A DNA stretch of 64,000 nucleotides, from NCBI GenBank assembly GCA_001784155.1, contig MFPL01000002.1:108520-172519 (forward strand), read 5' to 3'. The stretch is from Candidatus Levybacteria bacterium RIFCSPLOWO2_12_FULL_41_12 (GTDB lineage: Bacteria > Patescibacteriota > Microgenomatia > Levybacterales > UBA12049). The position numbers and the translations under genes are program-made. Numbering within the stretch: position 1 is the first letter of the stretch; every line of letters begins with the position of its first letter. Below are positions 1 through 64,000 of the stretch, piece by piece. The notes beneath the pieces are model-generated. The model was not told the origin of the DNA and did no database searches. It was given only the letters and a program-made list of their open reading frames with translations.

Positions 1-251
1 ACGTGAAGTATGTGAGTGCCTGCAAGAGTTCTGTACCCTGTCCCTATCCCAAATTTATCGACCGCCCCCTTAACGGCTTTTGCCAAACGTGGATTTACGG
101 ATAAACCGAGATAATGGCTTGAGCAAAAATTTAGTCTTGGTCTGCCATCAATTGTAAGATATGCGCCTTCACCAGACTCAATGATTCTGGGGATCTTGGC
201 AGAAGCCGCAGCTTCGTCTAATTTCTTATAAAAATCGCTTCTTTTACTCAT
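1..251 (-). CDS. kbl: 2-amino-3-ketobutyrate CoA ligase (glycine C-acetyltransferase), N-terminal 83 aa; runs off the window edge
   Basis: Minus-strand translation from the ATG at 251 gives MSKRSDFYKKLDEAAASAKIPRIIESGEGAYLTIDGRPRLNFCSSHYLGLSVNPRLAKAVKGAVDKFGIGTGYRTLAGTHILH. This matches the Kbl N-terminus pattern (INFC.NNYLGL...GFG..SVRFICGT..H). Its start overlaps the tdh stop (ATGA). Confidence 0.6.
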   Translation of the reverse strand, partial: MSKRSDFYKKLDEAAASAKIPRIIESGEGAYLTIDGRPRLNFCSSHYLGLSVNPRLAKAVKGAVDKFGIGTGYRTLAGTHILH

Positions 252-1258
252 GGCGTTAAAACAATTTTACCGCACTCTCCTGACTTCATAACATTCATAG
301 CTTTTTCAAAATCTTTGAGGGGAAATCTATGCGTAATCATCTTGCTTAAATCCACTTTTCCATTCCTTAAAAGCTCCGAGACTTCCTCCCATGTATCCCA
401 GATCCTTCTTCCAAATACGCTTTTTACAGTAAGCTCTTTATTGATGAAGTATTTACCGAAATCCACAGGTACTTCCTTCTTGGGAATTCCAAAAATTATT
501 ATTGTTCCTGCGATTCTTACCGCCTCAAAAGCAAGCTTAATAGCGTCCGGATTTCCAGACATTTCTAAAACTATATCCATTTGATTTAAATATTTAGCTG
601 GCAATTTATCATAAACTTCATCCGCCCCCATTTTCTTACCCAGACTTCTTCTATACTCCCCCCTATTAAGGCCTATTACTTTTTTTGCACCCTTTGCCTT
701 CGCCGCTGCCACAGCGCATAAACCTGTGGGGCCGAGTCCCGTTACGAGAACAGTCTTGCCCTCGACACCTGCCTTATTAACAACGTGAACTGCATTTCCT
801 AAGGGCTCCTGTGAACTCATTGCCTCAAGGGGAATGGATTTATCATTTTTCCATGAAGTTCTTATTGGAATCGTTGCGTACTCGGCAAATCCTCCGTCCC
901 TTCCTATTCCAAAAAGCTCCATGTTTTCGCAAATGTGTCTATTGCCGATTTTACATTGATAGCATTTTCCACAAAATATGTGGGTCTCGGAGGAGACTAA
1001 GTCTCCAATCTTTATTCCTCGCGGATTTTTTCCATTTACCTTAAGTACCTCACCCACTATTTCATGTCCTATAACAATAGGTGGAACGATGTGCCCCTCC
1101 GCCCATGGAGTCCAATCATAAATGCTTATGTCTGTGCCGCAAATGGATGCGCCTTTTATTTTTACTAGGAGTTCGCCGTCTTTCGGGGATGGTATGGAGA
1201 TATTTTTAAGAACAAGTCCAGGAACTTTATCTTCCTTAACTACCGCTAGCATATTCAA
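248..1258 (-). CDS. tdh: L-threonine 3-dehydrogenase (zinc-dependent alcohol dehydrogenase family)
   Basis: 336 aa with Zn-ADH motifs (GHEIVGEV, CGKCYQC, GLGPTGLCAVAAAKAKGA). The end-to-end profile resembles Tdh, and it is co-oriented with kbl. Confidence 0.8.
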   Translation of the reverse strand: MNMLAVVKEDKVPGLVLKNISIPSPKDGELLVKIKGASICGTDISIYDWTPWAEGHIVPPIVIGHEIVGEVLKVNGKNPRGIKIGDLVSSETHIFCGKCYQCKIGNRHICENMELFGIGRDGGFAEYATIPIRTSWKNDKSIPLEAMSSQEPLGNAVHVVNKAGVEGKTVLVTGLGPTGLCAVAAAKAKGAKKVIGLNRGEYRRSLGKKMGADEVYDKLPAKYLNQMDIVLEMSGNPDAIKLAFEAVRIAGTIIIFGIPKKEVPVDFGKYFINKELTVKSVFGRRIWDTWEEVSELLRNGKVDLSKMITHRFPLKDFEKAMNVMKSGECGKIVLTP

Positions 1259-1283
1259 GATTATAACAGATTAAATGTAAGAA

Positions 1284-1827
1284 TTATTCCAGTCCAAGCA
1301 TTCTTTCAACCTCTCTTATTGCCTCCCTTGTCTCTCTTGCTTGGCGCTCCACGTTTGATTCAAAACCTCCAAAACATACTCCGGGTAATACACGAGGCGC
1401 AATTTCTTCAATAGCCTGTTCCTTCGGTTCCGGCATCCAAATAACGCCCGCTTTTGACATCCCACACCATGAATTATCCAGTACATCTCTTGTAATTCCA
1501 CTAGGTATTTCCGCCATAAAATCTCCTATTTTCAATTTAGGGTCCTCCAGACCCATAACGTTCGGCAAGTCTTCTGTGCCTCTCTTCAAAAGCGCGAGCC
1601 TCGCTAGGCGACATATTCTTTATTCTTTCTCCAAAAACTTCGATAAGAGGTCTCCCTTGGGGATCATCAGGAAAAATCCCTTGCGCAAAATCTAATGCCA
1701 TATTAGGAGAAATCGCATCAACTCCGCTTAAAATAGAAATAATAGGTCTGTCGTCTGCTGGTCTTTCTTTAACGCCCATAAAAATACTTCCTCTATCGCA
1801 TTCTAGCGATTGAGCAGAATTTGTCAA
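1284..1827 (-). pseudogene. Hypothetical protein split over two overlapping frames (1537..1827 and 1284..1589); probable frameshift
   Basis: Two minus-strand ORFs overlap by 53 nt. The upstream frame terminates in a Gly/Pro tail and the downstream frame cannot extend 5' because of an in-frame TAA. Composition is continuous across the junction. Family not recognised. Confidence 0.35.
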
Positions 1828-1876
1828 TTTTCTGAATTTATTGATATTTTTTTGAGTTTTTGTTAAAATTTAGCAA

Positions 1877-2473
1877 ATGATAACCGTACCTGAAGCTACG
1901 GAAAAAATTATTAGACGCTCTAGATACCTTTCCGAGGCTCTATCAAAAGATATCATCAATATTTCAGGCCTTGCTCGCTATATAAAGCCTGAAATAGAGG
2001 CCATGCTTATCAAGAAAGTTAGCTTAAGCTCGATAATCATGGCATTAAAACGTTTAAGCGGAAATATCTATCCCGACACCCCATATCAAGAAATTTTTAA
2101 AATCGCGCCAGAAATAACAGCAAAAACCAATCTCGCCATTCTTATTTCTGATTCTAATATAAAAGACTCGGTACATTTCTTAGAAACGCAAGCCTCAACC
2201 GGAACGGTTATCCTCGGAAAAAAGGAAGATTTATCTAAGTATGCAGGTAGGAATAGCCGATTTTTTTATCCTGTTTCAAGTATTTCAATTTCAATTCCAA
2301 AAGATGCTATAGATACTCCAGGGATATATTATTTTTTTGTCAAATCATTAGCGTGGGAGAGAATTAATATTCTCCAAGTTTTTACCTCCCCAATGGAGCT
2401 TACAATAGTTGTCAGTGATAAGGATATGCAAAGAACGCTTGAGATTCTCAGATCTCTCTTTAGGAGAACTTAG
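1877..2473 (+). CDS. Hypothetical protein (198 aa)
   Basis: Clean ORF with an AT-rich promoter-like region at 1828-1876. No recognisable motifs. Confidence 0.4.
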   Translation: MITVPEATEKIIRRSRYLSEALSKDIINISGLARYIKPEIEAMLIKKVSLSSIIMALKRLSGNIYPDTPYQEIFKIAPEITAKTNLAILISDSNIKDSVHFLETQASTGTVILGKKEDLSKYAGRNSRFFYPVSSISISIPKDAIDTPGIYYFFVKSLAWERINILQVFTSPMELTIVVSDKDMQRTLEILRSLFRRT

Positions 2474-2934
2474 TTGATAGATTGTATCGTATAGAGGATT
2501 TTGCCGGCAGGGGCTTCGACTTCCACTTTTTCGCCGACTTTTCGACCTATAAGAGCTTTTCCCAGAGGCGATTCGTGTGATATTTTTTTGTCTTTTGGAT
2601 CTGCTTCCCATTCTCCAACCAACATAAAACTTTCCCTTTTACCGTCCACAGTGAGGGTCACAGTTGAACCCAGTTTTACTGCGCTGTGGGACTTGTTGTT
2701 GGTTATGATTTCAACTTGCTTTAATAACTCTTCGAGCTCATCAATTCTTCCGTCGATGAAAGATAGCTCTTCTTTAGCCACCACGTATTCTGCGTTTTCC
2801 GAAAGATCACCAAGGTTTCGAGCCTGTGAAAGTCGACCCAGAACTTCCGGTCTTTTTCCTTTGACCAAACCGTCGTACTCTTCTTTAAGCTCTGTTAGTC
2901 CTTCTCGAGTCAAATATATCTTCTTATTATCCAT
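2470..2934 (-). CDS. greA: Transcription elongation factor GreA
   Basis: 154 aa. N-terminal coiled coil with acidic tip (LTREGLTELKEEYD...GDLSENAEY) and C-terminal FKBP-like domain. A hairpin terminator follows at 2945-2963. Confidence 0.9.
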   Translation of the reverse strand: MDNKKIYLTREGLTELKEEYDGLVKGKRPEVLGRLSQARNLGDLSENAEYVVAKEELSFIDGRIDELEELLKQVEIITNNKSHSAVKLGSTVTLTVDGKRESFMLVGEWEADPKDKKISHESPLGKALIGRKVGEKVEVEAPAGKILYTIQSIN

Positions 2935-3009
2935 TTTTCCAAATAAAATCCCTCGGCATTTGAGGGAATGATTTATTAGCGAAAATGATATAGCAAACAG
3001 TTTTCTTTG

Positions 3010-4044
3010 TCAATGACCTCTAGTATTGAACCTACTAACTATATCGTAGGCACGTTTCTTGTTCTCCTCTGATACTGAGATCTTTACAATTCCTTCTTCG
3101 GGCCTGCCCACAACGCTCTCGCTTGCGAGGCGGGCGGGCTGGCCGTAAAAGACACAGCTTCCTAAGGGTAACGCCAGAAGGAGAGGGATAACCGCAAGAT
3201 CGTCCTCCCCGTCGATTAGAACTACACTTTCTTGATCTTTTCCCCTCCTGGAAATATAAGACACCGCTTTGAAAAGCTCGGGGCTTAAAGTTCCAGGCTC
3301 GTTTTTGACTCGTGTCAATTCTTCACTACCCGTAAAGCCCAGATCTGAAAGGCGGGAAAATTTCTTTTTCCTAGCCACTTTGAAATCTACTACTGAAATT
3401 GCAGGCCTAATTAAAAGGCTTTTTAAAAACTTAGTGCTTTCATCTCCTACCGAAGCTAATACTCCTGTTACGTTTTCAAAGTCCTCCTTTTCTGGGGACA
3501 CAATAAGTTTTCCAAAAGGATTTTTAAGCTCTCTTCTAACTTCATCTGTTATATATTTTTCCTTCTTCAGCCATAAAGGATTTATGTACAACTTCCCTTC
3601 TCTGTCAATCTCTCCGCTCCTAATTCTTTCAGATGTTATGGATTTCCCATCTTCACCAATAGTTAATGGACAAATTAGGATTTCAAGCTCTGCAAGACCT
3701 GCTTTTTTTCTAGCATCATTTATTATTTCCGCGCCTTTATGTGTTTCTACGGTAATTATTATCGCCTGAGCATCAAAATCGCTTTGAAGAGTTTTTCCAA
3801 AAACATCATCTATTTCAACTATTTCGAATCGGGGACCGCATGTTTTCAAAAAATTTAAAACAGCCATCTCTCGTGTTTTGTAACCTTCGAAACTCCCCCC
3901 TCTACTCTTTATTTTTGAGACGTAAATCTCGCTTGTTATCCCCACGACAACTTCATCCGAGACGCTTATCGCAAATTCCAATAAGTCTTTGTGTCCTTTG
4001 TGAAAATGATCAAAGGTCCCTCCGAAAACAACTTTACTAAACAT
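3010..4044 (-). CDS. Fusion protein: archaeal-type phosphopantetheine adenylyltransferase (cytidylyltransferase fold) plus C-terminal DUF359-like (GTP-dependent dephospho-CoA kinase-like) domain
   Basis: N-terminus VVFGGTFDHFHKGHKDLL has the (H/T)xGH nucleotidyltransferase signature. The roughly 190-aa C-terminal domain resembles archaeal DUF359/DPCK by composition and length. Confidence 0.5.
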   Translation of the reverse strand: MFSKVVFGGTFDHFHKGHKDLLEFAISVSDEVVVGITSEIYVSKIKSRGGSFEGYKTREMAVLNFLKTCGPRFEIVEIDDVFGKTLQSDFDAQAIIITVETHKGAEIINDARKKAGLAELEILICPLTIGEDGKSITSERIRSGEIDREGKLYINPLWLKKEKYITDEVRRELKNPFGKLIVSPEKEDFENVTGVLASVGDESTKFLKSLLIRPAISVVDFKVARKKKFSRLSDLGFTGSEELTRVKNEPGTLSPELFKAVSYISRRGKDQESVVLIDGEDDLAVIPLLLALPLGSCVFYGQPARLASESVVGRPEEGIVKISVSEENKKRAYDIVSRFNTRGH

Positions 4045-4939
4045 AACTTTTAATTTTGTATTTTACGAGATTTTTTCGATATTTCCTAAGGATAATGGAT
4101 TTATAATCTCTGGGGTGAAAAGCCAAGAATCCGTCTTTTACTGTTTCGCGGGTAAGGCTTCTTCTGATAAGAGTGAGCTGGAGTGATTTTGCCAAGCCTT
4201 CAGCGAGTGGAAATTTAGGTAAACATTCAATCAAATCATCTATCTTTTTTTCCTCTGTTTTTTTCACCTTTCTCCCTTTCATTTCTTTAAGAATGTTTGG
4301 CATAAAATCAGAAACCCACTTGTTTGCATCAATAAATTTACTGTAAGTGTTATCGCGCTCGATCACAGGCATAAGCTGTGCTACCTCATGAGCCGTATAT
4401 AGGTTCCTCAAGTTCCTAGGAATAGCTATGTTTTCCTCATCCACCAGCATGTTTAGGCAAATCTTATTAGAAAAGTCGTTGTCGCCTTTCTTTCTATGAA
4501 GTCCTATTCTTTTGAGAATCAGAATCATAAGTAACCTTGTAACCCAAAGTGTTTTTTTGCGCGTAATTACAAATAGATCAATATCGTCCTTTCTGCTGGC
4601 GTTCAGCATCGATAAATTTCCACTTACGCCAATGAATAAAACTGTTGGGACTAAAAAGAGTTTTTTTGAAGCCATGCGCGCAATGCTCATCTTCTTTTCG
4701 CTCTCATTTAACTTATTCATCCTCAAGTTAATGTTTTTACTTTTTCCCTCTATAAAAAGATATTTTCCGCGTCTTAAAACGACGGAGTTTATCTTTTTTA
4801 CCGATTGGGGAAAAGCTTCTTTCCCAACTTCTACCTCGGAAACCAAATAATTCCATAATTCCTCTTCCGAAAGGGGGTAATCAAATATGTCACTGTATAG
4901 AAGCGTTTTTACAATTGAGTTATTTAGTTTGGCTTTCAT
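4037..4939 (-). CDS. Hypothetical protein with Pol-beta-type nucleotidyltransferase motif
   Basis: 300 aa. GVSGNLSMLNASRKDDIDLFVI matches the GS-x9-13-DxD minimal nucleotidyltransferase signature. Confidence 0.4.
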   Translation of the reverse strand: MKAKLNNSIVKTLLYSDIFDYPLSEEELWNYLVSEVEVGKEAFPQSVKKINSVVLRRGKYLFIEGKSKNINLRMNKLNESEKKMSIARMASKKLFLVPTVLFIGVSGNLSMLNASRKDDIDLFVITRKKTLWVTRLLMILILKRIGLHRKKGDNDFSNKICLNMLVDEENIAIPRNLRNLYTAHEVAQLMPVIERDNTYSKFIDANKWVSDFMPNILKEMKGRKVKKTEEKKIDDLIECLPKFPLAEGLAKSLQLTLIRRSLTRETVKDGFLAFHPRDYKSIILRKYRKNLVKYKIKSYV

Positions 4940-6380
4940 ACTGGCTCACAACCTGATTAAATCCATTGACAAGCGTTTCTGAAGCGCTCTCAGCAGACCC
5001 TCCGGCCAGTATAGAATTAATTGCATCTTTAAGATAGGTGTTAAGTTTTGCATTTATTCCGTTATCGAAAGTGTTATCCACAAAGTATGAGGACCTCGCA
5101 AATGGAGCCTGTTTAACGATAGAATAAACATAGCTGTTGTCTTTAAGCCTTTCTGAAAGATTCTTATTTGAGTACAGCTCACCAAACAGCCTAGTACGAG
5201 ACTCCTCTGTAAAAAGTTTTTCCTGAGTGTCTTTTCTTGCCAAAAATTTCATAAAGAGAAACGCTTCCTTCTGATGCTTGCTTTCCGAAGATACTCCTTC
5301 TGCCCAATAACTCGCTAGAGCTATCTTTTCTCCCTCCGCAAGCTGCGGAACAGGAACTATTTCAAATGAGAGATTCGGATTTATAGCCTTAAGGGTAAAG
5401 AAATCCCAGGAATAGCCAAAAAACATAGCTAAGTTTCCTTTCGCAAATGCGAGTATCGAATTGTCCAAGGTCTTATTCCAGACGCTTTCATCTCCCTCAG
5501 CAAAAGAAGTATAAAAATTTAACGCATCCGTTAATCTCTGGCTAGGCTTAAGACCGTAGACGTCTACGCCGTTTTGTATGAAGAGAAGCGACAGGATATC
5601 CGGAGAGTGGGTTACGTTCTCAAATGTCCCCATAGCAGCTCCTGCAGTCTTAATATTACCCTCTTCGTCTTTAACCGTCAGCTCCAGCGCATAATCACGG
5701 AATTCTTCCCAGCTTGCAGGAGGATTAACTCCGGCTGCCTGAAACATATCCCTGTTAACAAAAAGTGCTAGCGTATCTATATGCAGAGGAATACCGTATA
5801 TTGCCCCGTTTTTGACCAAATCAGCTTCGGCTACAGGATAAAAATTGTCCAAAAACTCTTCCTTTCTGATTACGCTTTCGGGCAAAGGAGATAAGTCTTC
5901 TTTAAGCATTGGGTACCACGTGTTGTGAAACCTGAATATATCAGGTCCCGCTCCGTTTGCAATTCTTGAGCTTAACCTTTCCCTATACTCTTTTACATCT
6001 TGCTTTGAGTAATCTACTTTTATATTTGGGTTTTCTCTTTCAAAATCCGCTATTACAGGCTGCATAACTGCTGGGTCTTCCCAAAGCCCCCAATAAGTAA
6101 GCGTAACATTCTTATCTTTTTTTCCTCCCAAAGAGCTTATAAGACTAATTGCTAAAAACCCAACTATTAAAACCACCAAAAGGCCTACGATTAACTTAAC
6201 TGTGCGTATCGAGAGAAATCTTGATAAGAAAGACTTCCCCTCATCCACAGGAGGAGGAGCTGGAGGCTGAGGGACGGATGACTGTGAAGGCAGAGGCACA
6301 ACTGGAGGAACAGGGGGAGGTTTTGACATACCAGCCTGTCCGGACGTATTGGGATTTTGAAAAATCGTTTCGTCGCTCAC
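4920..6380 (-). CDS. ABC transporter extracellular solute-binding protein (family 1, sugar-type) with Pro-rich N-terminal linker and membrane anchor
   Basis: 486 aa. N-terminal PPPVPPVVPLP...PPAPPP low-complexity region, then a TM helix, then an SBP_bac_1-like body (TYWGLWEDP..., GIPLHIDTLALFVNRDMF). Confidence 0.6.
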   Translation of the reverse strand: MSDETIFQNPNTSGQAGMSKPPPVPPVVPLPSQSSVPQPPAPPPVDEGKSFLSRFLSIRTVKLIVGLLVVLIVGFLAISLISSLGGKKDKNVTLTYWGLWEDPAVMQPVIADFERENPNIKVDYSKQDVKEYRERLSSRIANGAGPDIFRFHNTWYPMLKEDLSPLPESVIRKEEFLDNFYPVAEADLVKNGAIYGIPLHIDTLALFVNRDMFQAAGVNPPASWEEFRDYALELTVKDEEGNIKTAGAAMGTFENVTHSPDILSLLFIQNGVDVYGLKPSQRLTDALNFYTSFAEGDESVWNKTLDNSILAFAKGNLAMFFGYSWDFFTLKAINPNLSFEIVPVPQLAEGEKIALASYWAEGVSSESKHQKEAFLFMKFLARKDTQEKLFTEESRTRLFGELYSNKNLSERLKDNSYVYSIVKQAPFARSSYFVDNTFDNGINAKLNTYLKDAINSILAGGSAESASETLVNGFNQVVSQYESQTK

Positions 6381-6415
6381 TTCTATATTATAGTATAATA
6401 CGTTGTATTCAAAAA

Positions 6416-7855
6416 ATGGAATTTCCCCGAAAACTTAAGTGGAAAAAAATCAAAAAAACCCAACTTAAAAGCCTTACGGGTATGCTCTTTTGGTTCTTGT
6501 CAGGAGTCATACTCGCTACTTTCCTTTTATCCAGCTTCTCATATATATTTTTTCAAAAAGCGAATGATAATAAAGTCTATCCTGGCATAAAAATAGATGG
6601 TGTTAACTTTGGAAAAAAAACACAGGAAGATGTTAAGAACTACTACGTTAAGCAGAATGAAGAAATCAAGGGATCTACGATCACCTTTAGTTATGGGGAT
6701 GAAATAGCTACGGTTTCGGCTAAGGAAATAGATCTTGGATACGACTCAGACCTTCTGTCCCAACAAACAATTGATTTAGGAAGAGGAAAGAATCCTATCA
6801 CAAACTTAGGTATTATCACGTATGCCTATTTTAACGGAATTAATCTTTCACCATCATACAGATTCTCCGAACAAAAGCTAAACGAATTGATTAAGCCTAG
6901 TTTACAAAAAATAGAAAGGGATCCTGTTGATGCAGCTTTCTCTTTCGAAAACGGAAGAGTTGTTACCTTTAAACTATCCGAGAACGGAAAAAAGGTAGAT
7001 AAAACATTACTACACGAAAGCGTAGATAAAGACGCTCAGAAACTATTTGCAGGACAGCGATTGAAAAACATTAACGTAGAAATCCCAGTAGAAACGATCG
7101 AACCCGAGATAACAACAGAAAGCGTAAACGACTTGGGGATTAAAGAGCTTTTGGGATCAGGCACTTCTCTTTTTCAGCATTCAATCGAAACCAGAGTCTT
7201 TAATATTAATCTTGCCACGTCCCGAATAAGTGGCGTTCTAATTCCTCCAGGAGAAGAATTTTCTTTTAATAAAACCCTGGGAGATGTTTCAGCGTTTACA
7301 GGCTACAAACAGGCATATGTTATCCAAAACGGAAGAACGGTGCTCGGTGACGGAGGAGGAGTGTGCCAGGTATCTACAACTTTCTTCAGAGCGCTTCTAA
7401 ATGCCGGTCTTCCTATTGTGGAACGAAATGCTCATGCCTATAGGGTACAGTATTATGAACAGGATTCTCCTCCGGGGATAGACGCAACCATATATGTACC
7501 TACGGTTGATTTAAAGTTCAAAAACGATACCGATCACCACATTTTAGTACAAAGCGCAATTGATCCCGTTGAGCAAAGACTAACCTTTTTTCTTTACGGC
7601 ACGAAAGACGGACGAGAAGTAACTATGACAACACCTGTAATAGGAGGCCAGTCTTCTCCACCCGAACCCAAATACGAGGATGATCCGACACTTCCCCTCG
7701 GCCAGACAAAACAAGTAGACTTCGCTGCATGGGGAGCAAATGTATCATTTAATCGCGAAGTGAAAAAAAACGGAAAAGTAATAATATCCGACAGATTCGT
7801 CTCCAACTACCGCCCTTGGCAAGCAGTATTCCTGCGAGGAACTAAAACCCCATGA
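6416..7855 (+). CDS. VanW family protein (membrane-anchored)
   Basis: VanW core GGGVCQVSTTFFRALLNAGLPIVERNAHAYRVQYY. Start reassigned to the ATG at 6416 (MEFPRKL...), upstream of the TM helix, because the longer ORF overlaps the divergent SBP gene. Confidence 0.75.
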   Translation: MEFPRKLKWKKIKKTQLKSLTGMLFWFLSGVILATFLLSSFSYIFFQKANDNKVYPGIKIDGVNFGKKTQEDVKNYYVKQNEEIKGSTITFSYGDEIATVSAKEIDLGYDSDLLSQQTIDLGRGKNPITNLGIITYAYFNGINLSPSYRFSEQKLNELIKPSLQKIERDPVDAAFSFENGRVVTFKLSENGKKVDKTLLHESVDKDAQKLFAGQRLKNINVEIPVETIEPEITTESVNDLGIKELLGSGTSLFQHSIETRVFNINLATSRISGVLIPPGEEFSFNKTLGDVSAFTGYKQAYVIQNGRTVLGDGGGVCQVSTTFFRALLNAGLPIVERNAHAYRVQYYEQDSPPGIDATIYVPTVDLKFKNDTDHHILVQSAIDPVEQRLTFFLYGTKDGREVTMTTPVIGGQSSPPEPKYEDDPTLPLGQTKQVDFAAWGANVSFNREVKKNGKVIISDRFVSNYRPWQAVFLRGTKTP

Positions 7856-8355
7856 CAAAATTATTTAATGAAAGAGTCTTTTCCCCCGAAAGAGCGATTA
7901 AGATAGCAGAGGAACTAAACCAAAAAGGCAAGAGAATAGTTCTTGTGGGCGGATGTTTTGACATAATTCACAAGGGACATATACTTTTCCTTAAAAAAGC
8001 TAAGGATGAGGGAGATTTTCTTTTCGTATTTTTAGAAAGCGATAAAAAAGTAAGAGAATTAAAAGGATACGGTAGACCAATAAATCCGCAGGAAGATCGA
8101 GCGGCAGTTCTTTCCGGGCTTCGCTTTGTAGATGGGATTATCATGCTTCCAAAGATGACAAGCAATATTCAATATGATAGACTGATAACTCAAATTAAGC
8201 CTGCGATTATAGCAGTAACTGAAGGCGATCCTAATCTAAAACAAAGAGAGGAACAAGCAGGAATCGCTGGAGGAAAAATAAAAAGTGTCACCAAAAGAAT
8301 TTCATATTCAACAACCAAAACTCTTGCCCAATTACCTCAAAAAACTTCCAAGTAA
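7852..8355 (+). CDS. Cytidylyltransferase-like nucleotidyltransferase (RibL / HldE domain II-like)
   Basis: 167 aa. RIVLVGGCFDIIHKGHILFLKKAK matches the (H/T)xGH adenylyl/cytidylyltransferase motif. Start overlaps the VanW stop (ATGA). Confidence 0.6.
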   Translation: MTKLFNERVFSPERAIKIAEELNQKGKRIVLVGGCFDIIHKGHILFLKKAKDEGDFLFVFLESDKKVRELKGYGRPINPQEDRAAVLSGLRFVDGIIMLPKMTSNIQYDRLITQIKPAIIAVTEGDPNLKQREEQAGIAGGKIKSVTKRISYSTTKTLAQLPQKTSK

Positions 8356-8815
8356 AAAACTTGTTTTAGGTTCGATCACTGTTCTACTCGTTATAGTATC
8401 TATGGCAATTGTTATTTCACGCCTTAATCAAGGCTCCGGGCTCTTAAGCACGCCGAGGGTAGAGCTCTCCGATAAATCCTTTACAGTTGCTGTAGCGGAT
8501 GAACCCAAAGAGCAGGAAAAAGGATTATCCGGAAAGAACAACCTACCAAAAAATCGAGGAATGCTTTTTGTTTTTGGGAAGCCTGACTACTATTCTTTCT
8601 GGATGAAAGACATGAAGTTTCCAATAGATATTATTTTTATAAACGGGGATAAGGTGGTAAAAATCTATCACAATGTCCCAACTCCCCCACAAAGCGGTGG
8701 ACTAGCTGTCTATCAAACGCCCCAGCCAGCAGACAGGGTATTAGAAATTAATGCAGGTCTTTCGAAAAAATACAATTTCAAAGAAGGGGACAAGGTAAAA
8801 ATAGAAAACATATGA
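8285..8815 (+). CDS. DUF192-like secreted or membrane-anchored protein (start uncertain; may begin near 8350)
   Basis: The ORF as given starts at a GTG and overlaps the previous gene by 70 nt. It has a TM/signal segment and a C-terminal region (MLFVFGKPDYYSFWMKDMKFPIDIIF...VLEINAG) typical of DUF192. Confidence 0.5.
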   Translation: MSPKEFHIQQPKLLPNYLKKLPSKKLVLGSITVLLVIVSMAIVISRLNQGSGLLSTPRVELSDKSFTVAVADEPKEQEKGLSGKNNLPKNRGMLFVFGKPDYYSFWMKDMKFPIDIIFINGDKVVKIYHNVPTPPQSGGLAVYQTPQPADRVLEINAGLSKKYNFKEGDKVKIENI

Positions 8816-8824
8816 TAGGCTTCT

Positions 8825-9841
8825 ATGAAAATTTTAGGAATAGAAACTAGCTGTGATGAGACATCTGCAGCAATTGTAGAATCTAACAAGTCTTCGCTAA
8901 ATCTTCTATCAAATATCGTTGCCTCCTCAGTCGAGCTTCATGCGAAAACAGGAGGAATAATTCCTGAAAATGCTGCACGCGAGCAGCTAAGATATATCAT
9001 TCCTGTAATAAAGGAGGCATTAGAAAAGTCTGAGCAAAAGAAAGGAATGCCAGACATAGATGCAGTCGCAATTACAGTAGGCCCGGGACTCATGGGATCG
9101 CTAGTCGTAGGCGTAGAGACAGCAAGAGTCCTGTCGTACATTTGGAAAATCCCCTTAATTCCAGTAAGCCATCTTTATGGACACATCTACGCTAACTTCA
9201 TTGGTAGAAATCCTGACGATATTCCTTTTCCAGCTATATCCCTAGTTGTGTCAGGAGGGCATACGGACTTGGTGGTCATAAAAAAACATAAAGACATAAA
9301 ATGGATCGGCGGAACACGCGATGATGCAGCGGGAGAAGCACTAGACAAAATTGGTAGGCTTATCGATCTTCCCTATCCAGCGGGGCCAACAATAGAAAAA
9401 TTGGCGCTAGAGGGCGATCCCAAAAGGTTTGATCTTCCTAGGCCTATGATAGGAAGTCCTGATTTTGATTTTTCCTTCTCGGGTTTGAAAACAGCAGCGC
9501 TTCGCGAGGTAAAAGCAATTAAAAAACTAGATGAACAAACAAAACGCGATCTTTGTGCGTCTGTCCAGAAAGCAATAATAGCTGTGCTTATTAGAAAAAC
9601 TTTAAAAGCTGCACGAAAATATGAAGCAAAATCAATTCTTCTAGGCGGTGGAGTTACTGCAAACCAAAGTCTCCGCGACGAACTTGAATTAGAAATTGAA
9701 AATTCTAAATTGAAAATTAAACTTTTTGTCCCAACAAAAAGTTTGTGTACCGACAACGGCGCAATGATAGCCGCAGCTGCTTTCTTTCAAAAAGAGGAAT
9801 CTTGGAAAGATATGCAAGCTTCTCCCTCTCTTCACTTTTGA
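8825..9841 (+). CDS. tsaD: tRNA N6-adenosine threonylcarbamoyltransferase TsaD (Kae1/Gcp)
   Basis: 338 aa. MKILGIETSCDETSAAIV, HLYGHIYANF and SGGHTDLVV motifs of the Kae1/TsaD family. Confidence 0.9.
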   Translation: MKILGIETSCDETSAAIVESNKSSLNLLSNIVASSVELHAKTGGIIPENAAREQLRYIIPVIKEALEKSEQKKGMPDIDAVAITVGPGLMGSLVVGVETARVLSYIWKIPLIPVSHLYGHIYANFIGRNPDDIPFPAISLVVSGGHTDLVVIKKHKDIKWIGGTRDDAAGEALDKIGRLIDLPYPAGPTIEKLALEGDPKRFDLPRPMIGSPDFDFSFSGLKTAALREVKAIKKLDEQTKRDLCASVQKAIIAVLIRKTLKAARKYEAKSILLGGGVTANQSLRDELELEIENSKLKIKLFVPTKSLCTDNGAMIAAAAFFQKEESWKDMQASPSLHF

Positions 9842-9857
9842 CATTCATGATAGAATA

Positions 9858-10865
9858 ATGCAAATGTCCACTGACACATGGGTACTCGCTTTAATTTTTT
9901 TGATCGGATTTGCTTCACTTTTCTATTTACAAACTAAGAAAAATAAAAATCAGAGCGACGAAGCGCTCATGGAGTGGCTTAAATCTATGCAGGGGTCACT
10001 AGATGCAACAAGCAAGAATATGACAAACACAACTTCAAGCGTAGTAAAGACACTTCAGGAAAATTCTAAGCAACTCAATGACAGGCTAGATAAGGCCGCG
10101 ATTGCGATACGGGATGTGAATCGAGGCGTTGGCGAAATGAGTGAAATTGGACGCAATATGAGAGAGCTTCAGGAATTTCTAAAAAGTCCCAAGCTTAGGG
10201 GAAATGTTGGCGAAGAGGTTTTGAAGGATTTGATTTCTCAAATTTTTCCCAAAAACAGTTTTCATCTTCAGTATCAATTCAGATCTGGTGAAAAAGTGGA
10301 TGCCGCGATAAAAACAGACGCCGGAATTCTGCCAATTGACTCTAAATTCCCGATGGAAAATTTTCAGAAGATGATGAAAGCCGCAGATAAAACTGCGAAG
10401 GAATTATTCGCTAAGGAGTTTATTAGAGACGTAAGAAGGCATATCGATGCCATAGCGAAAAAGTACATTCTTCCCGAAGAAGGAACAATGGATTTTTGCC
10501 TGATGTATATTCCTTCGGAGACAATATTTTATGAGGTGGCAAATATTCCTGAGCTCATGGATTATGCAAGAAAACAAAGAGTATATATGGTTTCACCTAC
10601 CACTCTTTATGCTCATCTTCAGATGATTCTTCTGTCTTTTGAAGGAAAGAAGATAGAGACTAGGTCAAGAGAAGTTTTTGCTCTTCTTAGGGCTCTCAAG
10701 GTGGACTACGCTAAAGTTAACTATGGCCTAAGTACTTTAGGGAGACACATTACAAATGCCTCTTCTCAGTTTATTAACGTCACCTCATCATTTGACAAAA
10801 TCGGGAAAAAACTCAACACAACAAAAAGCCTAGAAAAAGAAGTCGTAAAAGAAATTGAGGCCTAA
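9858..10865 (+). CDS. rmuC: DNA recombination protein RmuC
   Basis: 335 aa. N-terminal TM helix plus coiled coil. The C-terminal RmuC nuclease-like region is (DFCLMYIPSETIFYEV...VYMVSPTTLYAHLQ). Confidence 0.8.
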   Translation: MQMSTDTWVLALIFLIGFASLFYLQTKKNKNQSDEALMEWLKSMQGSLDATSKNMTNTTSSVVKTLQENSKQLNDRLDKAAIAIRDVNRGVGEMSEIGRNMRELQEFLKSPKLRGNVGEEVLKDLISQIFPKNSFHLQYQFRSGEKVDAAIKTDAGILPIDSKFPMENFQKMMKAADKTAKELFAKEFIRDVRRHIDAIAKKYILPEEGTMDFCLMYIPSETIFYEVANIPELMDYARKQRVYMVSPTTLYAHLQMILLSFEGKKIETRSREVFALLRALKVDYAKVNYGLSTLGRHITNASSQFINVTSSFDKIGKKLNTTKSLEKEVVKEIEA

Positions 10866-11299
10866 GTTCTCCAAAACATTGCTCTCTCTCTTGAAAGAGA
10901 TACTGCGATTGAAGGCGGATTTCCATTGCGAAGATATTCAATAACACTTTTTCCATCTAAGCTAAACTGGCCTACTTTAAGCCACGAAGCTATCATCCAA
11001 CCTAACGATGCGCTCTCCGGAACAGTAGCGAAAGGGGTCATAACCTCTTCTAAACCTTGTAAAACCGCATAATCTCCAGCGTCTTCACTTTGAGTAAATT
11101 GGAATGAAGGAAAGACCAGTTGACCATCTCTAGCCACTAGTCCAAGGAGCTTCTTCCGTTGACTTCTTTCAAAGACTTCTTCATCTGATAATCCTAAAAG
11201 TCTTGCTACTCTTGATGATGACCAGAAAGGTCCAACAGCTCTATCCCATTCAGAATTCTCCAAAACATCTATTAAACCCTCCTCAACTCTCCTAGCCAT
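10862..11299 (-). CDS. Hypothetical protein, compositionally atypical (GC/Ala/Arg/Gly-rich), possibly HTH-containing
   Basis: 145 aa. Codon and amino-acid composition differ from neighbours. SRVARLLGLSDEEV looks like a helix-turn-helix. Confidence 0.35.
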   Translation of the reverse strand: MARRVEEGLIDVLENSEWDRAVGPFWSSSRVARLLGLSDEEVFERSQRKKLLGLVARDGQLVFPSFQFTQSEDAGDYAVLQGLEEVMTPFATVPESASLGWMIASWLKVGQFSLDGKSVIEYLRNGNPPSIAVSLSRERAMFWRT

Positions 11300-11346
11300 A
11301 ATTGTAGTTGGCAGTTTAGTCTCTTTTTAAAAACTTGTCAATAAAA

Positions 11347-12063
11347 TTAATACCCTGTAAAGTTTTCGATTTTGATTCTTTCTTCCGAAACTCCTATAGC
11401 CGTGACTATCCCCTCTATGTTTGATACCATGCCCGGCGGCCCAACGATATAAAAAACGCTTGAAGAAACATCTGAGTATTTTTTAATCATTTCCTCGTTT
11501 ATTCTTCCGCTTTCAAATCCAGGTACATCCTCTTTTGTCAGAGTATAGATGACCTTAATGTTTGGCAAAATTTTAGAGACTTCTAAAAGTTCTTTATGGT
11601 AAATTATTTCTTCTTTTGTTGAAAAGGATGCGAGCAAAATTATAATGTTTGTAAGCTTTTTTTCAAAAGCATAAGTCAGCATACTGTAATATGGCGTTAT
11701 TCCGATTCCTCCGGCCAAAAAGACTTTCGGCCTTAGGTCTTGCTCGTCTAAAACAAAAGTTCCCAAAGGTCCAAAGAAGTTTATCTGCTCTCCTTCTTTT
11801 AATTCAAACAGTTTTCTTTTAAAAGAAGTAATCCCCTTTTTTGTGGTTATCACCAAATAGTTGTTAAGCGGAGAGACGGCGACTGTAAATGGTCTTGAAG
11901 TTCCTCTTTCGTCAGGGTTTTCCATCTCGATTCTCCATCTGTTATATTGACCTGGAGCAAACTCAAATCCGACTGGTTTTTCAAAATTGTGCGAATATAC
12001 GTCTTCTGTCAATTGTTCCCTGCGAATAAATTTAGCTGTGTAGGGCTTTGGAGAAATTGTCAT
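11347..12063 (-). CDS. FAD/NAD(P)-binding oxidoreductase (ferredoxin-NADP reductase-like, no Fe-S domain)
   Basis: 238 aa. FAD-binding FNR-like motifs (RPFTVAVSP, GPLGTF) and an NAD-binding GGIGITP motif. Confidence 0.65.
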   Translation of the reverse strand: MTISPKPYTAKFIRREQLTEDVYSHNFEKPVGFEFAPGQYNRWRIEMENPDERGTSRPFTVAVSPLNNYLVITTKKGITSFKRKLFELKEGEQINFFGPLGTFVLDEQDLRPKVFLAGGIGITPYYSMLTYAFEKKLTNIIILLASFSTKEEIIYHKELLEVSKILPNIKVIYTLTKEDVPGFESGRINEEMIKKYSDVSSSVFYIVGPPGMVSNIEGIVTAIGVSEERIKIENFTGY

Positions 12064-12093
12064 ATTGTTGTTGTTTAGATATGATTATAGCAA

Positions 12094-12867
12094 ATGAGAA
12101 ATCTTCTGAATCAGTCCAAAGTTCAACTGTCTATCTTTCTCTTCTTAATATATCTTCTAAATCTTTTTGCAAACTTCTCTCTCCAAGCATTACTTAGTGT
12201 TCCCGCAACTATTCTGGCAACAGTTATTGCTGATTTTATTTTTATTAAAATCAGAAAAGCAAAGCTCTTCTTTCCATCCGCTGCCATAGCAACAGGCCTT
12301 ATCGTGGGGCTTTTGACCGATCCCTCTCTCCCCATTTATTTTCCAGTCTTAGCAAGCATCCTTGCTATGTTTACCAAAAATTTCATAAAGATAGGAAGAC
12401 ACATTTTTAACCCCGCGTCCTTTGGGCTAATTCTGGCAAGTCTTGTCTTCGGAGCTACTGTGTCTTGGTCCGGCGTGTCCTGGCAAATACTCGATATTTC
12501 AAGTCTGCAAACATTACTCCCTTTCATAATTCTTTTGTCTCCCGGCTTTGTTTCTCTTTACAAAATGAGAAGGTGGAGAATAATTCTTCCTTTTTTAGCG
12601 GTGTATTTCTTGGGGCTTTCTTTTTTTCTCAAGTCAACTTCGCTTTACTTTATTGATCCTACAGTAATCTTTTTCTCTCTCGTTATGCTCCCTGAGCCCA
12701 TGACTACACCAAATCATCCAAAGAGACAGATTTTGTTTGGCGTAAGCGTAGCAGCATTAACAATCTTACTTTCTGTTTTTATCTTTCCCTCTCTAAATCT
12801 TCAAGCATTTGATCCTTTAATATTCTCTCTTCTTTTGGGAAATCTTCTCTTTTTTAGATTTAGGTGA
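12094..12867 (+). CDS. Polytopic membrane protein, NqrB/RnfD-like (FNPA and GAT motifs)
   Basis: 257 aa with 7-8 predicted TM helices. GRHIFNPASFGLILASLVFGATVSW recalls the RnfD/NqrB FNPA region and the (S/F)GAT flavin-attachment motif. Divergent from the FNR-like gene. Confidence 0.4.
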   Translation: MRNLLNQSKVQLSIFLFLIYLLNLFANFSLQALLSVPATILATVIADFIFIKIRKAKLFFPSAAIATGLIVGLLTDPSLPIYFPVLASILAMFTKNFIKIGRHIFNPASFGLILASLVFGATVSWSGVSWQILDISSLQTLLPFIILLSPGFVSLYKMRRWRIILPFLAVYFLGLSFFLKSTSLYFIDPTVIFFSLVMLPEPMTTPNHPKRQILFGVSVAALTILLSVFIFPSLNLQAFDPLIFSLLLGNLLFFRFR

Positions 12868-12906
12868 AGGTTGCAATAAAAATCTCTCTGTGTTAGGATT
12901 TTACAT

Positions 12907-13356
12907 ATGAATTCCAAGGTAATAGTAGCACTGGTAGCTGTATTAATTCTCGTAGTGGTGGGGGGAGGATTTCTTCTGATCAGTAGGTCAAAAGCTCCGA
13001 CAGCAGTGCCGGTTGTACCAAGCACAACATCCGAGAGCACTCCAACACCAGAAACAACCCAGGAAGAATCACAAAGCCCAACTGCTAACGAGACCGAGGT
13101 AACGCTTTCCGAAACCGGATTCTCACCCAAAACTATAACCATAAAGGCTGGAGATAAGGTGATATGGATCAACAATTCAGGCAAAATGGCAACAGTAAAT
13201 TCAAACCCCCATCCCATACATACGTCTTATAAAGAATTGAACCTGGGAAACTTCGACGATGGAGAAAAGCTGGAGTTAGTTTTTCCAAATGCAGGTACCT
13301 ATAACTACCACAATCACCTAAACGCTTCTCAGGGTGGAACTGTAATAGTAGAATAA
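12907..13356 (+). CDS. Membrane-anchored cupredoxin-fold domain protein (Cys ligand absent)
   Basis: 149 aa. TM helix, Thr/Ser/Pro-rich linker, then GFSPKTITIKAGDKVIWINNSGKMATV...NAGTYNYHNHLN...GTVIV. This is a plastocyanin-like topology with the type-1 Cu Cys replaced by Asn. Confidence 0.45.
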   Translation: MNSKVIVALVAVLILVVVGGGFLLISRSKAPTAVPVVPSTTSESTPTPETTQEESQSPTANETEVTLSETGFSPKTITIKAGDKVIWINNSGKMATVNSNPHPIHTSYKELNLGNFDDGEKLELVFPNAGTYNYHNHLNASQGGTVIVE

Positions 13357-13361
13357 TTCTT

Positions 13362-13540
13362 ATGTGTTATAACTGCGGGTGTGGACTACCAAACGATGAT
13401 ATGGGCAGAGGCAAAGTAACCGAGGGTGGCTCTTCTTTAACTGAAGACGATATCAAGAAAATGGCCGACGACTGGGGAATGAGCTTGGATGAGGCAAAGA
13501 AAAATATTTTAGATCTTCTCCAAACGCAACTCAAAAAATA
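13362..13540 (+). CDS. Possible small acidic Cys-rich protein (59 aa), below the ORF-track threshold
   Basis: MCYNCGCGLPNDDMGRGKVTEGGSSLTEDDIKKMADDWGMSLDEAKKNILDLLQTQLKK. It fills the gap between two co-oriented genes but has no obvious SD. Confidence 0.2.
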
Positions 13541-13548
13541 AGGGCAGG

Positions 13549-16449
13549 ATGGACTCTAAGAATCTAAATACACAGCAGCTTAAGGCTATAAACCACGGAA
13601 AAGGACCTCTTCTTATCATTGCCGGTGCGGGAACAGGCAAAACAACTGTAGTAACAGAGCGAATAAGCCGTCTCATCGTAGAGAAAAATCTATCCCTGTC
13701 AAGCGTTCTGGCTTTGACTTTTACCGATAAAGCCGCTTACGAAATGCAGGAAAGAATAGATATACTTCTCCCCTACGGATATACAAATCTTTGGATTCAT
13801 ACATTTCATTCTTTTTGCGACCGTATACTTAGAGACGATGCACATATAATAGGTATTGATCCAGGATATAAATTGATTTCAGAACCTGAGTCAGTACTAC
13901 TTCTTCGTCGGAGCATCTTCGATCTTGGCCTTAAATACTTTATGCCTCTTGGCAATCCTACTAAATTCTTAGATGCGCTTCTAAAACATTTTTCAAGGCT
14001 TAAGGACGAAGACGTTACGCCTGATGAATATATGGTCTGGGCTAAAAACCTGCCTGCCGGCAGGCAGGACAAAAACAATAAGGATGAGGACCGGAGGGTT
14101 GAGACGGAACAATATCAAGAATTGGCAAATGCCTATAAAAAATATGAGGATCTTAAGGTAAAAGAATCAGCTATGGACTTCTCCGATCTCATATCTAACA
14201 CCCTACTAATGCTGCGAAAAAGGCCACAAATACTTAAGAAATATCAAACGCAATTTAAGTTTATTTTAGTGGATGAGTTTCAAGACACGAACTATGCACA
14301 AAATGAGTTGGCAATACTATTAGCAGGGGATGACAAAAATATAACTGTTGTCGCTGATGACGATCAATCTATTTATAGATTCCGTGGGGCAGCTGTATCA
14401 AACGTTCTGCAGTTTAAGAAGAATTTTCCAAAAGCTGAGGTCGTGACTTTAACCCAAAACTACAGATCAACGCAGGAAATACTTGATGCATCATACAGAC
14501 TAATACAAAACAATAATCCAAATAGGCTTGAGATAGTTGAGAAAATAGACAAGAAGCTTAAAAGCCAAGTAAAGAAGCACGGCGAAGCGATTGGATTTAT
14601 CCATGAAAGACGCTCGGAGGACGAAGCCGATAAGATAGCAAGAACTATTGAAGATTTAGCAAAATTATACGAATACAAAGATATTGCTATTTTGGTGAGG
14701 GCGAATAATCACGCATCACCAGTCTCTACAGCGCTTCAAAGAAGAAGAATTCCCTATCGGTTTCTAGGACCAGGACACTTATTTCAGCAGGAAGAAATCA
14801 AGGACTTAATTTCTTACCTAATGTTTCTAACCAACCTTTCAGACACGGTCTCGCTTTTTAGAGTACTGTCAATGGATATATTTGATATTTCTCAGATTGA
14901 ACTTAATTATCTTTTAAATTTTGCAAAGAAAAATAATTTTACTTTGTTTGAAGCGCTCTCAGATGATAGACTGGCTTTCCTGAAGGAGGATACCCGCAAT
15001 AAACTAGAAAGCTTTAGGAATATGGCAGAAAGACATCTTAATAAGAGCAGAAAGGAGCAGGCTGGACAAATTCTTTATTACTTTTTGGTTGACTCTGGCC
15101 TTTTTTCTACTCTTCAAAAAACAGACTCGATAAAAGAAGAGAGGCGCGTACAAAATATTGCGAAGTTCTTTGATAGAATAAAAAGCTTTGAAGCTGAAAG
15201 GGTAGATAGTAATATTTTTATCTTAGCTGAATGGCTTGCCCTTATGCTTCAGATGGGAGATAGTCCGACTGCTGCTGACACAGATGCATCCGAAAGTAAT
15301 GCAGTAAATATCTTAACAGTCCATTCTTCTAAAGGGCTCGAATACAAAGTTGTTTTTTTAGTTAATTTAGTATCTGATCGTTTCCCATCTAGGGAAAGAT
15401 CCGAAAAAATACCCTTACCGCCCTCAATCATAAAAGAGAAAATCCCTAAAGATACCGATTTTCACATTGAAGAAGAAAGAAGGCTTTTTTATGTAGGGAT
15501 GACCAGAGCCCGTGAAAGGCTTTTTTTCACCGCAGCAGATTATTATGGTGGCGGAAAGAGAGCAAAAAAACTCTCTCAATTCATTTTTGAAGCCTTACCG
15601 GATGCTGAAAAACTCGAGAATCTGAGGTCCAAAGCAGAACAATTAACTCTCAGTGAGACAGTCTCCGCATACAATATGCCCGAGGACAAAGACGAAGCCA
15701 AAGAACCTTTCAAAGTTAGCTACGTTACGTTCTCGAATCTTCAAATGTTTGATATCTGTCCTCTTCATTACAAAGCAAAAGTCATTTTTAATATTCCTAC
15801 ACCTACAGCATCTGTCCAAAGCTTCGGAATATCTCTTCACAGTACGCTTTATAAATTTTATAAGGAAATAGTCCAAGGAGACGACCCAAAACTCAGCAGA
15901 CTACAGGAGCTTTATAAAGAAGAGTGGATAAGTGAGGGGTATGACAGTAGGAAGCATGAAGAAGAACGCTTTTTACAGGGCAAAAATATGCTTAATGAGT
16001 TTTATAAAGATGCTAAAGATTTTAAATCGAAGCCTTTGGGGCTTGAACTACCATTTTCATTCATATTAAAAAACGGAGTTAAGGTGTTCGGAAAGATGGA
16101 TAGAATTGATAAATTAGGTGATGGAATAGAAATAATTGATTATAAAACAGGGGGAGATAACCCGAAGGCTAAAACTTCACACGAGCTACAACTTGCCATG
16201 TATGCTTTGGCTGCAACAAAGGTTAAAGACGATATTCTTAATCGCGATCCTAAAGACATCAAGTTAACACTTCACTTCCTGGATGGGAATATAAAAAAGT
16301 CTATGAATTTCACTAAAGAAGATTTAAAAAAGCTCGAAGACGCTTTAATAGAAAAGGTTGCGGAAATTGAACAAAGCGATTTCAAATGCAGCGGGAATAC
16401 TCTTTGTCAGAAGTGTGAATATAAGATGCTTTGCTCGACTTATTCTTAA
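13549..16449 (+). CDS. UvrD/PcrA-family helicase fused to C-terminal PD-(D/E)XK nuclease with Cas4/AddB-like 4-Cys cluster
   Basis: 966 aa. N-terminal GAGTGKTTVVTERI (Walker A), DEFQDTN, VVADDDQSIYRFRGA and TVHSSKGLEYKVVF helicase motifs. C-terminal FDICPLHYK...MDRIDKLGDGIEIIDYKTG...QLAMYALA...CSGNTLCQKCEYKMLC has the RecB nuclease motifs plus C-x5-C-x2-C-x5-C. Confidence 0.8.
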   Translation: MDSKNLNTQQLKAINHGKGPLLIIAGAGTGKTTVVTERISRLIVEKNLSLSSVLALTFTDKAAYEMQERIDILLPYGYTNLWIHTFHSFCDRILRDDAHIIGIDPGYKLISEPESVLLLRRSIFDLGLKYFMPLGNPTKFLDALLKHFSRLKDEDVTPDEYMVWAKNLPAGRQDKNNKDEDRRVETEQYQELANAYKKYEDLKVKESAMDFSDLISNTLLMLRKRPQILKKYQTQFKFILVDEFQDTNYAQNELAILLAGDDKNITVVADDDQSIYRFRGAAVSNVLQFKKNFPKAEVVTLTQNYRSTQEILDASYRLIQNNNPNRLEIVEKIDKKLKSQVKKHGEAIGFIHERRSEDEADKIARTIEDLAKLYEYKDIAILVRANNHASPVSTALQRRRIPYRFLGPGHLFQQEEIKDLISYLMFLTNLSDTVSLFRVLSMDIFDISQIELNYLLNFAKKNNFTLFEALSDDRLAFLKEDTRNKLESFRNMAERHLNKSRKEQAGQILYYFLVDSGLFSTLQKTDSIKEERRVQNIAKFFDRIKSFEAERVDSNIFILAEWLALMLQMGDSPTAADTDASESNAVNILTVHSSKGLEYKVVFLVNLVSDRFPSRERSEKIPLPPSIIKEKIPKDTDFHIEEERRLFYVGMTRARERLFFTAADYYGGGKRAKKLSQFIFEALPDAEKLENLRSKAEQLTLSETVSAYNMPEDKDEAKEPFKVSYVTFSNLQMFDICPLHYKAKVIFNIPTPTASVQSFGISLHSTLYKFYKEIVQGDDPKLSRLQELYKEEWISEGYDSRKHEEERFLQGKNMLNEFYKDAKDFKSKPLGLELPFSFILKNGVKVFGKMDRIDKLGDGIEIIDYKTGGDNPKAKTSHELQLAMYALAATKVKDDILNRDPKDIKLTLHFLDGNIKKSMNFTKEDLKKLEDALIEKVAEIEQSDFKCSGNTLCQKCEYKMLCSTYS

Positions 16450-16468
16450 AGTCTATGGTAAAATACTC

Positions 16469-16826
16469 AGGCTGGGAAGATAGATCGCTAGTCCGATGTT
16501 TCATCGGACAGGAAAGTCCAGACAGGTATAAAGACAGGGATGGAGTGTAAGCTCCGACTAGCAATAGCTGGTGATTAGATTCTTAATACTACTAAACGGA
16601 ATCTAAAACAGGTTTTGAATTGACAAAACTTGAGAGCAACAGAGACGAGTAGTTCTGAAACGGGCAATCCTACCTGCTGTAACCTCCGAATGATGCGTTA
16701 CTACCTTCTTTATGGGAGCATCAAAGTTTGAGGGCATCACCTAAAAGGTGGGAGATGTAACAAATATTACAACTCAGATAGATTGCGATCTAAAACAGAA
16801 TCTGGCTTATTATCTTCCCAGACACA
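16469..16826 (+). ncRNA. rnpB: RNase P RNA (bacterial type A-like)
   Basis: P1 pairing GCUGGGAAGAUA (16471-82) with UAUCUUCCCAGAC (16811-23). P3 hairpin UCCGAUG-UUU-CAUCGGA. CR-I CAGGAAAGUCCAGAC (consensus AGGAAAGUCCGGGC) followed by AUAAAGACAGGGAU (compare AUAGGGCAGGGUG). CR-V ACAGAAUCUGGCUUAU (consensus ACAGAACCCGGCUUA). The CCAGA/UCUGG change is compensatory for the P4 helix. AGAUAGAUUGC...ACAGAA resembles E. coli AGAUGAAUGAC...ACAGAA. Confidence 0.7.
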
Positions 16827-16868
16827 AGGCTGTGTCTGGTTTTGACCAGCACGCAGTTTTGTGTCTGT

Positions 16869-16952
16869 GGCAGGTGCAGTATTGTACCTGCCCAATATCT
16901 CGCTCGGCAGGTGAGGAATGTACCGATGGCAGGTGCAGTATTGTACCTGCCC
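16869..16952 (+). repeat. Two identical 25-nt hairpin elements (GGCAGGUGCAGUAUUGUACCUGCCC) 59 nt apart; the second is followed by a U-tract and sits 8 nt upstream of the GIY-YIG start
   Basis: Exact direct repeat at 16869-16893 and 16928-16952. Each is a 7-8 bp stem with an 8-nt loop. The second is followed by GUUUUGUAUG. Confidence 0.5.
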
Positions 16953-16959
16953 GTTTTGT

Positions 16960-17226
16960 ATGAAGTTTTACTATGTTTATGCCCTCTACAATAAATCTAA
17001 AAACTTTATTTATATTGGGTATTCAGAAAATTTAAAACCTCGAGTAACTTCACATAATCTCGGTAAAAATAGGTCAACAAAACCCTATATTCCCTTAGAG
17101 GTTATTCATTATGAAGCTTATCGTAGTAAGAAAGATGCTAAACGCAGAGAAGCCTATTTGAAATCTAATAAAGGGAAAACAACTCTTATGACAATGCTAA
17201 AGGAATATTTTGCAGAAACTTTTTGA
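16960..17226 (+). CDS. GIY-YIG nuclease family protein (YhbQ/COG2827-like)
   Basis: MKFYYVYALYNKSKNFIYIGYSENLKPRVTSHNLGKN...YIPLEVIHYEAY matches small GIY-YIG proteins (YVYIL....LYIGYT.DL.RRL.EHN.G). Start moved to the ATG at 16960 because the longer ORF reads through the hairpin repeat. Confidence 0.7.
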   Translation: MKFYYVYALYNKSKNFIYIGYSENLKPRVTSHNLGKNRSTKPYIPLEVIHYEAYRSKKDAKRREAYLKSNKGKTTLMTMLKEYFAETF

Positions 17227-17239
17227 TTCCAAATAATTT

Positions 17240-17512
17240 CTATCTTATAGCCCTTTTTAGAGTTTTTCCTGGTGTGAATCCCGGGGCCTTTCTAGCTGCT
17301 ATCGTAATCTTCTCACCGGTCTTTGGATTTCTTCCTGGTCTTTCCTCTCTGTTTCTAACGCTAAAGGTACCAAAACCCGTTATTACTACTTTTTCCCCTT
17401 TTTTCAAAGAGTCTCTTATACCATTGAGAGTAGCGGAAACTGCGTCTCTTGAGGCTTTGTTCGTAAGATTGGCTTTTTTCGCTACGAGTTCTATTAAATC
17501 TTTTTTAGTCAA
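17240..17512 (-). CDS. hup: DNA-binding protein HU
   Basis: 90 aa. MTKKDLIELVA...GFGTFSVRNREERPGRNPKTGEKITIAARKAPGFTPGKTLK is the canonical HU/IHF signature. Confidence 0.9.
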   Translation of the reverse strand: MTKKDLIELVAKKANLTNKASRDAVSATLNGIRDSLKKGEKVVITGFGTFSVRNREERPGRNPKTGEKITIAARKAPGFTPGKTLKRAIR

Positions 17513-17580
17513 GTAAAATCACCTCCTTTATAGATTAGGTTTACAATACAATGCAAACGAAAAGTTGTCAAGAGGGGACT

Positions 17581-18846
17581 TTAGTTAAATTCTGAGGAAA
17601 CTGATCGAAACTCTCTAATAGCTGTTACTTTTACTTCCCCTGGAATTGCAAGCGCGTTGGTAACTTCTTGTCTTATTTTTTCTGCAACTACTACAGTCTG
17701 CGCATCGTCAAGCTTCCCCGGATCGATTATTACCCGCAGCTCTCTACCTGCTTCAAATGCGTAGGCTTCCGCAACTCCTTCGTATTTTTTAGCAATATCT
17801 TCCATTTCCGTAAGTCTCTTTGCGTATTCTTCTACATCCTCATACCGGGCTCCCGGTCTTGCGCCCGATATTGCATCTGCGATTGACACGATTACCGACT
17901 CGACAGATGAAAAAGGACGGTCTTCATGATGCTCTGCCACACAATTAACTACTGCCTCAGGGATATTAAATCTTTTCAGATATTCTACTCCCAGCTTTAC
18001 ATGACTTCCTTCGCCCGGAACTACTTTTCCAATATCGTGAAACAGGCATCCGAGTCTTACTATATTTACATCTGCGCCTATTTCCTCAGCGATGTGAATT
18101 CCGATTTTTGTCTCCTCAAGAGTGTGCACTACCAGATTTTGTCCGTAAGATGTCCTGAATTTAAATCTCCCAAGCATTGATATCAACTCCCTGGGCAAAT
18201 TAAACACTCCCGCCTCGTGAGAAAGCTTTTCCCCCTCTTCAAACATTATTTTCTCAACTTCCTCTTCTGTTTCTTTTACAATCTCCTCTATCCTAAAGGG
18301 CTGTACCCTAGTGTCTTTAATAAGCTTCTCAAGAGCCCGTCTAGCTACCTCACGCCTTATCTGATCAAAAGAGGAAAGTCTTATTATTCCTTCTTCGTCG
18401 AGATCCACGTCTACTCCTGTAGCCTGCTCGAATGCACGAATGTTACGACCTTCTTTACCAATTATTCTTCCCTTCATTTCTTCATCGGGAATCTTAACTA
18501 TGGAGACGGTGTATTCTGCTATATAATTGAGGGCGCCGTGGCGCATTGAGTCGAGTAGTATTTCCTGTGCTTTTTTGTCAGAAATTCTTTTTATTTCTTC
18601 TTCACGCTCTTTTAAGATCTTTGCGATTTCTTGAGCCTGAGAGTTTTCGACCTCAGCTAGAAGGCTTGCTTTTGCCTCATCCGCGGTAAGGCCTGAAGCT
18701 TTCTGAAGCTTCTTAACGTATTCTTCCCTTTCTTCTTTAAGCCTATCTTTTTCTTTTTCGAGATCCTCGCGTTCTTTATCTATTTTATCCTGCTTTTCTA
18801 TTAATCTCTTTTCGAGATCTAAAAGATCCGGGTTTTGATTTTTCAT
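17581..18846 (-). CDS. rny: Ribonuclease Y
   Basis: 421 aa. N-terminal charged coiled coil, a KH domain (IIGKEGRNIRAFEQATGVDV) and an HD domain (HTLEETKIGIHIAEEIGADVNIVRLGCLFHDIGK). Confidence 0.85.
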   Translation of the reverse strand: MKNQNPDLLDLEKRLIEKQDKIDKEREDLEKEKDRLKEEREEYVKKLQKASGLTADEAKASLLAEVENSQAQEIAKILKEREEEIKRISDKKAQEILLDSMRHGALNYIAEYTVSIVKIPDEEMKGRIIGKEGRNIRAFEQATGVDVDLDEEGIIRLSSFDQIRREVARRALEKLIKDTRVQPFRIEEIVKETEEEVEKIMFEEGEKLSHEAGVFNLPRELISMLGRFKFRTSYGQNLVVHTLEETKIGIHIAEEIGADVNIVRLGCLFHDIGKVVPGEGSHVKLGVEYLKRFNIPEAVVNCVAEHHEDRPFSSVESVIVSIADAISGARPGARYEDVEEYAKRLTEMEDIAKKYEGVAEAYAFEAGRELRVIIDPGKLDDAQTVVVAEKIRQEVTNALAIPGEVKVTAIREFRSVSSEFN

Positions 18847-18978
18847 AATTTAACCAGCAAAGGGGAGGACTAAACTAGTCCTTATCCAAGAATTTTCGAA
18901 AGAGGATGAAATTTAATCTTCATAGCCATCTTTGATACCTTTGCTATAAATGGAGTATACAACTAAAGCTTTTTTCAG

Positions 18979-19443
18979 TCAAGGACTTACCCTTTTATCT
19001 ATAACTTTTTTTATAAGATCAAAGTCAAATCCACGCCTTGCCAGAAGCTGAAAGAGTTTTCGGTAGACTTCTTTTGTTGATAGTTTTTCAAACCTTTTAA
19101 TATGCTTGTCTAAAAGCTTCAACGCAGACTTTTCATCAAGATTTTTATCAACTTTTTCTGAAAGTCCGTCAACTATATCCCGTCCTATTCCCTTATTTCG
19201 GAGTTCCATCTTTATAATACGAAACGACTTAGGCCTGTTTCCTGTTCTTTGCTCAATCCACCACTCGGCAAATTCAATATCATTTAAGAACTTCTTCTCC
19301 TTAAGACTTTTTATAATCCGATCGATTATAGATTCATGTATCCTTTTCTTTTTTAAATAATCAATGACTTCTTTTTCAGAGCGAGGACGGTATGACAGGA
19401 ACCGAAGCGCCAGATCATGATATCTTTCAAAAGTGAGATCCAT
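18979..19443 (-). CDS. recX: Regulatory protein RecX
   Basis: 154 aa. Repeated three-helix RecX-like segments (ALRFLSYRPRSEKEV...). Immediately downstream of recA. Confidence 0.75.
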   Translation of the reverse strand: MDLTFERYHDLALRFLSYRPRSEKEVIDYLKKKRIHESIIDRIIKSLKEKKFLNDIEFAEWWIEQRTGNRPKSFRIIKMELRNKGIGRDIVDGLSEKVDKNLDEKSALKLLDKHIKRFEKLSTKEVYRKLFQLLARRGFDFDLIKKVIDKRVSP

Positions 19444-20057
19444 TAGAATTTTATTCCCAATGCCCTAAGTTCTTTCTCTAAATTTTCTTGTGTGCTAAAA
19501 AGAATAGTTTTCATTCCTAGCTTTTTGGCGGGAGGAAGATTGCGTTCAAGATCATCTATGAATAGACAATTTGCGGGATCTTCCGAAAGTTCTTTTAAGA
19601 CTAAATCGTAGGCTCTTTTATCAGGCTTTACAAATCCACTGTATCCTGAACTAACTATCAATTCAAAATAGCTATCGAGATTAAATCTTTTTCTTTTGTA
19701 TTCAAGCCAGTCTTTACTTATAGTAGTAAGGGCAGCCAACCGATAATTCTTTTTAAGACTTTGCAAAAGCTTTAGCATATTTTCTTTAGGTTTTTGATTC
19801 TCCGTCCAGAACTTTTTCGCAAAGTCGATATCGATTTTATCTGTCAGGGAATATGTGAGGAATTTTTTCCAAAAGTCATCTTCTGAAATTTCTCCTATTC
19901 TAAACTCCGGCCAGGAAGTCTCCCATCCTCTCATTGAATTATCAAAACTTACGTTAAAATAGTCACAAAATTCTTTTACCTGATCTCCTGTATGACAGGG
20001 GTAATCATTTGTAAGAATTACATTTCCAAGATCAAAAATTATTGTGGGTGATAACAT
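19443..20057 (-). CDS. HAD-superfamily hydrolase
   Basis: 204 aa. Motif I IIFDLGNVIL with a C-terminal CLFIDDLERN (DD motif). Confidence 0.6.
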   Translation of the reverse strand: MLSPTIIFDLGNVILTNDYPCHTGDQVKEFCDYFNVSFDNSMRGWETSWPEFRIGEISEDDFWKKFLTYSLTDKIDIDFAKKFWTENQKPKENMLKLLQSLKKNYRLAALTTISKDWLEYKRKRFNLDSYFELIVSSGYSGFVKPDKRAYDLVLKELSEDPANCLFIDDLERNLPPAKKLGMKTILFSTQENLEKELRALGIKF

Positions 20058-20061
20058 GGAG

Positions 20062-21150
20062 CTAACCTCGCTCGTTTGCTTCTTCCGCTGGCTCTTCGAC
20101 TCCTACTGCGACTGGAGTTCCCTCAGATTTGCTTTTTTTAAGTATTTCCTCGGTTATTTTAGTAGCTACCGATGGGTTCTCTTTAAGAAATATTTTTGCA
20201 GCTTCTTTTCCCTGTCCCAACATTGTGTCTCCTTGTCTTAGGAATGCTCCGGACTTTTGAATGGCTCCCATTTCTATACCAACGTCTATTATTGCACCCT
20301 CTTTTGATATTCCGTCCTGCATTACGTCAAATTCCGCAATCCTGAAAGGCGCTGATACTTTGTTCTTCACGATTTTTACTCTGTGCCTCGATCCAATTGC
20401 GCGGTCTCCGTCCTTAAGAGTTTCAATCTTACGGCAGTCAATTCTTACGGACGCATAAAATTTAAGAGCCAGACCTCCCGTTGTGGTTTCAGGATTTCCA
20501 AACATCACTCCTATTTTTTGTCTCAGCTGATTGGTAAAAATAACTACTGTTTTGGATTTAGAGATTACTCCTGTGAGTTTTCTTAATGCTTGAGACATAA
20601 GTCTTGCCTGAAGCCCTATCATTGCGTCTCCCATTTCTCCTTCAATTTCTGCGCGCGGAACAAGCGCTGCAACTGAATCTATAACCAAAACGTCAACTCC
20701 TCCTGAGCGAATAAGGCTTTCTGCGATTTCAAGCGCCTGCTCTCCTGTATCGGGCTGGGATATTAAAAGCTCCTCAAGGTTTACTCCCAGTTTTTGTGCC
20801 CAGAGAGGATCAAGCGCATGCTCTGCATCTATAAAAGCTGCTACTCCTCCTTTTTTCTGAGCCTCTGAAATTACCGACAAAGCAACCGTTGTCTTACCAG
20901 ACGCCTCTGGGCCATAAATTTCAATGATTCTACCGCGAGGGAGTCCCCCGACGCCTAGAGCTAAATCTAGGGGAAGAATAGCTGTCGGGATTACTGAAAT
21001 ATCTAGCTTTTGCTGTGCCTCACCCATGCGCATTATAGAACCACGACCATACTGCTTCTCAATTTGCTCCATTGCAAGTCGTACTGCTTCAAGCTTTCCG
21101 GAAGAGGGTGAGTGTCCGTTGGGAAGAGGATTTTTTGCTGCCTTTGCCAT
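20062..21150 (-). CDS. recA: Recombinase RecA
   Basis: 362 aa. GPEASGKTT Walker A, VIDSVAAL and [23 protein letters not shown]2 loop. Acidic C-terminal tail. Confidence 0.95.
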
Positions 21151-21254
21151 TGCGTTTTATTGTAAACGCCTTTTTGTTATAATTCAATATGCAATTTTTA
21201 ATTCTCAATTCGTAATTTTCACTGAATTTTCAATGTTTTAAAATTTACAAAATT

Positions 21255-21295
21255 GGATCTTGATTGAAAATTAGAAATTAGAAATTGAAAATTTT
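21255..21295 (+). promoter_or_regulatory. Tandem heptad array (TTGAAAA TTAGAAA TTAGAAA TTGAAAA) about 15 nt upstream of tRNA-Pro
   Basis: Direct 7-nt periodic repeats. The same element class recurs upstream of rpsD, rplP, fusA and rpsL. Confidence 0.4.
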
Positions 21296-21309
21296 CGCCT
21301 ACGGCGAAA

Positions 21310-21380
21310 CGGGATGTGGTTTAATGGTAGAATATGCGGCTGGGGGCCGTATGGTCTGAGTCCGATTCTCAGCATCCCGA
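21310..21380 (+). tRNA. tRNA-Pro (anticodon GGG)
   Basis: Acceptor CGGGAUG/CAUCCCG (7 bp) with discriminator A. U8 present. Short D-arm with G-U pairs. Anticodon stem UGCGG/CCGUA with loop CUGGGGG (U33, GGG anticodon, G37). Variable loop 4 nt. T-arm CUGAG-UCCGAUU-CUCAG. No encoded CCA. Confidence 0.6.
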
Positions 21381-21612
21381 CTGAAGCTCTAAAAACTGTC
21401 GGCTCCCTCCAAAGGCGGGCAGGCGTTTCCAATTATCTTGGGAGAAAAACGCAAAAATTTTAATGTACTCAAATGGCCGCCCTAGTTGTACTCAAACCCT
21501 TTCGGATCTGTCTAAAGCGGCCATTAAAAAACCGAAAGGAATAGTTTGAGTACCGTTTTAATATAGCAGGTTCACAAAGTTTTTCAACTGATATTTTCTA
21601 TATCAGCAGCTA

Positions 21613-23001
21613 TTAGAAAAAGGTTCGCATTTTTTCTATAGAGGTTTTTAAAACATTGTATTCGGTTTTACCATTGTCTTTTTGATGATGAATTTGATTT
21701 CTGATAAATGTATGTATACTAACCTCATTTGCATTTCTTTTATAAGGAGATTTTTTAGGTTCTTTTTTCTCACCAACAAAATAATCATTATCAAAATCTT
21801 TAATCTTCTTATCGTCTCCATTTATGAATTTTAGTTCTTCGAAAAGCTCGTTGTGATATTCTTCGGTCGCAAGATTAAAAGCTAGGTAATTTGTTTCGTT
21901 AGCTGAAATATAGGGTAAAACTCTTTTTTGTATCGCAGATGTATCCATACCGTTGTTATTGATTATGCTAATTCTTACATTACCGTTGTAAAATAATTGT
22001 TTTACTAAAAGAGGAGAGTGGGACGTAAGAATGATTTGTGCTTCTTTGGAAAATTCCAGTAAAAACTTAACAAATTTTTCCTGTAACGTTGGGTGCAGAT
22101 GAAGTTCGGGTTCGTCAATTAAAATTATTAATTGCTTACCGCTCTGCTTGGCTAAGTAAAAAGAATACAAAAGGGCAAAAATCATCTCATAGCCCGAACC
22201 AAGGTCATCCAATAAAATTTGCTGATTATTATCTTTCTTTGTGGCAAAGAATGCGTTTTTAAATGGTTGATAGTTATCTAAAAAATCTAATTTTATTTGA
22301 GAACCACTAATCTCATGAAATTTTTTTACAGCTTCTGACAGGAAGTTATTTTCAACTTTGTCTTTTTTGATTCTAGTATCTAATTCCTCATTCAAATTAT
22401 CAACTTGAGTTTTTTTTAGATATTGATAGCTAAAATCTTCCATCAATCTATCGAATCTAGTTGTGTTATAGGTGCCAGAGCGAATTTGAAAGATACGATT
22501 TTTGTCTAAGAATAAAACATCATTTTCGTCAAATCTTTTTGATTTCCAAGGATTATTTACCCCAACTCTTAAATCAGGACTATCTTCCTTTATGTTTTCG
22601 CCATCTGCTTGGATAAATCTGCGATCAAGAATGATCATGCTAGATAAATATGCCTTAAAATCTCGGGCTCTAATATTTGCTTTGAAAGAAAACCCATGCG
22701 CTTTGAATGATCCTGTAATTGTTTTTGTAACTTCAAAATTAGCTTTTGCATATAATTCAATTAGAATATCATTCTTCGGATCATTGAAGTCGCTAATAGA
22801 TACGGACTCTGTTTTATATTCCAATAATGGAAGTGCGAGAGCATCTAAAAGGGCTGTTTTCCCACTTCCATTTTCGCCCACAAATACATTTAATCCCGAA
22901 CCCTCGTTTATATTATCTGGCGTATTTATATCCTCAATTTCGAAATATTTTTCTGGTGAAAATAATCTAAAATTTTTTATTTTAAGTGATTTTATAAACA
23001 T
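21613..23001 (-). CDS. ABC-type ATPase of the OLD/AriA/PtuA/GajA-like family (no TOPRIM or HNH detected)
   Basis: 462 aa. N-terminal IKNFRLF...VFVGENGSGKTALLDAL (Walker A). Long coiled or insert region. LIILIDEPELHLHPTLQ (Walker B, D-loop, H-loop). About 110-aa C-terminal tail with no recognisable nuclease motif. Confidence 0.65.
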   Translation of the reverse strand: MFIKSLKIKNFRLFSPEKYFEIEDINTPDNINEGSGLNVFVGENGSGKTALLDALALPLLEYKTESVSISDFNDPKNDILIELYAKANFEVTKTITGSFKAHGFSFKANIRARDFKAYLSSMIILDRRFIQADGENIKEDSPDLRVGVNNPWKSKRFDENDVLFLDKNRIFQIRSGTYNTTRFDRLMEDFSYQYLKKTQVDNLNEELDTRIKKDKVENNFLSEAVKKFHEISGSQIKLDFLDNYQPFKNAFFATKKDNNQQILLDDLGSGYEMIFALLYSFYLAKQSGKQLIILIDEPELHLHPTLQEKFVKFLLEFSKEAQIILTSHSPLLVKQLFYNGNVRISIINNNGMDTSAIQKRVLPYISANETNYLAFNLATEEYHNELFEELKFINGDDKKIKDFDNDYFVGEKKEPKKSPYKRNANEVSIHTFIRNQIHHQKDNGKTEYNVLKTSIEKMRTFF

Positions 23002-23058
23002 AAATTCTTTAGCAAAATTATACGCCTGTGGTTATTGATTGGCAATTGATATTTATAT

Positions 23059-23619
23059 CTAGGATTTTGAGGTAACTTGAGCCAACTTTTCTCTAATTAC
23101 TTGTAATTCTTTAATCCTATACTCGTCATTTTCTTTTTTGACTGGAGCTTTCATTCCTTCCATGTTCAAATTACTTTCGTAGTTAAGCCCATCAACTATT
23201 TGTACTACTTTACTATCGTCTAGAGCTTTATCTGTAAAAGCTTTTAGTTTATGTTGGTCTGTAGTAGTTATTTCAACTTCTATAAATTTTCTCCAAACGC
23301 CATCATGCTCCCATTCTTTTAGTGTTTGAAATTGTTTTTCATTAAGTCCCCACAAAACTCCGGCTACCTGACCTGTTCCCGGTTTTACTGTGTAAGCTCT
23401 AAAATTTGACCCCCAAACTTCCAAAAGAGATTTTCGCGCAACTTCTGGAATTTGTTCTAGATCTTGAATTCCCAAAATCATTCCATCAACTCTTGCTCCA
23501 TATCCGCCGTCTAATTTTAAATCGTCACCTACAAGATTTGAGGCTCTTAAAATATCTACAATTCTAGTTTTTTCCCGATTGGCTCCGTATCCGAAAAATA
23601 AAATCTTTGCCATAAACAA
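23059..23619 (-). CDS. Gamma-glutamyl cyclotransferase (GGCT/AIG2)-like protein
   Basis: 186 aa. N-terminal ILFFGYGANREKTRI matches the AIG2/GGCT YGSN signature. Upstream of and co-oriented with the ATPase, with a 57-nt gap. Confidence 0.5.
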   Translation of the reverse strand: MFMAKILFFGYGANREKTRIVDILRASNLVGDDLKLDGGYGARVDGMILGIQDLEQIPEVARKSLLEVWGSNFRAYTVKPGTGQVAGVLWGLNEKQFQTLKEWEHDGVWRKFIEVEITTTDQHKLKAFTDKALDDSKVVQIVDGLNYESNLNMEGMKAPVKKENDEYRIKELQVIREKLAQVTSKS

Positions 23620-23707
23620 GTTAATATTATGTTATCACAAATTTAAGAAAAGGCTAGATTTTAGATACATATTGACATTATTCTTAAATGTCATCCATAA
23701 TAATCTT

Positions 23708-25078
23708 ATGAACCCATCAACCAATGGTGAACCTCCAGCGGGAGCAACGCCAGCAGAAGCAACAGGACAAGCTCCAGTAATTCCTACTTCATCAGAAACG
23801 CCTCAAACAGACCCAAGTCTTTTATCGCAAGACAGACATGGAGAATCACCCTTGTCTCATGAACCAATACAATCATCTTCGGAGGCTGCTCTTGACATGC
23901 TTGAAGCTAGAAGTAAGAAATTACGGGAAGCAGCGGAAACTCCAACCGCCCCAGAGCAATTCCGCAGTCAATATGAAACAGTGCAGCCGGTTTTATATGC
24001 CGCATCGCACAATAACGTACTTGGAGAGACAGAACGTACTCAAAGAGATGTTGTTGAACGAGGACAAACTTATATTACGAGTGATGCAGGCGCAATACTT
24101 GGATCAGCCGGCCGTCTAGAAAGACAAATAGAAGTTCTTTTAGCTGTAAATGGGATCACGGAAACAGGAATTGGCGATGAAAAGCAAAGACTTTTATCGG
24201 CTAAGGGATCAAAAGGCATGTCTATATCAGGTAAGCTTGCGCAAATGGCGCGTTTAGATTTTTCAACAACCGGAATAGATTCCCGAGGTGATTTAAGGGA
24301 CTCGCTCGAAGAAGCTGTTTTACATGCAAGAGCATTAAATGAAGTTTCTTCTGAGCTTATAGATAAAACACTTCGAAAAATGCGCAAGGATATAATAGGA
24401 TTAGGAGATTTAGATGATTTCCATAAAGCTGCTTATTTAGCTGCAGTAGATCAAGGAACCGATCCGCTAGATTTAGAGGGCGTTGCGGGACAGTTTGCTG
24501 ATTACTTAAAAAGAAAAGACGAAGCCATGAAAGCGGATCCAGATGCACCTGTTTTAGTTCGGTATGCAGAGATGGGTAATAACGTGCATACTATTTTATT
24601 GGAGAAAGCAGGAGAAGGAATTAAATTTAATTTTGATCCGGATTCAGGTAAATATGGAGCTAGTATAGAAGGTTCGGCTGCAACATACGAACCCGATACA
24701 AGCCCGTATACATCTATGTATCCCCAAGACCGTCTAGTTGGAAAAACAGGACCCATAGAAATTCCGCTAGGAAACGCTTTAGACTGGGAAACATATAATG
24801 GATTTACGGATAAGCCTAATTCTCTTGTGCCAATTACTGTTGGTTCGGATGCTATTATTGCTGACGTACGGGATGATCTAGAATATCAAGTTGGAGCTGC
24901 TGAAAAATATGGAGGCGCTGGGAATTTTGAAAACGCTGTAGTGAGGGAAGCAACATTTTTGGGCATAACAGATAAAGTTTTTGCAGGCCCGGAAGGAGAA
25001 AAACTTCTTGCTAATATTGCAGAATTTAATTCTAGACCAAAAACACCTCAGTATTCAGGTAATCGTTTAGATTATTAA
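23708..25078 (+). CDS. Hypothetical protein with disordered Pro/Thr/Ala/Ser-rich N-terminus; GC-richer than surroundings
   Basis: Start set at the ATG at 23708 (MNPSTNGEPPAGATPAEATG...). The longer ORF-track start overlaps the divergent GGCT gene. TTGACA-N18-CATAAT lies just upstream. No TM helices and no recognisable catalytic motifs. Confidence 0.5.
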   Translation: MNPSTNGEPPAGATPAEATGQAPVIPTSSETPQTDPSLLSQDRHGESPLSHEPIQSSSEAALDMLEARSKKLREAAETPTAPEQFRSQYETVQPVLYAASHNNVLGETERTQRDVVERGQTYITSDAGAILGSAGRLERQIEVLLAVNGITETGIGDEKQRLLSAKGSKGMSISGKLAQMARLDFSTTGIDSRGDLRDSLEEAVLHARALNEVSSELIDKTLRKMRKDIIGLGDLDDFHKAAYLAAVDQGTDPLDLEGVAGQFADYLKRKDEAMKADPDAPVLVRYAEMGNNVHTILLEKAGEGIKFNFDPDSGKYGASIEGSAATYEPDTSPYTSMYPQDRLVGKTGPIEIPLGNALDWETYNGFTDKPNSLVPITVGSDAIIADVRDDLEYQVGAAEKYGGAGNFENAVVREATFLGITDKVFAGPEGEKLLANIAEFNSRPKTPQYSGNRLDY

Positions 25079-25183
25079 CTATCCACCGTTATGAAAGGCA
25101 ATAATACTCACTAAAGATCAAACGCTGAGTAAAAAATTAACAGAGAAAGAAAAGATTATGACATTTCTTTTTCATGTAAAACT

Positions 25184-25816
25184 TTACTGCGAGTAAATCT
25201 GTAATCCGCTTGGATCGGAAAGTGTAAGTGTCTGACTGCAGGAATTATAATTACCCGTAACAATAACCGGGAAATTGGAAAATTTTGTATAGTCGACTTT
25301 TGAAGAAAAGGGCAGAGAAATTACGCTTTCATCATTTTTAACTAACACAACTTTATTGTGGGTTTGTTTGGGAGCAAAATAATCTAGGAATTGGGATAAA
25401 ACCGGAATTCCCGAAGACTCCTGCTCCATAACATTCAAAGTTTTGACAGTACCTATATAACTCTGTACTCCTTTTTCGCAAAGAATTTTTCCTCCTCCGA
25501 AAACTCCAAATACTCCAAGAGCCAAAGCTACTCCGGCAATTCCAAGACTTCCCTTAAGCGTGAAGGAAAATGCTTTCTGTCTTTTAATATCTTCCAAAAG
25601 TTCGACAATTTTTCGAAGGGGATTTCCTACGCGTACATCCAAAAGATCATCTTGACTCTTATGATATCTGACGTTGTCTCCGAAAAATTTATCGAGCGCG
25701 CCCTGAGGCTTTGGAGGACTGCCGGGTTTTTCGACATGAACAAAATGCCCCTCGCTGTCTCTTGGCTTACTTTCCGCAATTGTACTTTTTATCTCGCTTT
25801 TTACTTTTTCGGCCAT
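25184..25816 (-). CDS. Hypothetical single-pass membrane protein
   Basis: 210 aa. Central Gly/Ala-rich TM helix (GSLGIAGVALALGVFGVFGGG). Downstream of and co-oriented with the JAB gene. Confidence 0.45.
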   Translation of the reverse strand: MAEKVKSEIKSTIAESKPRDSEGHFVHVEKPGSPPKPQGALDKFFGDNVRYHKSQDDLLDVRVGNPLRKIVELLEDIKRQKAFSFTLKGSLGIAGVALALGVFGVFGGGKILCEKGVQSYIGTVKTLNVMEQESSGIPVLSQFLDYFAPKQTHNKVVLVKNDESVISLPFSSKVDYTKFSNFPVIVTGNYNSCSQTLTLSDPSGLQIYSQ

Positions 25817-25877
25817 ACTTTAATATAGCTTTGGATCTATAGCAATTGCAAGTTTACCTACTTATAACTTTGTTAAA

Positions 25878-26720
25878 TCAAGCTAGACGTGTCAGCGTCG
25901 CAGCAGTCGAAGTTTCATTGAAGTCTCCTTCGTACAATCCAAACTTTCTATTTCTGGCTTCGTCTATCAATTCGTCTCTCCAAATTCCACGAATTCTATC
26001 TTCAGATGTTCCTTTTTGTTTTTCTTTGTTCAATAAATGTAGCCCTCTACGACCAGCACTTCCTCTTCGTGGGTTTCTGTATTCTTCGTCCCAATTATTT
26101 GCAAGTTCAATATCCGAATTTTCTGCTACAACAAGTAAATAAATTTTATCTGATGCGATAACAATTGAGCAGATTGCAGAAGCACGACCGTCAGGCCTCT
26201 TTATTTGTGAAGCAAGATTATCAAAGTCAGGACCGCTGAATATAGCACCACTACTTGGGTGAGTATGTATTATTCCAAATAATTCTTCCTGTGGGAAAAA
26301 TTTAAATCCTGGGGACTGTTCTGTAGTAATTAAGTTCCTACCGAATACATAGTAGTCTGAAGCCCAATCAGGTTTATCACGTCGCCAATCTTCCTTTTGA
26401 AGTAAATCCTGAAGTCTCTGGGCTGTTTCTGATTCAGATAAACCTGTTAAATCCTCAAAAAGTGTTGCTCCCACAAAGTCTCTATGTTGTCCCTTGAATG
26501 CACCATCAATAGAAAGTTTTTCCTGAGTTCTCGTTAAAAATGCCATCTGTTCTGCATCTGTTTCGCTCTCCTGTTTTTTCATTCCATGAAACCCTGATAT
26601 AAGCTCAGGTTCATCGATCGCCACTGTTCTTGGAAGTTCGTCAAATCTCTTTCCTTCTAACGATAAAAGCGTAGGATGGGCTAAACCCTCTTGTCCTTCT
26701 ATGTTGGTTATATCCGACAT
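25878..26720 (-). CDS. JAB/MPN (JAMM) metalloprotease-domain protein, RadC/Mov34-like motif
   Basis: 280 aa. EELFGIIHTHPSSGAIFSGPD fits the JAMM motif E-x(n)-H-x-H-x7-S-x2-D exactly. The N-terminal roughly 130 aa are unassigned. Confidence 0.55.
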   Translation of the reverse strand: MSDITNIEGQEGLAHPTLLSLEGKRFDELPRTVAIDEPELISGFHGMKKQESETDAEQMAFLTRTQEKLSIDGAFKGQHRDFVGATLFEDLTGLSESETAQRLQDLLQKEDWRRDKPDWASDYYVFGRNLITTEQSPGFKFFPQEELFGIIHTHPSSGAIFSGPDFDNLASQIKRPDGRASAICSIVIASDKIYLLVVAENSDIELANNWDEEYRNPRRGSAGRRGLHLLNKEKQKGTSEDRIRGIWRDELIDEARNRKFGLYEGDFNETSTAATLTRLA

Positions 26721-27510
26721 AGGGTTATTATAGTAAATTCATTTTTAAATATCTCTATAATCAAGTGGGACTGGCTTGTGGATTGAGCTGGAACTATGAG
26801 GAACTAACCGAGGGTTTTTACCCTCGGTTTTTAAACCACAACTTGTGGGTACCACAATTTTGTGATAGCTCGAAGCTAAACTGTGGGTTTTGTGGATTTT
26901 AATTTTTTACCCACAAAACAGTTGTGGAGCGGCGTCCGCCGCCCCCGCCCCTCGGGATTTACGCCCTGAAAAGGAGGACTGCCGTCACGCCAAACTCTAC
27001 TTACCACCGACTTTCGGATAGGCAGTCCGACCCAAGCGAGCACCGCGAAAATTACTTTTAATTGAAATCCCGGCGGTGCGAGCCATTATGATGTCTCCCA
27101 AAGTTCTTGCCTAAATAGGGGTAGAATATCGCGGCGGGGGCAAAAGCGGATTACCCCGCCGACTGCAGGCGGTTCTAAGTTAGAAGAAAGTTAGCCCCGC
27201 CGAAGCGGGGCGAGTAAGAGACTGTAAAGAGTTTCTAAAAATGTACATCTGTGGGCGAAGCCGCCCCTAGGCGGCTCTCTCGCATAAAGGCGGGGTCGCC
27301 GCTCCTTTTCGCGGGTGGGTGGGTTATTAATTTGGTATAATAAAAATCGCGCGTTCCTTAGGGCATAAAATACCCCGAAGCAAAGTTTCACTTGCGACGG
27401 GGCAGGCAAAAGAGCGAGGCCGAAGGCCGAGCGGTACAATAATAGGACGAGCGAAGCGAGGACTACCTTTTAATAAAAGAAGTTCTAACTTTTTCGTATA
27501 TCACGACCAA
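26721..27510. other. About 0.8 kb noncoding block, locally GC-rich and dense in GC stem-loops; candidate structured RNA or foreign remnant, unassigned
   Basis: No credible ORF. ORFs 27191..27439 and 27511..27804 look spurious. Many perfect GC hairpins (CCGAGGG-UUUUUA-CCCUCGG, CCCCGC-CGAA-GCGGGG, GCCGCC-CCUAG-GCGGC). Long-range complementarity between CCACAACUUGUGGGUA (26835-50) and UACCCACAAAACAGUUGUGG (26909-28). GC runs such as GGCGGCGTCCGCCGCCCCCGCCCCTCGGG. Confidence 0.4.
26809..26831 (+). terminator. Intrinsic-terminator-like hairpin (CCGAGGG UUUUUA CCCUCGG UUUUU)
   Basis: 7-bp GC-rich stem followed by U5 on the plus strand. It would terminate a short plus-strand transcript starting after a TATAAT at 26753. 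Confidence 0.4.
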
Positions 27511-27724
27511 TTACCTTGGCCTTCTAATTAACGGTCCCAAGCGGGGAATCCACCTGTCATGTATGTAGGTGGGGCTTGCCGTTGAACTTTTATGGTTCCT
27601 GGGTTCTGTGTAGGAATTCAAGCGAGCTGTTCTTTGTGGACTTGCTTTCCAAGCTTCACCATAGTCTTCTGGCATAAGAGGACGACCCCTGTGAGATTGT
27701 ATTTCTACTTCAAGCCAAGACATA

Positions 27725-28189
27725 TTACCTCTTTGGAGATTGTTTCTTGCGTCTGGATTTTCCGCCCATTCCCACTTTCCGTCTTTCTCTTGCTCTTTGA
27801 TCACGAGTCAAAAGTCCTTGCTTCTTAAGAAGCGGTCTTAAGGATGCGTCAAGTTCCGAAAAAGCCCTTGCAATCCCCATAACCGCAGCGTCCAATTGGC
27901 TCGAAGTTCCTCCACCATGAACCCTGATGGTAGCTGAGAATTTGTTAAGACTATCTGTAATTTTAAAAGGTAATTCATATCTGGCCCTTGCCACTTCTCC
28001 ACCGAAATATTCTTTTATTGCACGCCCATTAACCACCAAATCACCTTTTTTAAGGGTAACTTCGCCGAACTTTAGATTATCCGGTAATTTGGCATAAAGC
28101 CTTACCCTGGCTACAGCTTCTCTTCTTCGACCCACTGCAGAAACGTAAACTTTAGTGCCTTTTTTATTTGTAATCTTTTCTTCAGCCAT
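27725..28189 (-). CDS. rpsI: 30S ribosomal protein S9 (N-terminally extended)
   Basis: 154 aa ending ...GGKSRRKKQSPKR. The S9 core is GGGTSSQLDAAVMGIARAF. Confidence 0.9.
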   Translation of the reverse strand: MAEEKITNKKGTKVYVSAVGRRREAVARVRLYAKLPDNLKFGEVTLKKGDLVVNGRAIKEYFGGEVARARYELPFKITDSLNKFSATIRVHGGGTSSQLDAAVMGIARAFSELDASLRPLLKKQGLLTRDQRARERRKVGMGGKSRRKKQSPKR

Positions 28190-28191
28190 AT

Positions 28192-28605
28192 TTATGCTTT
28201 CTTAAATTTTTCTTGATATTTATGTTCTTCTCCCGAAAATACGAAAAGCCTTTTTAACATTTGGTCCCTAAGTTTATTCTGAGGAAGCATCCCCTTAACA
28301 GCGTGGATTATTATTTCTTCAGGCTTTCTCGCTCTTAGCTGCTCCAATGTTTCAGACTTATATCCTCCCGGAAAACCAGAATGCCTTGAATAAACTTTAT
28401 TTTTTTCTTTTGTTCCGGTTACTCTTACTTCTTTCGCATTAACAACTACAACGTAATCCCCGCAATCAAGATGTCTTACGAAATAAGATTTGCTTTTCCC
28501 CATCAATAATTTAGCAATATCGGTAGATATTCTTCCCAAGATTTTGTCCCCTACGTTAATTAAATGCCATTCCCTTTGTATGTCTTTGTCTCTTGTTGCT
28601 TTCAT
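28192..28605 (-). CDS. rplM: 50S ribosomal protein L13
   Basis: 137 aa. WHLINVGDKILGRISTDIAKLLMGK is the typical L13 N-terminus. Confidence 0.9.
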   Translation of the reverse strand: MKATRDKDIQREWHLINVGDKILGRISTDIAKLLMGKSKSYFVRHLDCGDYVVVVNAKEVRVTGTKEKNKVYSRHSGFPGGYKSETLEQLRARKPEEIIIHAVKGMLPQNKLRDQMLKRLFVFSGEEHKYQEKFKKA

Positions 28606-29084
28606 TTACTTTTCTTCTCTACTTTTTTAGAGGTTTTTATTTGCTTCTTAACCTTTTTCTTTACCACGGGCTTTGCTTTTACTGCCTTAACTTTCTTAAC
28701 AGGTTTTGAGACTTTTTCACGCACAACCTCTGCTCTCTCCATCCATTCCATTATCACCATCGAAGCATTGTCAGAGAACCTATTTCCCAGTCTTACAATT
28801 CTTGTATAGCCACCCTGCCTGTCTTTAAAGCTTGGCGCTATATCTGTAATCATTTTTTCCAACGCGTCAGGCGACAGATCCGCAGACAAAAGCCTTCTTG
28901 CGTGAGATTCTTCTTTCTTTGCTTTCGTAACCAGCTTATCAACTTCAGCTCTTATTGCCTTTGCTTTTTGCTCTGTAGTTCTAATTCTTCCTTCGTTTAC
29001 CAAAGAAGTCATAAGGCCTTTGAACAAAGCTTTTCTTTCATTTTTATCTCTCTTAAATTGTCGGCCGAATACATTTTTCCTCAT
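28602..29084 (-). CDS. rplQ: 50S ribosomal protein L17 (Lys-rich C-terminal extension)
   Basis: 160 aa. MRKNVFGRQFKRDKNERKALFKGL...GGYTRIVRLGNR core with a KKVKAVKAKPVVKKK tail. Confidence 0.9.
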   Translation of the reverse strand: MRKNVFGRQFKRDKNERKALFKGLMTSLVNEGRIRTTEQKAKAIRAEVDKLVTKAKKEESHARRLLSADLSPDALEKMITDIAPSFKDRQGGYTRIVRLGNRFSDNASMVIMEWMERAEVVREKVSKPVKKVKAVKAKPVVKKKVKKQIKTSKKVEKKSK

Positions 29085-29146
29085 ACTTTAAAAAAATCCG
29101 AAGCACGAAACCTTAAATACGAAACGTTTATATCAAGCTTTTATTT

Positions 29147-29180
29147 GTTTCGAAATTCGAATTTCGGATTTCGGATTTGA
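29147..29180 (-). promoter_or_regulatory. Tandem 7-nt array (ATCCGAA ATCCGAA ATTCGAA TTTCGAA on the minus strand) between rpoA and rplQ
   Basis: Directly repeated heptads that vary from the TTNGAAA class seen elsewhere. Confidence 0.3.
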
Positions 29181-29182
29181 CA

Positions 29183-30112
29183 CTAGGCGGACAGTTCTAT
29201 TCCCTTTTCCTTAAGTTTATCTTCTATTACTGATATTGATTTACCCCCCATATTTCTCATCGAAATAAGGTCTTTTCGGGGAGTTGTAAGAAGGTCTCCT
29301 AGGGTTTCTATTCCGCCATTTCTTAGACTATTGTATATTCTTGTAGGTAGATCGAGCTCATCAACCGTAAGCTTAAGAACTGCATCCGGAACAGAAGACG
29401 ATACTGCTGAAGACTCTACGGGCGCTTCTGCTTTTGGATCATAAATCTGAGTAAAGTATGAGGAAACAGTTCTTGCCGCCTCATCAATTGCCTCTCTGGG
29501 AGTTATTACTCCATTTGTCCAAACACTTATAACCAGCTTATCAAGGTTTGTTTGTCTTCCCACGCGGGTTGCTGAAACGTGATGCCTTACTCTTTTAACG
29601 GGGGAGAAAATGGCGTCTGTTGGGATTACCCCAAGACTTGAACTTCTCCTTTCTTCAGACAGTGAATATCCATATCCCTTGTCGATGGTCATTTCCATTT
29701 CTAGCTTTCCTTTTTTATCAGAAAGTGAAGCAATATAATGATCTTTATTCACTATCTCAACTCCGTCTGGGAGATCGACATCTTTGCCCGTAATTTCTTT
29801 TGCTCCTTTTACGGAAAGCCTTACCGTGCTTGTAGTTTTACCGTCTGCCAGCTTAAAACTAAGTCCCTTAAGATTAAGGAGAAGATCCACGATGTTCTCC
29901 TTAAGGCCTGGAAGGGTAGAAAATCTATGTTTTGCTCCAGAAATCTTAACAGATGTAATTGCAACTCCTGGGATTGATATTAGAAGGGCACGCCTTAATG
30001 CATGACCCAAAGTATGACCATATCCCGGCTCAAGGGGTTCAATTGCGAACTCCCCAAACTCTTTAGTCGATTCCAGTTCTTTTATCTTAAAATTAGGCTC
30101 TACCATAAGCAT
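29183..30112 (-). CDS. rpoA: DNA-directed RNA polymerase subunit alpha
   Basis: 309 aa. N-terminal domain EPLEPGYGHTLGHALRRALL and C-terminal domain LDLPTRIYNSLRNGGIETLGDL. Confidence 0.95.
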   Translation of the reverse strand: MLMVEPNFKIKELESTKEFGEFAIEPLEPGYGHTLGHALRRALLISIPGVAITSVKISGAKHRFSTLPGLKENIVDLLLNLKGLSFKLADGKTTSTVRLSVKGAKEITGKDVDLPDGVEIVNKDHYIASLSDKKGKLEMEMTIDKGYGYSLSEERRSSSLGVIPTDAIFSPVKRVRHHVSATRVGRQTNLDKLVISVWTNGVITPREAIDEAARTVSSYFTQIYDPKAEAPVESSAVSSSVPDAVLKLTVDELDLPTRIYNSLRNGGIETLGDLLTTPRKDLISMRNMGGKSISVIEDKLKEKGIELSA

Positions 30113-30123
30113 CTATTCTACCA

Positions 30124-30723
30124 TTATCTAGAGTAATATTCAATAATTAGCTGCGTGTCGAAAGGAACCTCTACGTCATCTTTCTTGGGAACTCTTAGGA
30201 GCTTTCCTGAAACTCCTTCTCTCTTAAGAAACGGCAAAACCTGGCTTTCCTCTATAGCCTTCGCTACCCCTAGGTTCTTCTGAATTTTTGTGCCAAGACT
30301 TATTACATCGTCGACTTTCACCTGATAAGACGGGATATTAAGTTTTTTCCCATTTACCGTTATGTGTCCATGGGAGACTAGCTGGCGAGCCATAAACCTA
30401 GATTGAGCGAATCCAAGTCTATAAACAAGATTATCGAGCCTTGTCTCAAGGAGTGAAATCAAATGCTCATCTGTCTCACCCTTTTTTCGCTCGACATTCT
30501 GGAAAAGCTTTTTAAATTGCTTTTCCATCAGTCCATATACAGATTTTGCCTTTTGTTTCTCCCTAAGCTGCTGGCCGAATTCAGAAAGCCTTCTCTTCCT
30601 TTTTCGGGCGTGTTGTCCAGGAGGAATGTTTAGCCTTCTCTGAAGACTTGCCGACGTTTTGTCGAGCACATTTACTCCCTCTCGTCTTGCTAGTTTATGT
30701 TTTGGTCCGGTGTATCTACCCAT
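30124..30723 (-). CDS. rpsD: 30S ribosomal protein S4
   Basis: 199 aa. MGRYTGPKHKLARREG with an S4 domain. Confidence 0.95.
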   Translation of the reverse strand: MGRYTGPKHKLARREGVNVLDKTSASLQRRLNIPPGQHARKRKRRLSEFGQQLREKQKAKSVYGLMEKQFKKLFQNVERKKGETDEHLISLLETRLDNLVYRLGFAQSRFMARQLVSHGHITVNGKKLNIPSYQVKVDDVISLGTKIQKNLGVAKAIEESQVLPFLKREGVSGKLLRVPKKDDVEVPFDTQLIIEYYSR

Positions 30724-30742
30724 AGATTATCCTCCAATCTAT

Positions 30743-30811
30743 GGAATTTCCAATTTCCAATTTCCAATTTCCAATCAATTTTGAGATTTGATTTTTGAGA
30801 TTTGAGATTTT
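30743..30811 (-). promoter_or_regulatory. Heptad arrays upstream of rpsD: (TCTCAAA)x3-4 followed by (TTGGAAA)x4, ending about 20 nt before the GGAGG SD
   Basis: Minus strand reads ...TCTCAAATCTCAAAAATCAAATCTCAAAATTGATTGGAAATTGGAAATTGGAAATTGGAAATTCCATAGATTGGAGGATAATCTATG. Confidence 0.45.
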
Positions 30812-30813
30812 CG

Positions 30814-31218
30814 TCATACTCTCCTTTTCTTACTCGCCCTAGGCCCATTGTGCGGTATTGGTGTAATATCAGCGATCATAGAAATAGAAAGGCCTGCGCT
30901 CTTAATCGCACGTAGAGCAGAATCCCTACCAGGGCCCGGTCCTTTAATAAAGACGTCTACATTTCTTAGGCCTTTAGCTGCAGCTTTCTTTGCTACTGTT
31001 TCAACGGCGGTGGACGCAGCAAATGGAGTAGACTTTCTTGTACCCTTAAATCCACTTGATCCAGATGAGCTCCAAGCAATAGTATCTCCTTTATTATTTG
31101 TAATCGTAACTAAGGTGTTATTGAAAGTAGCGGTTATATAAATCTTTCCGCTATCAGAAACCACTACCCCAGTTTTTTTCTTTGGACTAACTTTTACTGT
31201 AGTCTTTTTTTCTGCCAT
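30814..31218 (-). CDS. rpsK: 30S ribosomal protein S11
   Basis: 134 aa. Canonical S11 C-terminus GITPIPHNGPRASKKRRV. Confidence 0.95.
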   Translation of the reverse strand: MAEKKTTVKVSPKKKTGVVVSDSGKIYITATFNNTLVTITNNKGDTIAWSSSGSSGFKGTRKSTPFAASTAVETVAKKAAAKGLRNVDVFIKGPGPGRDSALRAIKSAGLSISMIADITPIPHNGPRASKKRRV

Positions 31219-31219
31219 A

Positions 31220-31630
31220 TTATTCTGCTACTTTTGCTGTAGCCGCCCCCTCCATCTTTACTGCTACCTCTTTCTTTATTGCCCCAATTGTTACCCTCTT
31301 TCCTCTCTTAGTTCTTGCATTTGACCTGGTTCTTTGCCCCCTGGCCGGCAAATTCTTACTGTGCCTTGTTCCCCTATAGGAATTTATCTCTTTCAGTCTT
31401 TTTATATTCCCCAAAACTTCTGCTCTTAAATCGCCTTCTATCTTGTGCTTTTCCAATGCATGCTGAATCCTTTTTTGCTCATCTTCTGACAACTCCTTTG
31501 CTCTTTTTTCACCGTCTACCTTAGCTTCCTTAAGAATGCCCACAACATTCCTTCTTCCCACTCCATACAAATAAGACAGGGCAATGTTGACCTTTTTTTC
31601 GTCCGGAATGTTTATTCCTGAAATTCTCAT
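31220..31630 (-). CDS. rpsM: 30S ribosomal protein S13
   Basis: 136 aa. MRISGINIPDEKKVNIALSYLYGVG. Confidence 0.95.
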   Translation of the reverse strand: MRISGINIPDEKKVNIALSYLYGVGRRNVVGILKEAKVDGEKRAKELSEDEQKRIQHALEKHKIEGDLRAEVLGNIKRLKEINSYRGTRHSKNLPARGQRTRSNARTKRGKRVTIGAIKKEVAVKMEGAATAKVAE

Positions 31631-31656
31631 AGTTTATCCTGAGCAAAGTCGAAGGA

Positions 31657-31770
31657 TTATCCTTGCCTTTGTTTGTGCCTTGGATTATCGCAGATAACCC
31701 TAAGCACTCCTTTCCTTTTTATAATTTTGCATTTTGAGCATCTTGGCTTTATGCTTGCATGTACTTTCAT
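31657..31770 (-). CDS. rpmJ: 50S ribosomal protein L36 (37 aa; below the ORF-track threshold)
   Basis: Minus-strand translation gives [37 protein letters not shown] with the C-x2-C...C...H zinc ribbon. It sits in the expected infA-rpmJ-rpsM position. Confidence 0.8.
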
Positions 31771-31884
31771 AGTCCTTCGCTTTTCCTTTCTTACAAACCT
31801 ATACTCTTTCTCCTAATGCCTGATTTTCGAAATCAAGCTTCGGAGCTATGACCCATCCGAAACTTTAGTGAAGGAGGGTCATAT

Positions 31885-32103
31885 TTATCTAATCCTATAA
31901 ACAATTCTTCCCTTTTCTTTATCGTATGGCGTCATTTCGATTCGAACTTTGTCTCCCGGGAGAATCTTTATATAATTCATCCTCATTTTTCCGGATAAGT
32001 GACATAGCACGACGCTTCCGTCTATCAGCTCGACCTTAAATAAAGTATTTGGCAGAGATTCAAGGACCTTACCTTCTACCTCAAACGAACCCTGATGAAC
32101 CAT
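31885..32103 (-). CDS. infA: Translation initiation factor IF-1
   Basis: 72 aa with an S1-like fold. [24 protein letters not shown]. Confidence 0.95.
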
Positions 32104-32193
32104 ATAATACTAAAAAAACAACTCCCACTAAATCCTAGGGAATTTGGATTTACATTATAACAAACTAGCCTCTAAAGAGCAATCTTTATAAAG

Positions 32194-32955
32194 CTAGGGA
32201 GTTAATATCCTGGGTCCCTTATCTGTTATCGCAACCGTCCTCTCGAAAAGTCCTGAAAGCGATCCGTCTTCTGTTTTTATAGTCCATCTGTCGTCTGCTG
32301 AATACACTACCCCTGGCTCGCCCATGTTATAAATTACCTCGATTGCAATAGTCATACCTTTTTTCAAAAGCGGCGTTTTCTCTATCTCCTCATCCAAAAA
32401 CCCGGGCACTTCCGGATCCTCATGCAGCTGCCTGCCTACTCCGTGACCGATAAGGGAACGAACGACTGAATACCCCCCGCCCTCTACGGTGTCTTGTATT
32501 GTTTTTGAGATATTTCCTATCCTATTACCCGCTCTTGCCTGCTTTATAGCCGCTAGAAGCGCAGTTTTCCCGGTATTTAGGAATTTTTCGATTTCCTCTG
32601 ACTCTTTATTCTTTTTTCCTACCATGACAGTTTCTGACATGTCGGAGTTAAAGCCTTTATAAAACACTCCGCAGTCTATCCCCACGATATCTAAATCCTT
32701 TAATTTATAGTGAGAGGGAATTCCATGAACTACTACTGAGTTCGTAGAAATACACGTTGCATAGCGATAGTCTTTTACTTTTTTAAAGGCAGGCTCAGCC
32801 CCACTTTTTAGTATTAACCCCTCTGCCAGTAAGTCTATTTCCTGCTCAGACGTCCCTTCTCTAACTGCCTTCAGGCTCGAACGCAAAACCTGTGACAAAA
32901 TCCGTCCTGCATCTGCCATTATCTTAATTTCCTCTTGATTTTTTATATGAATCAT
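32194..32955 (-). CDS. map: Methionine aminopeptidase type I
   Basis: 253 aa. Metal ligand contexts DIVGIDCGV, GHGVGRQLHE, IAIE. Confidence 0.9.
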   Translation of the reverse strand: MIHIKNQEEIKIMADAGRILSQVLRSSLKAVREGTSEQEIDLLAEGLILKSGAEPAFKKVKDYRYATCISTNSVVVHGIPSHYKLKDLDIVGIDCGVFYKGFNSDMSETVMVGKKNKESEEIEKFLNTGKTALLAAIKQARAGNRIGNISKTIQDTVEGGGYSVVRSLIGHGVGRQLHEDPEVPGFLDEEIEKTPLLKKGMTIAIEVIYNMGEPGVVYSADDRWTIKTEDGSLSGLFERTVAITDKGPRILTP

Positions 32956-33509
32956 ATTTCTAGTTTTTTAGCTATTTCTCTTTGAACATCATCTATAGAA
33001 CGCCCTCCGTCTATCTCCTCAAGCAGGCTCAACTCCCTAAAGCGATTTACTAAATATTCCCTGTCTGCATCCTGAAGCCTTCTCCTCTTTCTTACTACTT
33101 CAATATTGTCATCCTTTCTTCCTCTCTCGGTTAGTCTTCTTTCCATTTCCGACTCATCAATTTTCAAATAAAAAACCTTATCAATCTCTCTGTCTTTATC
33201 CCTTAGGTATTTCATGAAAACATCTAGATCTTCTTTGTTCGCTGGAAAATTATCTAAGATATATCCGCCCTCGAGCAAATCTAATTTCTCTCTTAGGAGA
33301 TGAAATTTCAAAGAAGCTGGAAGATGGAGGCCTTTCATGCTATAGTTCTCGAATCCCTCTATGGCCTTAGGATCACCTTTTCCATATGCTTCTCTTATTA
33401 GGGCACCCATTGAAAAAACTGGCATACTCATCTTTTCTGCCAAAAGACCAGTCTGGGTATCTTTACCAGCAAATGGCGGTCCGATGAAAACAATTATCCT
33501 TTTATCCAT
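32952..33509 (-). CDS. Adenylate/nucleoside-monophosphate kinase-like paralog (P-loop GPPFAGKDTQ)
   Basis: 185 aa. IGPPFAGKDTQ compares with Adk GAPGAGKGTQ. GGYILDNFPANKEDL compares with Adk GFLLDGFPRT. No LID insertion. Confidence 0.5.
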   Translation of the reverse strand: MDKRIIVFIGPPFAGKDTQTGLLAEKMSMPVFSMGALIREAYGKGDPKAIEGFENYSMKGLHLPASLKFHLLREKLDLLEGGYILDNFPANKEDLDVFMKYLRDKDREIDKVFYLKIDESEMERRLTERGRKDDNIEVVRKRRRLQDADREYLVNRFRELSLLEEIDGGRSIDDVQREIAKKLEI

Positions 33510-34068
33510 CAGTTATAATGCTTTTCAGCTTTCTTTCCAATTCTTCCTTAGTCCCATTGTTGGTTATTATTATGTCTGCTACGCTAAGACATGATCGCAC
33601 TTGCAAGCCATATTTTTTTTGACCGAGCCCCATATCTCTTCTGTCTAATTTTTGAAACAGATCCCATGTTAGATTTTCCCTTCTCTTAAGACTTCTTGCT
33701 CTCTCAAATCTCGTCTTCTTAATCGACAATATTCCCACTAATATAAAGTTGCCGTTTTTTCTTAATTCTTCGACTTCTGCAACATTTCTTATCCCGTCAA
33801 TTACTACCCTTGTCCATACGGATTTATTAATCAGGTCAAGTGCCTTTCTGGAAAGGACGCTCGAGCCAAGCTCATGCCTCCATTCATTTCCTATATCCTG
33901 CAGGACTTTGCGAGTAATCTTCAAAACACCTCTTTTTTTCGCTTCTTCTTCTAAAAAATCTGACAGCCTAATACTTTTAAATCCTTCTGAATTAAGATAT
34001 GAAGTGGCTGTTGTTTTCCCGCTCCCAAATCCGCCGGTTATACCTATAATCAAAAACTTATTTTCCAA
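33502..34068 (-). CDS. P-loop kinase, dephospho-CoA kinase/dNMP-kinase-like
   Basis: 188 aa. IGITGGFGSGKTTATSYL resembles the CoaE-type P-loop (L(T/I)GGIGSGKST). Confidence 0.4.
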   Translation of the reverse strand: MENKFLIIGITGGFGSGKTTATSYLNSEGFKSIRLSDFLEEEAKKRGVLKITRKVLQDIGNEWRHELGSSVLSRKALDLINKSVWTRVVIDGIRNVAEVEELRKNGNFILVGILSIKKTRFERARSLKRRENLTWDLFQKLDRRDMGLGQKKYGLQVRSCLSVADIIITNNGTKEELERKLKSIITDG

Positions 34069-34597
34069 GCTTTTCTAAAATATCTTTGTGGATTTCTTCA
34101 ATTGATCTCTCACCATCTATATCCAGCAGAAGGCCTTTCTTTCTGTAATAATCTATAACAGGCTCCGTTACCTCATGAAACAGTTCAATTCTTTTTTTGA
34201 TAGCTTCAGTGCTGCTGTCGGGCCTTGACCCATCACCCTGAAACTGAAGCCTATTCAATGCTTCATTATCTGAGATATCTAAATATATTACCTTGTCCAC
34301 GTTGTTTTTAAATATTTCCACTTGCTCAAGCGTCCTGGGAAACCCATCAATAATATAGCCCTTCTCGTATTCCGGCCTATCTAAATAGCTTTCGACAACT
34401 TGAACGGTTAGGTCGTCCGGCTGAAGAAAGCCTGCGGTCATTATTTCTTTAACTTTTCTGCCTAGAGGAGTTTTTTCTGTTGCAATTTGGCGAAAAATAT
34501 GGCCGGTAGATAAATACGGAACGTTAACCTTTTCAGAAAGGAGATTCCCTTGAGTTGACTTACCGGCTCCCTGTATACCTACGATAACAATTTTCAT
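34058..34597 (-). CDS. adk: Adenylate kinase (short form without LID insertion)
   Basis: 179 aa. IVGIQGAGKSTQ, GYIIDGFPRTLEQV and an arginine-rich C-terminal half. Canonical position after secY. Confidence 0.8.
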   Translation of the reverse strand: MKIVIVGIQGAGKSTQGNLLSEKVNVPYLSTGHIFRQIATEKTPLGRKVKEIMTAGFLQPDDLTVQVVESYLDRPEYEKGYIIDGFPRTLEQVEIFKNNVDKVIYLDISDNEALNRLQFQGDGSRPDSSTEAIKKRIELFHEVTEPVIDYYRKKGLLLDIDGERSIEEIHKDILEKLGK

Positions 34598-35913
34598 TAC
34601 TTTGTGAATCCTTCGTAATTTCTCATTACTAACTGGGCTTCTATGTTTTTTATCGTTTCGAGCACAACTGATACTACAATAAGTATACCTGTTCCTCCAA
34701 GCACTAAATTCTGCACACCCGTAAAGGCACTGGCAATAACCGGTAAAACCGCTACGAGTCCCAGTGATACTGCGCCAACGGTTGTTATTCTTATAAGAAT
34801 GTAGTTTAAATGGGCTGCTGTAGGAGTACCTGGTCTAATACCCGGAATAAATCCTCCATATTTTTGGATCTCTTCTGCAATCTTTTTTGGGTTAAATACC
34901 ACAGCTGTATAAAAAAATGTAAATGCGACCACAAGCCCGAAGTATAAGAAGTTATAAAAAAATCCTTGCGGGTTAAACCAATAAGCTACCTGTCCTGCGA
35001 GACCTTGCAACGCCGGGTTCGGTGAAGCGGTAAGATAGTTTGCTATGAGAGAGGGAAGAAGAATAAGAGAAACTGCAAAGATGATTGGGATTACCCCCGC
35101 CTGATTAAGGCGCAGAGGAAGATGAGTGGATTGTCCTCCATACATCTTATTTCCTCTTACTCTTTTTGCATAGTAAACAGTAATCTGTCTTGTAGCTTCA
35201 TTAATAGTTACAAGAAACGCAATCACTAAAAGCCCCATTACCAAAAATACTATTATATTAAAAATGTTTTCGGCGTTGAGCGTAGACAGCGTCTGCCCGA
35301 AAACCACGGGAAGCCTTCCAACTATTCCAGCAAATATAAGAACCGAGATCCCATTTCCTACACCTTTTTCAGATATCAATTCCCCAAGCCAGACCAAAAG
35401 CATAGTTCCGGCAGTCATTGTAACGATAAAAGATAAAAGACTAATCGGATCTGTAAAGCCTACTATTCCCTGGCTTTTAAGAAGAGCATACATACCTACA
35501 GACTGAAGAGCTGCCAGGGGAACAGTAAGAAGTCTCGTGTATTGGTTAATCTTTTGCCTTCCCTGCTCTCCTTCCTTTGACAATGCTTCAATTTTTGGGA
35601 AAACTAAGGTTGACAGCTGTAAGATAATCGATGCATTGATGTAAGGATTTAAACCCATTGCCATTACCGAAAAGTTGGCAAGAGTACCTCCCGAAAAAAT
35701 GTCCAAGAGCCCTAAGAACTGGCTTTGAGAAAAGAGGACTCGAAGTTGTGCCAAATCAACGCCCGCCACCGGAATATGCGCAAAAACTCTGAAGATTACA
35801 AGGACTAAAGCGGTAAAAAGAATTTTTCTCCGCACATCGGGAGCCTTAAAACCACTTTTAAAAATTCTTAGAATATCATTCATTAAGTTTGACTTTACCG
35901 CCGGCCACGTCAA
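34597..35913 (-). CDS. secY: Preprotein translocase subunit SecY
   Basis: 438 aa, 10 TM helices. [14 protein letters not shown] and [14 protein letters not shown]. Confidence 0.95.
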
Positions 35914-35937
35914 ACGTGGGTCGGCTAAAATTAGACC

Positions 35938-36399
35938 CTATGTATCCTTATCTTTAGGCGCGTCGCGTTCGACGCGACCGCCGGCCTTTTCGATAAGCTG
36001 CTGCGCTTTTTTAGACACTGGCAATTTTACTATCAAAGCAACATTCAGCTTTCCATTTCCCAATATTTTAACACCATCTTTTTTTGCATCTTTGGAAACA
36101 AGTTTGTTTTTTATCAATGACTCTAGATCAACTATACTATTTTTCTTAAGATTATTTAAGGCTTCTACGTTTAGCACGTACGGTCTAACCCTGTAGGAAT
36201 TATTCCTCCCCTTACCACGCATGAACGGAAGCCTTTTGATTAAAGGAAGCGCTCCACCTTCGAAATATAGAGGCACTTTATTTCTAGACTTTTGACCTTT
36301 TGTCCCTCGTCCTGCAGTTTTTACGCGACCGGTTCCATGCCCCTGTCCGAGCCTTCTTTTCGTTCTTTTTTTAATACTTGGTAATGAGACTAGATTCAT
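35938..36399 (-). CDS. rplO: 50S ribosomal protein L15
   Basis: 153 aa. RLGQGHGTGRVKTAGRGTKGQKSR. Confidence 0.9.
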   Translation of the reverse strand: MNLVSLPSIKKRTKRRLGQGHGTGRVKTAGRGTKGQKSRNKVPLYFEGGALPLIKRLPFMRGKGRNNSYRVRPYVLNVEALNNLKKNSIVDLESLIKNKLVSKDAKKDGVKILGNGKLNVALIVKLPVSKKAQQLIEKAGGRVERDAPKDKDT

Positions 36400-36902
36400 G
36401 CGCTCTCCCTTCTTGTATCTCTCTGCCTGCTATATCTTATTGAAATTTGTCTTAGTGCTTCAATAGTCGCGTAAACATTACTTGCCTGATTCTTCGTTCC
36501 CAAAACTTTAGAAGAAATGTTTTGAATTCCGGACGCAGATACTACGCTTCTTACTGCCCCTCCCGCGATAACACCAGATCCCGGAGGCGCAGGTTTTAAT
36601 AGTATTTTTGCGGCTCCAAGCTTTATGTAATATTCGAAAGGAATACTTCCTCTTACGATTGGGACCTCTACCAAATGCTTCTTACCCAGAAGTGCACCCT
36701 TTCTTATCGCCGAGGATACATCAGGCGCCTTTCCAAGACCCACTCCCACTTTTCCCTTCTTATTTCCGACCACCATAAGGACTGAGAATCCGATTTTATT
36801 TCCTCCTTTTGTTTTTTTAGAAACCCTGTTTACCTGAACTATATTTTCTTCAAATTCACCCTGTTGCCCCTGTCCTCTTTGATAATTATTTTTGTATGCC
36901 AT
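36396..36902 (-). CDS. rpsE: 30S ribosomal protein S5
   Basis: 168 aa. VNRVSKKTKGGNKIGFSVLMVVGNKKGKVGVGLGKA. Confidence 0.95.
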   Translation of the reverse strand: MAYKNNYQRGQGQQGEFEENIVQVNRVSKKTKGGNKIGFSVLMVVGNKKGKVGVGLGKAPDVSSAIRKGALLGKKHLVEVPIVRGSIPFEYYIKLGAAKILLKPAPPGSGVIAGGAVRSVVSASGIQNISSKVLGTKNQASNVYATIEALRQISIRYSRQRDTRRESA

Positions 36903-37243
36903 TAAAACTTAAGCCCTCCTTCTCTAAGACCTTCTGCTATTGCTTTTACTCTACCGTGATATGAATAAGAACCTCTATCGAAAACTATCTTTTTTATTTT
37001 TTTGTCCTTTGCTTTTTCAGAAATGTATTTTCCCAAGGCTTTTGCCCTTTCAGTTTTATTTGTTTTTCCTACAGTTTTAACTTTTATCTCAGATACCCCA
37101 AGAATCGTTTTCCCGGCTGAATCATCGATAAGTTGCGCAAAAACATGCTTATTTGACCTAAAGACTGAAAGCCTTGGTCGCGCTTGGGTTCCAAAAAGCT
37201 TTGCTCTAGTTCTTCTTTGTCTACTTAATTTTTTGTCTTTCAT
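36902..37243 (-). CDS. rplR: 50S ribosomal protein L18
   Basis: 113 aa. RPRLSVFRSNKHVFAQLIDD. Confidence 0.9.
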   Translation of the reverse strand: MKDKKLSRQRRTRAKLFGTQARPRLSVFRSNKHVFAQLIDDSAGKTILGVSEIKVKTVGKTNKTERAKALGKYISEKAKDKKIKKIVFDRGSYSYHGRVKAIAEGLREGGLKF

Positions 37244-37794
37244 TACTTTGTCGCTCCTACTGCTTTTGCAGCTTTACCAACCTTTCTCCTTATTCTTTCC
37301 CCCTGATATTTAATCCCTTTTCCCTTGTAGGGCTCGGGAGGCCTTATCATTCTTATCTTTGCTGAAATGTCTCCTACTAAAGTTTTATCCATTCCTGAAA
37401 CTGTAATAACATTTTCTTCAACTCCAAACGTGATACTTTGGTCTGCGTTAATTATTACCGGATGAGAAAGCCCTACAGCTAAAGTAAGGGTACTTCCTGA
37501 CGCTTGAGCTCTATACCCAACGCCTGACAATTCAAGTTTTTTTTCAAATCCTTTCGATACTCCGGTTATCATATTAGCTACCGTTGCTCGTAAAAGTCCT
37601 GCCAACTCTTTTGCTGTATCGCTATCGTCTTTTTGCTTAACCCGAACCTCTTTCTCCTCTATAACTAACCCAACACCTGCCGGCACTTTAAAGGTCAGCG
37701 AGCCCTTAGGACCCGTAACGTTAACCTCTCCGTTTATGAAAGATACTGATGTTCCCTCAACTATTTGAACCGGTTTTTTAGCAATTTTTGACAT
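37243..37794 (-). CDS. rplF: 50S ribosomal protein L6
   Basis: 183 aa with two alpha/beta repeats. KPEPYKGKGIKYQGE. Confidence 0.9.
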   Translation of the reverse strand: MSKIAKKPVQIVEGTSVSFINGEVNVTGPKGSLTFKVPAGVGLVIEEKEVRVKQKDDSDTAKELAGLLRATVANMITGVSKGFEKKLELSGVGYRAQASGSTLTLAVGLSHPVIINADQSITFGVEENVITVSGMDKTLVGDISAKIRMIRPPEPYKGKGIKYQGERIRRKVGKAAKAVGATK

Positions 37795-37821
37795 ATGGTT
37801 ATTTATAGTGAGCTTATCGAA

Positions 37822-38214
37822 CTACCAGATTTCGAACAGAACCTCTCCCCCTACCCCCTTCTTTCTTGCTTGAATACTTGTCATTACTCCCTGGCTTGTT
37901 GAAACCAAGATTGTATGCCTTCCCCGCCTCTCCATATCCGCCAGAGATTTTGCTGTTTTATAAATTCTAAGCGAAGGCTTTGACACAACTTGCACCTTTG
38001 AAAAAACAGGGCTTCTTTTCTCATACCTAATTGTTACTTTAAGCGACCTCTTGTTTTTGTCCTTCTCTTCTTTAATATCCTCAAGAAATCCTTCCTTTAC
38101 CAACACTTTTCCTATACTCCTGTTTATATTTGAGAAGGGGAGTTCTATTTCCTTTCTCTTTGCAAGGCCCGCATTTTTTATCCTAATAATAAAATCTGAA
38201 ACAAGATGATTCAT
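37822..38214 (-). CDS. rpsH: 30S ribosomal protein S8
   Basis: 130 aa. DFIIRIKNAGLAKRKEIELP. Confidence 0.9.
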   Translation of the reverse strand: MNHLVSDFIIRIKNAGLAKRKEIELPFSNINRSIGKVLVKEGFLEDIKEEKDKNKRSLKVTIRYEKRSPVFSKVQVVSKPSLRIYKTAKSLADMERRGRHTILVSTSQGVMTSIQARKKGVGGEVLFEIW

Positions 38215-38215
38215 A

Positions 38216-38401
38216 TTACCAACTCGCCTTCGTTACGCCAGGCAATTCCCCCTTCATCGCAAGTTCTCTAAAGCAGATTCTGCAAAGACCAAATTTTCTT
38301 ATAAAGCTTTTTGACCTTCCACAGATGTTACATCTACTCTTTGATCTGGTCGAATATTTCTGTTTCTGTTGAGATCTAACTACATTTGATTTTTTTGCCA
38401 T
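38216..38401 (-). CDS. rpsZ: 30S ribosomal protein S14 type Z (zinc-binding)
   Basis: 61 aa. [25 protein letters not shown]. Confidence 0.9.
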
Positions 38402-38402
38402 A

Positions 38403-38945
38403 TTATCCTTTTCTAAAAGGCATGCCCAGTGCTTTCAATAGGGCATATCCTTCTTTTTCCGATCGAGCAGTCGTCACCACAGTCAATTCAAGTCCCTGTA
38501 TTTTATCAATTTTACCCGCTTCTATTTCAGGGAAAACTGTATCTTCAGGAAAACCCAATGTATAGTTACCGTTTTTATCAAAACTTTTCTCGGAAACCCC
38601 TCGAAAATCTCTGATCCTGGGAAGCACTATGCTCACAAGTTTTTCAAAAAAACTATACATTCTGTCTCCTCGTAGGGTTACGGTAAGCCCAATCGGCTCT
38701 CCTTCACGCAATTTAAATGAAGCTATAGACTTCTTTGCTTTAGTCACTTTTGGCTTTTGTCCCGTAATAAGACCCAAGACTTCAGAACCCCTCTCAAGGT
38801 TTTTCTTATCGGCTATTGCGTCCTTTACACCCATATTTACAACAATCTTAGAGAGTCTTGGAACAGCCATGGAGTTCTTAACACCGAGCCCTTCCTTAAG
38901 TTGTCCTCCGATTTCTTTAATGTATTTCTCTCTTAATCTATTCAT
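38403..38945 (-). CDS. rplE: 50S ribosomal protein L5
   Basis: 180 aa. [18 protein letters not shown]...KIVVNMGV. Confidence 0.9.
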
Positions 38946-38947
38946 AG

Positions 38948-39253
38948 CTATATTATCTTTTTACACTTAAGACAAATTCTTTTTTTCTCGTCTTTATCGA
39001 TTCTGTATCCGACCCTCGTCATCTTTTTGCAATTAGGGCAGATTATTGCAACGTTTGCAAGCGCAATAGGCTTGGTAAGTGTTATTATTTCTGACTTTTG
39101 TCGCTGCGATTTTGCCTTCATATGTCTTTTATAAAGATTTAGCCCTGGTAACAAAACAGCATTGCTCTTACGTAATACTTTTTCAACATTACCTCTTTTA
39201 CCTTTATCTTTTCCTCTTATAACCTGCACCTCGTCCCCTTTAATTAATTTCAT
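38948..39253 (-). CDS. rplX: 50S ribosomal protein L24 with C-terminal CxxC...CxxC zinc-ribbon extension
   Basis: 101 aa. KGDEVQVIRGKDKGKRGNV KOW motif plus ICPNCKKMTRVGYRIDKDEKKRICLKCKKII. Confidence 0.85.
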   Translation of the reverse strand: MKLIKGDEVQVIRGKDKGKRGNVEKVLRKSNAVLLPGLNLYKRHMKAKSQRQKSEIITLTKPIALANVAIICPNCKKMTRVGYRIDKDEKKRICLKCKKII

Positions 39254-39255
39254 GC

Positions 39256-39630
39256 TTATAATACCTCTATAGCCATACTGGCAATTTTTGCAAAACCGCG
39301 GTCTTTTACCTCTCTTGCGATAGGGCCGAATATCCTAGTCCCTCTAGGATTTTTATCCTTAATTGTGTCTATAATTACTGCTGCATTATCAGAAAACCTT
39401 ATATAAGATCCGTCGCTTCTTCCATACTCTTTTCTGGTTCTGACGAGAACTACTTTAACCATTTCGCTTTGTTTTACCAGTCCCGTGGCGGATGCCTCTT
39501 TAACAACACAGTTCAGAACATCTCCAAGATATCCGAATTTTCTCTTTGATCCGCTATAGATATGAATCACCATAAGTTTTTTTGCCCCTGAATTATCCGC
39601 TGACTTTAAAATACTCCTATGCTGAACCAT
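39256..39630 (-). CDS. rplN: 50S ribosomal protein L14
   Basis: 124 aa. Canonical [17 protein letters not shown]. Confidence 0.95.
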
Positions 39631-39872
39631 TACTTACTCTCCTTCTTTTTATTATCCAGAACTTTGAAATGCTTATCTTTAGAAATTGGTTTTGTTTCGA
39701 CAATTTTTACAATTTGACCCAAGGAAAGATCAAGCCCCGAAGTATCAACCTTATATTTTTTACTTTTCTTCATAAGTTTTTTGTAAAGCGGATGCGGAGT
39801 TCTCCACGCTACCTCAACCACAGCAGTATTTTGCATTTTTAATGAAACTATAACTCCTTCTAGGGTTTTCAT
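39630..39872 (-). CDS. rpsQ: 30S ribosomal protein S17
   Basis: 80 aa. [16 protein letters not shown]. Confidence 0.9.
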
Positions 39873-39874
39873 AA

Positions 39875-40090
39875 TTATTCCTGGCCTTTCACAGACGCTT
39901 CTTTTTCCTGAATAAACGTAAGCATCCTCGCAACATCTTTTCTTAAATTAAAGATTTCTCTTGTGTTTTTAAGCTTGTTCTGAGACTTCTCTATTCTCAG
40001 ATCAAAAATCTTATTATTATTTTCCTTTATAAGATCACTAAGTTCTTTTACGCTTTTAGTCCTTAGGTCTTTTTTTATTCTTATTTTCAT
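39875..40090 (-). CDS. rpmC: 50S ribosomal protein L29
   Basis: 71 aa helical protein in the conserved L16-L29-S17 position. Confidence 0.8.
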
Positions 40091-40500
40091 AGATGCCCTT
40101 TCTCAACGACTCTTGTTTTTATTCCAAGCTTGTGAGAGGCAAGTCTAAGCGCTTCCATAGCTACTTCCCTTGTTACTCCTCCCATTTCGAAAAGCATTCT
40201 TCCGCGTCTAACTGGCGCTACAAATTCCGACACATCTCCCTTTCCTCCGCCCATTCTAACTTCAGCCGGTTTTTTACTGATCGGCTTATCAGGGAATATT
40301 CGAATCCATATTCTTCCCCCACGCTGTGTATAGTGGGTGATCGATCTTCTTGCCGCTTCGATTTGTCGCGCTGTAATCCAACCCGTCCCCTCTGAAATTA
40401 AGCCGTATTCACCGAAGGAAACTCTAGTTCCGCGCTGCGCTATACCCTTCATGCTTCCCCTTTGCTGTTTTCTATACTTTGCTCTTCTTGGTACTAACAT
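40087..40500 (-). CDS. rplP: 50S ribosomal protein L16
   Basis: 137 aa. [15 protein letters not shown]...ARQIEAARR. Confidence 0.95.
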
Positions 40501-40519
40501 ACCTCTCCTTCCAGTCGAG

Positions 40520-40551
40520 AATTTACAATTTCAAATTTCCAATTTCCAATT
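40520..40551 (-). promoter_or_regulatory. Heptad array (TTGGAAA TTGGAAA TTTGAAA TTGTAAA) inside the 133-nt rpsC-rplP intergenic gap, about 17 nt before the rplP SD
   Basis: Minus strand reads GCTCAATTGGAAATTGGAAATTTGAAATTGTAAATTCTCGACTGGAAGGAGAGGTATG. A 133-nt gap is unusual between S3 and L16. Confidence 0.45.
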
Positions 40552-40633
40552 GAGCGCGGGGAGCTTAGAAAATTTTCGTGAGCGACCTCAGCGCTTAAGA
40601 TATTCAAGTTATATTGATTATTCACATTAATTA

Positions 40634-41269
40634 TCATTTGTTAATCCAGACTTTTACGCCGACGTATCCTTTTTTTGTAAGAGAAGGGACGGATGCAAAG
40701 CTTATGTTTTCCCTAATCGTTGATAAAGGCACTGTTCCTTGCTGAAGCTTCTCTCGTCTCCCAATTTCCGCGCCTCCTATTCTTCCTGCAATTATTATCC
40801 TTATTCCCTTTGCACCGGATAGCATAGCCCGCTCTACTGCCTGACCCATTACTCTTTTATGTGGCAAGCGTCTTGCCAGCTGGTCAGAAACGTTTTTCGC
40901 GACCAAGTATGCATCCAGATTGGGTTCCTTTATTGGCTCTATTTTGATATCCAGCTGTGTTTTGTTCTTTACGGCCTTATTCTTGAAAAGAATTCCCTCT
41001 AGGAATTTCTTAAGCTCCTCAAGGCCGGCTCCGCCTCGTCCTATTACCATACCGGGTCTTGATACATATGCTGTTAGCTTTATGCTGTTTATTGACCTTT
41101 CAATTTCTACCTGAGAAACTCCTGCCCCCTTAAGCCTTTCCATGATGGCTTTTCGAAGCTTATAATCCTCAAGAAGTATTTGGCTGTATCTCTTATCATC
41201 AAACCATCTACTATCCCAGTTATAAATTGTCCCGAGTCTGAAAACTTTTGGATTAACTTTTTGTCCCAT
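40634..41269 (-). CDS. rpsC: 30S ribosomal protein S3
   Basis: 211 aa. MGQKVNPKVFRLG with a KH domain. Confidence 0.95.
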   Translation of the reverse strand: MGQKVNPKVFRLGTIYNWDSRWFDDKRYSQILLEDYKLRKAIMERLKGAGVSQVEIERSINSIKLTAYVSRPGMVIGRGGAGLEELKKFLEGILFKNKAVKNKTQLDIKIEPIKEPNLDAYLVAKNVSDQLARRLPHKRVMGQAVERAMLSGAKGIRIIIAGRIGGAEIGRREKLQQGTVPLSTIRENISFASVPSLTKKGYVGVKVWINK

Positions 41270-41606
41270 TATTTTCCTTTCCCTCTAAAACTATTCTTAT
41301 ATTGCTTGATCTTCTCTTATAAGGATGCACTCGACCCCTTGTTGATGGATGAAATCTTTTTAAGAATGGGCCGTCGGATACGATTATTGATTTTATCTTA
41401 AGGCTATCCTTATCAATCTTAGTATTGTTAACAGCATTTGCTATTGCGCTTTTTAAGGTTTTCTCGAGTACATACCCACCTCTTTTTTTAAGAACAATAA
41501 GCGTCTCAAGCGCGTCTTCAACAGATAGAGACCTTATCGCGTCAGCGACAAGTCTTACTTTTCTTGGACTTATTCTTATCTGATTTGCTTCTGCTTTCAC
41601 TTCCAT
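41253..41606 (-). CDS. rplV: 50S ribosomal protein L22
   Basis: 117 aa. Typical L22 fold and start (MEVKAEANQIRISPRKVR). Confidence 0.9.
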   Translation of the reverse strand: MEVKAEANQIRISPRKVRLVADAIRSLSVEDALETLIVLKKRGGYVLEKTLKSAIANAVNNTKIDKDSLKIKSIIVSDGPFLKRFHPSTRGRVHPYKRRSSNIRIVLEGKENNGTKS

Positions 41607-41610
41607 ATTT

Positions 41611-41895
41611 TTAAGTCTTACTTATTTCTCGGGCTACAACTCTTCCGTGACTTCTAAATGTTCTTGTAGGAGAAAATTCTCCCAGTCTATGTCCTACCAT
41701 TCCTTCCATTACCAAAACGTTTATAAAGTTTCGTCCGTTATGTACTGCAAATGTATGGCCCACAAAATCAGGTGGAATCTGAGAAGCTCTTGCCCATGTC
41801 TTAATAGGGCCTTTATCTCCTGTCTGCTTCTGAGTCATTACTTTTTTAAGTAATTTTTGATCGATGTATGGACCTTTTTTTGACGATCGAGACAT
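41611..41895 (-). CDS. rpsS: 30S ribosomal protein S19
   Basis: 94 aa. [11 protein letters not shown]...[10 protein letters not shown]. Confidence 0.95.
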
Positions 41896-42636
41896 TTACT
41901 TCGTCCTCCTTTTAAGAATAAATTTATCAGAATATTTCTTTGACTTTCTGGTGTTTCCTACAGCAATTCTGCCTGCATAAGTCTTGGGCGAAGTCATGCC
42001 TATACCCGATCTTCCTTCTCCTCCTCCATGAGGATGGGACCGGGGGTTTTGGGCGACTCCTCGGACGGTTGGCCTTATTCCCATTCTTATTTTTCTTCCT
42101 GCAGTCGCGAAAAATTCATTTTTCCAATTGATATTAGAAAGGTTTCCTACTGTTGCCATGCATTCACCTCTTACTTTTCTTATCTCCCCCGATGGAAGCT
42201 TTAAGTGAACATAAGGATCCTCTTTAGCCTGAACTATTGCGTATGTGCCCGCGCCTCTCGCCAATTGTCCGCCCTTGCCTGGAAAAATCTCAACGTTATG
42301 AACAAACGTTCCAATTGGTAGATTTCTTAAAAGAGTTGAATTTCCGATTCCTATTTCCGCGTCTTCAGACGAAATGATCTTATCGCTAACCTTAATTCCT
42401 TCCGGAGCGAGAATGTATCTCTTCTCGCCGTCTGCATATTGGATAAGCGCGATATCCGAGGTTCTATTGGGATCATATTCTACTGCTACCACTTTACCCC
42501 AGATGTTTCTTTTGTCTCTTTTAAAATCGACGTTTCTCGTAAATCTTTTATGCTGCCCGCCCTGATGCCTGACGCTCACACGTCCGGTCGCGTCTCTTCC
42601 TGATCTTTTCTTCTTAATAAATCTAAGTTCACGCAT
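41896..42636 (-). CDS. rplB: 50S ribosomal protein L2
   Basis: 246 aa. GRNxxGxITxRHxGGGHKR-like core and C-terminal GGGEGR. Confidence 0.95.
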   Translation of the reverse strand: MRELRFIKKKRSGRDATGRVSVRHQGGQHKRFTRNVDFKRDKRNIWGKVVAVEYDPNRTSDIALIQYADGEKRYILAPEGIKVSDKIISSEDAEIGIGNSTLLRNLPIGTFVHNVEIFPGKGGQLARGAGTYAIVQAKEDPYVHLKLPSGEIRKVRGECMATVGNLSNINWKNEFFATAGRKIRMGIRPTVRGVAQNPRSHPHGGGEGRSGIGMTSPKTYAGRIAVGNTRKSKKYSDKFILKRRTK

Positions 42637-42638
42637 AT

Positions 42639-42923
42639 TTAGGCTTTCTCGAAGAGATCAATCTTCTCACCTTTCTTAAGAGTTACTATTGCCTTTTTCC
42701 AAGACGTAAGCTCTCTTTCCACTCTTCTGCTACCTGTTTTCATGGTTCTTCCTTTTACAAGGCTTGTCGATATCCCGGTAACGGAAACCTTGAATTTCTT
42801 TTCTATTGCATTCCTAACTTCTTTTTTATCAACGTGTCTTGCGACTTTAAATGTAAATTTTCCGCTCTTCACGTCTCTCATTGACTTCTCGGTAATAACC
42901 GGTGTTAAAGATGTGTTATCCAT
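42639..42923 (-). CDS. rplW: 50S ribosomal protein L23
   Basis: 94 aa in the conserved position between L4 and L2. Confidence 0.85.
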   Translation of the reverse strand: MDNTSLTPVITEKSMRDVKSGKFTFKVARHVDKKEVRNAIEKKFKVSVTGISTSLVKGRTMKTGSRRVERELTSWKKAIVTLKKGEKIDLFEKA

Positions 42924-43671
42924 TAGCCTTCTCCTTTTTGAAGCAATCTACCAAAGGGTCGATTGACTCCTTCATAAAGAAAATTTCTCTGGTATCTAGA
43001 ACTGAATATGCGTTTAGCATATTTGCCGAGAGTATGCTTACTCCCTCAATATTTCTTCCTGCCCTCACTACATTTTTAGCATCCGCTCCCGGAGTTACGA
43101 GAAGAAGCTTTCTCTTTTTCCCTCCGTCACCTAAAACCTTAAGGCTTTGGGCTAAGACGCGGGTCTTTGGCTCAATTTTTTCAAATCCCGTTATTATTTT
43201 TATCTCTCCGTCTCTTAGTTTTGCCGATAAGGCCGAGGAAAGAGCAGCTTTTTTCATATTCTTAGGAAATTTCATTGAGTAGTCTCTGGGTTTTGGCCCA
43301 AAAACCAGTCCTCCCTTTACGAAGATAGGCGCTCTTATACTTCCGTGTCTTGCTCTTCCTGTTCCTTTTTGTCTATAAATTTTCCTTGACGAACCCTTAA
43401 CTTCTCCTCGTGTTTTTGTCGAAACAGTCCCTTGCCTTTGATTTGCAAGATATACTCTTACAGCTTGAGCCATAAGTTTGTCATTCACTTTTACACCGAA
43501 AATCTCCTTAGGAAGATTTATTTTCCCAACGGACTTTCCTTTTAAATCGTAAACGCTTAATTTAAGCCCTGTTTCGCGAGGCAACTCCTTTTTGACAGCA
43601 GCGGACTTTCGTACGCTCTTTGATGGGGTTTTAAGTTTTGAGCCTTTAGCTTTAAGCTTTTTAACTGGCAT
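42916..43671 (-). CDS. rplD: 50S ribosomal protein L4 (extended)
   Basis: 251 aa. QGTVSTKTRGEVKGSSRKIYRQKGTGRARHGSIRAPIFVKGG core. Confidence 0.9.
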   Translation of the reverse strand: MPVKKLKAKGSKLKTPSKSVRKSAAVKKELPRETGLKLSVYDLKGKSVGKINLPKEIFGVKVNDKLMAQAVRVYLANQRQGTVSTKTRGEVKGSSRKIYRQKGTGRARHGSIRAPIFVKGGLVFGPKPRDYSMKFPKNMKKAALSSALSAKLRDGEIKIITGFEKIEPKTRVLAQSLKVLGDGGKKRKLLLVTPGADAKNVVRAGRNIEGVSILSANMLNAYSVLDTREIFFMKESIDPLVDCFKKEKANG

Positions 43672-44476
43672 CTTTTACCTCCTCCTTTGGCTCGCCAGAG
43701 TTTTCAACGTCGGCGGCCTTTGGCTCGCTTGGAGCAGGTTCCAAACTTGCTGAGGCGGCTTTCTCTTCAGCTTTTACTTCTACTACCACTTCTTCTACCG
43801 GAACTTCTGTTGTCTCTGTATAAAGCGGGACAAACTTCTTGCTTTCTCCGGTTTTTTTAATTATTACCAGACTCCCCTTAAACCCGGGAACGAGCCCTTT
43901 TATATAGAGCTCGTCATCTTTTACATCCACGACCAAGAGATTTTTAAGAGTTACGTCGGCATTTCCCATTCTTCCGGCCATCTTCTTTCCCCTGTAGACT
44001 CTTCCCGGAGTTGTGCCTTGTCCTATGGCACCCGGAGCTCTATGTCTGTCTGATTGTCCATGGGTTTTTGGACCTCCGTGGAAACCATGTCTCTTTACTA
44101 CGCCGGCAAAACCTTTTCCCTTTGAATGACCTTGCACATCTACGATGTCTCCCGGCTTAAAAACGTCTGATGCCTTAAGCTTTGATCCCTTTTCAGGAAG
44201 TACCTCGTCTGCATCAACAACTCTTATCTCTTTTAAAAAACGGGGGGCAATTTCTTGCCCTGCTTTTTTTGCGTGTCCCAAAACTGCCCTGCTGGCCTTT
44301 TTCTTAATTCCAATACCTAGCTGGACAGCCGAGTATTTGTCTTTCTCCTCATTCTTCACAGACACCACAAAAGCACCTCCCGTATTTATTTGAGTAACGG
44401 GAACTCTTGCTCCGTTTTCTAAAAACTTCTGTGACTGTGTTCCTTTGATTCCTATAATTCCTAACATATTTGACAT
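43661..44476 (-). CDS. rplC: 50S ribosomal protein L3 with about 60-aa acidic low-complexity C-terminal extension
   Basis: 271 aa. KGKGFAGVVKRHGFHGGPKTHGQSDRHRAPGAIGQG core plus tail VEEVVVEVKAEEKAASASLEPAPSEPKAADVEN. Confidence 0.9.
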   Translation of the reverse strand: MSNMLGIIGIKGTQSQKFLENGARVPVTQINTGGAFVVSVKNEEKDKYSAVQLGIGIKKKASRAVLGHAKKAGQEIAPRFLKEIRVVDADEVLPEKGSKLKASDVFKPGDIVDVQGHSKGKGFAGVVKRHGFHGGPKTHGQSDRHRAPGAIGQGTTPGRVYRGKKMAGRMGNADVTLKNLLVVDVKDDELYIKGLVPGFKGSLVIIKKTGESKKFVPLYTETTEVPVEEVVVEVKAEEKAASASLEPAPSEPKAADVENSGEPKEEVKDAS

Positions 44477-44502
44477 ATTTGATTCTTCAGGCTACAAACT
44501 AC

Positions 44503-44528
44503 AAAAAAAGCGACCACATAGTGTCGCT
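44503..44528 (-). terminator. Terminator/attenuator-like hairpin plus U7 in the leader between a promoter and rplC
   Basis: Minus-strand RNA AGCGAC-ACUAUGUG-GUCGCU-UUUUUUU. It lies about 25 nt upstream of the rplC ATG and downstream of the TTGCAT-17-TATAAT promoter. Confidence 0.4.
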
Positions 44529-44611
44529 CTATTCAGAGTTTTAGCTTAGAACGAGAAAACTATGTAGCTACAATCACCTCCAGTGTTTGTCTAGCCATTA
44601 AGTTAAATGTA

Positions 44612-44640
44612 ATTATAGTCAAGAATGAGCCTAAATGCAA
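44612..44640 (-). promoter_or_regulatory. Sigma70-like promoter (TTGCAT, 17-nt spacer, TATAAT) immediately after the inserted gene's stop
   Basis: Minus strand CCCTTGCAT-TTAGGCTCATTCTTGAC-TATAAT-TACATTTAAC. The -35 is at 44640..44635 and the -10 at 44617..44612. Confidence 0.45.
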
Positions 44641-44657
44641 GGGAGAAGGGAGAGTGG

Positions 44658-45068
44658 CTAGCGTTCGCCCGTAATTCGCTTTACAACCTTGTCCGCCTCC
44701 GCTATTCGAGGTTCATGCTCTCTCCTCAATTCAGCAAGCCCTCTGGCTATTTCGTTGTATCTAGTCTCTACTACCTCACGTTCTGCCTTTAATAAACCAC
44801 CCATTTGTTGGTCGAATTCTGAATTTACCTTTGCAAAATGCTCGCGGCGGGCAATAGCCCCTCCTATTTGCTCTATACGTGCCCCAATGGGTAGACGTGT
44901 CAGAGCTAGAAGTCTTTCTACGGATTCACCAGCTCCTACTCCTTTACCAATTTCTGCAAGCCAGGATAATTTTTGTTCGTCAGGGATTGCTGGATCAGAA
45001 CTTATTTGATGAGCTAAGGTAAATGGATCTTGTGGTGTTGGTGTGCTTGGTGTATTTGAAGCCGACAT
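44658..45068 (-). CDS. Hypothetical protein (136 aa), GC/Ala/Arg/Glu-rich, inserted between rpsJ and rplC
   Basis: Clean ORF whose composition contrasts with the flanking r-protein genes. No recognisable motifs. Confidence 0.45.
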   Translation of the reverse strand: MSASNTPSTPTPQDPFTLAHQISSDPAIPDEQKLSWLAEIGKGVGAGESVERLLALTRLPIGARIEQIGGAIARREHFAKVNSEFDQQMGGLLKAEREVVETRYNEIARGLAELRREHEPRIAEADKVVKRITGER

Positions 45069-45080
45069 ACTTCTATTATA

Positions 45081-45389
45081 CTACATTCGGATTTCTACAT
45101 TGACTCCCGCCGGTAGTTCCAGATGGGTAAGACTGTCTATTGTCTTATCTGTAGGCTGAAGAATATCTATTAGTCTTTTATGAACTTTGATTTGGAAATG
45201 ATCTCGTGCGTCCTTATCTATGAAGGTCGACTTATTTACTGCATACACGCTTCTTTTTGTAGGCAAGGGGATAGGACCGACAACTTTTGCTCCAGTTCTT
45301 ATTGCCGTATCAAGTATCTGCTGACAGCAAGAGTCAATTACTCTTGCGTCATAGCTTTTGAGTCTAACTCTAATTCTTCCCTTTGGCAT
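45081..45389 (-). CDS. rpsJ: 30S ribosomal protein S10
   Basis: 102 aa. RIRVRLKSYDARVID...PLPTKRSVYAV. Confidence 0.95.
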   Translation of the reverse strand: MPKGRIRVRLKSYDARVIDSCCQQILDTAIRTGAKVVGPIPLPTKRSVYAVNKSTFIDKDARDHFQIKVHKRLIDILQPTDKTIDSLTHLELPAGVNVEIRM

Positions 45390-45415
45390 TTTTAAAATTC
45401 AAGGTACAAGAAGCT

Positions 45416-46597
45416 TTATGCTATTATTTTGCTTATAACTCCAGCCCCAACGGTTTTTCCGCCTTCTCTGACTGCGAATCTCAATCCTTCCTCAAGTGCG
45501 ATGGGGGCTATGAGCTTAACTGTCATTTTTGTGGAGTCTCCAGGCATTACCATCTCAACTCCTGTAGGAAGCGCAACTTCTGCTGTAACGTCTGTTGTTC
45601 TGATATAAAACTGTGGTCTGTATCCGGTAAAGAAAGGTGTGTGTCGTCCGCCCTCTTCTTTTGTAAGAATATAAACTTCTGCTTCAAATTCTTTGTGAGG
45701 GGTGATTGATCCTGGTTTTGCGAGAACCTGTCCGCGTTCTACGTCTTCTTTTTCTACTCCTCTGAGTAAAACTCCTACGTTATCTCCCGCCTGGCCTTCA
45801 TCGAGCTGCTTTTTAAACATTTCAACTCCGGTTACGACAGTTGACTTCGTATCTTTAATTCCAACTATCTCAACCGTGTCGTTAATCTTAACAATTCCTC
45901 TTTCAATTCGGCCAGTTACTACTGTTCCTCGTCCTTTAATTGAGAAAACGTCCTCAACAGGCATAAGGAATGGTTTGTCTGTTTCACGAGTTGGTGTTGG
46001 AATATCATTATCTACCGCATCCATTAAAGCTGCTATTTGCTTCTCTGCTTCTGCGTCTCCTTCAAGCGCCTTAAGAGCAGATCCTCTTATAATTGTCACT
46101 TTATCTCCGGCATATTGATATTTTGTAAGAAGTTCTCTTACTTCCATCTCAACTAGATCCAAAAGCTCTGCGTCTTGTACCATGTCACACTTATTAAGAA
46201 AGACTACTACAGATGGCACTCCTACTTGTCGCGCGAGTAATATATGCTCCCGAGTTTGTGGCATAGGCCCGTCGGGAGCTGAGACTACTAGAATTGCACC
46301 GTCCATTTGGGCGGCACCTGTAATCATATTCTTAATGTAATCTGCGTGTCCTGGAGCGTCGATGTGTGCGTAGTGGCGTTTGTCTGTTTCGTATTCGATG
46401 TGGGAAATATTGATCGTGACTCCGCGAGCCTTTTCTTCTGGGGCGTTATCGATATCTTCGTATTTCTTGGCTGTAGCTTGTCCTTTCTTTGAGAGCACAG
46501 TAGCAATAGCCGCAGTAAGAGTTGTCTTGCCGTGGTCTACGTGACCGATGGTACCGATATTTACGTGTGGTTTTGTTCTTTCGTATTTGTCTGCCAT
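45416..46597 (-). CDS. tuf: Elongation factor Tu
   Basis: 393 aa. [25 protein letters not shown] and all three EF-Tu domains. Confidence 0.97.
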
Positions 46598-46978
46598 TTA
46601 TCCAAGAAAAAAAATTAACCTGCACTTGAGGCTAATTTTCTTAACCTTTTCTACCATCAAATATTATTTAATGGTACTTTGCAATATACAGCAAAAACTC
46701 AAAATCGTCAAGAGGGAGTTTACCTAGATACGCCTGCTTGGTTCTCTGACTGCGGACTTCTGGATCTTGCCAGCGGAATCGGAAAAGTATCTAATAAAAC
46801 AAGCGTTTTTCTAACTTTTCCTGTGTTTGGTAAAGCTCTGTATTCAGTTCTCCAAATCCCTTCCCGGAAACCCTGGATCCTAGCTTTGGTTTCAGGATTC
46901 ATACGGACGGATTATAGCAGAAGGGTTCTTATTTGACAATTCAATTGTCTCTATTATAAACTGCCTCAGAAGTTTTAT

Positions 46979-47629
46979 ATGTTTAGAATTCAAAAGCTTG
47001 ACCTTTTAATTTCCATCTATATTCTTTTTGTGATTCTTTCAAATGTGATGGGAAATAAAACTTTCCCTCTTCCCGACATAGGACCAATTCATCTCAATGC
47101 AAGTGTTTCAATCTTTTTAATCCCTTTGATTTTTACGATAAACGACATGATTACTGAAGTTTTTGGAAAAGAGAGAACCAGAAGCATTATCCGATCCAGT
47201 CTTATCGTAATTTTTTTGACTCTCGTCTATTCTTTGCTTGCCACTAGCCTTCCTCCTTCCATGAGGTTTGCGCCGATGGAAGACGCTTACGATACGATCT
47301 TTGCCGTTTCAGCCAAATTCTCTGCGGCTTCTCTTATTGCTTTTGCGTCTGCGGAATTTTTGGACGTTTATGTATTCGCAAAGATAAGAGAAATGCTTGG
47401 GAAGAAAGCTTTGTGGCTCAGGACAAACTTATCAAACTTCGCTTCACAATTTATAGATACTGCTGTCTTTATGGTATTGGCTTTTTATGCACTCGATCTC
47501 TCATTCTCGGAAAACTTATCTTTCATCCTGAGCCTCTCAATTCCTTACTTCTTACTTCGATGTGTTCTGTCTATAATTGAGACCCCTCTTGTTTACCTCG
47601 GGGTCAAATGGCTTAAGGGGGAAAAATGA
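46979..47629 (+). CDS. Queuosine-precursor transporter family membrane protein (YhhQ/VUT, DUF165-like)
   Basis: 216 aa with 6 TM helices. AEFLDVYVFAKIREMLGKKALWLRTNLSNFASQFIDTAVF matches the conserved YhhQ core. Confidence 0.6.
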   Translation: MFRIQKLDLLISIYILFVILSNVMGNKTFPLPDIGPIHLNASVSIFLIPLIFTINDMITEVFGKERTRSIIRSSLIVIFLTLVYSLLATSLPPSMRFAPMEDAYDTIFAVSAKFSAASLIAFASAEFLDVYVFAKIREMLGKKALWLRTNLSNFASQFIDTAVFMVLAFYALDLSFSENLSFILSLSIPYFLLRCVLSIIETPLVYLGVKWLKGEK

Positions 47630-48393
47630 TCACTACGGCTGTCAAAACCCACAAAATTACAACTACTGATAAAGACATCCTAAGAATTCTGGATCGCTAT
47701 ATGCCGCGCCTTGCGGAGGGCTCGATAGTTGCGATAGCTTCGAAGATAGTCGCCATAACTGAGGGAAGATTAGTTAAAAAGACTTCAGAAACCCAGAAGG
47801 ATGAGTTGGCTGCAAAAGAGGCAGAATACTATCTTCCCAGAGAAGAAAATAAGTACGGCTTCTTAATAACTGTAAAGCATAATCTCCTCGTTGCATCGGC
47901 AGGCATCGACGAATCCAATGGTAATGGCTATCTGGTTCTTTGGCCTAAAGATCCACAGAAAAGCGCCAATATGATTCGCGAGTATTTGGTAAAAAAACAC
48001 AAAGTAAAAAGGGTTGGGGTAATAATAACCGACAGCAAGCTCACCCCGCTTCGTTGGGGGGTGACGGGATACGCCTTAGCGAGCAGCGGATTCAGGGTCT
48101 TGAACAGTTACATCGGCAAGCCTGATATCTTTGGCAGGCTTATGCATGCGGAAAAACTAAATGTTGCAGATTCCTTGGCAGCAGCTACGGTAGCAGTAAC
48201 AGGAGAGGGATCAGAGCAAACTCCAATCGCAATAATTGAAGACTTGCCTTCCGTAGTTTTCCAAAAAAGAAATCCAACTAATAAAGAAATAAAAGAACTT
48301 CACATAAGCCTTACAGATGATGTTTTCTATCCTTTGCTTAAAGCTGTAAAATGGAGGGTCAGAGTCCAAAGACCAGAAGAAGAGAAAAAATAA
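47626..48393 (+). CDS. CofE/F420-0:gamma-glutamyl ligase-family protein (function here unknown)
   Basis: 255 aa. VAIASKIVAITEGR...ASAGIDESNGNGYLVLWPKDP...GVIITDSK...GVTGYALASSG pattern of the PF01996 fold. Translationally coupled to the yhhQ-like gene. Confidence 0.45.
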   Translation: MITTAVKTHKITTTDKDILRILDRYMPRLAEGSIVAIASKIVAITEGRLVKKTSETQKDELAAKEAEYYLPREENKYGFLITVKHNLLVASAGIDESNGNGYLVLWPKDPQKSANMIREYLVKKHKVKRVGVIITDSKLTPLRWGVTGYALASSGFRVLNSYIGKPDIFGRLMHAEKLNVADSLAAATVAVTGEGSEQTPIAIIEDLPSVVFQKRNPTNKEIKELHISLTDDVFYPLLKAVKWRVRVQRPEEEKK

Positions 48394-48523
48394 TAAACGC
48401 ACAAAAAAGAATTAATGCTGTAGGGGAAGTAAGCATATCCTCTTTTCTCACTCGCCATACTCTTTTAATTTTTCTTTTTGCCATTCTATTAAGTATAGGC
48501 ACTATTTTTTAAAAGTGTCAAGT

Positions 48524-49147
48524 CTAGTTCTTAGGCTTTAATAACCAGCCAGCCATACCGTATGCCGTATTGTAATAATAAATATTTGCGCAGACCGTAA
48601 TTCTATTTTTGCCGGGAAAAGATTTCCAATTATTATAACTCCCCTTTGCATACTCCGCGCCTGTAAGCGTATAAGTCCTGAGTGAGCTTTTTACCAGCTC
48701 TAAGGTGAGGCATTTTTGGCTTGAGGCTATATATGAATATTCACAATCATTTGTCATTCCCCCTACGGTTTTTGTTGAACTATTTCCTCCGCTTATGATA
48801 TTTATCTTAAAATCCTTATTGGGAATGCAGGTTTCAGAACTTCCGTATTTACCGTTACCATTGTCGTCTTTCCAAATACCCAAATAATATCTGTACTTGT
48901 TGGTGCTTGAGGCCGCTGTCTCTTTTGATATTCCCTCTCTCTCCATTTGATTGATCACACTGCGCTCCACATCTGTTACTCCTTTCACAGCCTGGGAGAG
49001 GGAATTGTATTGGTATGCTCCGAAAAGAACTAAAAGCATTACTCCAAGACCCAGCGCCTTAGGCAGGGACATTATCCAGCCAAAAACACTCTTGTTTTGT
49101 CTTCGGTTAGAAACTCTTCTTCTTGATTTTGAGGATTTTTTTGCCAC
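48524..49147 (-). CDS. Hypothetical membrane-anchored secreted protein (Cys-containing, Asn/Gly/Tyr-rich)
   Basis: 207 aa. Basic N-terminus, TM helix, then an extracytoplasmic domain with 4 Cys. Confidence 0.4.
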   Translation of the reverse strand: MAKKSSKSRRRVSNRRQNKSVFGWIMSLPKALGLGVMLLVLFGAYQYNSLSQAVKGVTDVERSVINQMEREGISKETAASSTNKYRYYLGIWKDDNGNGKYGSSETCIPNKDFKINIISGGNSSTKTVGGMTNDCEYSYIASSQKCLTLELVKSSLRTYTLTGAEYAKGSYNNWKSFPGKNRITVCANIYYYNTAYGMAGWLLKPKN

Positions 49148-49277
49148 CTAATCTAGTGAACAATAATTCGTGCTGTTTGTCAATTAAAATTTTATATTTT
49201 TATTGTCAAGGGCCAAATTGTGGCATTTTTGAGATCAAATCATATATATAAATTAATAAAAACTATAAGGTGCTATA

Positions 49278-49502
49278 TTGCCTCCAATGAAAGAAAGGCT
49301 TGGCCTAGAAACAGGATTCATACTCCTTGTCCCCGTAATTATTATTGTTATCGGGATTATATTTCTAATTTCTCAATTACAGGAAAAGTCAAAAGACCCG
49401 AGACAAGAATTCCTGAAGAAGCTCAAGGAAAAAGAGCAAAAGTTAAACGACAAAGAAGAAAAACTGAAAAAGCTAGAGGAGAACCTAAGATATAGGGTCT
49501 AA
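49278..49502 (+). CDS. Possible small membrane protein with charged coiled-coil tail (74 aa)
   Basis: TM helix (GFILLVPVIIIVIGIIFLI) followed by a KE-rich helix. Convergent with fusA. Confidence 0.3.
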   Translation: MPPMKERLGLETGFILLVPVIIIVIGIIFLISQLQEKSKDPRQEFLKKLKEKEQKLNDKEEKLKKLEENLRYRV

Positions 49503-49503
49503 A

Positions 49504-51636
49504 CTACTCTACTCTTCCCGTGAATGTGGAGGCGGCGACCATTTGCGCCTGAATATTTTGGGGGACTTCTTCATAGTGAGATGGCTCCATATAATAAGAG
49601 GCTCGTCCTTGAGACATAGAACGGAGAGTTGTCGCGTACCCCGAAAGCTCAGCCAGAGGTGCCATAGCTAGAATTATTGTCGCTTTTCCGCGTTCTTCGG
49701 ATCCTGAAATCTGCGCTCTTTTTGAAGAAAGGTCTCCTATAACATCTCCCATAAATTCAGATGGAGTAGTGACTTCTACCTTCATGATCGGCTCAAGAAG
49801 CGTAAGCTTTCCGTTTCTTGCAGCCTGCTGAAGAGCCTGACTGGCTGCGATTTTAAATGCAATGTCCGATGAATCAACATCATGATAGGACCCATCATAA
49901 ACCTCAACGTCGAAGTCTACCATTGGATAGCCGAGATATATTCCGTTTTCCATCGTTTCCTTAACACCTTTTTCAATTGAAGATATGAATTCTACGGGAA
50001 TTGCTCCTCCTTTAACGGAATTAATAAATTCATATCCCTCTCCCCTGGGCTTTGGAATTACGCGAAGCAGACAGTGACCATACTGTCCTCGTCCTCCGGA
50101 TTGACGGATATATTTTCCCTCCCCCTTGGCTTCCTGTTTTATGGTCTCTTTATATGCCACCTGAGGCGCGCCAACATTTGCCTCTACTCCAAAGTCGCTC
50201 TTCATAGTATTTACTTTTACCTCCAGCTGAAGCTCCCCTACTCCTGAAATAATAGTTTGTCCTGTTTCATGGTTTGCCTTTACCTGAAATGTCGGATCCT
50301 CATCCATAAGGCGTTTTAGCGCAAAACCCAGTTTTTCCTGATCTGTTTTGGTCTTGGGCTCTATTGCTAAAGAAATAACAGGCTCTGGGAAAGAAATCTT
50401 TTCAAGAACTATTGGGGCTGTTTCATCACAAAGCGTATCTCCTGTTCCTGTCTCTTTAAGTCCTACTATTGCCACTATTTCTCCGGCAAAAGCTTCTTTA
50501 ATTTCCGCTCTTTGATTTGAGTGCATCATGAGTAATCTGCCTATTCTCTCTCTCGTGTCGCGGGAAGAGTTATAAGCATAAGAACCGGCTCCTATGGTTC
50601 CCGAATAAACTCTAAAATACGTAAGTTTTCCGACATGGGGATCGTTTTGGATCTTAAAAGCAAGGCCTGTAAATGGTGCATCTTTTGTGAGCTGACGGAC
50701 TTCTTCAGTCCCGGTTTTCGGATTTGTTCCTTTTACCTCTTTAAGGTCGACAGGGGATGGAAGGTATTCTACGACTGCGTCAAGAAGCGGCTGGACTCCT
50801 TTATTTCGAAGTGAAGTTCCTGCATAAATTGGTACCAGCTTATATGCAATAACTGCTGCACGCAATGCGCGTCTAAGTTCATCCTCTGTGGGTTCTTCAC
50901 CGCTGAGGTATTTATCCAGAAGCTTATCATCTGTCTCTGAAATCTTTTCAATAAGCTTGTGTCTGTATTTCTCGACTTGATCTTTCAAATCCTCCGGAAT
51001 ATCCGAAGTTACATCGTATTTGGCACCTAATTCGTCCGATCCCCATCTATAAGCCTTGCGCGTTAAAAGATCTACATTTCCTACGTAGGTTTGCTCGGCT
51101 CCTATTGGTAATACCATTATTGCAGTATTTGCACCCAGCTTATCCTCGATAGATTTTACAGTAGCTAGAAAGTCTGCTCCCAACTTATCCATTTTGTTTA
51201 CAAAGCAAATTCTAGGAACTTTATACTTGTCCGCCTGTCTCCAGACCGTTTCAGACTGAGACTGCACTCCTTCTTCTGCATCAAGAACGGTAATTCCTCC
51301 ATCAAGCACTCTTAAAGAACGCTCTACTTCTGCAGTAAAGTCTACGTGTCCGGGAGTATCTATGATATTAAATCTGTACTCGACTCCTTTATAAAGTCCC
51401 GCTGTTGGTGTCCAAAATGCAGTGGTGGCAGCGCTCACAATAGTAATTCCGCGCTCTCTTTCCTCTTTCATCCAGTCCATGACAGTTGTCCCCTCATCAA
51501 TGTCTCCGATTTTGTGGGTTTTTCCGGTGTAGTAAAGAATACGCTCCGTAGTTGTAGTTTTTCCCGCGTCAATATGGGCAATAATGCCTATATTTCTAAC
51601 CCTATCCAGTTCTTGTGCTTTCTGCTCGTCTGCCAT
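49504..51636 (-). CDS. fusA: Elongation factor G
   Basis: 710 aa. AHIDAGKTTTTE, DTPGHVDF, NKMD and domains III-V. Confidence 0.97.
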   Translation of the reverse strand: MADEQKAQELDRVRNIGIIAHIDAGKTTTTERILYYTGKTHKIGDIDEGTTVMDWMKEERERGITIVSAATTAFWTPTAGLYKGVEYRFNIIDTPGHVDFTAEVERSLRVLDGGITVLDAEEGVQSQSETVWRQADKYKVPRICFVNKMDKLGADFLATVKSIEDKLGANTAIMVLPIGAEQTYVGNVDLLTRKAYRWGSDELGAKYDVTSDIPEDLKDQVEKYRHKLIEKISETDDKLLDKYLSGEEPTEDELRRALRAAVIAYKLVPIYAGTSLRNKGVQPLLDAVVEYLPSPVDLKEVKGTNPKTGTEEVRQLTKDAPFTGLAFKIQNDPHVGKLTYFRVYSGTIGAGSYAYNSSRDTRERIGRLLMMHSNQRAEIKEAFAGEIVAIVGLKETGTGDTLCDETAPIVLEKISFPEPVISLAIEPKTKTDQEKLGFALKRLMDEDPTFQVKANHETGQTIISGVGELQLEVKVNTMKSDFGVEANVGAPQVAYKETIKQEAKGEGKYIRQSGGRGQYGHCLLRVIPKPRGEGYEFINSVKGGAIPVEFISSIEKGVKETMENGIYLGYPMVDFDVEVYDGSYHDVDSSDIAFKIAASQALQQAARNGKLTLLEPIMKVEVTTPSEFMGDVIGDLSSKRAQISGSEERGKATIILAMAPLAELSGYATTLRSMSQGRASYYMEPSHYEEVPQNIQAQMVAASTFTGRVE

Positions 51637-51639
51637 ATT

Positions 51640-51677
51640 AATTCAATTATCAATTTCTAATTTCCAATTTTCAATAC
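51640..51677 (-). promoter_or_regulatory. Heptad array (TTGAAAA TTGGAAA TTAGAAA TTGATAA TTGAATT) directly upstream of the fusA ATG
   Basis: Minus strand GAGTATTGAAAATTGGAAATTAGAAATTGATAATTGAATTAATATG. Confidence 0.45.
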
Positions 51678-51722
51678 TCTATTTTTGCTTGCCCTTCCGA
51701 AGTTTTAACGAAGGAGGGCTTA

Positions 51723-51746
51723 AAAAAACTCCCCTAAGGGGAATTT
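51723..51746 (-). terminator. Intrinsic terminator after rpsG (CCCCUUAGGGG plus U7)
   Basis: Minus strand AATTCCCCTTAGGGGAGTTTTTTT, about 20 nt after the rpsG stop. A second imperfect hairpin GCCCUCCUUCG...CUUCGGAAGGGC follows. Confidence 0.5.
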
Positions 51747-51767
51747 AGGAAGATTCACTCTTCCTTA

Positions 51768-52241
51768 TTATATCCTGAAATGTGAAAATGCCTTGTTGGC
51801 CTCAGCCATTCTGTGAGCGGTATCTCTTTTCTTTACTGCTTCACCTAAATTTTGATTTGCATCGTTAAATTCTGCTGCCAATTTTTCGGCGAAGGAGCGG
51901 TATTCTACATTTGATCTTTTTCTTGCTGCCTCTATAAGCCATCTTATTGCGAGAGAGGTCTTTCTGTCTCCCCGCACTTCCTGTGGAATTTGGTAGGATG
52001 CTCCACCCACGCGTCTAGCCTTTATTTCCTGCCCCGGTCCTACGTTTTGTATTGCTTTTTCAAATACTTCTAGCGCGTTTTCGCCTTTTTGAGAAAGTAT
52101 CTCCATCGCGCCGTAAAAAAGGTTTTCAGATGTGGTCTTTTTTCCGTCCTTCATCATGCGGTTAATAAACTTCGCGACCAGAACGCTTCCGTAAATTTTG
52201 TCTCCCTCTGTTTGTCTTTTTGCTACTTTTTTGTGTCTCAT
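51768..52241 (-). CDS. rpsG: 30S ribosomal protein S7
   Basis: 157 aa. Canonical S7 fold and C-terminus (MRHKKVAKRQTEGDKIYGSVLVAKFINRMMKDGKK). Confidence 0.95.
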   Translation of the reverse strand: MRHKKVAKRQTEGDKIYGSVLVAKFINRMMKDGKKTTSENLFYGAMEILSQKGENALEVFEKAIQNVGPGQEIKARRVGGASYQIPQEVRGDRKTSLAIRWLIEAARKRSNVEYRSFAEKLAAEFNDANQNLGEAVKKRDTAHRMAEANKAFSHFRI

Positions 52242-52258
52242 ATGCTAACCGCTCACTA

Positions 52259-52750
52259 CTAACTACTGGCTACTGACTCGGGCGCTGGTGTTTCTGCTTC
52301 AGGCGCTTGCGTTCCTACTGCCACTTTTGGAACTGCCACACTTCCGCCCTGCTTTGTTCCGTATTTGCTTCTTGATGTCTGTCTGCCCTGTACTCCTGCC
52401 AAATCATATTTACCCCTAACGATGTGGTATTTTACTCCTGCCAAATCCTTTACTCTTCCGCCTCTTACCAAAACTATTCCGTGCTCTGCAAGACTATGCC
52501 CTTCACCCTGAATGTATGCCGTTACTTCAGCTCTATTGGAAAGCTTTACCCTAGCTACTTTTCGAAGAGCAGAATTAGGCTTTCTTGGTGTCATTGTTTT
52601 AACAAGAGTCACAACTCCTCTTTTCTGAGGAGAGTTAACGTTCGTATAGACTCTGTCTTTCGCGTTAAAAAGACGCCGGAGCCCTGTAACCCTGGTCTTT
52701 GCGATCTTTCTTTTTCTTCCCTTTTTAGCTAACTGTGATAATGTAGGCAT
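52259..52750 (-). CDS. rpsL: 30S ribosomal protein S12 with about 12-aa N-terminal insertion and about 28-aa C-terminal extension
   Basis: 163 aa. [30 protein letters not shown]...[21 protein letters not shown] core, then an extra [27 protein letters not shown]. Confidence 0.9.
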
Positions 52751-52820
52751 ATTACAAAATTTCTAATTACTAATTTCTAATTTCTAAACATTGAAAATTG
52801 AGAATTAATAATTGAAAATT
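52751..52820 (-). promoter_or_regulatory. Heptad arrays upstream of rpsL: TTAGAAA TTAGAAA TTAGTAA TTAGAAA, preceded by (CAATTTT/CTCAATT) repeats
   Basis: Minus strand CAATTTTCAATTATTAATTCTCAATTTTCAATGTTTAGAAATTAGAAATTAGTAATTAGAAATTTTGTAATATG. Confidence 0.45.
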
Positions 52821-52829
52821 GTTCTGGTA

Positions 52830-55800
52830 TTATACTTCATTTACGGGTTCCGCTTCAACGTGTTTACCCTCGACCGGAATAAGTCTACCTATGATAACGT
52901 TTTCTTTAAGACCCACAAGCTTATCTTCCTGACCTTCGAGTGAGGCTTCGGTAAGGACCTTTGTGGTCTCCTGGAATGACGCAGCTGAAAGCCATGAGTC
53001 TGAAAAAAGCGAAGACTTGGTAATTCCCAGAATTGTTTGTCTTGCGGTTGCCGGTTCTCCGCCTTGTGAAAGAACCTCGGCGTTTAGCTCTTCAAATCTG
53101 GTCTTAGTGATAAAGTCTCCGGGAATAAGAGTCGTGTCCCCAATTGTTTCTACAACTACCTTATCCGACATCTTACGCAAAATTACCTCAAAGTGCTTAT
53201 CGTTGATTGGGATTCCCTGAGATTCATAAACTTTTTGTGCCTCGGTTATGATGTAACGCTGAGAGTCTATAAGCCCTTTTATCTTTAAGACCTCTTTTGG
53301 ATCAAGGTATCCTTCTGCAAAAGGCGTACCCGCCAATATTTCTTCTCCGTCTTTTACTGAAAGGGTAGCCGCAAGAGGCACGAAGTATTCGCGTTCTTCC
53401 GAAGGTTTTCTTTTTGTAGTTACCTTAACCATATAACCGTCGTCTGTCTTATCGATAGTTACCTTACCTGTAATTTCAGATATTGGCGATAGACTTTTTG
53501 GAGTTCTCATTTCAAAAAGTTCCTCAACACGAGGAAGACCTTGCGTAACGTCACTCATTACAACTCCTCCAAAATGCCTGACTCTCATCGTCAGCTGTGT
53601 TCCAGGCTCGCCTATTGATTGCGCAGCTACTACTCCTACAGGAACTCCAAGCTCTACTCTTTTTCTCGTTGAGAAATCCCATCCATAACAAAGAGCGCAC
53701 ATTCCATACTTAAGCGCACACGTTATGGATGAGCGAATCACTGCTTCATTTACGCCCTCTTTTGTAATCACAGCTATCTTTTCTTCTGTTATCTCCGATC
53801 CTGCTTTTACGATCTCTTTCTTTGTTTTAGGAGAAACGATTTTTTCCGCAGCTGTTCTTCCAAGAATTCTATCTTCAAAAACAGCTGTCCTCGCCACTTC
53901 GTCGCGAGTGATTAGAATTCCCTCGGTCGTTTGGCAGTCTTCCTCCCTAACAATCATGTCGTGGGATACGTCGACAAGCCGGCGTGTAAGATACCCTGCA
54001 TTTGCTGTCTTAAGAGCTGAGTCGGTAAGACCTTTTCTAGAACCACGAGCTGATGCAACATATTCAAATATTGAAAGTCCCTCTCTGAAGTTAGATGTAA
54101 TCGGAAGTTCAACGATTTTTCCTAACGGATCGAGAATTAATCCTCTCATCGCTGAAAGCTGCTTCAACTGTTCTTTTCCCGCTCTCGCTCCTTCTGAATC
54201 AATAACGAGCCTGATGACGTTTTGCTCTGACATAAGATCCCATGTCATATCTGCAATCTTATCGGTTATCTTAATCCAGACTTCGTTAGAAAGGCGCTTT
54301 CTCTCATCGTTCGTTATAAGACCCTGTTGAAATTCTCCGTCAATTTCAGAAATCTTGTCTTCTGCCTGATCAATAAGTTCTTCCTTCTCGGGAACAAGCT
54401 CCGTATCAAATACCGACACAGATAGACCTGATACCGTGGCTCCGTAAAATCCAAGAGATTTTATGTTATCGATAAGATCTGCTACTTCTATGGAAGTACA
54501 AATTTTCATAGCCTCGGTAATGATTTTTTTGATTCCTGAGGCTTTTACAGGCTCGTTTATGAAAACCATTGATTCGGGGAGTTTTTCATTAAACATTAAT
54601 CTTCCTGCAGACGTTTCATAGATTTGCCCTCTTATCCTTGTCTTTACTTCCTGCCTTAATTTTATCTTACTCATTGAAAATGCCATTAAAGCCTCCTCTA
54701 TTCCTGAAAAAACATACTCTTCCTCATCTGAACCACGCGTAATCCTACTATCTAGGCTTGTCAGATAGAAGACACCTACTGCCATTTCCTTATTAGGGAG
54801 TGTAATGGGGGAGCCGTCTGCGGGCTTTAGGAGATTTTCCCTAGGCATCATCAGCTCAATTGCTTCTTTCTGGGCGTTTTCGGATAGCGGAATGTGGACT
54901 GCCATCTGGTCTCCGTCAAAATCAGCATTGTATCCTGCGCAAACACAAGGATGAAGCGAAATTGCCGCTCCTTCAATAAGGATCGGGTAGAAAGCTTGAA
55001 TTCCCAGCTTATGAAGCGTCGGCGCACGATTTAAAAGAACAGGATGATTTTTTGTAATTTCTTCTAAAATATCGAAGACTTCAGGCGGCCTTTTCTCTAT
55101 AAATCTTTTTGCACTCTTTATGTTGGGAGCAAAACCTCTAACTATTACTTCGCGCAAAATAAACGGCTTAAACATTTCCAGTGCCATTTCCTTAGGGAGT
55201 CCGCATTCGGAAAGCTTAAGCTCAGGCCCTACTACGATAACGGAGCGACCTGAATAATCGACTCTTTTACCAAGAAGGTTTTGTCTGAAACGCCCCTGTT
55301 TCCCTCTAAGCATGTCCGAGAGAGAACGCAGGGGGGATGAGACTACCTGTCCACCCCGCTGTGAGGCATCAATCAAAGAATCTACCGATTCCTGAAGCAT
55401 TCTTTTTTCATTTCGAAGGATTATTTCAGGCGCGCCCAATACGATTAAATGCTTTAACCTGTTATTTCTATTAATAACTCTTCTATACAAATCGTTTAGG
55501 TCTGATGTGGCAAATCTTCCTCCTGAGAGCTGAACCATCGGCCTAAGGTCAGGCGGAATAACGGGAAGAGCCGTATAAACCATGTCAGATGGCGATATTC
55601 CGGCTTTCCTAATTACCTCAAGGAGTCTGAGTCTTTTTATAAGCTTTAAATATTTTTGCCCTTTTGCTTTTTCTACCTCTTTACGAAGAGTAATAATCAG
55701 CTCATCAATGTTAATCTTCTCGATAAGGTCAGACAAACCTTCTGCGCCGGTCTTGAATTTGAAGAACACAGGAATATCGTACTCAAGAATCTTGAAGTAC

Positions 55801-56567
55801 TCGTCTTCTGAAAGAACAGATCCAGCCTTAAGGCTCTTAAGAAGGGAGGCTAAAGCGTCTGAGATCTCATCTATCTTTTTTATTTCCTGCTCAATTCGAT
55901 CTGAAATTCTGCTCAGCTTTTGACGCTTGGTAAGATCAATTTCCTGAGCGATAAGGTCTTTTTGCTCACCTTTGGCTTTTGCCGAAGTTGTTCCTTTTTT
56001 CTTCTCGTTGAGTTCTTTTTCAATAATTTTCTCTTCTTTTTCGGCTTCTTTCTTAAGACCCTCTTTTCGCTCCGAAATATTTTTGTTGAAAGTTTCAAAT
56101 GCTTTCTTCTTCTCATCTTCATCGATTTCTGTTACCAGATACGACGCGTAGTAAATAACAGAATCCAAATCCTTCTGAGACATATCCAAAATTAAAGACA
56201 ACGGACTTGAAGATCCCTTAAAGAACCAGACGTGTGCGACAGGGGACGCAAGAGTAATGTGTCCCATTCTCTCTCGTCTTACGCGGGAAAGAGTAACTTC
56301 AACTCCGCACTTATCGCAGACTATTCCCCTATATCTTATTCTTTTGTATTTTCCGCAGTAGCACTCCCAGTCTTTTGTGGGTCCAAATATTCTTTCGTCA
56401 AAAAGTCCGTCCTTCTCGGGGCGCAAGGTTCTATAGTTGATCGTCTCAGGTTTTGTGACTTCTCCATATGACCAGCCCAAAATGTCACTTTTATTTGCCA
56501 ATAAAATTTTAAGAGACTTAAAGTCCAGAATGTTTATGTCTTTCATTTTTTTATCTTTATTATTCAT
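52830..56567 (-). CDS. rpoC: DNA-directed RNA polymerase subunit beta'
   Basis: 1245 aa. Zn-finger CYCGKYKRIRYRGIVCDKCGV and NADFDGDQMAVH catalytic loop. Confidence 0.97.
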   Translation of the reverse strand: MNNKDKKMKDINILDFKSLKILLANKSDILGWSYGEVTKPETINYRTLRPEKDGLFDERIFGPTKDWECYCGKYKRIRYRGIVCDKCGVEVTLSRVRRERMGHITLASPVAHVWFFKGSSSPLSLILDMSQKDLDSVIYYASYLVTEIDEDEKKKAFETFNKNISERKEGLKKEAEKEEKIIEKELNEKKKGTTSAKAKGEQKDLIAQEIDLTKRQKLSRISDRIEQEIKKIDEISDALASLLKSLKAGSVLSEDEYFKILEYDIPVFFKFKTGAEGLSDLIEKINIDELIITLRKEVEKAKGQKYLKLIKRLRLLEVIRKAGISPSDMVYTALPVIPPDLRPMVQLSGGRFATSDLNDLYRRVINRNNRLKHLIVLGAPEIILRNEKRMLQESVDSLIDASQRGGQVVSSPLRSLSDMLRGKQGRFRQNLLGKRVDYSGRSVIVVGPELKLSECGLPKEMALEMFKPFILREVIVRGFAPNIKSAKRFIEKRPPEVFDILEEITKNHPVLLNRAPTLHKLGIQAFYPILIEGAAISLHPCVCAGYNADFDGDQMAVHIPLSENAQKEAIELMMPRENLLKPADGSPITLPNKEMAVGVFYLTSLDSRITRGSDEEEYVFSGIEEALMAFSMSKIKLRQEVKTRIRGQIYETSAGRLMFNEKLPESMVFINEPVKASGIKKIITEAMKICTSIEVADLIDNIKSLGFYGATVSGLSVSVFDTELVPEKEELIDQAEDKISEIDGEFQQGLITNDERKRLSNEVWIKITDKIADMTWDLMSEQNVIRLVIDSEGARAGKEQLKQLSAMRGLILDPLGKIVELPITSNFREGLSIFEYVASARGSRKGLTDSALKTANAGYLTRRLVDVSHDMIVREEDCQTTEGILITRDEVARTAVFEDRILGRTAAEKIVSPKTKKEIVKAGSEITEEKIAVITKEGVNEAVIRSSITCALKYGMCALCYGWDFSTRKRVELGVPVGVVAAQSIGEPGTQLTMRVRHFGGVVMSDVTQGLPRVEELFEMRTPKSLSPISEITGKVTIDKTDDGYMVKVTTKRKPSEEREYFVPLAATLSVKDGEEILAGTPFAEGYLDPKEVLKIKGLIDSQRYIITEAQKVYESQGIPINDKHFEVILRKMSDKVVVETIGDTTLIPGDFITKTRFEELNAEVLSQGGEPATARQTILGITKSSLFSDSWLSAASFQETTKVLTEASLEGQEDKLVGLKENVIIGRLIPVEGKHVEAEPVNEV

Positions 56568-59500
56568 TCTTAACCCCTACTGTCGGCTCTTCTGCTCCAG
56601 CTTGTGCTACATGAAGATCCGAGCCTTTTTCAGCTACTACCTTATCTCCGCCCGCTGCTTCCTGAAGATCATGAGCCTCTTTTCCCAATTTTTCATCGGC
56701 CTTCTGCTCAACAATTGCCTCACCCAATGGCTCTGTAAGAAGGGGTTCAGGCGTAACTGTCGCTCCCATTGGAACAACATTAAGTCCTAGCGCCTGAAGC
56801 TCTTTTATAAGAACTTTAAATGATTCCGGAACCTTAGGTGTAGGAATTGAAGTTCCCTTAACGATTGCCTCAAATGCTTTAGCGCGACCGACAACGTCGT
56901 CTGACTTAATTGTCAACATTTCCTGAAGAGTATAGCGCGCCCTGTGTGCTTCAAGCGCCCATACTTCCATTTCTCCAAGGCGCTGTCCTCCCATTTGCGC
57001 TTTTCCTCCAAGAGGCTGCTGTGTAACCAAAGAGTATGGTCCGGTGGAGCGGGCGTGGGTCTTATCTTCAACCATATGAATTAGCTTCATAACATATTCA
57101 ACCCCTACAACTACCGGATTCTCGTATGGCTCCCCAGTTCTTGCGTCAAAAAGAGTTGTCTTTCCTTTTTCCGGAAGTCCGGCACTCTTTAGACTCTCTG
57201 TAATTCTTTCTTCGTCAATCTTTTCAAAAACAGGAACTGCAATTTTCTTGCCTAATTTTAATGCTGCCCACCCCAGATGTGCTTCGAGAAGTTGTCCCAG
57301 ATTCATTCTCGCAAGTACCGAGAAGGGGGAAATAATAATGTCCACGGGCGTTCCGTCTTCCAGGTACGGCATGTCTACTTCAGGAACAATTTTTGAAATA
57401 ACTCCTTTATTTCCGTGTCTTCCCGCGAGTTTATCTCCCACCACAACGTGACGGAATTGTGCGACCTCAACAATAATCTTTCGAAATGTACCCGGCTCAA
57501 GCTCGTCTCCTTTTTTGCGGTCAAGAATTTGAACGCTTATTACGGTTCCTCGTTCTCCATTGGGCATTCTAAGCGAAGTGTCCCGTACTTCCCGAGCCTG
57601 TTCGCCGAAAATAGCGCGTAGAAGCCGCTCTTCTGCAGTAAGTTCTGTTTCGCCTTTTGGTGCAATTTTTCCGACCAGAATGTCTCCGGGTCCGACTTCC
57701 GATGAAACAACTACGATTCCTTCTTCATCAAGGTTTGCTAAATCTTCCTCAGAAACGTTAGGGATGTCCCTAGTTGTCTCCTCAGGTCCAAGCTTTGTCT
57801 CAACAACTGCAGCTTCGTATTTCTCAATGTGTATCGAGGAAAGAGAATCTTCTTTTACCATTCTATCCGAAATAACGATAGCGTCTTCATAGCCTAAGCC
57901 GTCAAAGGAGGCATATGCTATTACTAAGTTTTGCCCCAATGCCAATTCTCCGTTTTGAGAAGAAGGTCCGTCTATTAAAATCTCGCCTTTCTTGAGCTTT
58001 TGTCCGTTTTTTACCAATGTTCGCTGAGTATATGCAGTGGCTTGAGACGTTCTTCGGAATGAGGAAACCTTATATTCCTCCTCTTTCTTTCCCTTTCCCT
58101 TAAAGATTACTTTTTCTGCATCTGCATAAATCACTTCTCCATCCTCTGGCGCCCTAACGACTCTGGACATTACTGCGGAAACAGTACCTTCCATTCCTGT
58201 TCCGACTATCGGAGAATGAGGCGAAACCAAAGGTACTGCCTGAGACTGCATGTGGGTACCCATAAGAGCTCTGTTTGCTTCATCGTGAGATACAAAAGGA
58301 ATAAGTGAGGCTGCAGTTCCTACGACTTGGCGTGGCATCATATCGATAAATTCGATTTTCTCTTTTTCTACCTCTATAAATTCTCCCTTATATCTCGCAG
58401 GAATCCTTTCTCCCTCTATCGTCTGATCTTCATTAATCACTCCAGAATGGGTAACGTAATGGTCTCTCTCGTCAGCTGCGTCCATATAAACGATTTCATC
58501 TGTCGCTTTAGCGTGAACAATCTTGCCTTTTTTTGCCTGTTCTACTTTTCTATATGGTGTCTCAAGAAATCCGTACTGATTGATTCTTGTATACAGTGAA
58601 AGATATGTCACAAGACCGATATTCGGACCTTCAGGACTTCTTATGGGACAAATTCTTCCGTATTGAGAAGAATTAATGTCTCTTATAGAGAAAGCTGCGC
58701 GCTCCCTCGTTATTCCGCCTGTTCCCATAACAGTCAAACGGTTAAGATTGTCTACTTCGGATAATGGGTTCGTTTGATCTAGAATTGTTGAAAGCTGGGA
58801 TGTTCGGAAGAATTCGTTAATCGATGCCATAATTGGCCTTGCATTGATTAATCCTGAAATGGTAACCGGCTGATCTGCCTGAATAAGGCTCATTCTTTCC
58901 TTAATTGAGCGCTCAAGACGCAGAACTCCGACCCGAAATGCAGTTGATGCTACAAGCTCTCCGACGCGTCTTACACGCCTGTTTGCCAAAGAGTCAATAT
59001 CATCCACTCCGTCTTTTCCGCGAGCAAGCTCTATAAGAAAAGCAATAGTTCCCACAATGTCGTCAACTGTTAGGATCCTCTGATCAGATGGAACAAATCC
59101 CGGAATACCTTGCAGCTTTTTATTGATCTTATAGCGTCCTACATCTCCCAGATCATACCTTCTGTTATTGAAGAACGTTCCGGAAAAGTTTTCTCTTACT
59201 TTCTCGAGAACTATTGGTTCGCCCGGATGCATTTTCTTAAATATCTCAACGAGCGCTTCGTTTGTATTGGTAACTTCATCCTTAAGAAGTGTGTTTTGAA
59301 TATAGGAAGTCTTGTCATCCGGCTCAACTGCCTTAAATCTTTCCTTTATGGCATCGGAGTCTGAAATTCCAATTGCCCGAAGGAAGGTGGTAGCCAGGAA
59401 TTTTCTTCTTCTGTCAATTTTTACGGTTATGGTCTCGTATCTTGTTGTTGAAAATTCAAGCCACGATCCGTGGACCGGGCGTATCTCTGCTGTATAAAGA

Positions 59501-59970
59501 GTCTGTCCGGTAACAGGGTCCTGCGTAGCTGTAAAAAACGCTCCGGGGGAGCGCACGAGTTGACTGACTATAGCTCTTTCAATTCCGTTAATAATAAAAG
59601 TTCCCCGTTCTGTCATCTTTGGAACGTCGCCTAAGAAGACTTCCTGATTTATTTTTTCGTCTGTTTTTTTATTGGTTAGTGTGGCTTTGACGTATAAGGG
59701 GGAGTCGTAGGTAAGGCCTTTGTAGATAGATACCTCAGGACTATTGGTAGGCTTTCCAATTCTATAATCCTTAAGTTCCAGATTCCAATTCTTTCCCGTA
59801 AAGTCATCCACAGGAGATATTTCAGAGAGTATTTCTCCAATTCCGCGGTCTTCAAACCATTTGTATGATTCCTTTTGAAGAGAGAGTAGATCAAGTTCAA
59901 GTAGTACGGGATACTTCCTGCCCCAGTCCTCTCGAGTAATGTGGTCTGTGTTCTTATCTGCCTTAGCCAT
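56560..59970 (-). CDS. rpoB: DNA-directed RNA polymerase subunit beta
   Basis: 1136 aa with conserved beta-subunit regions (FGEMEVWALEAH, GGQRLGEME). Overlaps rpoC by 8 nt. Confidence 0.97.
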   Translation of the reverse strand: MAKADKNTDHITREDWGRKYPVLLELDLLSLQKESYKWFEDRGIGEILSEISPVDDFTGKNWNLELKDYRIGKPTNSPEVSIYKGLTYDSPLYVKATLTNKKTDEKINQEVFLGDVPKMTERGTFIINGIERAIVSQLVRSPGAFFTATQDPVTGQTLYTAEIRPVHGSWLEFSTTRYETITVKIDRRRKFLATTFLRAIGISDSDAIKERFKAVEPDDKTSYIQNTLLKDEVTNTNEALVEIFKKMHPGEPIVLEKVRENFSGTFFNNRRYDLGDVGRYKINKKLQGIPGFVPSDQRILTVDDIVGTIAFLIELARGKDGVDDIDSLANRRVRRVGELVASTAFRVGVLRLERSIKERMSLIQADQPVTISGLINARPIMASINEFFRTSQLSTILDQTNPLSEVDNLNRLTVMGTGGITRERAAFSIRDINSSQYGRICPIRSPEGPNIGLVTYLSLYTRINQYGFLETPYRKVEQAKKGKIVHAKATDEIVYMDAADERDHYVTHSGVINEDQTIEGERIPARYKGEFIEVEKEKIEFIDMMPRQVVGTAASLIPFVSHDEANRALMGTHMQSQAVPLVSPHSPIVGTGMEGTVSAVMSRVVRAPEDGEVIYADAEKVIFKGKGKKEEEYKVSSFRRTSQATAYTQRTLVKNGQKLKKGEILIDGPSSQNGELALGQNLVIAYASFDGLGYEDAIVISDRMVKEDSLSSIHIEKYEAAVVETKLGPEETTRDIPNVSEEDLANLDEEGIVVVSSEVGPGDILVGKIAPKGETELTAEERLLRAIFGEQAREVRDTSLRMPNGERGTVISVQILDRKKGDELEPGTFRKIIVEVAQFRHVVVGDKLAGRHGNKGVISKIVPEVDMPYLEDGTPVDIIISPFSVLARMNLGQLLEAHLGWAALKLGKKIAVPVFEKIDEERITESLKSAGLPEKGKTTLFDARTGEPYENPVVVGVEYVMKLIHMVEDKTHARSTGPYSLVTQQPLGGKAQMGGQRLGEMEVWALEAHRARYTLQEMLTIKSDDVVGRAKAFEAIVKGTSIPTPKVPESFKVLIKELQALGLNVVPMGATVTPEPLLTEPLGEAIVEQKADEKLGKEAHDLQEAAGGDKVVAEKGSDLHVAQAGAEEPTVGVKNE

Positions 59971-60153
59971 TTATGAAAAAACCCTAAAGAAGCCTATATC
60001 AACAAAAAAAATGCACAAGGTGCACTAGCCTACATATAAAAAGCTTCCCCTAAAGTAATTCCTTTATACCAGAAGAGAACGGAGGCTGTCAAGGAGTAAA
60101 CAATAGAATTCTCTTGCCTTGCCATTGGGTTTGGGATACTCTTAAAATATCCT

Positions 60154-61200
60154 ATGGATGGGCTTGACCCCGCTATCAAGAGGAAATTAAAAAAAGAAGA
60201 GCTTCGCTACGCAATGGACGATCGGGACGGCTTTATCAGGCAAAAGTTCGGACGCGACTTTAGATACTACGACACAGAGCTTAAAAGAATAAGTGACAAG
60301 AAAACACTTGAAAGAATTGAGGCTTTGGGAATTCCCCCGGCATGGACCAAAGTCTGGATTTCTCCCCAGAAAAATACCCACCTTCAGGCTACAGGATATG
60401 ACGAAAAGAAAAGAAAGCAATACATTTATCACCCCGACTGGATAAAAATTTCACAGGAAAATAAATTCGGGAAGATGGTAGACTTCGGCCTTTCTCTTCC
60501 CAAAATAAGAAGCAAGGTCCGCTACGATATGAGTGGCACCATTATGGATAAGAAAAAGATTCTCGCGACTATAGTTTGGCTCCTTGAGCATACATTTATA
60601 AGAATAGGAAATGAGCAGTACAGCCGCGGAAACGAGTCATATGGATTGACTACGCTAAGGAACAAACACGTCCAGGTACGCGGAGATAAAGTAAAATTTG
60701 AGTTCGTCGGAAAATCAGGCGTAGAGGCAGAGCTATCAATTTCAAACCCGACAATTGCCAAGACCATAAGGCGCTGCATCGAGCTTCCGGGCTACGAACT
60801 ATTTCAGTTCATTGATGATGAGGGAGAGAAAAGAGTGGTGGATTCAGAAGACGTAAATGAATTCCTAAAAGAGGTTACGAAGGAGGATTTTACTGCGAAG
60901 GACTTCAGAACCTGGGGTGCGAGCGACCTCTCCGCCAATTATTTCTATAAAGCCGGGCATAGCGATGATAAGAAAGTTCTTAAGGCGACTATAAAAGAGG
61001 CTATAAAAACAGTCTCGGGATATCTTAATAATACAGTTACAGTTTGCCGCTCTTACTACATTCACCCGGCTGTTATAAAGACTTATGAAGAAAATATTCT
61101 AGTCCCCCACTTTGGAAGACATTCGGGAAGAAAGCCTGCGATAAGTGGCCTTTCGTGGGATGAAGTGGCGTTAGTCCGCCTCCTTCAGAAATACTCCTAA
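60154..61200 (+). CDS. DNA topoisomerase IB (poxvirus/bacterial TopIB type)
   Basis: 348 aa. IRIGNEQYSRGNESYGLTTLRNKHV, FEFVGKSG, TWGAS and C-terminal TVCRSYYIHP carrying the likely active-site Tyr. Confidence 0.65.
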   Translation: MDGLDPAIKRKLKKEELRYAMDDRDGFIRQKFGRDFRYYDTELKRISDKKTLERIEALGIPPAWTKVWISPQKNTHLQATGYDEKKRKQYIYHPDWIKISQENKFGKMVDFGLSLPKIRSKVRYDMSGTIMDKKKILATIVWLLEHTFIRIGNEQYSRGNESYGLTTLRNKHVQVRGDKVKFEFVGKSGVEAELSISNPTIAKTIRRCIELPGYELFQFIDDEGEKRVVDSEDVNEFLKEVTKEDFTAKDFRTWGASDLSANYFYKAGHSDDKKVLKATIKEAIKTVSGYLNNTVTVCRSYYIHPAVIKTYEENILVPHFGRHSGRKPAISGLSWDEVALVRLLQKYS

Positions 61201-61461
61201 TTACTTCTTGTGGATATATTTGCTCCAGGCTTTTTTGAAGTACGGGAGGGAAAGCGTTGAGAGAAGAAAACCTACTGAGGGAACTATGGCATTAAGCCAG
61301 GGTTCAATTCTTACTACATATTTTAAATAAAGCGCGATCGCGAGATATGTGAGGAGCGCCAGAACTACTTTCCTCGTGATTGAAGTTTCCCAAGCTTTGT
61401 CTTGCTCCACCTTACTGTTTCGCTCTTCTATTTTTGCGACTCTTTCTTCAAGACTTACCAT
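61201..61461 (-). CDS. Small hypothetical membrane protein (86 aa, 2 TM)
   Basis: Coiled-coil N-terminus followed by two hydrophobic helices. Immediately upstream of def. Confidence 0.35.
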   Translation of the reverse strand: MVSLEERVAKIEERNSKVEQDKAWETSITRKVVLALLTYLAIALYLKYVVRIEPWLNAIVPSVGFLLSTLSLPYFKKAWSKYIHKK

Positions 61462-61468
61462 AAATAAA

Positions 61469-62044
61469 TTATATCAATTTGTATTCTATTTTTGTGGTTT
61501 TGGAGTTTTTCAACTGCTGAGGGGAGTTTCTTATGTTTTTTCTATAGTGCTTTTTTGTAATTATCTTGCTGTAGTCACTGACTTTTTCCATAAATTCCAC
61601 GCCATTTAGGTGATCCATCTCATGGAATATAATTCTTGCCAGAATCCCGTCTGCCTTTAATCTAAATAGCAAACCGCGCTCGTCATAGGCTTCGACTTGG
61701 ACTTCCCTTGGTCGTAAAACAGGACCGAATAGATCTCCTATGCTTCCGCAGCCTTCGTAAATGAGCGACTTATCTTTTGATTGGAAAGTGATTTTGGGAT
61801 CTATATAGACTCTTACTTTATCTGTCTTCCCGAGCTTTCTAGCCTTCGTAGTTCTAGGGTGAGTTATGAAAACCATATAGTTTTCGCCTATTTGGGGCGC
61901 GGCAATTCCTATTAGATCTGCTTTATGCATGGAATCAATTAAATTCCGGACCAACTTCTTGAACTCAGGCGATTTAAAGTTTTTAATAAGCCTATTCTTC
62001 GCTTTAAGTCTTCGGTCCCCTGCCTGAATAATCTTTTTTACCAC
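61469..62044 (-). CDS. def: Peptide deformylase
   Basis: 191 aa. GIAAPQIG, EGCGS and HEMDHLNG motifs. Confidence 0.9.
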   Translation of the reverse strand: MVKKIIQAGDRRLKAKNRLIKNFKSPEFKKLVRNLIDSMHKADLIGIAAPQIGENYMVFITHPRTTKARKLGKTDKVRVYIDPKITFQSKDKSLIYEGCGSIGDLFGPVLRPREVQVEAYDERGLLFRLKADGILARIIFHEMDHLNGVEFMEKVSDYSKIITKKHYRKNIRNSPQQLKNSKTTKIEYKLI

Positions 62045-62109
62045 GGGGGGATTATATCACTAATAGTTACAAATCTTGCTTTACTGCAAAAAGCTATTAT
62101 AATATCCAG

Positions 62110-62550
62110 ATGGTTGAGGGTGCCCGGAGAAGTCCTATCGTTGTTCAAACCAAAGAAGAACTGCACAGAGAGTCGGTTATAGAAAACCTCTCTGTAGAGG
62201 ATAGGCCTCCTGTTCTTATTCCAACAATCACCTCCCCAATAGGAAGGGTTTTTAATAATGAGATTGCAGGATATTATGCTTATGTTCCTCCTCTAGGGTC
62301 AACCCTTCGGGACAGACTGAAAGGACCTCATGGCGGAATAAAAGAATTTATATCACCGGATGGAGCGACAACGGGATTTGCAAAGCCTATCAAGTTGACC
62401 GTTGAGGAGGGCGAGGCAGTTCTAATAAGAAGAGGTATTGCGCTTAGAAAAGGTCCGGGAGCACTTGAAGAAACTCCTGTTCGTAAATGGGCGTCCAATA
62501 TCCCCGGCGCACGCCGCTATTTAGGGTTTGGCAGCCCAGGCCCCTGGTAG
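62110..62550 (+). CDS. Hypothetical protein, GC/Gly/Pro/Arg-rich (compositionally atypical)
   Basis: 146-aa ORF with no recognisable motifs. Composition unlike the local genes. Confidence 0.3.
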   Translation: MVEGARRSPIVVQTKEELHRESVIENLSVEDRPPVLIPTITSPIGRVFNNEIAGYYAYVPPLGSTLRDRLKGPHGGIKEFISPDGATTGFAKPIKLTVEEGEAVLIRRGIALRKGPGALEETPVRKWASNIPGARRYLGFGSPGPW

Positions 62551-62605
62551 AATCTTTTCCATTATAAGTTGCAAAATTTGAAAATCTGAATATAATGTAA
62601 CGACT

Positions 62606-62908
62606 ATGGGAGGACCAATAGAGAAGGGCGCACCACAGACGGAAGCGGATACGGCTCCAAGGGGAAGCCTGTTTACAGCTAGGATTTTCGAATGGGAAAT
62701 GGGTGTTTATAAAGCGGCTGGAAGATCTATACAAGGCTTATGCGTGGAATTTGTATCTGCAAAAGCTGATAGGGTAAGACTTAGAGGCTTTAGAGACCAT
62801 CAAGTTCTTCTAGTAGTAACTCACGATAAAGCAGTAGATTTTACTCCTTACCTTCAAAGGGTCCAAGAACTTCGGGGACAGCCGAAATCGGGCACATCAG
62901 AAAGCTAA
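62606..62908 (+). CDS. Hypothetical protein, GC-rich (compositionally atypical)
   Basis: 100-aa ORF that follows the previous one in the same orientation. Confidence 0.3.
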   Translation: MGGPIEKGAPQTEADTAPRGSLFTARIFEWEMGVYKAAGRSIQGLCVEFVSAKADRVRLRGFRDHQVLLVVTHDKAVDFTPYLQRVQELRGQPKSGTSES

Positions 62909-62925
62909 GCTAAGAAGTCAAATTA

Positions 62926-63195
62926 TCATTCTAATTTTCTCAAGAATTTGAGAATGGTAGTACCCAGAGGCGAAAGTTCGTGTAAAACGTCTGCCCCTCT
63001 GTTTCTTTTTGAAACTAAACCTGAAATCGCAAGACGCCGGATATGTTCGCTTGCTGTTTTGTAATTTATTTTGAGTTTAGTCGAAATCTCCAGAACGGAA
63101 AGGTTAGGATATGTATTTATAAGCTCTAATATTTGAATTCTTCTATGGTTGGAAAATCCCTTAACAATTCTTTCCATTTTTCTGTAAGAAATCAT
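62926..63195 (-). CDS. ArsR/SmtB-family winged-helix transcriptional regulator
   Basis: 89 aa. HRRIQILELINTYPNLSVLEISTKLKINYKTASEHIRRLAISGLV is the classic ArsR HTH. Confidence 0.7.
   Translation of the reverse strand: MISYRKMERIVKGFSNHRRIQILELINTYPNLSVLEISTKLKINYKTASEHIRRLAISGLVSKRNRGADVLHELSPLGTTILKFLRKLE
62946..62963. promoter_or_regulatory. Palindromic operator-like element copy 1 (TTCTCAAGAATTTGAGAA) inside the 3' end of the ArsR-family gene
   Basis: 8-bp inverted arms ATTCTCAA/TTGAGAAT around GAAT. It encodes the C-terminal ILKFLRK of the regulator. Confidence 0.45.
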
Positions 63196-63222
63196 AAATT
63201 TATCGTATCACTTCATTCCTAA

Positions 63223-63242
63223 ATTCTCAAGAATTTGAGAAT
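63223..63242. promoter_or_regulatory. Palindromic operator-like element copy 2 (ATTCTCAAGAATTTGAGAAT), 28 nt upstream of the ArsR-family start
   Basis: Perfect copy with the conserved flanks AAATTCTCAAGAATTTGAGAATGAT. Confidence 0.5.
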
Positions 63243-63360
63243 GATAGATTTGGGTGTTTTAATACTCAATACGAAAAGTGATGGGGCGGGCAGGCAAGTA
63301 TTTAAGGATGTTTGTGTTTGAGTTTGTTTATAGCTACAGACTGTCACATGCATTCTGGTT

Positions 63361-63379
63361 TTCTTAAGAATTTGAGAAT
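63361..63379. promoter_or_regulatory. Palindromic operator-like element copy 3 (TTCTTAAGAATTTGAGAAT; one mismatch)
   Basis: Variant half-site TTCTTAAG. Confidence 0.4.
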
Positions 63380-63563
63380 GCTGGAGTTGAATCTCGGGGA
63401 GCGGAGCGCTTGTGCTGTTTACCCCGAGTCGTAATGAAGGGGGTAAACCGAAGTAAGCCCTGAAGTCGGGTTTGGAAGGTTATGCTGACCGAAATTTGCC
63501 GAGGACTATAGAGTCAAATTAAAATGTGGGCCGCTTACTTTCCATCCCGGAATTATACAAAAA

Positions 63564-63590
63564 AACAGCCGTTAGGCTGCTTTTTTTAAT
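63564..63590 (+). terminator. Intrinsic terminator (CAGCC-GUUA-GGCUG plus U8)
   Basis: AACAGCCGTTAGGCTGCTTTTTTT on the plus strand. It would end a roughly 200-nt plus-strand transcript that begins after operator copy 3. Confidence 0.5.
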
Positions 63591-63799
63591 TCAGGAGGTG
63601 CGGGCAATTCCTCATCTGACATGCTTTCGCAAGTGCCTGGAGCTGGAGCCCGACTTCCCAGGTCTTCTGAATTACAAACATTATACCACTTAATTCAAGT
63701 CTTGTCTCTTTCTCTAACCTTTTTCAACTCTTCTTGGGGTATACCGTATGGATTATGCATAATCTTACTGCTCGGAAGTCAAATTAATATTGTTCTTAA

Positions 63800-63819
63800 A
63801 TTCTCAAGAATTTGAGAAT
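63800..63819. promoter_or_regulatory. Palindromic operator-like element copy 4 (ATTCTCAAGAATTTGAGAAT)
   Basis: Perfect copy with the same extended flanks (TTAAATTCTCAAGAATTTGAGAATGATGA). Confidence 0.5.
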
Positions 63820-64000
63820 GATGAACTGGTAAACTCGAGTATTTAAGGGTAGTTCGTGTTGGGTGGGTTTTTGGGTTGGAAGGTTATGCCGACCGAAATT
63901 TGCCGAGCGGCTAAGAAAAATTAAATATTAGCCAGAATAAAGCAATTTTAACTTAATCGAGGTTCACCGAAAGCCTTGGGACCTGCTGGTTCCCAGGGAG

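What the first reader, a model, noticed from the sequence alone, without database searches (positions are those of the whole stretch)
44477..45068. S10 operon interrupted: foreign-looking gene between rpsJ and rplC, then a strong promoter and a terminator-hairpin leader before rplC
rpsJ and rplC are normally adjacent. Here a 136-aa GC/Ala/Arg-rich ORF (44658-45068) sits between them. Immediately after its stop is a near-consensus TTGCAT-17-TATAAT promoter at 44640-44612. A roughly 130-nt leader follows, containing the hairpin AGCGAC-ACUAUGUG-GUCGCU plus U7 (44503-44528), only 25 nt before the rplC start. This looks like a relocated S10-leader-type attenuator. In E. coli, L4 regulates the operon through a leader terminator upstream of rpsJ.
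Basis: partly seen in the sequence, partly recalled or inferred. Interest (0 to 1): 0.55.

Follow-up and report, generated by a model that had tools for sequence, protein, structure and literature searches.

The report
Leader-peptide attenuator before ribosomal rplC operon
In front of the main ribosomal-protein operon of this Levybacteria (CPR) genome sits a conserved, undescribed ~110-nt leader with its own promoter, a 12-codon mini-gene and a terminator/antiterminator switch. It probably adjusts ribosomal-protein transcription to how busy ribosomes are, and the 136-aa gene next to it is only one of many interchangeable inserts at that junction.

Summary
On the minus strand the order is tuf, rpsJ, a 136-aa ORF, a TTGCAT-17-TATAAT promoter, a ~130-nt leader with a hairpin and U7, then rplC.

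ORF136 did not interrupt the operon. In 75 related Levybacteria/Microgenomates genomes the rpsJ-rplC gap is never under 114 nt. About 30 of them carry unrelated cargo genes there, and nearly all have a terminator hairpin 1-35 nt before rplC.

The window's leader type recurs in 92 distinct sequences from genomes and metagenomes, always before rplC. Rfam 15 has no match.

All 92 contain a short ORF of 9-23 codons, and every length difference is a multiple of three. It starts 11-19 nt after the -10 box. Its stop codon lies inside a 9-nt strand (GCUACAUAG) that pairs with the terminator's loop and 3' arm (93% paired; slid controls 24-62%). The two folds are nearly equal in energy. A GGAGG box sits 11-16 nt before the stop in 80 of 92.

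Best reading: a ribosome-mediated, leader-peptide type transcription attenuator that senses translation in general, not an L4-type S10 leader. This is inferred from comparative sequence analysis only. It is a new variant of a known kind.

The parts
45081..45389 (-). rpsJ (ribosomal protein S10). It is the last gene of the tuf-rpsJ unit.
   Evidence: Pfam PF00338, E=2.4e-32. ORF list.
45075..45080 (-). TATAAT directly after the rpsJ stop codon and 6 nt before the ORF136 ATG. It may be a -10 box giving a leaderless ORF136 mRNA.
   Evidence: Sequence. The L083 homologue has TATAAT 7 nt before its ATG. Other first genes in the window also have TATAAT 6-12 nt before the start. The promoter role is inferred.
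44658..45068 (-). ORF136, an accessory ('cargo') gene of unknown function. It is all-helical: three short helices and one 73-residue helix.
   Evidence: No Pfam or NCBIfam hit. Only 7 cluster representatives among 1.84 billion proteins. A 53% homologue sits at the same site in L083. A 37% homologue sits elsewhere, beside a GIY-YIG gene. AF2 pLDDT is 86, and there is no PDB fold match.
44612..44640 (-). Leader promoter: TTGCAT (-35, 44640-44635), a 17-nt spacer, and TATAAT (-10, 44617-44612).
   Evidence: It is unique in the window. The same hexamers and spacing lie upstream of the leader in 110 loci. Activity was not tested.
44504..44612 (-). Whole class-1 rplC leader, as matched by the covariance model.
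   Evidence: Model R1 gives 77.3 bits, E=8e-14. It is the only significant hit in the window, and in the related loci every hit lies upstream of rplC.
44560..44598 (-). uORF of 12 codons plus UAG, encoding MARQTLEVIVAT. The ATG lies 13 nt after the -10 box.
   Evidence: An in-frame open uORF is present in 92 of 92 distinct leaders. Lengths are 9, 10, 11, 12, 13, 22 and 23 codons. 102 of 103 promoter-proximal ATGs are in frame with the stop.
44573..44581 (-). GGAGGUGAU, a Shine-Dalgarno-like box inside the uORF. It is a 9-nt complement of the canonical 16S 3' tail.
   Evidence: GGAGG is present in 80 of 92 leaders. Its 3' end lies 14 nt (59 leaders) or 11 nt (11 leaders) before the stop codon. 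GGAGG-type sites precede operon-internal genes in the window. Pairing with the U-tract is not supported beyond controls.
44560..44568 (-). Antiterminator 5' strand GCUACAUAG. Its last three bases are the uORF stop codon.
   Evidence: It pairs with 44513-44521. 93.2% of cells are paired in 94 sequences, against 24-62% for slid registers, and compensatory AU->GC changes occur.
44537..44561 (-). Variable middle hairpin (P2). In the window it is AGUUUU...AAAACU. It may be a pause hairpin.
   Evidence: Different sequences form a hairpin at this position in other leaders. The segment's MFE is <= -3 kcal/mol in 60% of leaders. Support in the window itself is weak.
44513..44521 (-). 3' partner of the antiterminator: the terminator loop plus the first bases of its 3' arm (CUAUGUGGU).
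   Evidence: In 83 of 92 leaders the nascent RNA, folded up to the end of the loop, already pairs the 5' strand with the loop.
44503..44530 (-). Intrinsic terminator: AGAGCGAC / loop ACUAUGUG / GUCGCUUU, followed by a U-run.
   Evidence: Top hit of the terminator scan. The stem is 86-90% paired, with compensatory changes. 68 of 75 related genomes have such a hairpin 1-35 nt before rplC.
43661..44476 (-). rplC (L3), the first gene of the rplC-rplD-rplW-rplB-rpsS-rplV-rpsC... operon. It has no SD, and no promoter fits between the terminator and the ATG.
   Evidence: Pfam PF00297. ORF list. Upstream sequences.

Best explanation
The element is a promoter-proximal transcription attenuator for the rplC-led ribosomal-protein operon, of the ribosome-mediated (leader-peptide) kind.

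Proposed sequence of events:
1. Transcription starts a few bases after the TATAAT box at 44617-44612. This gives an mRNA whose AUG is only about 4-10 nt from the 5' end. Such short-leader or leaderless starts look common in this genome.
2. The 12-codon uORF ends with a UAG that is part of the strand GCUACAUAG.
3. If that strand is free, it pairs with the loop of the downstream terminator as soon as the loop is made. The pairing then zips into the 3' arm. The terminator cannot form, and RNA polymerase reads into rplC.
4. If a ribosome is translating, terminating or held at the end of the uORF, it covers that strand. The hairpin plus U-run then forms, and transcription stops 26 nt before rplC.
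5. The GGAGG box lies 11-16 nt before the stop. It is placed so that the anti-SD of a ribosome with its P/A sites on the last codons can stay paired to it. In half of the leaders it also forms an SD-5nt-UUG start for a 3-codon nested ORF. Either way it would prolong ribosome occupancy of the strand.

The net logic is that ample, fast translation lowers transcription of the r-protein operon, while scarce or stalled ribosomes raise it. The peptide has no run of any one amino acid, so the sensed quantity would be translation in general rather than one amino acid.

What is shown: conservation, position, the ORF signature, the two mutually exclusive pairings and their near-equal energies.

What is inferred: that the uORF is translated, the direction of the effect, the role of GGAGG and the physiological signal.
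For: - Position. The promoter, leader and terminator sit directly before rplC, with no room for another promoter. 68 of 75 related genomes have a terminator hairpin and U-run 1-35 nt before rplC. The covariance model hits only this site in the window and only upstream of rplC elsewhere.
- ORF signature. 92 of 92 distinct leaders have an open in-frame ATG...stop. Lengths are 9, 10, 11, 12, 13, 22 and 23 codons, so every indel is a multiple of 3. 102 of 103 ATGs lying 5-30 nt after the -10 box are in frame. Frame 0 is open in 91 of 92, against 49 and 5 of 92 in the other two frames. There are 73 different peptides.
- Switch. The antiterminator is 93.2% paired against 24-62% for slid registers, with 7 compensatory cells that 0 of 500 shuffles reach. 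The terminator is 86-90% paired. The best duplex partner of the terminator's 3' half is the strand ending at the uORF stop in most class-1 loci.
- Folding. 83 of 92 nascent prefixes already pair the strand with the loop. The full-length MFE is the antiterminator in 46 and the terminator in 41. The median energy difference is 0.1 kcal/mol. Blocking the uORF through stop+10 always gives the terminator.
- GGAGG. It is present in 80 of 92 leaders at a fixed distance from the stop. UUG lies 5 nt after it in 38.
- Plausibility of translation. At least 8 first genes in the window have TATAAT 6-12 nt before their start codon, and SD sites are used by operon-internal genes.
- Precedent. Leaderless short-ORF attenuators are known in mycobacteria (bioRxiv 10.1101/834739, found).
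Against: - There are no expression data. The transcription start site, uORF translation and termination efficiency are all unmeasured.
- The sequences are closely related, so true covariation is modest: 2-3 pairs with double changes. The shuffle controls overstate significance for related sequences.
- The antiterminator strand and the terminator are conserved in sequence. That pattern would also fit a protein-binding site.
- 12 of 92 leaders lack GGAGG, so it is not essential.
- The direction of regulation cannot be derived from sequence. A ribosome released quickly at the stop would leave the strand free.
- The second leader class, in 27 related genomes, has only 1-4-codon ORFs and a different hairpin pair. 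The uORF design may therefore not be universal.
- An anti-antiterminator, which classical attenuators have, was not convincingly found (mean z = -0.85).
Confidence: 0.5

Rival explanations
1. Autogenous r-protein control. A protein of the operon (L4 by analogy with E. coli, or L3) binds the conserved hairpin or the GCUACAUAG strand and shifts the terminator/antiterminator balance. This would resemble the E. coli S10 leader or the B. subtilis L10 and L20 leaders. The uORF would be secondary.
For: The geometry is like the S10 leader, with a hairpin and U-run a few tens of nt before the first cistron of the operon that encodes L4. The terminator hairpin and its loop are unusually conserved in sequence across species whose L3 is only 45-63% identical, as a protein site would be. 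Terminator/antiterminator r-protein leaders are known (PMC4538822 and PMC1865079, listed).
Against: No Rfam r-leader matches at E<=10. The other leader classes before rplC in sister lineages use quite different hairpin sequences, which argues against one conserved protein site. No extra structured domain exists: the middle hairpin is variable. The sequence conservation is already explained by the two-way pairing and by coding. This rival does not explain the strict reading-frame conservation.
Confidence: 0.25
2. A constitutive leaky terminator or insulator. The hairpin only damps and insulates transcription entering rplC from the strong leader promoter and from tuf-rpsJ and cargo read-through. 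The alternative pairing and the small ORF would have no regulatory role.
For: No terminator lies between rpsJ or ORF136 and the leader, so an insulator would make sense at a junction that accepts cargo genes. The generic terminator scan shows such hairpins are not rare.
Against: A promoter placed about 105 nt upstream of a terminator with nothing but an 11-codon ORF between them is hard to explain as insulation. The conserved ATG, the conserved frame, the stop codon embedded in a strand complementary to the terminator, and near-isoenergetic alternative folds in 92 leaders are not expected for a passive terminator.
Confidence: 0.12
3. An independent small gene. The promoter, 12-codon ORF and terminator would form a self-contained unit making a roughly 100-nt sRNA or a micropeptide with its own function, and it merely lies next to rplC.
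For: The unit has a complete promoter and terminator. Terminated attenuator RNAs and leader peptides can act in trans (PMC7298713 and PMC7968998, listed).
Against: rplC would then have no promoter of its own, because only 1-35 nt separate the U-run from its ATG. The peptide sequence is poorly conserved, with 73 variants among 92 leaders. The element is never found anywhere except before rplC.
Confidence: 0.05
4. A foreign gene landed between rpsJ and rplC and brought, or forced the relocation of, an S10-type leader.
For: ORF136 is rare, compositionally a little GC-richer, and absent from nearly all relatives.
Against: The same leader is present in relatives with no insert (for example L006, gap 188 nt) and with unrelated inserts. 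Inserts always lie upstream of the leader promoter. In no relative are rpsJ and rplC adjacent: the minimum gap is 114 nt.
Confidence: 0.03

Closest known systems
Leader-peptide (ribosome-mediated) transcription attenuators of amino-acid operons (trpL, hisL, pheL)
   Same: A short ORF in the leader. An intrinsic terminator before the first structural gene. An antiterminator strand that overlaps the end of the ORF, so ribosome position decides which hairpin forms. A ribosome reaching the stop codon favours termination.
   Different: The peptide has no run of regulatory codons, so it would sense translation in general. No convincing anti-antiterminator (1:2 hairpin) was found. The mRNA has a very short leader and no SD before the AUG, and an SD-like box lies inside the ORF. 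It controls a ribosomal-protein operon.
Leaderless polycysteine short-ORF attenuators of mycobacteria (bioRxiv 10.1101/834739)
   Same: A promoter-proximal, leaderless or near-leaderless short ORF as the first cistron, whose translation attenuates the downstream operon.
   Different: Those sense cysteine through Cys codons. Here there is no codon bias, and there is an explicit intrinsic terminator/antiterminator pair in a different phylum (CPR).
E. coli S10 leader (L4-mediated, NusA-dependent attenuation)
   Same: It regulates the operon that contains rplC and rplD through a hairpin plus U-run a few tens of nt before the first cistron.
   Different: It lies upstream of rpsJ, not rplC. It has a multi-hairpin leader of about 170 nt with no leader peptide (my own knowledge). 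It is confined to Gammaproteobacteria (PMC3616713). No sequence or structure match was found here.
Antibiotic-responsive ribosome-stalling attenuators (e.g. the msrD leader, PMC10314930; the vmlR/ARE-ABCF leaders, bioRxiv 10.1101/2022.12.05.519065)
   Same: A short uORF upstream of a terminator. A ribosome stalled inside the uORF frees an antiterminator and turns the operon on, so impaired translation leads to read-through.
   Different: Those control resistance genes and depend on drug-specific arrest peptides. Here the target is the r-protein operon and the peptide is variable.
B. subtilis r-protein leaders with a terminator/antiterminator (L10 leader PMC4538822; L20 leader PMC1865079)
   Same: Transcription attenuation in front of an r-protein operon.
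   Different: Those have a structured rRNA-mimic domain bound by the r-protein and no uORF.

Membership tests
E. coli-type S10 leader (L4 attenuator) | Located in the 5' leader of rpsJ, the first gene of the S10 operon | tested here: not met
   The element lies between rpsJ (and ORF136) and rplC. rpsJ follows tuf after a 26-nt gap.
E. coli-type S10 leader (L4 attenuator) | Sequence and structure homology to described S10 or L4 r-leader families | tested here: not met
   cmscan against all 4227 Rfam 15 families found nothing in 44477-44657, either at E<=10 or at gathering thresholds.
E. coli-type S10 leader (L4 attenuator) | Attenuator hairpin followed by a U-run shortly before the first cistron | tested here: met
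   The hairpin is at 44530-44507 and the U-run extends to 44503, 26 nt before the rplC ATG.
E. coli-type S10 leader (L4 attenuator) | L4 binds the leader and stimulates NusA-dependent termination | not testable with these tools
   This needs biochemistry. No 23S rRNA of this lineage was available to test for mimicry.
Leader-peptide (ribosome-mediated) transcription attenuator | A short ORF within the leader transcript, maintained as an ORF in evolution | tested here: met
   92 of 92 leaders have an open in-frame ORF. All length variants are multiples of 3. 102 of 103 proximal ATGs are in frame.
Leader-peptide (ribosome-mediated) transcription attenuator | An intrinsic terminator between the ORF and the first structural gene | tested here: met
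Leader-peptide (ribosome-mediated) transcription attenuator | A mutually exclusive antiterminator whose 5' strand lies within the ribosome footprint at the end of the ORF | tested here: met
   The strand 44560-44568 includes the stop codon. It is 93% paired with the terminator loop and 3' arm.
Leader-peptide (ribosome-mediated) transcription attenuator | A cluster of regulatory codons for the sensed amino acid | tested here: not met
   The 73 peptides show no amino-acid run. The element is therefore not an amino-acid sensor, which is why it is filed as a variant.
Leader-peptide (ribosome-mediated) transcription attenuator | An anti-antiterminator (pause) hairpin pairing the ORF region with the antiterminator strand | tested here: inconclusive
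   Complementarity between the start region and the strand is weak (mean z = -0.85; 21% of leaders below -1.64). A variable middle hairpin exists.
Leader-peptide (ribosome-mediated) transcription attenuator | The ORF is actually translated, and translation changes termination | not testable with these tools
   This needs ribosome profiling or reporter assays.
r-protein autogenous leader (rRNA mimic) | A conserved structured domain resembling the protein's rRNA binding site | not tested
   No 23S or 16S sequence of the lineage was in hand. Apart from the terminator, the only conserved elements are the uORF end and GGAGG.

The most novel reading that the evidence does not exclude
Levybacteria, and probably Microgenomates more widely, would regulate their main ribosomal-protein operon by letting ribosomes themselves act as the effector, not through an r-protein repressor. 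A near-leaderless mini-ORF carries an internal Shine-Dalgarno tether that parks a ribosome on the antiterminator strand. Transcription of rplC, rplD and the following genes would then fall when free, active ribosomes are plentiful and rise when they are scarce or stalled. This would be a direct ribosome-counting feedback on ribosome synthesis, in a lineage with minimal regulatory repertoires.
Probability: 0.4. Interest if true: 0.78.

Novelty: new variant of a known kind. Interest (0 to 1): 0.62.

Why it matters
How r-protein synthesis is balanced outside the Gammaproteobacteria and Firmicutes is largely unknown. The E. coli S10 leader is narrowly distributed (PMC3616713), and I found no r-protein leader described for the Candidate Phyla Radiation in Rfam or in the paper library.

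This is a well-defined RNA element with about 100 natural variants. It sits in front of the largest r-protein operon of an uncultivated phylum. It combines a near-leaderless uORF, an internal SD-like box and a bistable terminator switch.

If it is ribosome-mediated, it would be a rare case of r-protein transcription reading out translation capacity directly. Its design is simple enough to test in vitro or in a heterologous host.

It also shows that the rpsJ/rplC junction is a recurrent landing site for accessory genes. This matters for annotating and interpreting 'interrupted' r-protein clusters in CPR genomes.

Tried and rejected
- Rfam at permissive and gathering thresholds: no family in the leader.
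- Generic sigma-70 scan: it misses the promoter because TTGCAT scores 3 of 6. The promoter was rescued by conservation.
- ORF136 function: Pfam and NCBIfam gave nothing. The AF2 model was good, but Foldseek against PDB gave no hit with E<1. The afdb50 library was unavailable.
- ORF136 as a mobile-element cargo: one distant homologue lies next to a small GIY-YIG gene, but I did not search for flanking repeats or an integrase around ORF136, so nothing speaks for it. Not pursued.
- Extension of the antiterminator by GGAGGUG pairing with the terminator base and U-tract, as suggested by the MFE: 87.7% paired, but slid controls reach 49-78% and there is no covariation. Rejected as the reason for GGAGG conservation.
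- Anti-antiterminator between the start-codon region and the antiterminator strand: weak.
- RNAalifold on 96 sequences returns only the terminator core. The alternative pairing had to be tested explicitly.
- Automatic search for an antiterminator in the other leader classes: inconsistent, so the conclusions are restricted to the window's class.
- A second copy of the leader elsewhere in the window, which would suggest a regulon: none found. The best other hit has E=0.6.
Full report
**What is in the window**

All features below are on the minus strand.

- tuf: 45416-46597.
- rpsJ: 45081-45389.
- A 136-aa ORF: 44658-45068.
- A 181-nt non-coding stretch.
- rplC: 43661-44476, followed by rplD, rplW, rplB, rpsS, rplV and rpsC.

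The non-coding stretch holds TTGCAT-17 nt-TATAAT at 44640-44612. It also holds the hairpin AGAGCGAC/ACUAUGUG/GUCGCUUU with a U-run at 44530-44503, which ends 26 nt before the rplC ATG.

Two details needed adjusting.
- The -35 hexamer matches the textbook TTGACA at only three positions, so the generic scan did not list the promoter. It is the only TTGCAT-N16-18-TAWAAT site in the 64 kb.
- ORF136 is only mildly GC-richer than its surroundings: 46.2% against a window mean of 40.4%, while rplC is 45.2% and tuf 44.1%.

**Which organism, and is the operon 'interrupted'?**

ORF136 is 100% identical to a partial hypothetical protein of a Candidatus Levybacteria genome. A scan of one genome per species with the S10 protein returned 80 loci. 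By their record titles most are Levybacteria, some Gottesmanbacteria or unclassified Patescibacteria, and many carry uninformative or evidently wrong titles such as 'uncultured Gammaproteobacteria'.

In the 75 loci where both genes could be placed, including the window itself, the rpsJ-rplC gap is never below 114 nt.
- About 46 loci have gaps of 114-383 nt with no ORF of 50 aa or more.
- About 30 have gaps of 450-1614 nt with ORFs on either strand.
- In two further loci more than 3 kb follows rpsJ.

The inserted ORFs are almost all unrelated to one another. Ten of them were scanned against Pfam, and all ten belong to different families: a cytidine-deaminase-like protein, peptide deformylase, a histidine phosphatase, an Asp/Glu racemase, an EamA transporter, an FtsJ methyltransferase, a NUDIX hydrolase, a Fic protein, an AAA_14/DUF4143 ATPase and a glyoxalase.

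ORF136 itself belongs to a tiny family, with 7 cluster representatives among 1.84 billion proteins.
- One member, 53% identical, sits at the same place, directly upstream of the same leader and rplC.
- Another, 37% identical, lies elsewhere beside a small GIY-YIG gene.
- It has no Pfam or NCBIfam match and no fold match. The confident AF2 model shows three short helices and one 73-residue helix.

The split between rpsJ and rplC is therefore a property of the whole clade. The junction is a hotspot that accepts assorted cargo genes, and ORF136 is one of them. Every cargo gene lies upstream of the leader promoter.

**The leader is the conserved object**

Printing the 170 nt upstream of rplC for all loci showed that most share an architecture, and about a third share the window's sequence type. 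That type has, in order:
- TTGCAT-N17-TATAAT;
- an ATG;
- usually GGAGGTG;
- GCTACATAG;
- a variable hairpin;
- AGCGACnCTATGTnGTCGC followed by a T-run;
- rplC.

A terminator-like hairpin and U-run lies 1-35 nt before rplC in most of the 68 of 75 loci where one was found. The few misses have one by eye.

A covariance model built from 25 leaders (A1, R1) finds one strong match in the window, at 44504-44612 (77 bits). It finds matches only upstream of rplC in the other loci. A pattern scan of metagenome contigs added 117 stretches. About 90 of these are the same leader, with an L3 gene 0-60 nt downstream.

Rfam 15 has nothing here. I found no paper describing an r-protein leader in CPR bacteria. 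The catalogue of 20 new r-leaders lists an L4 leader only for Archaeoglobi.

**A terminator and an antiterminator**

- In 94 distinct aligned sequences, the terminator stem is 86% paired, with compensatory changes.
- The nine bases GCUACAUAG (window 44568-44560) are complementary to the terminator's loop and the start of its 3' arm (44521-44513).
- Across the 94 sequences, 93.2% of cells form a pair in that register. Registers slid by 1-3 columns give 24-62%.
- Seven cells carry compensatory double changes (for example A-U to G-C), a number that none of 500 shuffles reached (the smaller set is).
- The sequences are related and well conserved. This is good evidence of maintained complementarity but only modest evidence of covariation.

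Thermodynamically the two folds are almost equal.
- The unconstrained MFE is the antiterminator in 46 leaders and the terminator in 41 leaders, out of 92.
- The median energy difference is 0.1 kcal/mol.
- In 83 of 92, the nascent RNA folded up to the end of the terminator loop already has the upstream strand paired to the loop. The antiterminator can therefore nucleate before the terminator's 3' arm exists.
- The window's own leader folds into the antiterminator (-36 kcal/mol; z = -2.2 against shuffles).

**A conserved mini-ORF ends inside the antiterminator strand**

In the window, ATG 44598-44596 opens a 12-codon frame (MARQTLEVIVAT). It ends with the TAG at 44562-44560, which is the last three bases of GCUACAUAG.

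Among 92 distinct leaders:
- Every one has an open, in-frame ATG...stop.
- The lengths are 9, 10, 11 (57 leaders), 12 (18 leaders), 13 (10 leaders), 22 and 23 codons. Every insertion or deletion is therefore a multiple of three. This includes a GC-rich hairpin-forming insertion of roughly 33-36 nt. The 12-codon class contains several unrelated peptide types.
- 102 of the 103 ATGs lying 5-30 nt after the -10 box are in frame with that stop.
- The uORF frame is open over the last 33 nt in 91 of 92, against 49 and 5 in the other two frames.
- The peptide varies widely (73 versions) and has no run of one amino acid.
- The stop is UAG in 70 and UAA in 22.

The ATG lies 11-19 nt after the -10 hexamer, with a mode of 12. 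The 5' UTR would therefore be only about 4-10 nt, and it contains no SD. That is not out of character for this genome. In the window, GGAGG-type SD sites precede mostly operon-internal genes. At least eight first genes have TATAAT 6-12 nt before their start codon, ORF136 among them.

**The GGAGG box**

- GGAGG is present in 80 of 92 leaders, often as GGAGGUGAU, a 9-nt complement of the canonical 16S 3' tail.
- Its 3' end lies 14 nt (59 leaders), 11 nt (11 leaders) or 13-16 nt before the first base of the stop codon.
- Its frame relative to the codons is not fixed, so it is an RNA-level signal.
- Pairing with the terminator base and U-tract, which the MFE suggested, is not better than slid controls.
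- At this distance a ribosome whose P/A sites are on the last codons could still have its anti-SD paired to the box.
- In 38 leaders a UUG lies 5 nt after it, in frame. This gives an SD-UUG-GCU-ACA-stop nested ORF.
- Either route would place or hold a ribosome on the antiterminator strand. This is inference.

**Most likely mechanism**

The anatomy is that of a leader-peptide attenuator.
- When no ribosome covers the end of the uORF, the strand pairs with the terminator loop and 3' arm, and RNA polymerase reads into rplC.
- When a ribosome is at or near the stop codon, its footprint reaches about 12 nt past the stop. This covers the strand but not the terminator, which starts about 25-35 nt downstream. 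The terminator then forms.
- Because there are no regulatory codons, the signal would be translation itself. Efficient ribosome loading and elongation would reduce operon transcription. Ribosome shortage or stalling would increase it. That would be a homeostatic loop for ribosome synthesis.

I put about 0.85 on 'a conserved transcription attenuator of the rplC operon with a terminator/antiterminator switch'. I put about 0.5 on the ribosome-mediated version with this polarity.

**Rivals**

1. An operon protein (L4 by analogy, or L3) binds the conserved hairpin or strand. This fits the geometry and the sequence conservation, and it cannot be tested here. It does not explain the reading-frame conservation, and sister lineages use different hairpins.
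2. A passive leaky terminator or insulator at a junction that accepts cargo. This does not explain a promoter immediately upstream, the uORF or the isoenergetic alternative fold.
3. An independent sRNA or micropeptide gene. This would leave rplC without a promoter.
4. It is contradicted by relatives with the leader and no insert.

**Comparison with known systems**

The element works like trp/his/pheL-type attenuators and like the leaderless short-ORF attenuators of mycobacteria (bioRxiv 10.1101/834739). Antibiotic-responsive uORF attenuators share the logic that impaired translation leads to read-through (PMC10314930).

It differs in four ways:
- It lacks regulatory codons.
- It lacks a clear anti-antiterminator.
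- It carries an internal SD-like box.
- It controls an r-protein operon.

It is not a member of the E. coli S10-leader family. Its position is wrong, it has no model match, and it has a uORF. Only the hairpin and U-run geometry is shared. I class it as a new variant of a known kind: a new RNA family with a known type of mechanism in a new context.

**Limits**

- Everything rests on comparative sequence analysis.
- No transcription start, termination site or translation has been measured.
- The class-1 sequences are fairly close relatives.
- The other leader classes before rplC were only looked at briefly.

Noticed in passing
L010, L013, L015, L019, L025-L031, L033, L034, L036, L038, L042-L045, L050-L053, L058 (upstream of rplC): A second leader type precedes rplC in 27 related genomes with short rpsJ-rplC gaps. 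It has a (T/A)GATGCCCAAA box, a small AAGCCUA...GGCU hairpin, and a terminator GGUAGCCUAnnGGCUAUC with U7-10. Tiny ORFs (AUG-UAA, AUG-AUA-UAA, AUG-AGG-UAA) end just before AAGCCUA.
   Followed up: partly
L039, L046, L047, L049, L057, L063: A third leader type has a TTGCG...TACAAT promoter and a 9-12-codon uORF ending in or next to AAGGCUAGCUUCGG. Its terminator is GAGGUGGCCnnnnGGCCGCUUU.
   Followed up: partly
L025, L028, L033, L034, L036 (first ~20 nt after rpsJ): A hairpin is built on the rpsJ stop codon itself (…AUGUAGnnn-loop-nnnCUAC), with no U-run. Its role is unknown.
   Followed up: no
L032:4677-4843; L097, L120, L153, L163: A GC-rich, hairpin-forming insertion of roughly 33-36 nt lies inside the uORF. 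It is always in frame and gives 22-23-codon uORFs, for example MARQTQATGLGGLLARREVIVAT.
   Followed up: partly
window 45075-45080; also 4920-6380, 25878-26720, 21613-23001, 61469-62044, 62110-62550, 62606-62908 (gene starts): Many first genes have TATAAT only 6-12 nt before the start codon, while GGAGG sites precede mostly operon-internal genes. This suggests leaderless or short-leader mRNAs are common in this Levybacterium.
   Followed up: partly
window 46979-49495: The str-operon neighbourhood is also porous. Between fusA (49504-51636) and tuf (45416-46597) lie four ORFs. Two of them, on the opposite (+) strand, carry Vut_1 and F420-ligase-like domains.
   Followed up: no
L002 (NCBI GCA_000994635.1, contig LBZN01000003.1): The public assembly of a genome encoding the same protein breaks its contig inside ORF136. 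It also shows tuf split into 345 + 43 aa, probably from assembly or frameshift errors or strain heterogeneity at this junction.
   Followed up: no
L022:3342-5998; L035:3344-5944: Very large inserts follow rpsJ. L022 has three ORFs, including a 534-aa ORF that looks like a multi-pass membrane protein by eye. L035 has an 866-aa ORF. Neither was scanned against any family library. No rplC lies within 3 kb.
   Followed up: no
window 44244-44261: A GGGGCAA-TTTC-TTGCCC(T) hairpin inside rplC is flagged as terminator-like on both strands. It is probably a chance match within coding sequence.
   Followed up: no
L001:4336-5086: The only ORF136 homologue found away from the rplC junction lies 40 nt downstream of a 97-aa GIY-YIG protein gene. 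This is a possible hint of mobility for this small gene family.
   Followed up: no

What the first reader, a model, noticed from the sequence alone, without database searches (positions are those of the whole stretch)
62926..63830. ArsR-family repressor surrounded by four copies of an 18-20 bp perfect palindrome with conserved flanks
ATTCTCAA-GAAT-TTGAGAAT occurs at 62946 (inside the regulator's own 3' coding end), at 63223 (28 nt upstream of its start), at 63361 (one mismatch) and at 63800. Each copy carries a conserved extended context AAATTCTCAAGAATTTGAGAATGAT. Four operators in under 900 bp around an 89-aa winged-helix regulator suggests autoregulation and control of adjacent plus-strand transcripts. 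The intragenic copy encoding ILKFLRK is unusual.
Basis: seen in the sequence. Interest (0 to 1): 0.55.

Follow-up and report, generated by a model that had tools for sequence, protein, structure and literature searches.

The report
Regulator gene carrying its own operator
A small DNA-binding regulator of a groundwater 'candidate phyla radiation' bacterium is bracketed by copies of a 28-bp palindrome. One copy is written into the gene's own last nine codons, and this arrangement is conserved across hundreds of related genomes, where the palindrome also occurs far from the gene, even in-frame inside housekeeping genes.

Summary
The four repeats are real (window 62928-62955, 63215-63242, 63352-63379, 63792-63819) and occur nowhere else in 73 kb. 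The conserved unit is a 28-bp palindrome, ATTCTnnnnTTCTTrAGAAnnnnAGAAT.

The 89-aa protein has an ArsR/SmtB fold closest to HlyU, with no cysteine and no metal-site motif. The organism is Candidatus Levybacteria.

In about 80 homologous loci, nearly every gene has one palindrome 2-110 nt upstream of its ATG, at or just upstream of a mostly leaderless promoter. A second forms codons 81-89 plus the stop codon's T. Synonymous sites there are frozen (Arg86 AGA 70/70 versus 28% elsewhere).

A clade whose palindrome centre changed to TTTTGCAAAA also changed otherwise invariant recognition-helix residues. So the protein very probably binds this site and autoregulates.

However, about 80% of the palindromes in a metagenome scan lie away from any such gene, in all intergenic contexts and in-frame inside TsaD, IscS, Tgt, Fmt and MiaB. 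The local four-operator picture is therefore incomplete.

Verdict: a new variant of a known kind, not described in the searched literature. No binding experiment exists.

The parts
62926..63195 (-). Gene for an 89-aa winged-helix protein with the ArsR/SmtB fold (a1 4-14, a2 17-28, a3 34-41, recognition helix 45-57, b-hairpin 61-74, a5 76-88). It has no Cys and no a5 metal motif.
   Evidence: ORF. Pfam HTH_5 28 bits against cut-off 22. PDB profile hit to HlyU E=3.5e-9. AlphaFold pLDDT 90. Foldseek TM 0.80-0.85 to YgaV, HlyU, CadC and CzrA. 1189 homologues at about 70% identity and a fixed length of 89 aa across CPR phyla.
62928..62955 (-). S1: the intragenic copy of the 28-bp palindrome, made of codons Ile81-Glu89 plus the T of the TGA stop (ATTCTCAAATTCTTGAGAAAATTAGAAT on the gene strand). 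It encodes the C-terminal two-thirds of helix a5.
   Evidence: Synonymous sites are frozen family-wide. The stop-codon choice co-varies with codon 80.
63215..63242 (-). S2: the promoter-proximal copy (ATTCTCAAATTCTTGAGAATTTAGGAAT on the gene strand), ending 19 nt before the ATG.
   Evidence: The equivalent site is present upstream of nearly all homologues.
63202..63230 (-). Predicted promoter of the regulator: -35 TTGAGA (63230-63225, inside S2), 17-nt spacer with TG, -10 TACGAT (63207-63202), ATG at 63195, six nt after the -10. This implies a leaderless mRNA.
   Evidence: Consensus scan. The same geometry recurs in homologues (the -10 to ATG distance is 6 nt in 21 of 70). This is a prediction only; no TSS data exist.
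63352..63379 (-). S3: a further copy (ATTCTCAAATTCTTAAGAAAACCAGAAT on the gene strand), with 10 of 14 mirrored pairs, in non-coding mosaic sequence.
63792..63819 (-). S4: a further copy (ATTCTCAAATTCTTGAGAATTTAAGAAC on the gene strand). It is followed by the same TAATTTGACTTC motif that follows S1.
   Evidence: The layout D4-S4-D1 resembles the regulator cassette without its gene body (inference).
62909..62930 (-). Copy of the local boundary motif TAATTTGACTTCTTAGC directly after the regulator's stop codon. Other window copies are at 63512-63525 and 63770-63791.
   Evidence: The motif is specific to this genome.

Best explanation
The 89-aa protein is a dimeric ArsR/SmtB-fold DNA-binding protein. 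It resembles HlyU and has no metal site. Its cognate site is the 28-bp palindrome ATTCTnnnnTTCTTrAGAAnnnnAGAAT.

At S2 the palindrome's central TTGAGA is the -35 hexamer of the gene's own leaderless promoter. Bound protein should therefore exclude RNA polymerase, giving negative autoregulation.

S1 is a second genuine site, written into the codons of the dimerisation helix and the stop codon. Its role is inferred only: auxiliary operator, roadblock to convergent or read-through transcription, or a bridging partner.

S3 and S4 are extra sites in a locally duplicated, partly deleted mosaic next to the gene.

The pair belongs to a system found across the candidate phyla radiation (CPR). The same protein family and palindrome occur together in hundreds of genomes. 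The palindrome also occurs at perhaps tens of further places per genome, so the protein probably acts at many loci rather than only locally.

Shown here: the site architecture, its conservation, DNA-level selection on the coding copy, and protein-site co-variation. Inferred: binding, repression, and the role of S1, S3, S4 and the dispersed copies.
For: - Fold and family.
- Specificity of the site model: a PWM built from the 3' ends gives 229 hits of at least 12 bits in 830 kb of homologue loci, against 2 in shuffles.
- Two-site architecture: nearly every locus has a site at the 3' end and another 2-110 nt upstream of the ATG. The apparent exceptions are contig ends, variant-centre sites or an upstream operon partner.
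- Enrichment at the gene: site density is 2.1 per kb within 250 bp of the gene, against about 0.04 per kb at 2-6 kb.
- Symmetry: upstream copies are more symmetric (13-14 of 14 pairs in 47 of 77) than coding copies (mode 10).
- Promoter geometry: a -10-like hexamer was scored between the upstream site and the ATG in 70 of 76 genes; 36 of the 70 carry TG; 36 lie 4-10 nt before the ATG. In the window, TTGAGA-17-TACGAT lies 6 nt before the ATG.
- DNA-level selection on S1: Arg86 is AGA in 70/70 (28% AGA elsewhere in the gene); Phe84 is TTC in 71/73 (32% elsewhere); Glu89 is GAA in 72/73 (60% elsewhere); Leu85 is almost only TTR (70 of 71). Other conserved columns have near-maximal codon entropy.
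- Specificity switch: in loci L041, L046, L074 and L085 the centre is TTTTGCAAAA in the coding copy (FLR becomes FCK) and in every upstream copy. These proteins carry N44G, T47N and R54K in recognition-helix columns that are otherwise 76/76, 76/76 and 75/76 invariant.
- The two tandem paralogues in L052 each have an upstream site that matches their own coding centre.
Against: - No binding or expression data exist.
- Only 27 of 129 palindromes in a metagenome scan adjoin a wHTH ORF. The solo copies lie between convergent genes (15), between co-directional genes (28), between divergent genes (8) and inside ORFs (21). A promoter-occluding repressor does not explain this spread.
- Positions with no sequence conservation (N4 and up to 6 flanking bp) are still complementary within a site. 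At outward flank positions 2-5 the observed fractions are 0.68, 0.60, 0.47 and 0.48, against 0.36, 0.33, 0.29 and 0.30 for shuffled partners, sd 0.05. This points to hairpin formation or a palindrome-perfecting mutation process on top of protein recognition.
- No convincing promoter lies next to S3 or S4.
- The distance between the two sites shows no helical phasing, p about 0.09.
- The score against the NCBIfam metalloregulator model is below its cut-off, 43 against 55.
- The specificity-switch clade may represent only one or two evolutionary events.
Confidence: 0.7

Rival explanations
1. The palindrome is primarily a dispersed, self-propagating palindromic repeat, comparable to REP elements or the Rickettsia palindromic elements that sit in-frame in genes. 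It spreads by insertion or gene conversion, and the regulator gene is just one place where it landed or was co-opted.
For: - Solo copies occur in every genomic context with no conserved neighbour gene.
- Of the 16 inside-ORF cases examined, 13 read in the single stop-free frame as [HY]S-x-[IV]L-[EK]-N-x-R-[MI]. They lie in TsaD (two different positions), IscS, Tgt, Fmt, MiaB, MnmA, Mur ligases and PolB.
- In IscS the element is intact in 8 of 120 homologues and decayed in about 30 more.
- Complementarity extends into non-conserved flanks.
- In this window the copies sit in a mosaic of other repeats, and D4-S4-D1 looks like a recombination derivative.
Against: - Copy number is low: roughly 0.04 per kb away from the gene and none in 62 kb of this window outside the cluster.
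- The primary sequence is conserved across phyla, unlike typical REP families.
- No transposase or RAYT-like gene is associated.
- In IscS and Fmt the element overlies native sequence of similar length rather than forming a clean insertion, and no target-site duplication is seen.
- There are 0 hits in viral contigs.
- Recognition-helix co-variation links the palindrome to the protein.
- This rival is not exclusive of the best explanation.
Confidence: 0.15
2. The palindromes are partner sites for site-specific recombination (11-6-11 like dif or pdif, or integron-like cassette boundaries), so the regulator gene is an excisable or invertible cassette in the adjacent gene array.
For: - The gene is bracketed by two similar sites about 290 bp apart in every lineage.
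- The rare centre variant TGCA is shared by both partner sites.
- The 28-bp length fits an 11-6-11 layout.
- In this genome the gene borders a cassette-like array of small, defence-type genes.
- D4-S4-D1 looks like a deletion product between S2 and S1.
Against: - The asymmetric centre is in direct and inverted orientation equally often, TTGA/TTGA 14 against TTGA/TCAA 14.
- No recombinase lies near the gene in any locus inspected.
- In many lineages the gene sits in stable synteny with dnaX or rsmI.
- Cassette boundaries in this array are marked by a different motif, TAATTTGACTTCTTAGC, not by the palindrome.
- No R''/L''/L'/R' attC architecture could be recognised.
- Solo copies lie inside essential genes.
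Confidence: 0.05
3. The element works as an RNA hairpin (a 3'-end stabiliser, processing site or terminator) rather than as double-stranded DNA.
For: - Many copies lie on or just after stop codons.
- Stems extend to 17-21 bp through complementary, non-conserved flanks.
- T-G mismatches (possible U-G wobbles on the sense strand) occur in coding copies.
- Convergent intergenic positions make up 15 of the 51 intergenic solo copies, nearly twice the divergent count of 8.
Against: - In the leaderless class the upstream copy lies at about -47 to -20, upstream of the predicted start, so that mRNA does not contain it.
- There is no U-tract after the stem.
- A-C mismatches are about as frequent as G-T.
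- Copies occur in divergent regions.
- The window's own copies fold weakly, -4.8 to -6.3 kcal/mol as ssDNA.
- There is no Rfam match.
- The strict primary-sequence conservation and helix co-variation point to protein reading of duplex DNA.
Confidence: 0.07

Closest known systems
ArsR/SmtB-family autorepressors without metal sites (HlyU, SdpR, PagR, NolR) and their 12-2-12-type inverted-repeat operators (as for CzrA and SmtB)
   Same: Same fold and size; best sequence and structure matches. The site is a roughly 26-30 bp imperfect inverted repeat at the regulator's own promoter. Knowledge of the family's operators is from my own memory, not from a tool.
   Different: No sensing residues are recognisable. 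The family is CPR-specific with a fixed 89-aa length. A second operator is encoded by its own a5 codons and stop codon in all members. Sites are dispersed, including in-frame inside other genes.
Intragenic auxiliary operators and protein-binding sites inside the binder's own gene (lac O2 in lacZ, gal OI in galE, the parS site within B. subtilis spo0J/parB). Cited from my own knowledge.
   Same: A palindromic protein-binding site is tolerated inside a coding sequence, and for spo0J inside the gene of the protein that binds it. For parS, matS and SBS-type systems, further copies are scattered in other genes.
   Different: Here the site occupies the same nine codons plus the stop in every family member. 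It freezes synonymous positions and drives amino-acid replacements (FLR to FCK). No ParA/ParB-type partner is present, and no looping phase was detected.
Rickettsia palindromic elements and REP elements
   Same: Short palindromic DNA is found both between genes and in-frame inside housekeeping genes, translated in the one open frame, and decays with time.
   Different: The element is much shorter (28 bp against about 100-150 bp for RPE) and has a low copy number. It is conserved in sequence across phyla, has no clean insertion signature, and is tied to a cognate DNA-binding protein.

Membership tests
ArsR/SmtB family (Pfam HTH_5) | Sequence match to the family model above the curated threshold | tested here: met
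   PF01022 scores 28 bits against cut-off 22. PDB profile hits to HlyU at 3.5e-9 and to CadC, CzrA and SmtB.
ArsR/SmtB family | a1-a2-a3-aR-b1-b2-a5 winged-helix fold | tested here: met
   The AlphaFold model (pLDDT 90.4) has exactly this order of elements. Foldseek TM is 0.80-0.85 to YgaV, HlyU, CadC and CzrA.
ArsR/SmtB metalloregulators (sensor subgroup) | a3N CxC or a5 D/H-x-H-x10-H-x2-E/H metal ligands; NCBIfam NF033788 above cut-off | tested here: not met
   The protein has no Cys, and a5 (SPLGTTILKFLRKLE) has no His or Asp ligands (sequence). NF033788 scores 43 bits against cut-off 55.
ArsR/SmtB autorepressors | Inverted-repeat operator overlapping the regulator's own promoter | tested here: met
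   The 28-bp palindrome contains the predicted -35 in the window and lies upstream of the ATG in nearly all of 83 homologues. The promoter itself is predicted, not mapped.
ArsR/SmtB autorepressors | Protein binds the operator and represses transcription | not testable with these tools
   Only indirect support: recognition-helix changes N44G, T47N and R54K coincide with the operator-centre change.
Integron cassette array / attC sites | attC with R''-L''...L'-R' cores and extrahelical bases, plus an IntI integrase and attI | tested here: not met
   No RYYYAAC/GTTRRRY cores could be placed on the repeats. No integrase lies within 10 kb on either side.
Tyrosine-recombinase partner sites (dif/pdif-like) | Consistent relative orientation of the asymmetric central region between partner sites; an associated recombinase | tested here: not met
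   Direct and inverted orientations are 14 against 14. No recombinase was found in the neighbourhoods.
REP / RPE-type mobile palindromic repeats | High copy number, clean insertion relative to empty sites, associated transposase (RAYT) for REP | tested here: inconclusive
   In-frame copies in housekeeping genes exist. Against this, density is low, there is no clean insertion in IscS or Fmt, and no transposase is seen.
Known RNA families (Rfam 15) | Covariance-model match | tested here: not met
   No match in 58000-64000 except a chance-level CRISPR-DR65 hit at 62066-62102, E 0.89.

The most novel reading that the evidence does not exclude
The 89-aa protein and its 28-bp palindrome form a genome-wide system specific to the CPR/Patescibacteria. 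There would be tens of sites per roughly 1-Mb genome, placed between genes and in-frame within housekeeping genes (many of them tRNA-modification enzymes) and within the protein's own C-terminal codons. The protein would act as a global architectural or roadblock factor, in the manner of matS/MatP, SBS/SlmA or parS/ParB, rather than as a local repressor. The need to keep the DNA site dictates amino-acid sequence in the proteins that host it: FLR to FCK in the regulator, and coupled residue pairs in the HS-x-IL-E-N-x-RM peptide.
Probability: 0.3. Interest if true: 0.8.

Novelty: new variant of a known kind. Interest (0 to 1): 0.62.

Why it matters
CPR bacteria have very few recognisable regulators, and almost nothing is known about their transcriptional control. 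This analysis gives a concrete, testable protein-site pair conserved across the radiation.

It also provides an unusually clean case of dual coding. An operator is fixed inside the codons of the regulator's own dimerisation helix. The evidence is frozen synonymous sites, a stop-codon choice coupled to an upstream codon, and amino-acid replacements that follow a change in operator specificity.

The in-frame copies in essential genes show that a DNA-level signal can shape protein sequence across a whole radiation. If the dispersed copies are bound, the protein is a candidate global organiser for these minimal genomes.

Tried and rejected
- **Rfam** on 58-64 kb found nothing.
- **Integron/attC reading of the repeat mosaic.** It was attractive because small co-oriented genes each end in a conserved motif. 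I rejected it for the palindrome: there are no attC cores and no integrase, and the boundary motif is a different sequence that occurs only in this genome.
- **Decayed paralogue 3' ends** as the origin of the extra copies. Similarity starts exactly at the palindrome and no upstream coding similarity exists. Local duplication or recombination of the whole module remains possible.
- **Conserved partner gene.** None was found around solo palindromes or around the regulator beyond subclade synteny.
- **Phage origin.** There were 0 hits in viral contigs.
- **DNA looping with helical phasing.** Not significant.
- **N4 symmetry explained by lineage-specific protein specificity.** The result was inconclusive: within-site complementarity 0.70 against same-locus between-site identity 0.77.
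- **Literature.** Five searches for a prior description found none.
Full report
**Observation.** The motif ATTCTCAAGAATTTGAGAAT occurs four times in the window, at 62936 (1 mismatch), 63223 (exact), 63360 (2 mismatches) and 63800 (exact). The chance expectation is 0.01, and there are no other copies in the 64 kb. The 20-mer is not a perfect palindrome: it has 8-bp arms around GAAT. Only two copies share the full 25-nt context. The ORF 62926..63195 on the minus strand encodes 89 aa and matches Pfam HTH_5 above threshold.

**Source and surroundings.** The exact protein is on record from Candidatus Levybacteria bacterium RIFOXYA1_FULL_41_10 (GCA_001782595.1), a groundwater member of the candidate phyla radiation (CPR). 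The contig continues beyond the window (locus L001, reversed; window position = 73196 minus L001 position). No further palindrome copies occur in the next 9 kb.

The gene lies at the edge of an array of small co-oriented genes: PDDEXK_1, LTD, Trypsin_2, an AlwI-type restriction-modification pair, DUF3800, Gp49/HTH_3 and Fic. On the other side are def, a bacterial topoisomerase IB and rpoBC.

**The protein.**
- A profile of 19 family members hits HlyU (E 3.5e-9), then CadC, CzrA, PagR, SmtB and the archaeal centromere-binding protein AspA.
- An AlphaFold model (pLDDT 90.4) has the canonical order a1-a2-a3-aR-b1-b2-a5. It superposes on YgaV, HlyU, CadC and CzrA at TM 0.80-0.85.
- There is no cysteine, and a5 has no metal ligands. 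The NCBIfam metalloregulator model scores below its cut-off.
- The protein therefore has the ArsR/SmtB fold but is not a recognisable metal sensor.
- The family has more than 1100 members of almost invariant length 89, about 60-75% identical across CPR phyla, with a nearly invariant C-terminus ILKFLR[KTI]LE.

**The two-site architecture is family-wide.** I fetched 80 homologous loci from species-representative genomes plus four from contig look-ups. In all of them the last nine codons plus the T of the stop codon form a 28-bp palindrome, ATTCTnAnnTTCTTrAGAAnnTnAGAAT, with its axis between positions 14 and 15.

A weight matrix built from these 3' ends finds 229 sites of at least 12 bits in 830 kb, against 2 in shuffled sequence. 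Almost every locus has a second site 2-110 nt upstream of the ATG, and 36 of 82 loci have three to eight sites. The few apparent exceptions are genes at contig ends, variant-centre sites found by hand, or a gene that follows a small upstream ORF which itself has the site.

Site density falls from 2.1 per kb within 250 bp of the gene to about 0.04 per kb at 2-6 kb. Upstream copies are more symmetric than coding copies: 13-14 of 14 mirrored pairs in 47 of 77, against a mode of 10.

**The coding copy is under selection as DNA.** I compared 74 distinct genes. Conserved amino-acid columns outside the palindrome use synonymous codons almost at random; arginine columns, for example, have 2.3-2.5 bits of entropy over six codons. 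Inside the palindrome:

| Residue | Codon use in the palindrome | Same codon elsewhere in the gene |
|---|---|---|
| Arg86 | AGA 70/70 | 28% |
| Phe84 | TTC 71/73 | 32% |
| Glu89 | GAA 72/73 | 60% |
| Leu85 | TTR 70/71 | — |

The stop codon co-varies with codon 80 so as to extend the pairing. TAG goes with xCx (30 of 37) and TGA with xxC (8 of 12). Amino-acid variants also track DNA symmetry: ILMFLRTLE is the perfect palindrome ATTCTAATGTTCTTAAGAACATTAGAAT.

**The protein reads the palindrome.** In four loci (L041, L046, L074, L085) the palindrome centre is TTTTGCAAAA instead of TTCTTrAGAA. This holds in the coding copy, where FLR becomes FCK, and in every upstream copy available. Exactly these proteins carry N44G, T47N and R54K (plus K46E/Q) in the recognition helix. 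Those columns are otherwise invariant in 76/76, 76/76 and 75/76 sequences.

In L052, two tandem paralogues each have an upstream site that matches the centre of their own coding copy. This is the strongest computational evidence that the protein binds the site and that the coding copy is a real site. The caveat is that the switch may represent only one or two events.

**Promoter geometry.**
- In the window the consensus scan gives TTGAGA (63230-63225, the centre of S2), a 17-nt spacer with TG, then TACGAT (63207-63202). The ATG follows six nt later, with no Shine-Dalgarno sequence.
- Across homologues, a -10-like hexamer was scored between the site and the ATG in 70 of 76 genes, and 36 of those carry an extended TG.
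- The -10 to ATG distance is 6 nt in 21 cases and 4-10 nt in 36. Leaderless mRNAs are therefore common in the family.
- The palindrome centre falls at about -26 to -48.
- This fits repression by occlusion of the -35 region. The sign of regulation is inferred, not shown.

**The palindrome is not confined to the regulator.** Only 25 of these hold a family member, and only 27 of 129 palindromes adjoin one. A viral collection gave none. No neighbouring gene is conserved.

Of 72 solo copies with at least 400 nt on each side:

| Context | Copies |
|---|---|
| Between co-directional genes | 28 |
| Inside ORFs | 21 |
| Between convergent genes | 15 |
| Between divergent genes | 8 |

I examined 16 of the inside-ORF copies. 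Thirteen are in the only stop-free frame and read [HY]S-x-[IV]L-[EK]-N-x-R-[MI]. The host proteins verified by Pfam are TsaD, TGT, Fmt, a MiaB-like enzyme, MnmA, Mur ligases, family-B polymerase, PMT_2 and a glycosyltransferase. IscS carries the palindrome in two loci at the same position, and TsaD carries it at two different positions.

In 120 IscS homologues the peptide is intact in 8 and recognisably decayed in about 30 more. It overlies native sequence (FIKKIEEKIPQ) rather than forming a clean insertion. The dispersed copies are therefore old, not strongly maintained everywhere, and not obviously transposed.

**Structure-like signals.** Within a site, the non-conserved inner four bases and up to six flanking bases tend to be complementary. 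At outward flank positions 2-5 the observed fractions are 0.68, 0.60, 0.47 and 0.48, against 0.36, 0.33, 0.29 and 0.30 for shuffled partners, sd 0.05. Many upstream and solo copies are 34-42-bp perfect palindromes with unrelated outer sequences.

A dimeric protein alone does not explain this. Either hairpin or cruciform formation matters, or a palindrome-perfecting mutation process (template switching; my own knowledge) acts on these sites. A test to separate lineage-specific specificity from site-autonomous symmetry was inconclusive. The window's own copies are weak hairpins, -4.8 to -6.3 kcal/mol as ssDNA.

**Rivals.**
- **Directional recombination pair.** Contradicted by equal direct and inverted orientation of the asymmetric centre (14:14), by the absence of recombinases, and by stable synteny with dnaX or rsmI in subclades.
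- **RNA hairpin.** Contradicted for the upstream copy by its position upstream of the predicted start and by the lack of U-tracts.
- **Selfish palindromic repeat.** Explains the dispersed and in-frame copies. It does not explain the cross-phylum sequence conservation, the low density, or the helix co-variation. It may coexist with protein binding.

**Local anatomy in this window.** On the gene strand the order is:
- S4
- the boundary motif D1
- a promoter-like site and a terminator-flanked segment of about 115 nt
- D1, then D3
- a GC-rich hairpin
- S3
- D4
- S2
- the promoter
- the gene, with S1 in its last codons
- D1

D4-S4-D1 has the left context of S2 and the right context of S1. It looks like a copy of the regulator module that lost its gene body by recombination between the two sites (inference). 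D1, D3 and D4 occur in no other locus fetched. I found no convincing promoter beside S3 or S4.

**Comparison and novelty.** The kind is known: an ArsR/SmtB-fold autoregulator with an inverted-repeat operator at its promoter.

What is new:
- A CPR-wide family with an operator fixed in its own a5 codons and stop codon.
- Codon-level evidence of selection on that operator.
- Amino-acid changes that follow operator evolution.
- Dispersal of the same site, including in-frame in housekeeping genes.

Five literature searches found no description of this. All functional statements remain inferences from sequence.

Noticed in passing
L001 6961-10289; window copies at 62909-62930, 63512-63525, 63770-63791: There is a cassette-like array of small co-oriented genes. 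Each ends on or just before a 19-23-nt motif, TAATTTGACTTCTTAGCCC (7 copies). The motif is usually followed by a 37-nt promoter module (TTGCTTTATTTTGGCCTCAGATGTATAAT) and an ATG 8-10 nt after the -10, implying leaderless genes. The motif is absent from the 200 other loci fetched. No integrase was seen within 10 kb.
   Followed up: partly
window 63469-63503 and 63873-63907 (D3); 63290-63328 and 63831-63869 (D4): Two further repeat modules are interleaved with the palindromes. D4 contains CCTTAAATACT, half of a variant palindrome (ATCCTTAAATACTTGAGAATTTAAGGAT) seen as full sites in another Levybacteria locus, L006 at 3621 and 4404.
   Followed up: partly
window 63553-63710, minus strand: This is a candidate small RNA of about 115 nt (or a 31-aa ORF, 63586..63681). 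It has the promoter-like site GAGACA-17-TATAAT at 63708 to 63680, and a hairpin at 63566-63579 flanked by an A-run and a T-run, which would terminate in both directions. The RNA fold has a z-score of -3.2. There is no Rfam match.
   Followed up: partly
metagenome loci L102, L106, L109, L131, L141, L149, L181, L193, L194 and others: The palindrome sits in-frame inside housekeeping genes, several of them tRNA-modification enzymes (TsaD, IscS, Tgt, MnmA, MiaB, Fmt). It is read as [HY]S-x-[IV]L-[EK]-N-x-R-[MI], and residues 3 and 8 of the peptide are coupled through DNA complementarity, for example Gln CAA with Leu TTG and His CAC with Val GTG.
   Followed up: partly
L052 5937-8436: Two tandem paralogues of the regulator each have their own upstream site type. 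The centre is TGCA for the FCR protein and TTAA for the FLR protein.
   Followed up: partly
L055 10021-10804: A homologue of the PDDEXK_1 protein of this genome's cassette array (L001 8215-8895) is preceded by a palindrome 70 nt upstream in a Woesebacteria genome. Other sites in that locus lie upstream of obg and of small ORFs.
   Followed up: no
window 62110-62550 and 62606-62908, plus strand: Two ORFs (146 and 100 aa) with no Pfam or NCBIfam match converge on the regulator. The second ends 18 nt from the regulator's stop, so S1 lies between convergent genes.
   Followed up: no
window 60154-61200: This is a bacterial type IB topoisomerase (Top1B_N_bact plus Topoisom_I), next to def and rpoBC.
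   Followed up: no
L188 1961-2312: A more distant ArsR-like ORF (MDFLFKALANENRVRMINLL...; HMM E 3.6e-5) also has the palindrome 5 nt before a TATAAT and a leaderless ATG. More than one wHTH subfamily may therefore use this site.
   Followed up: no
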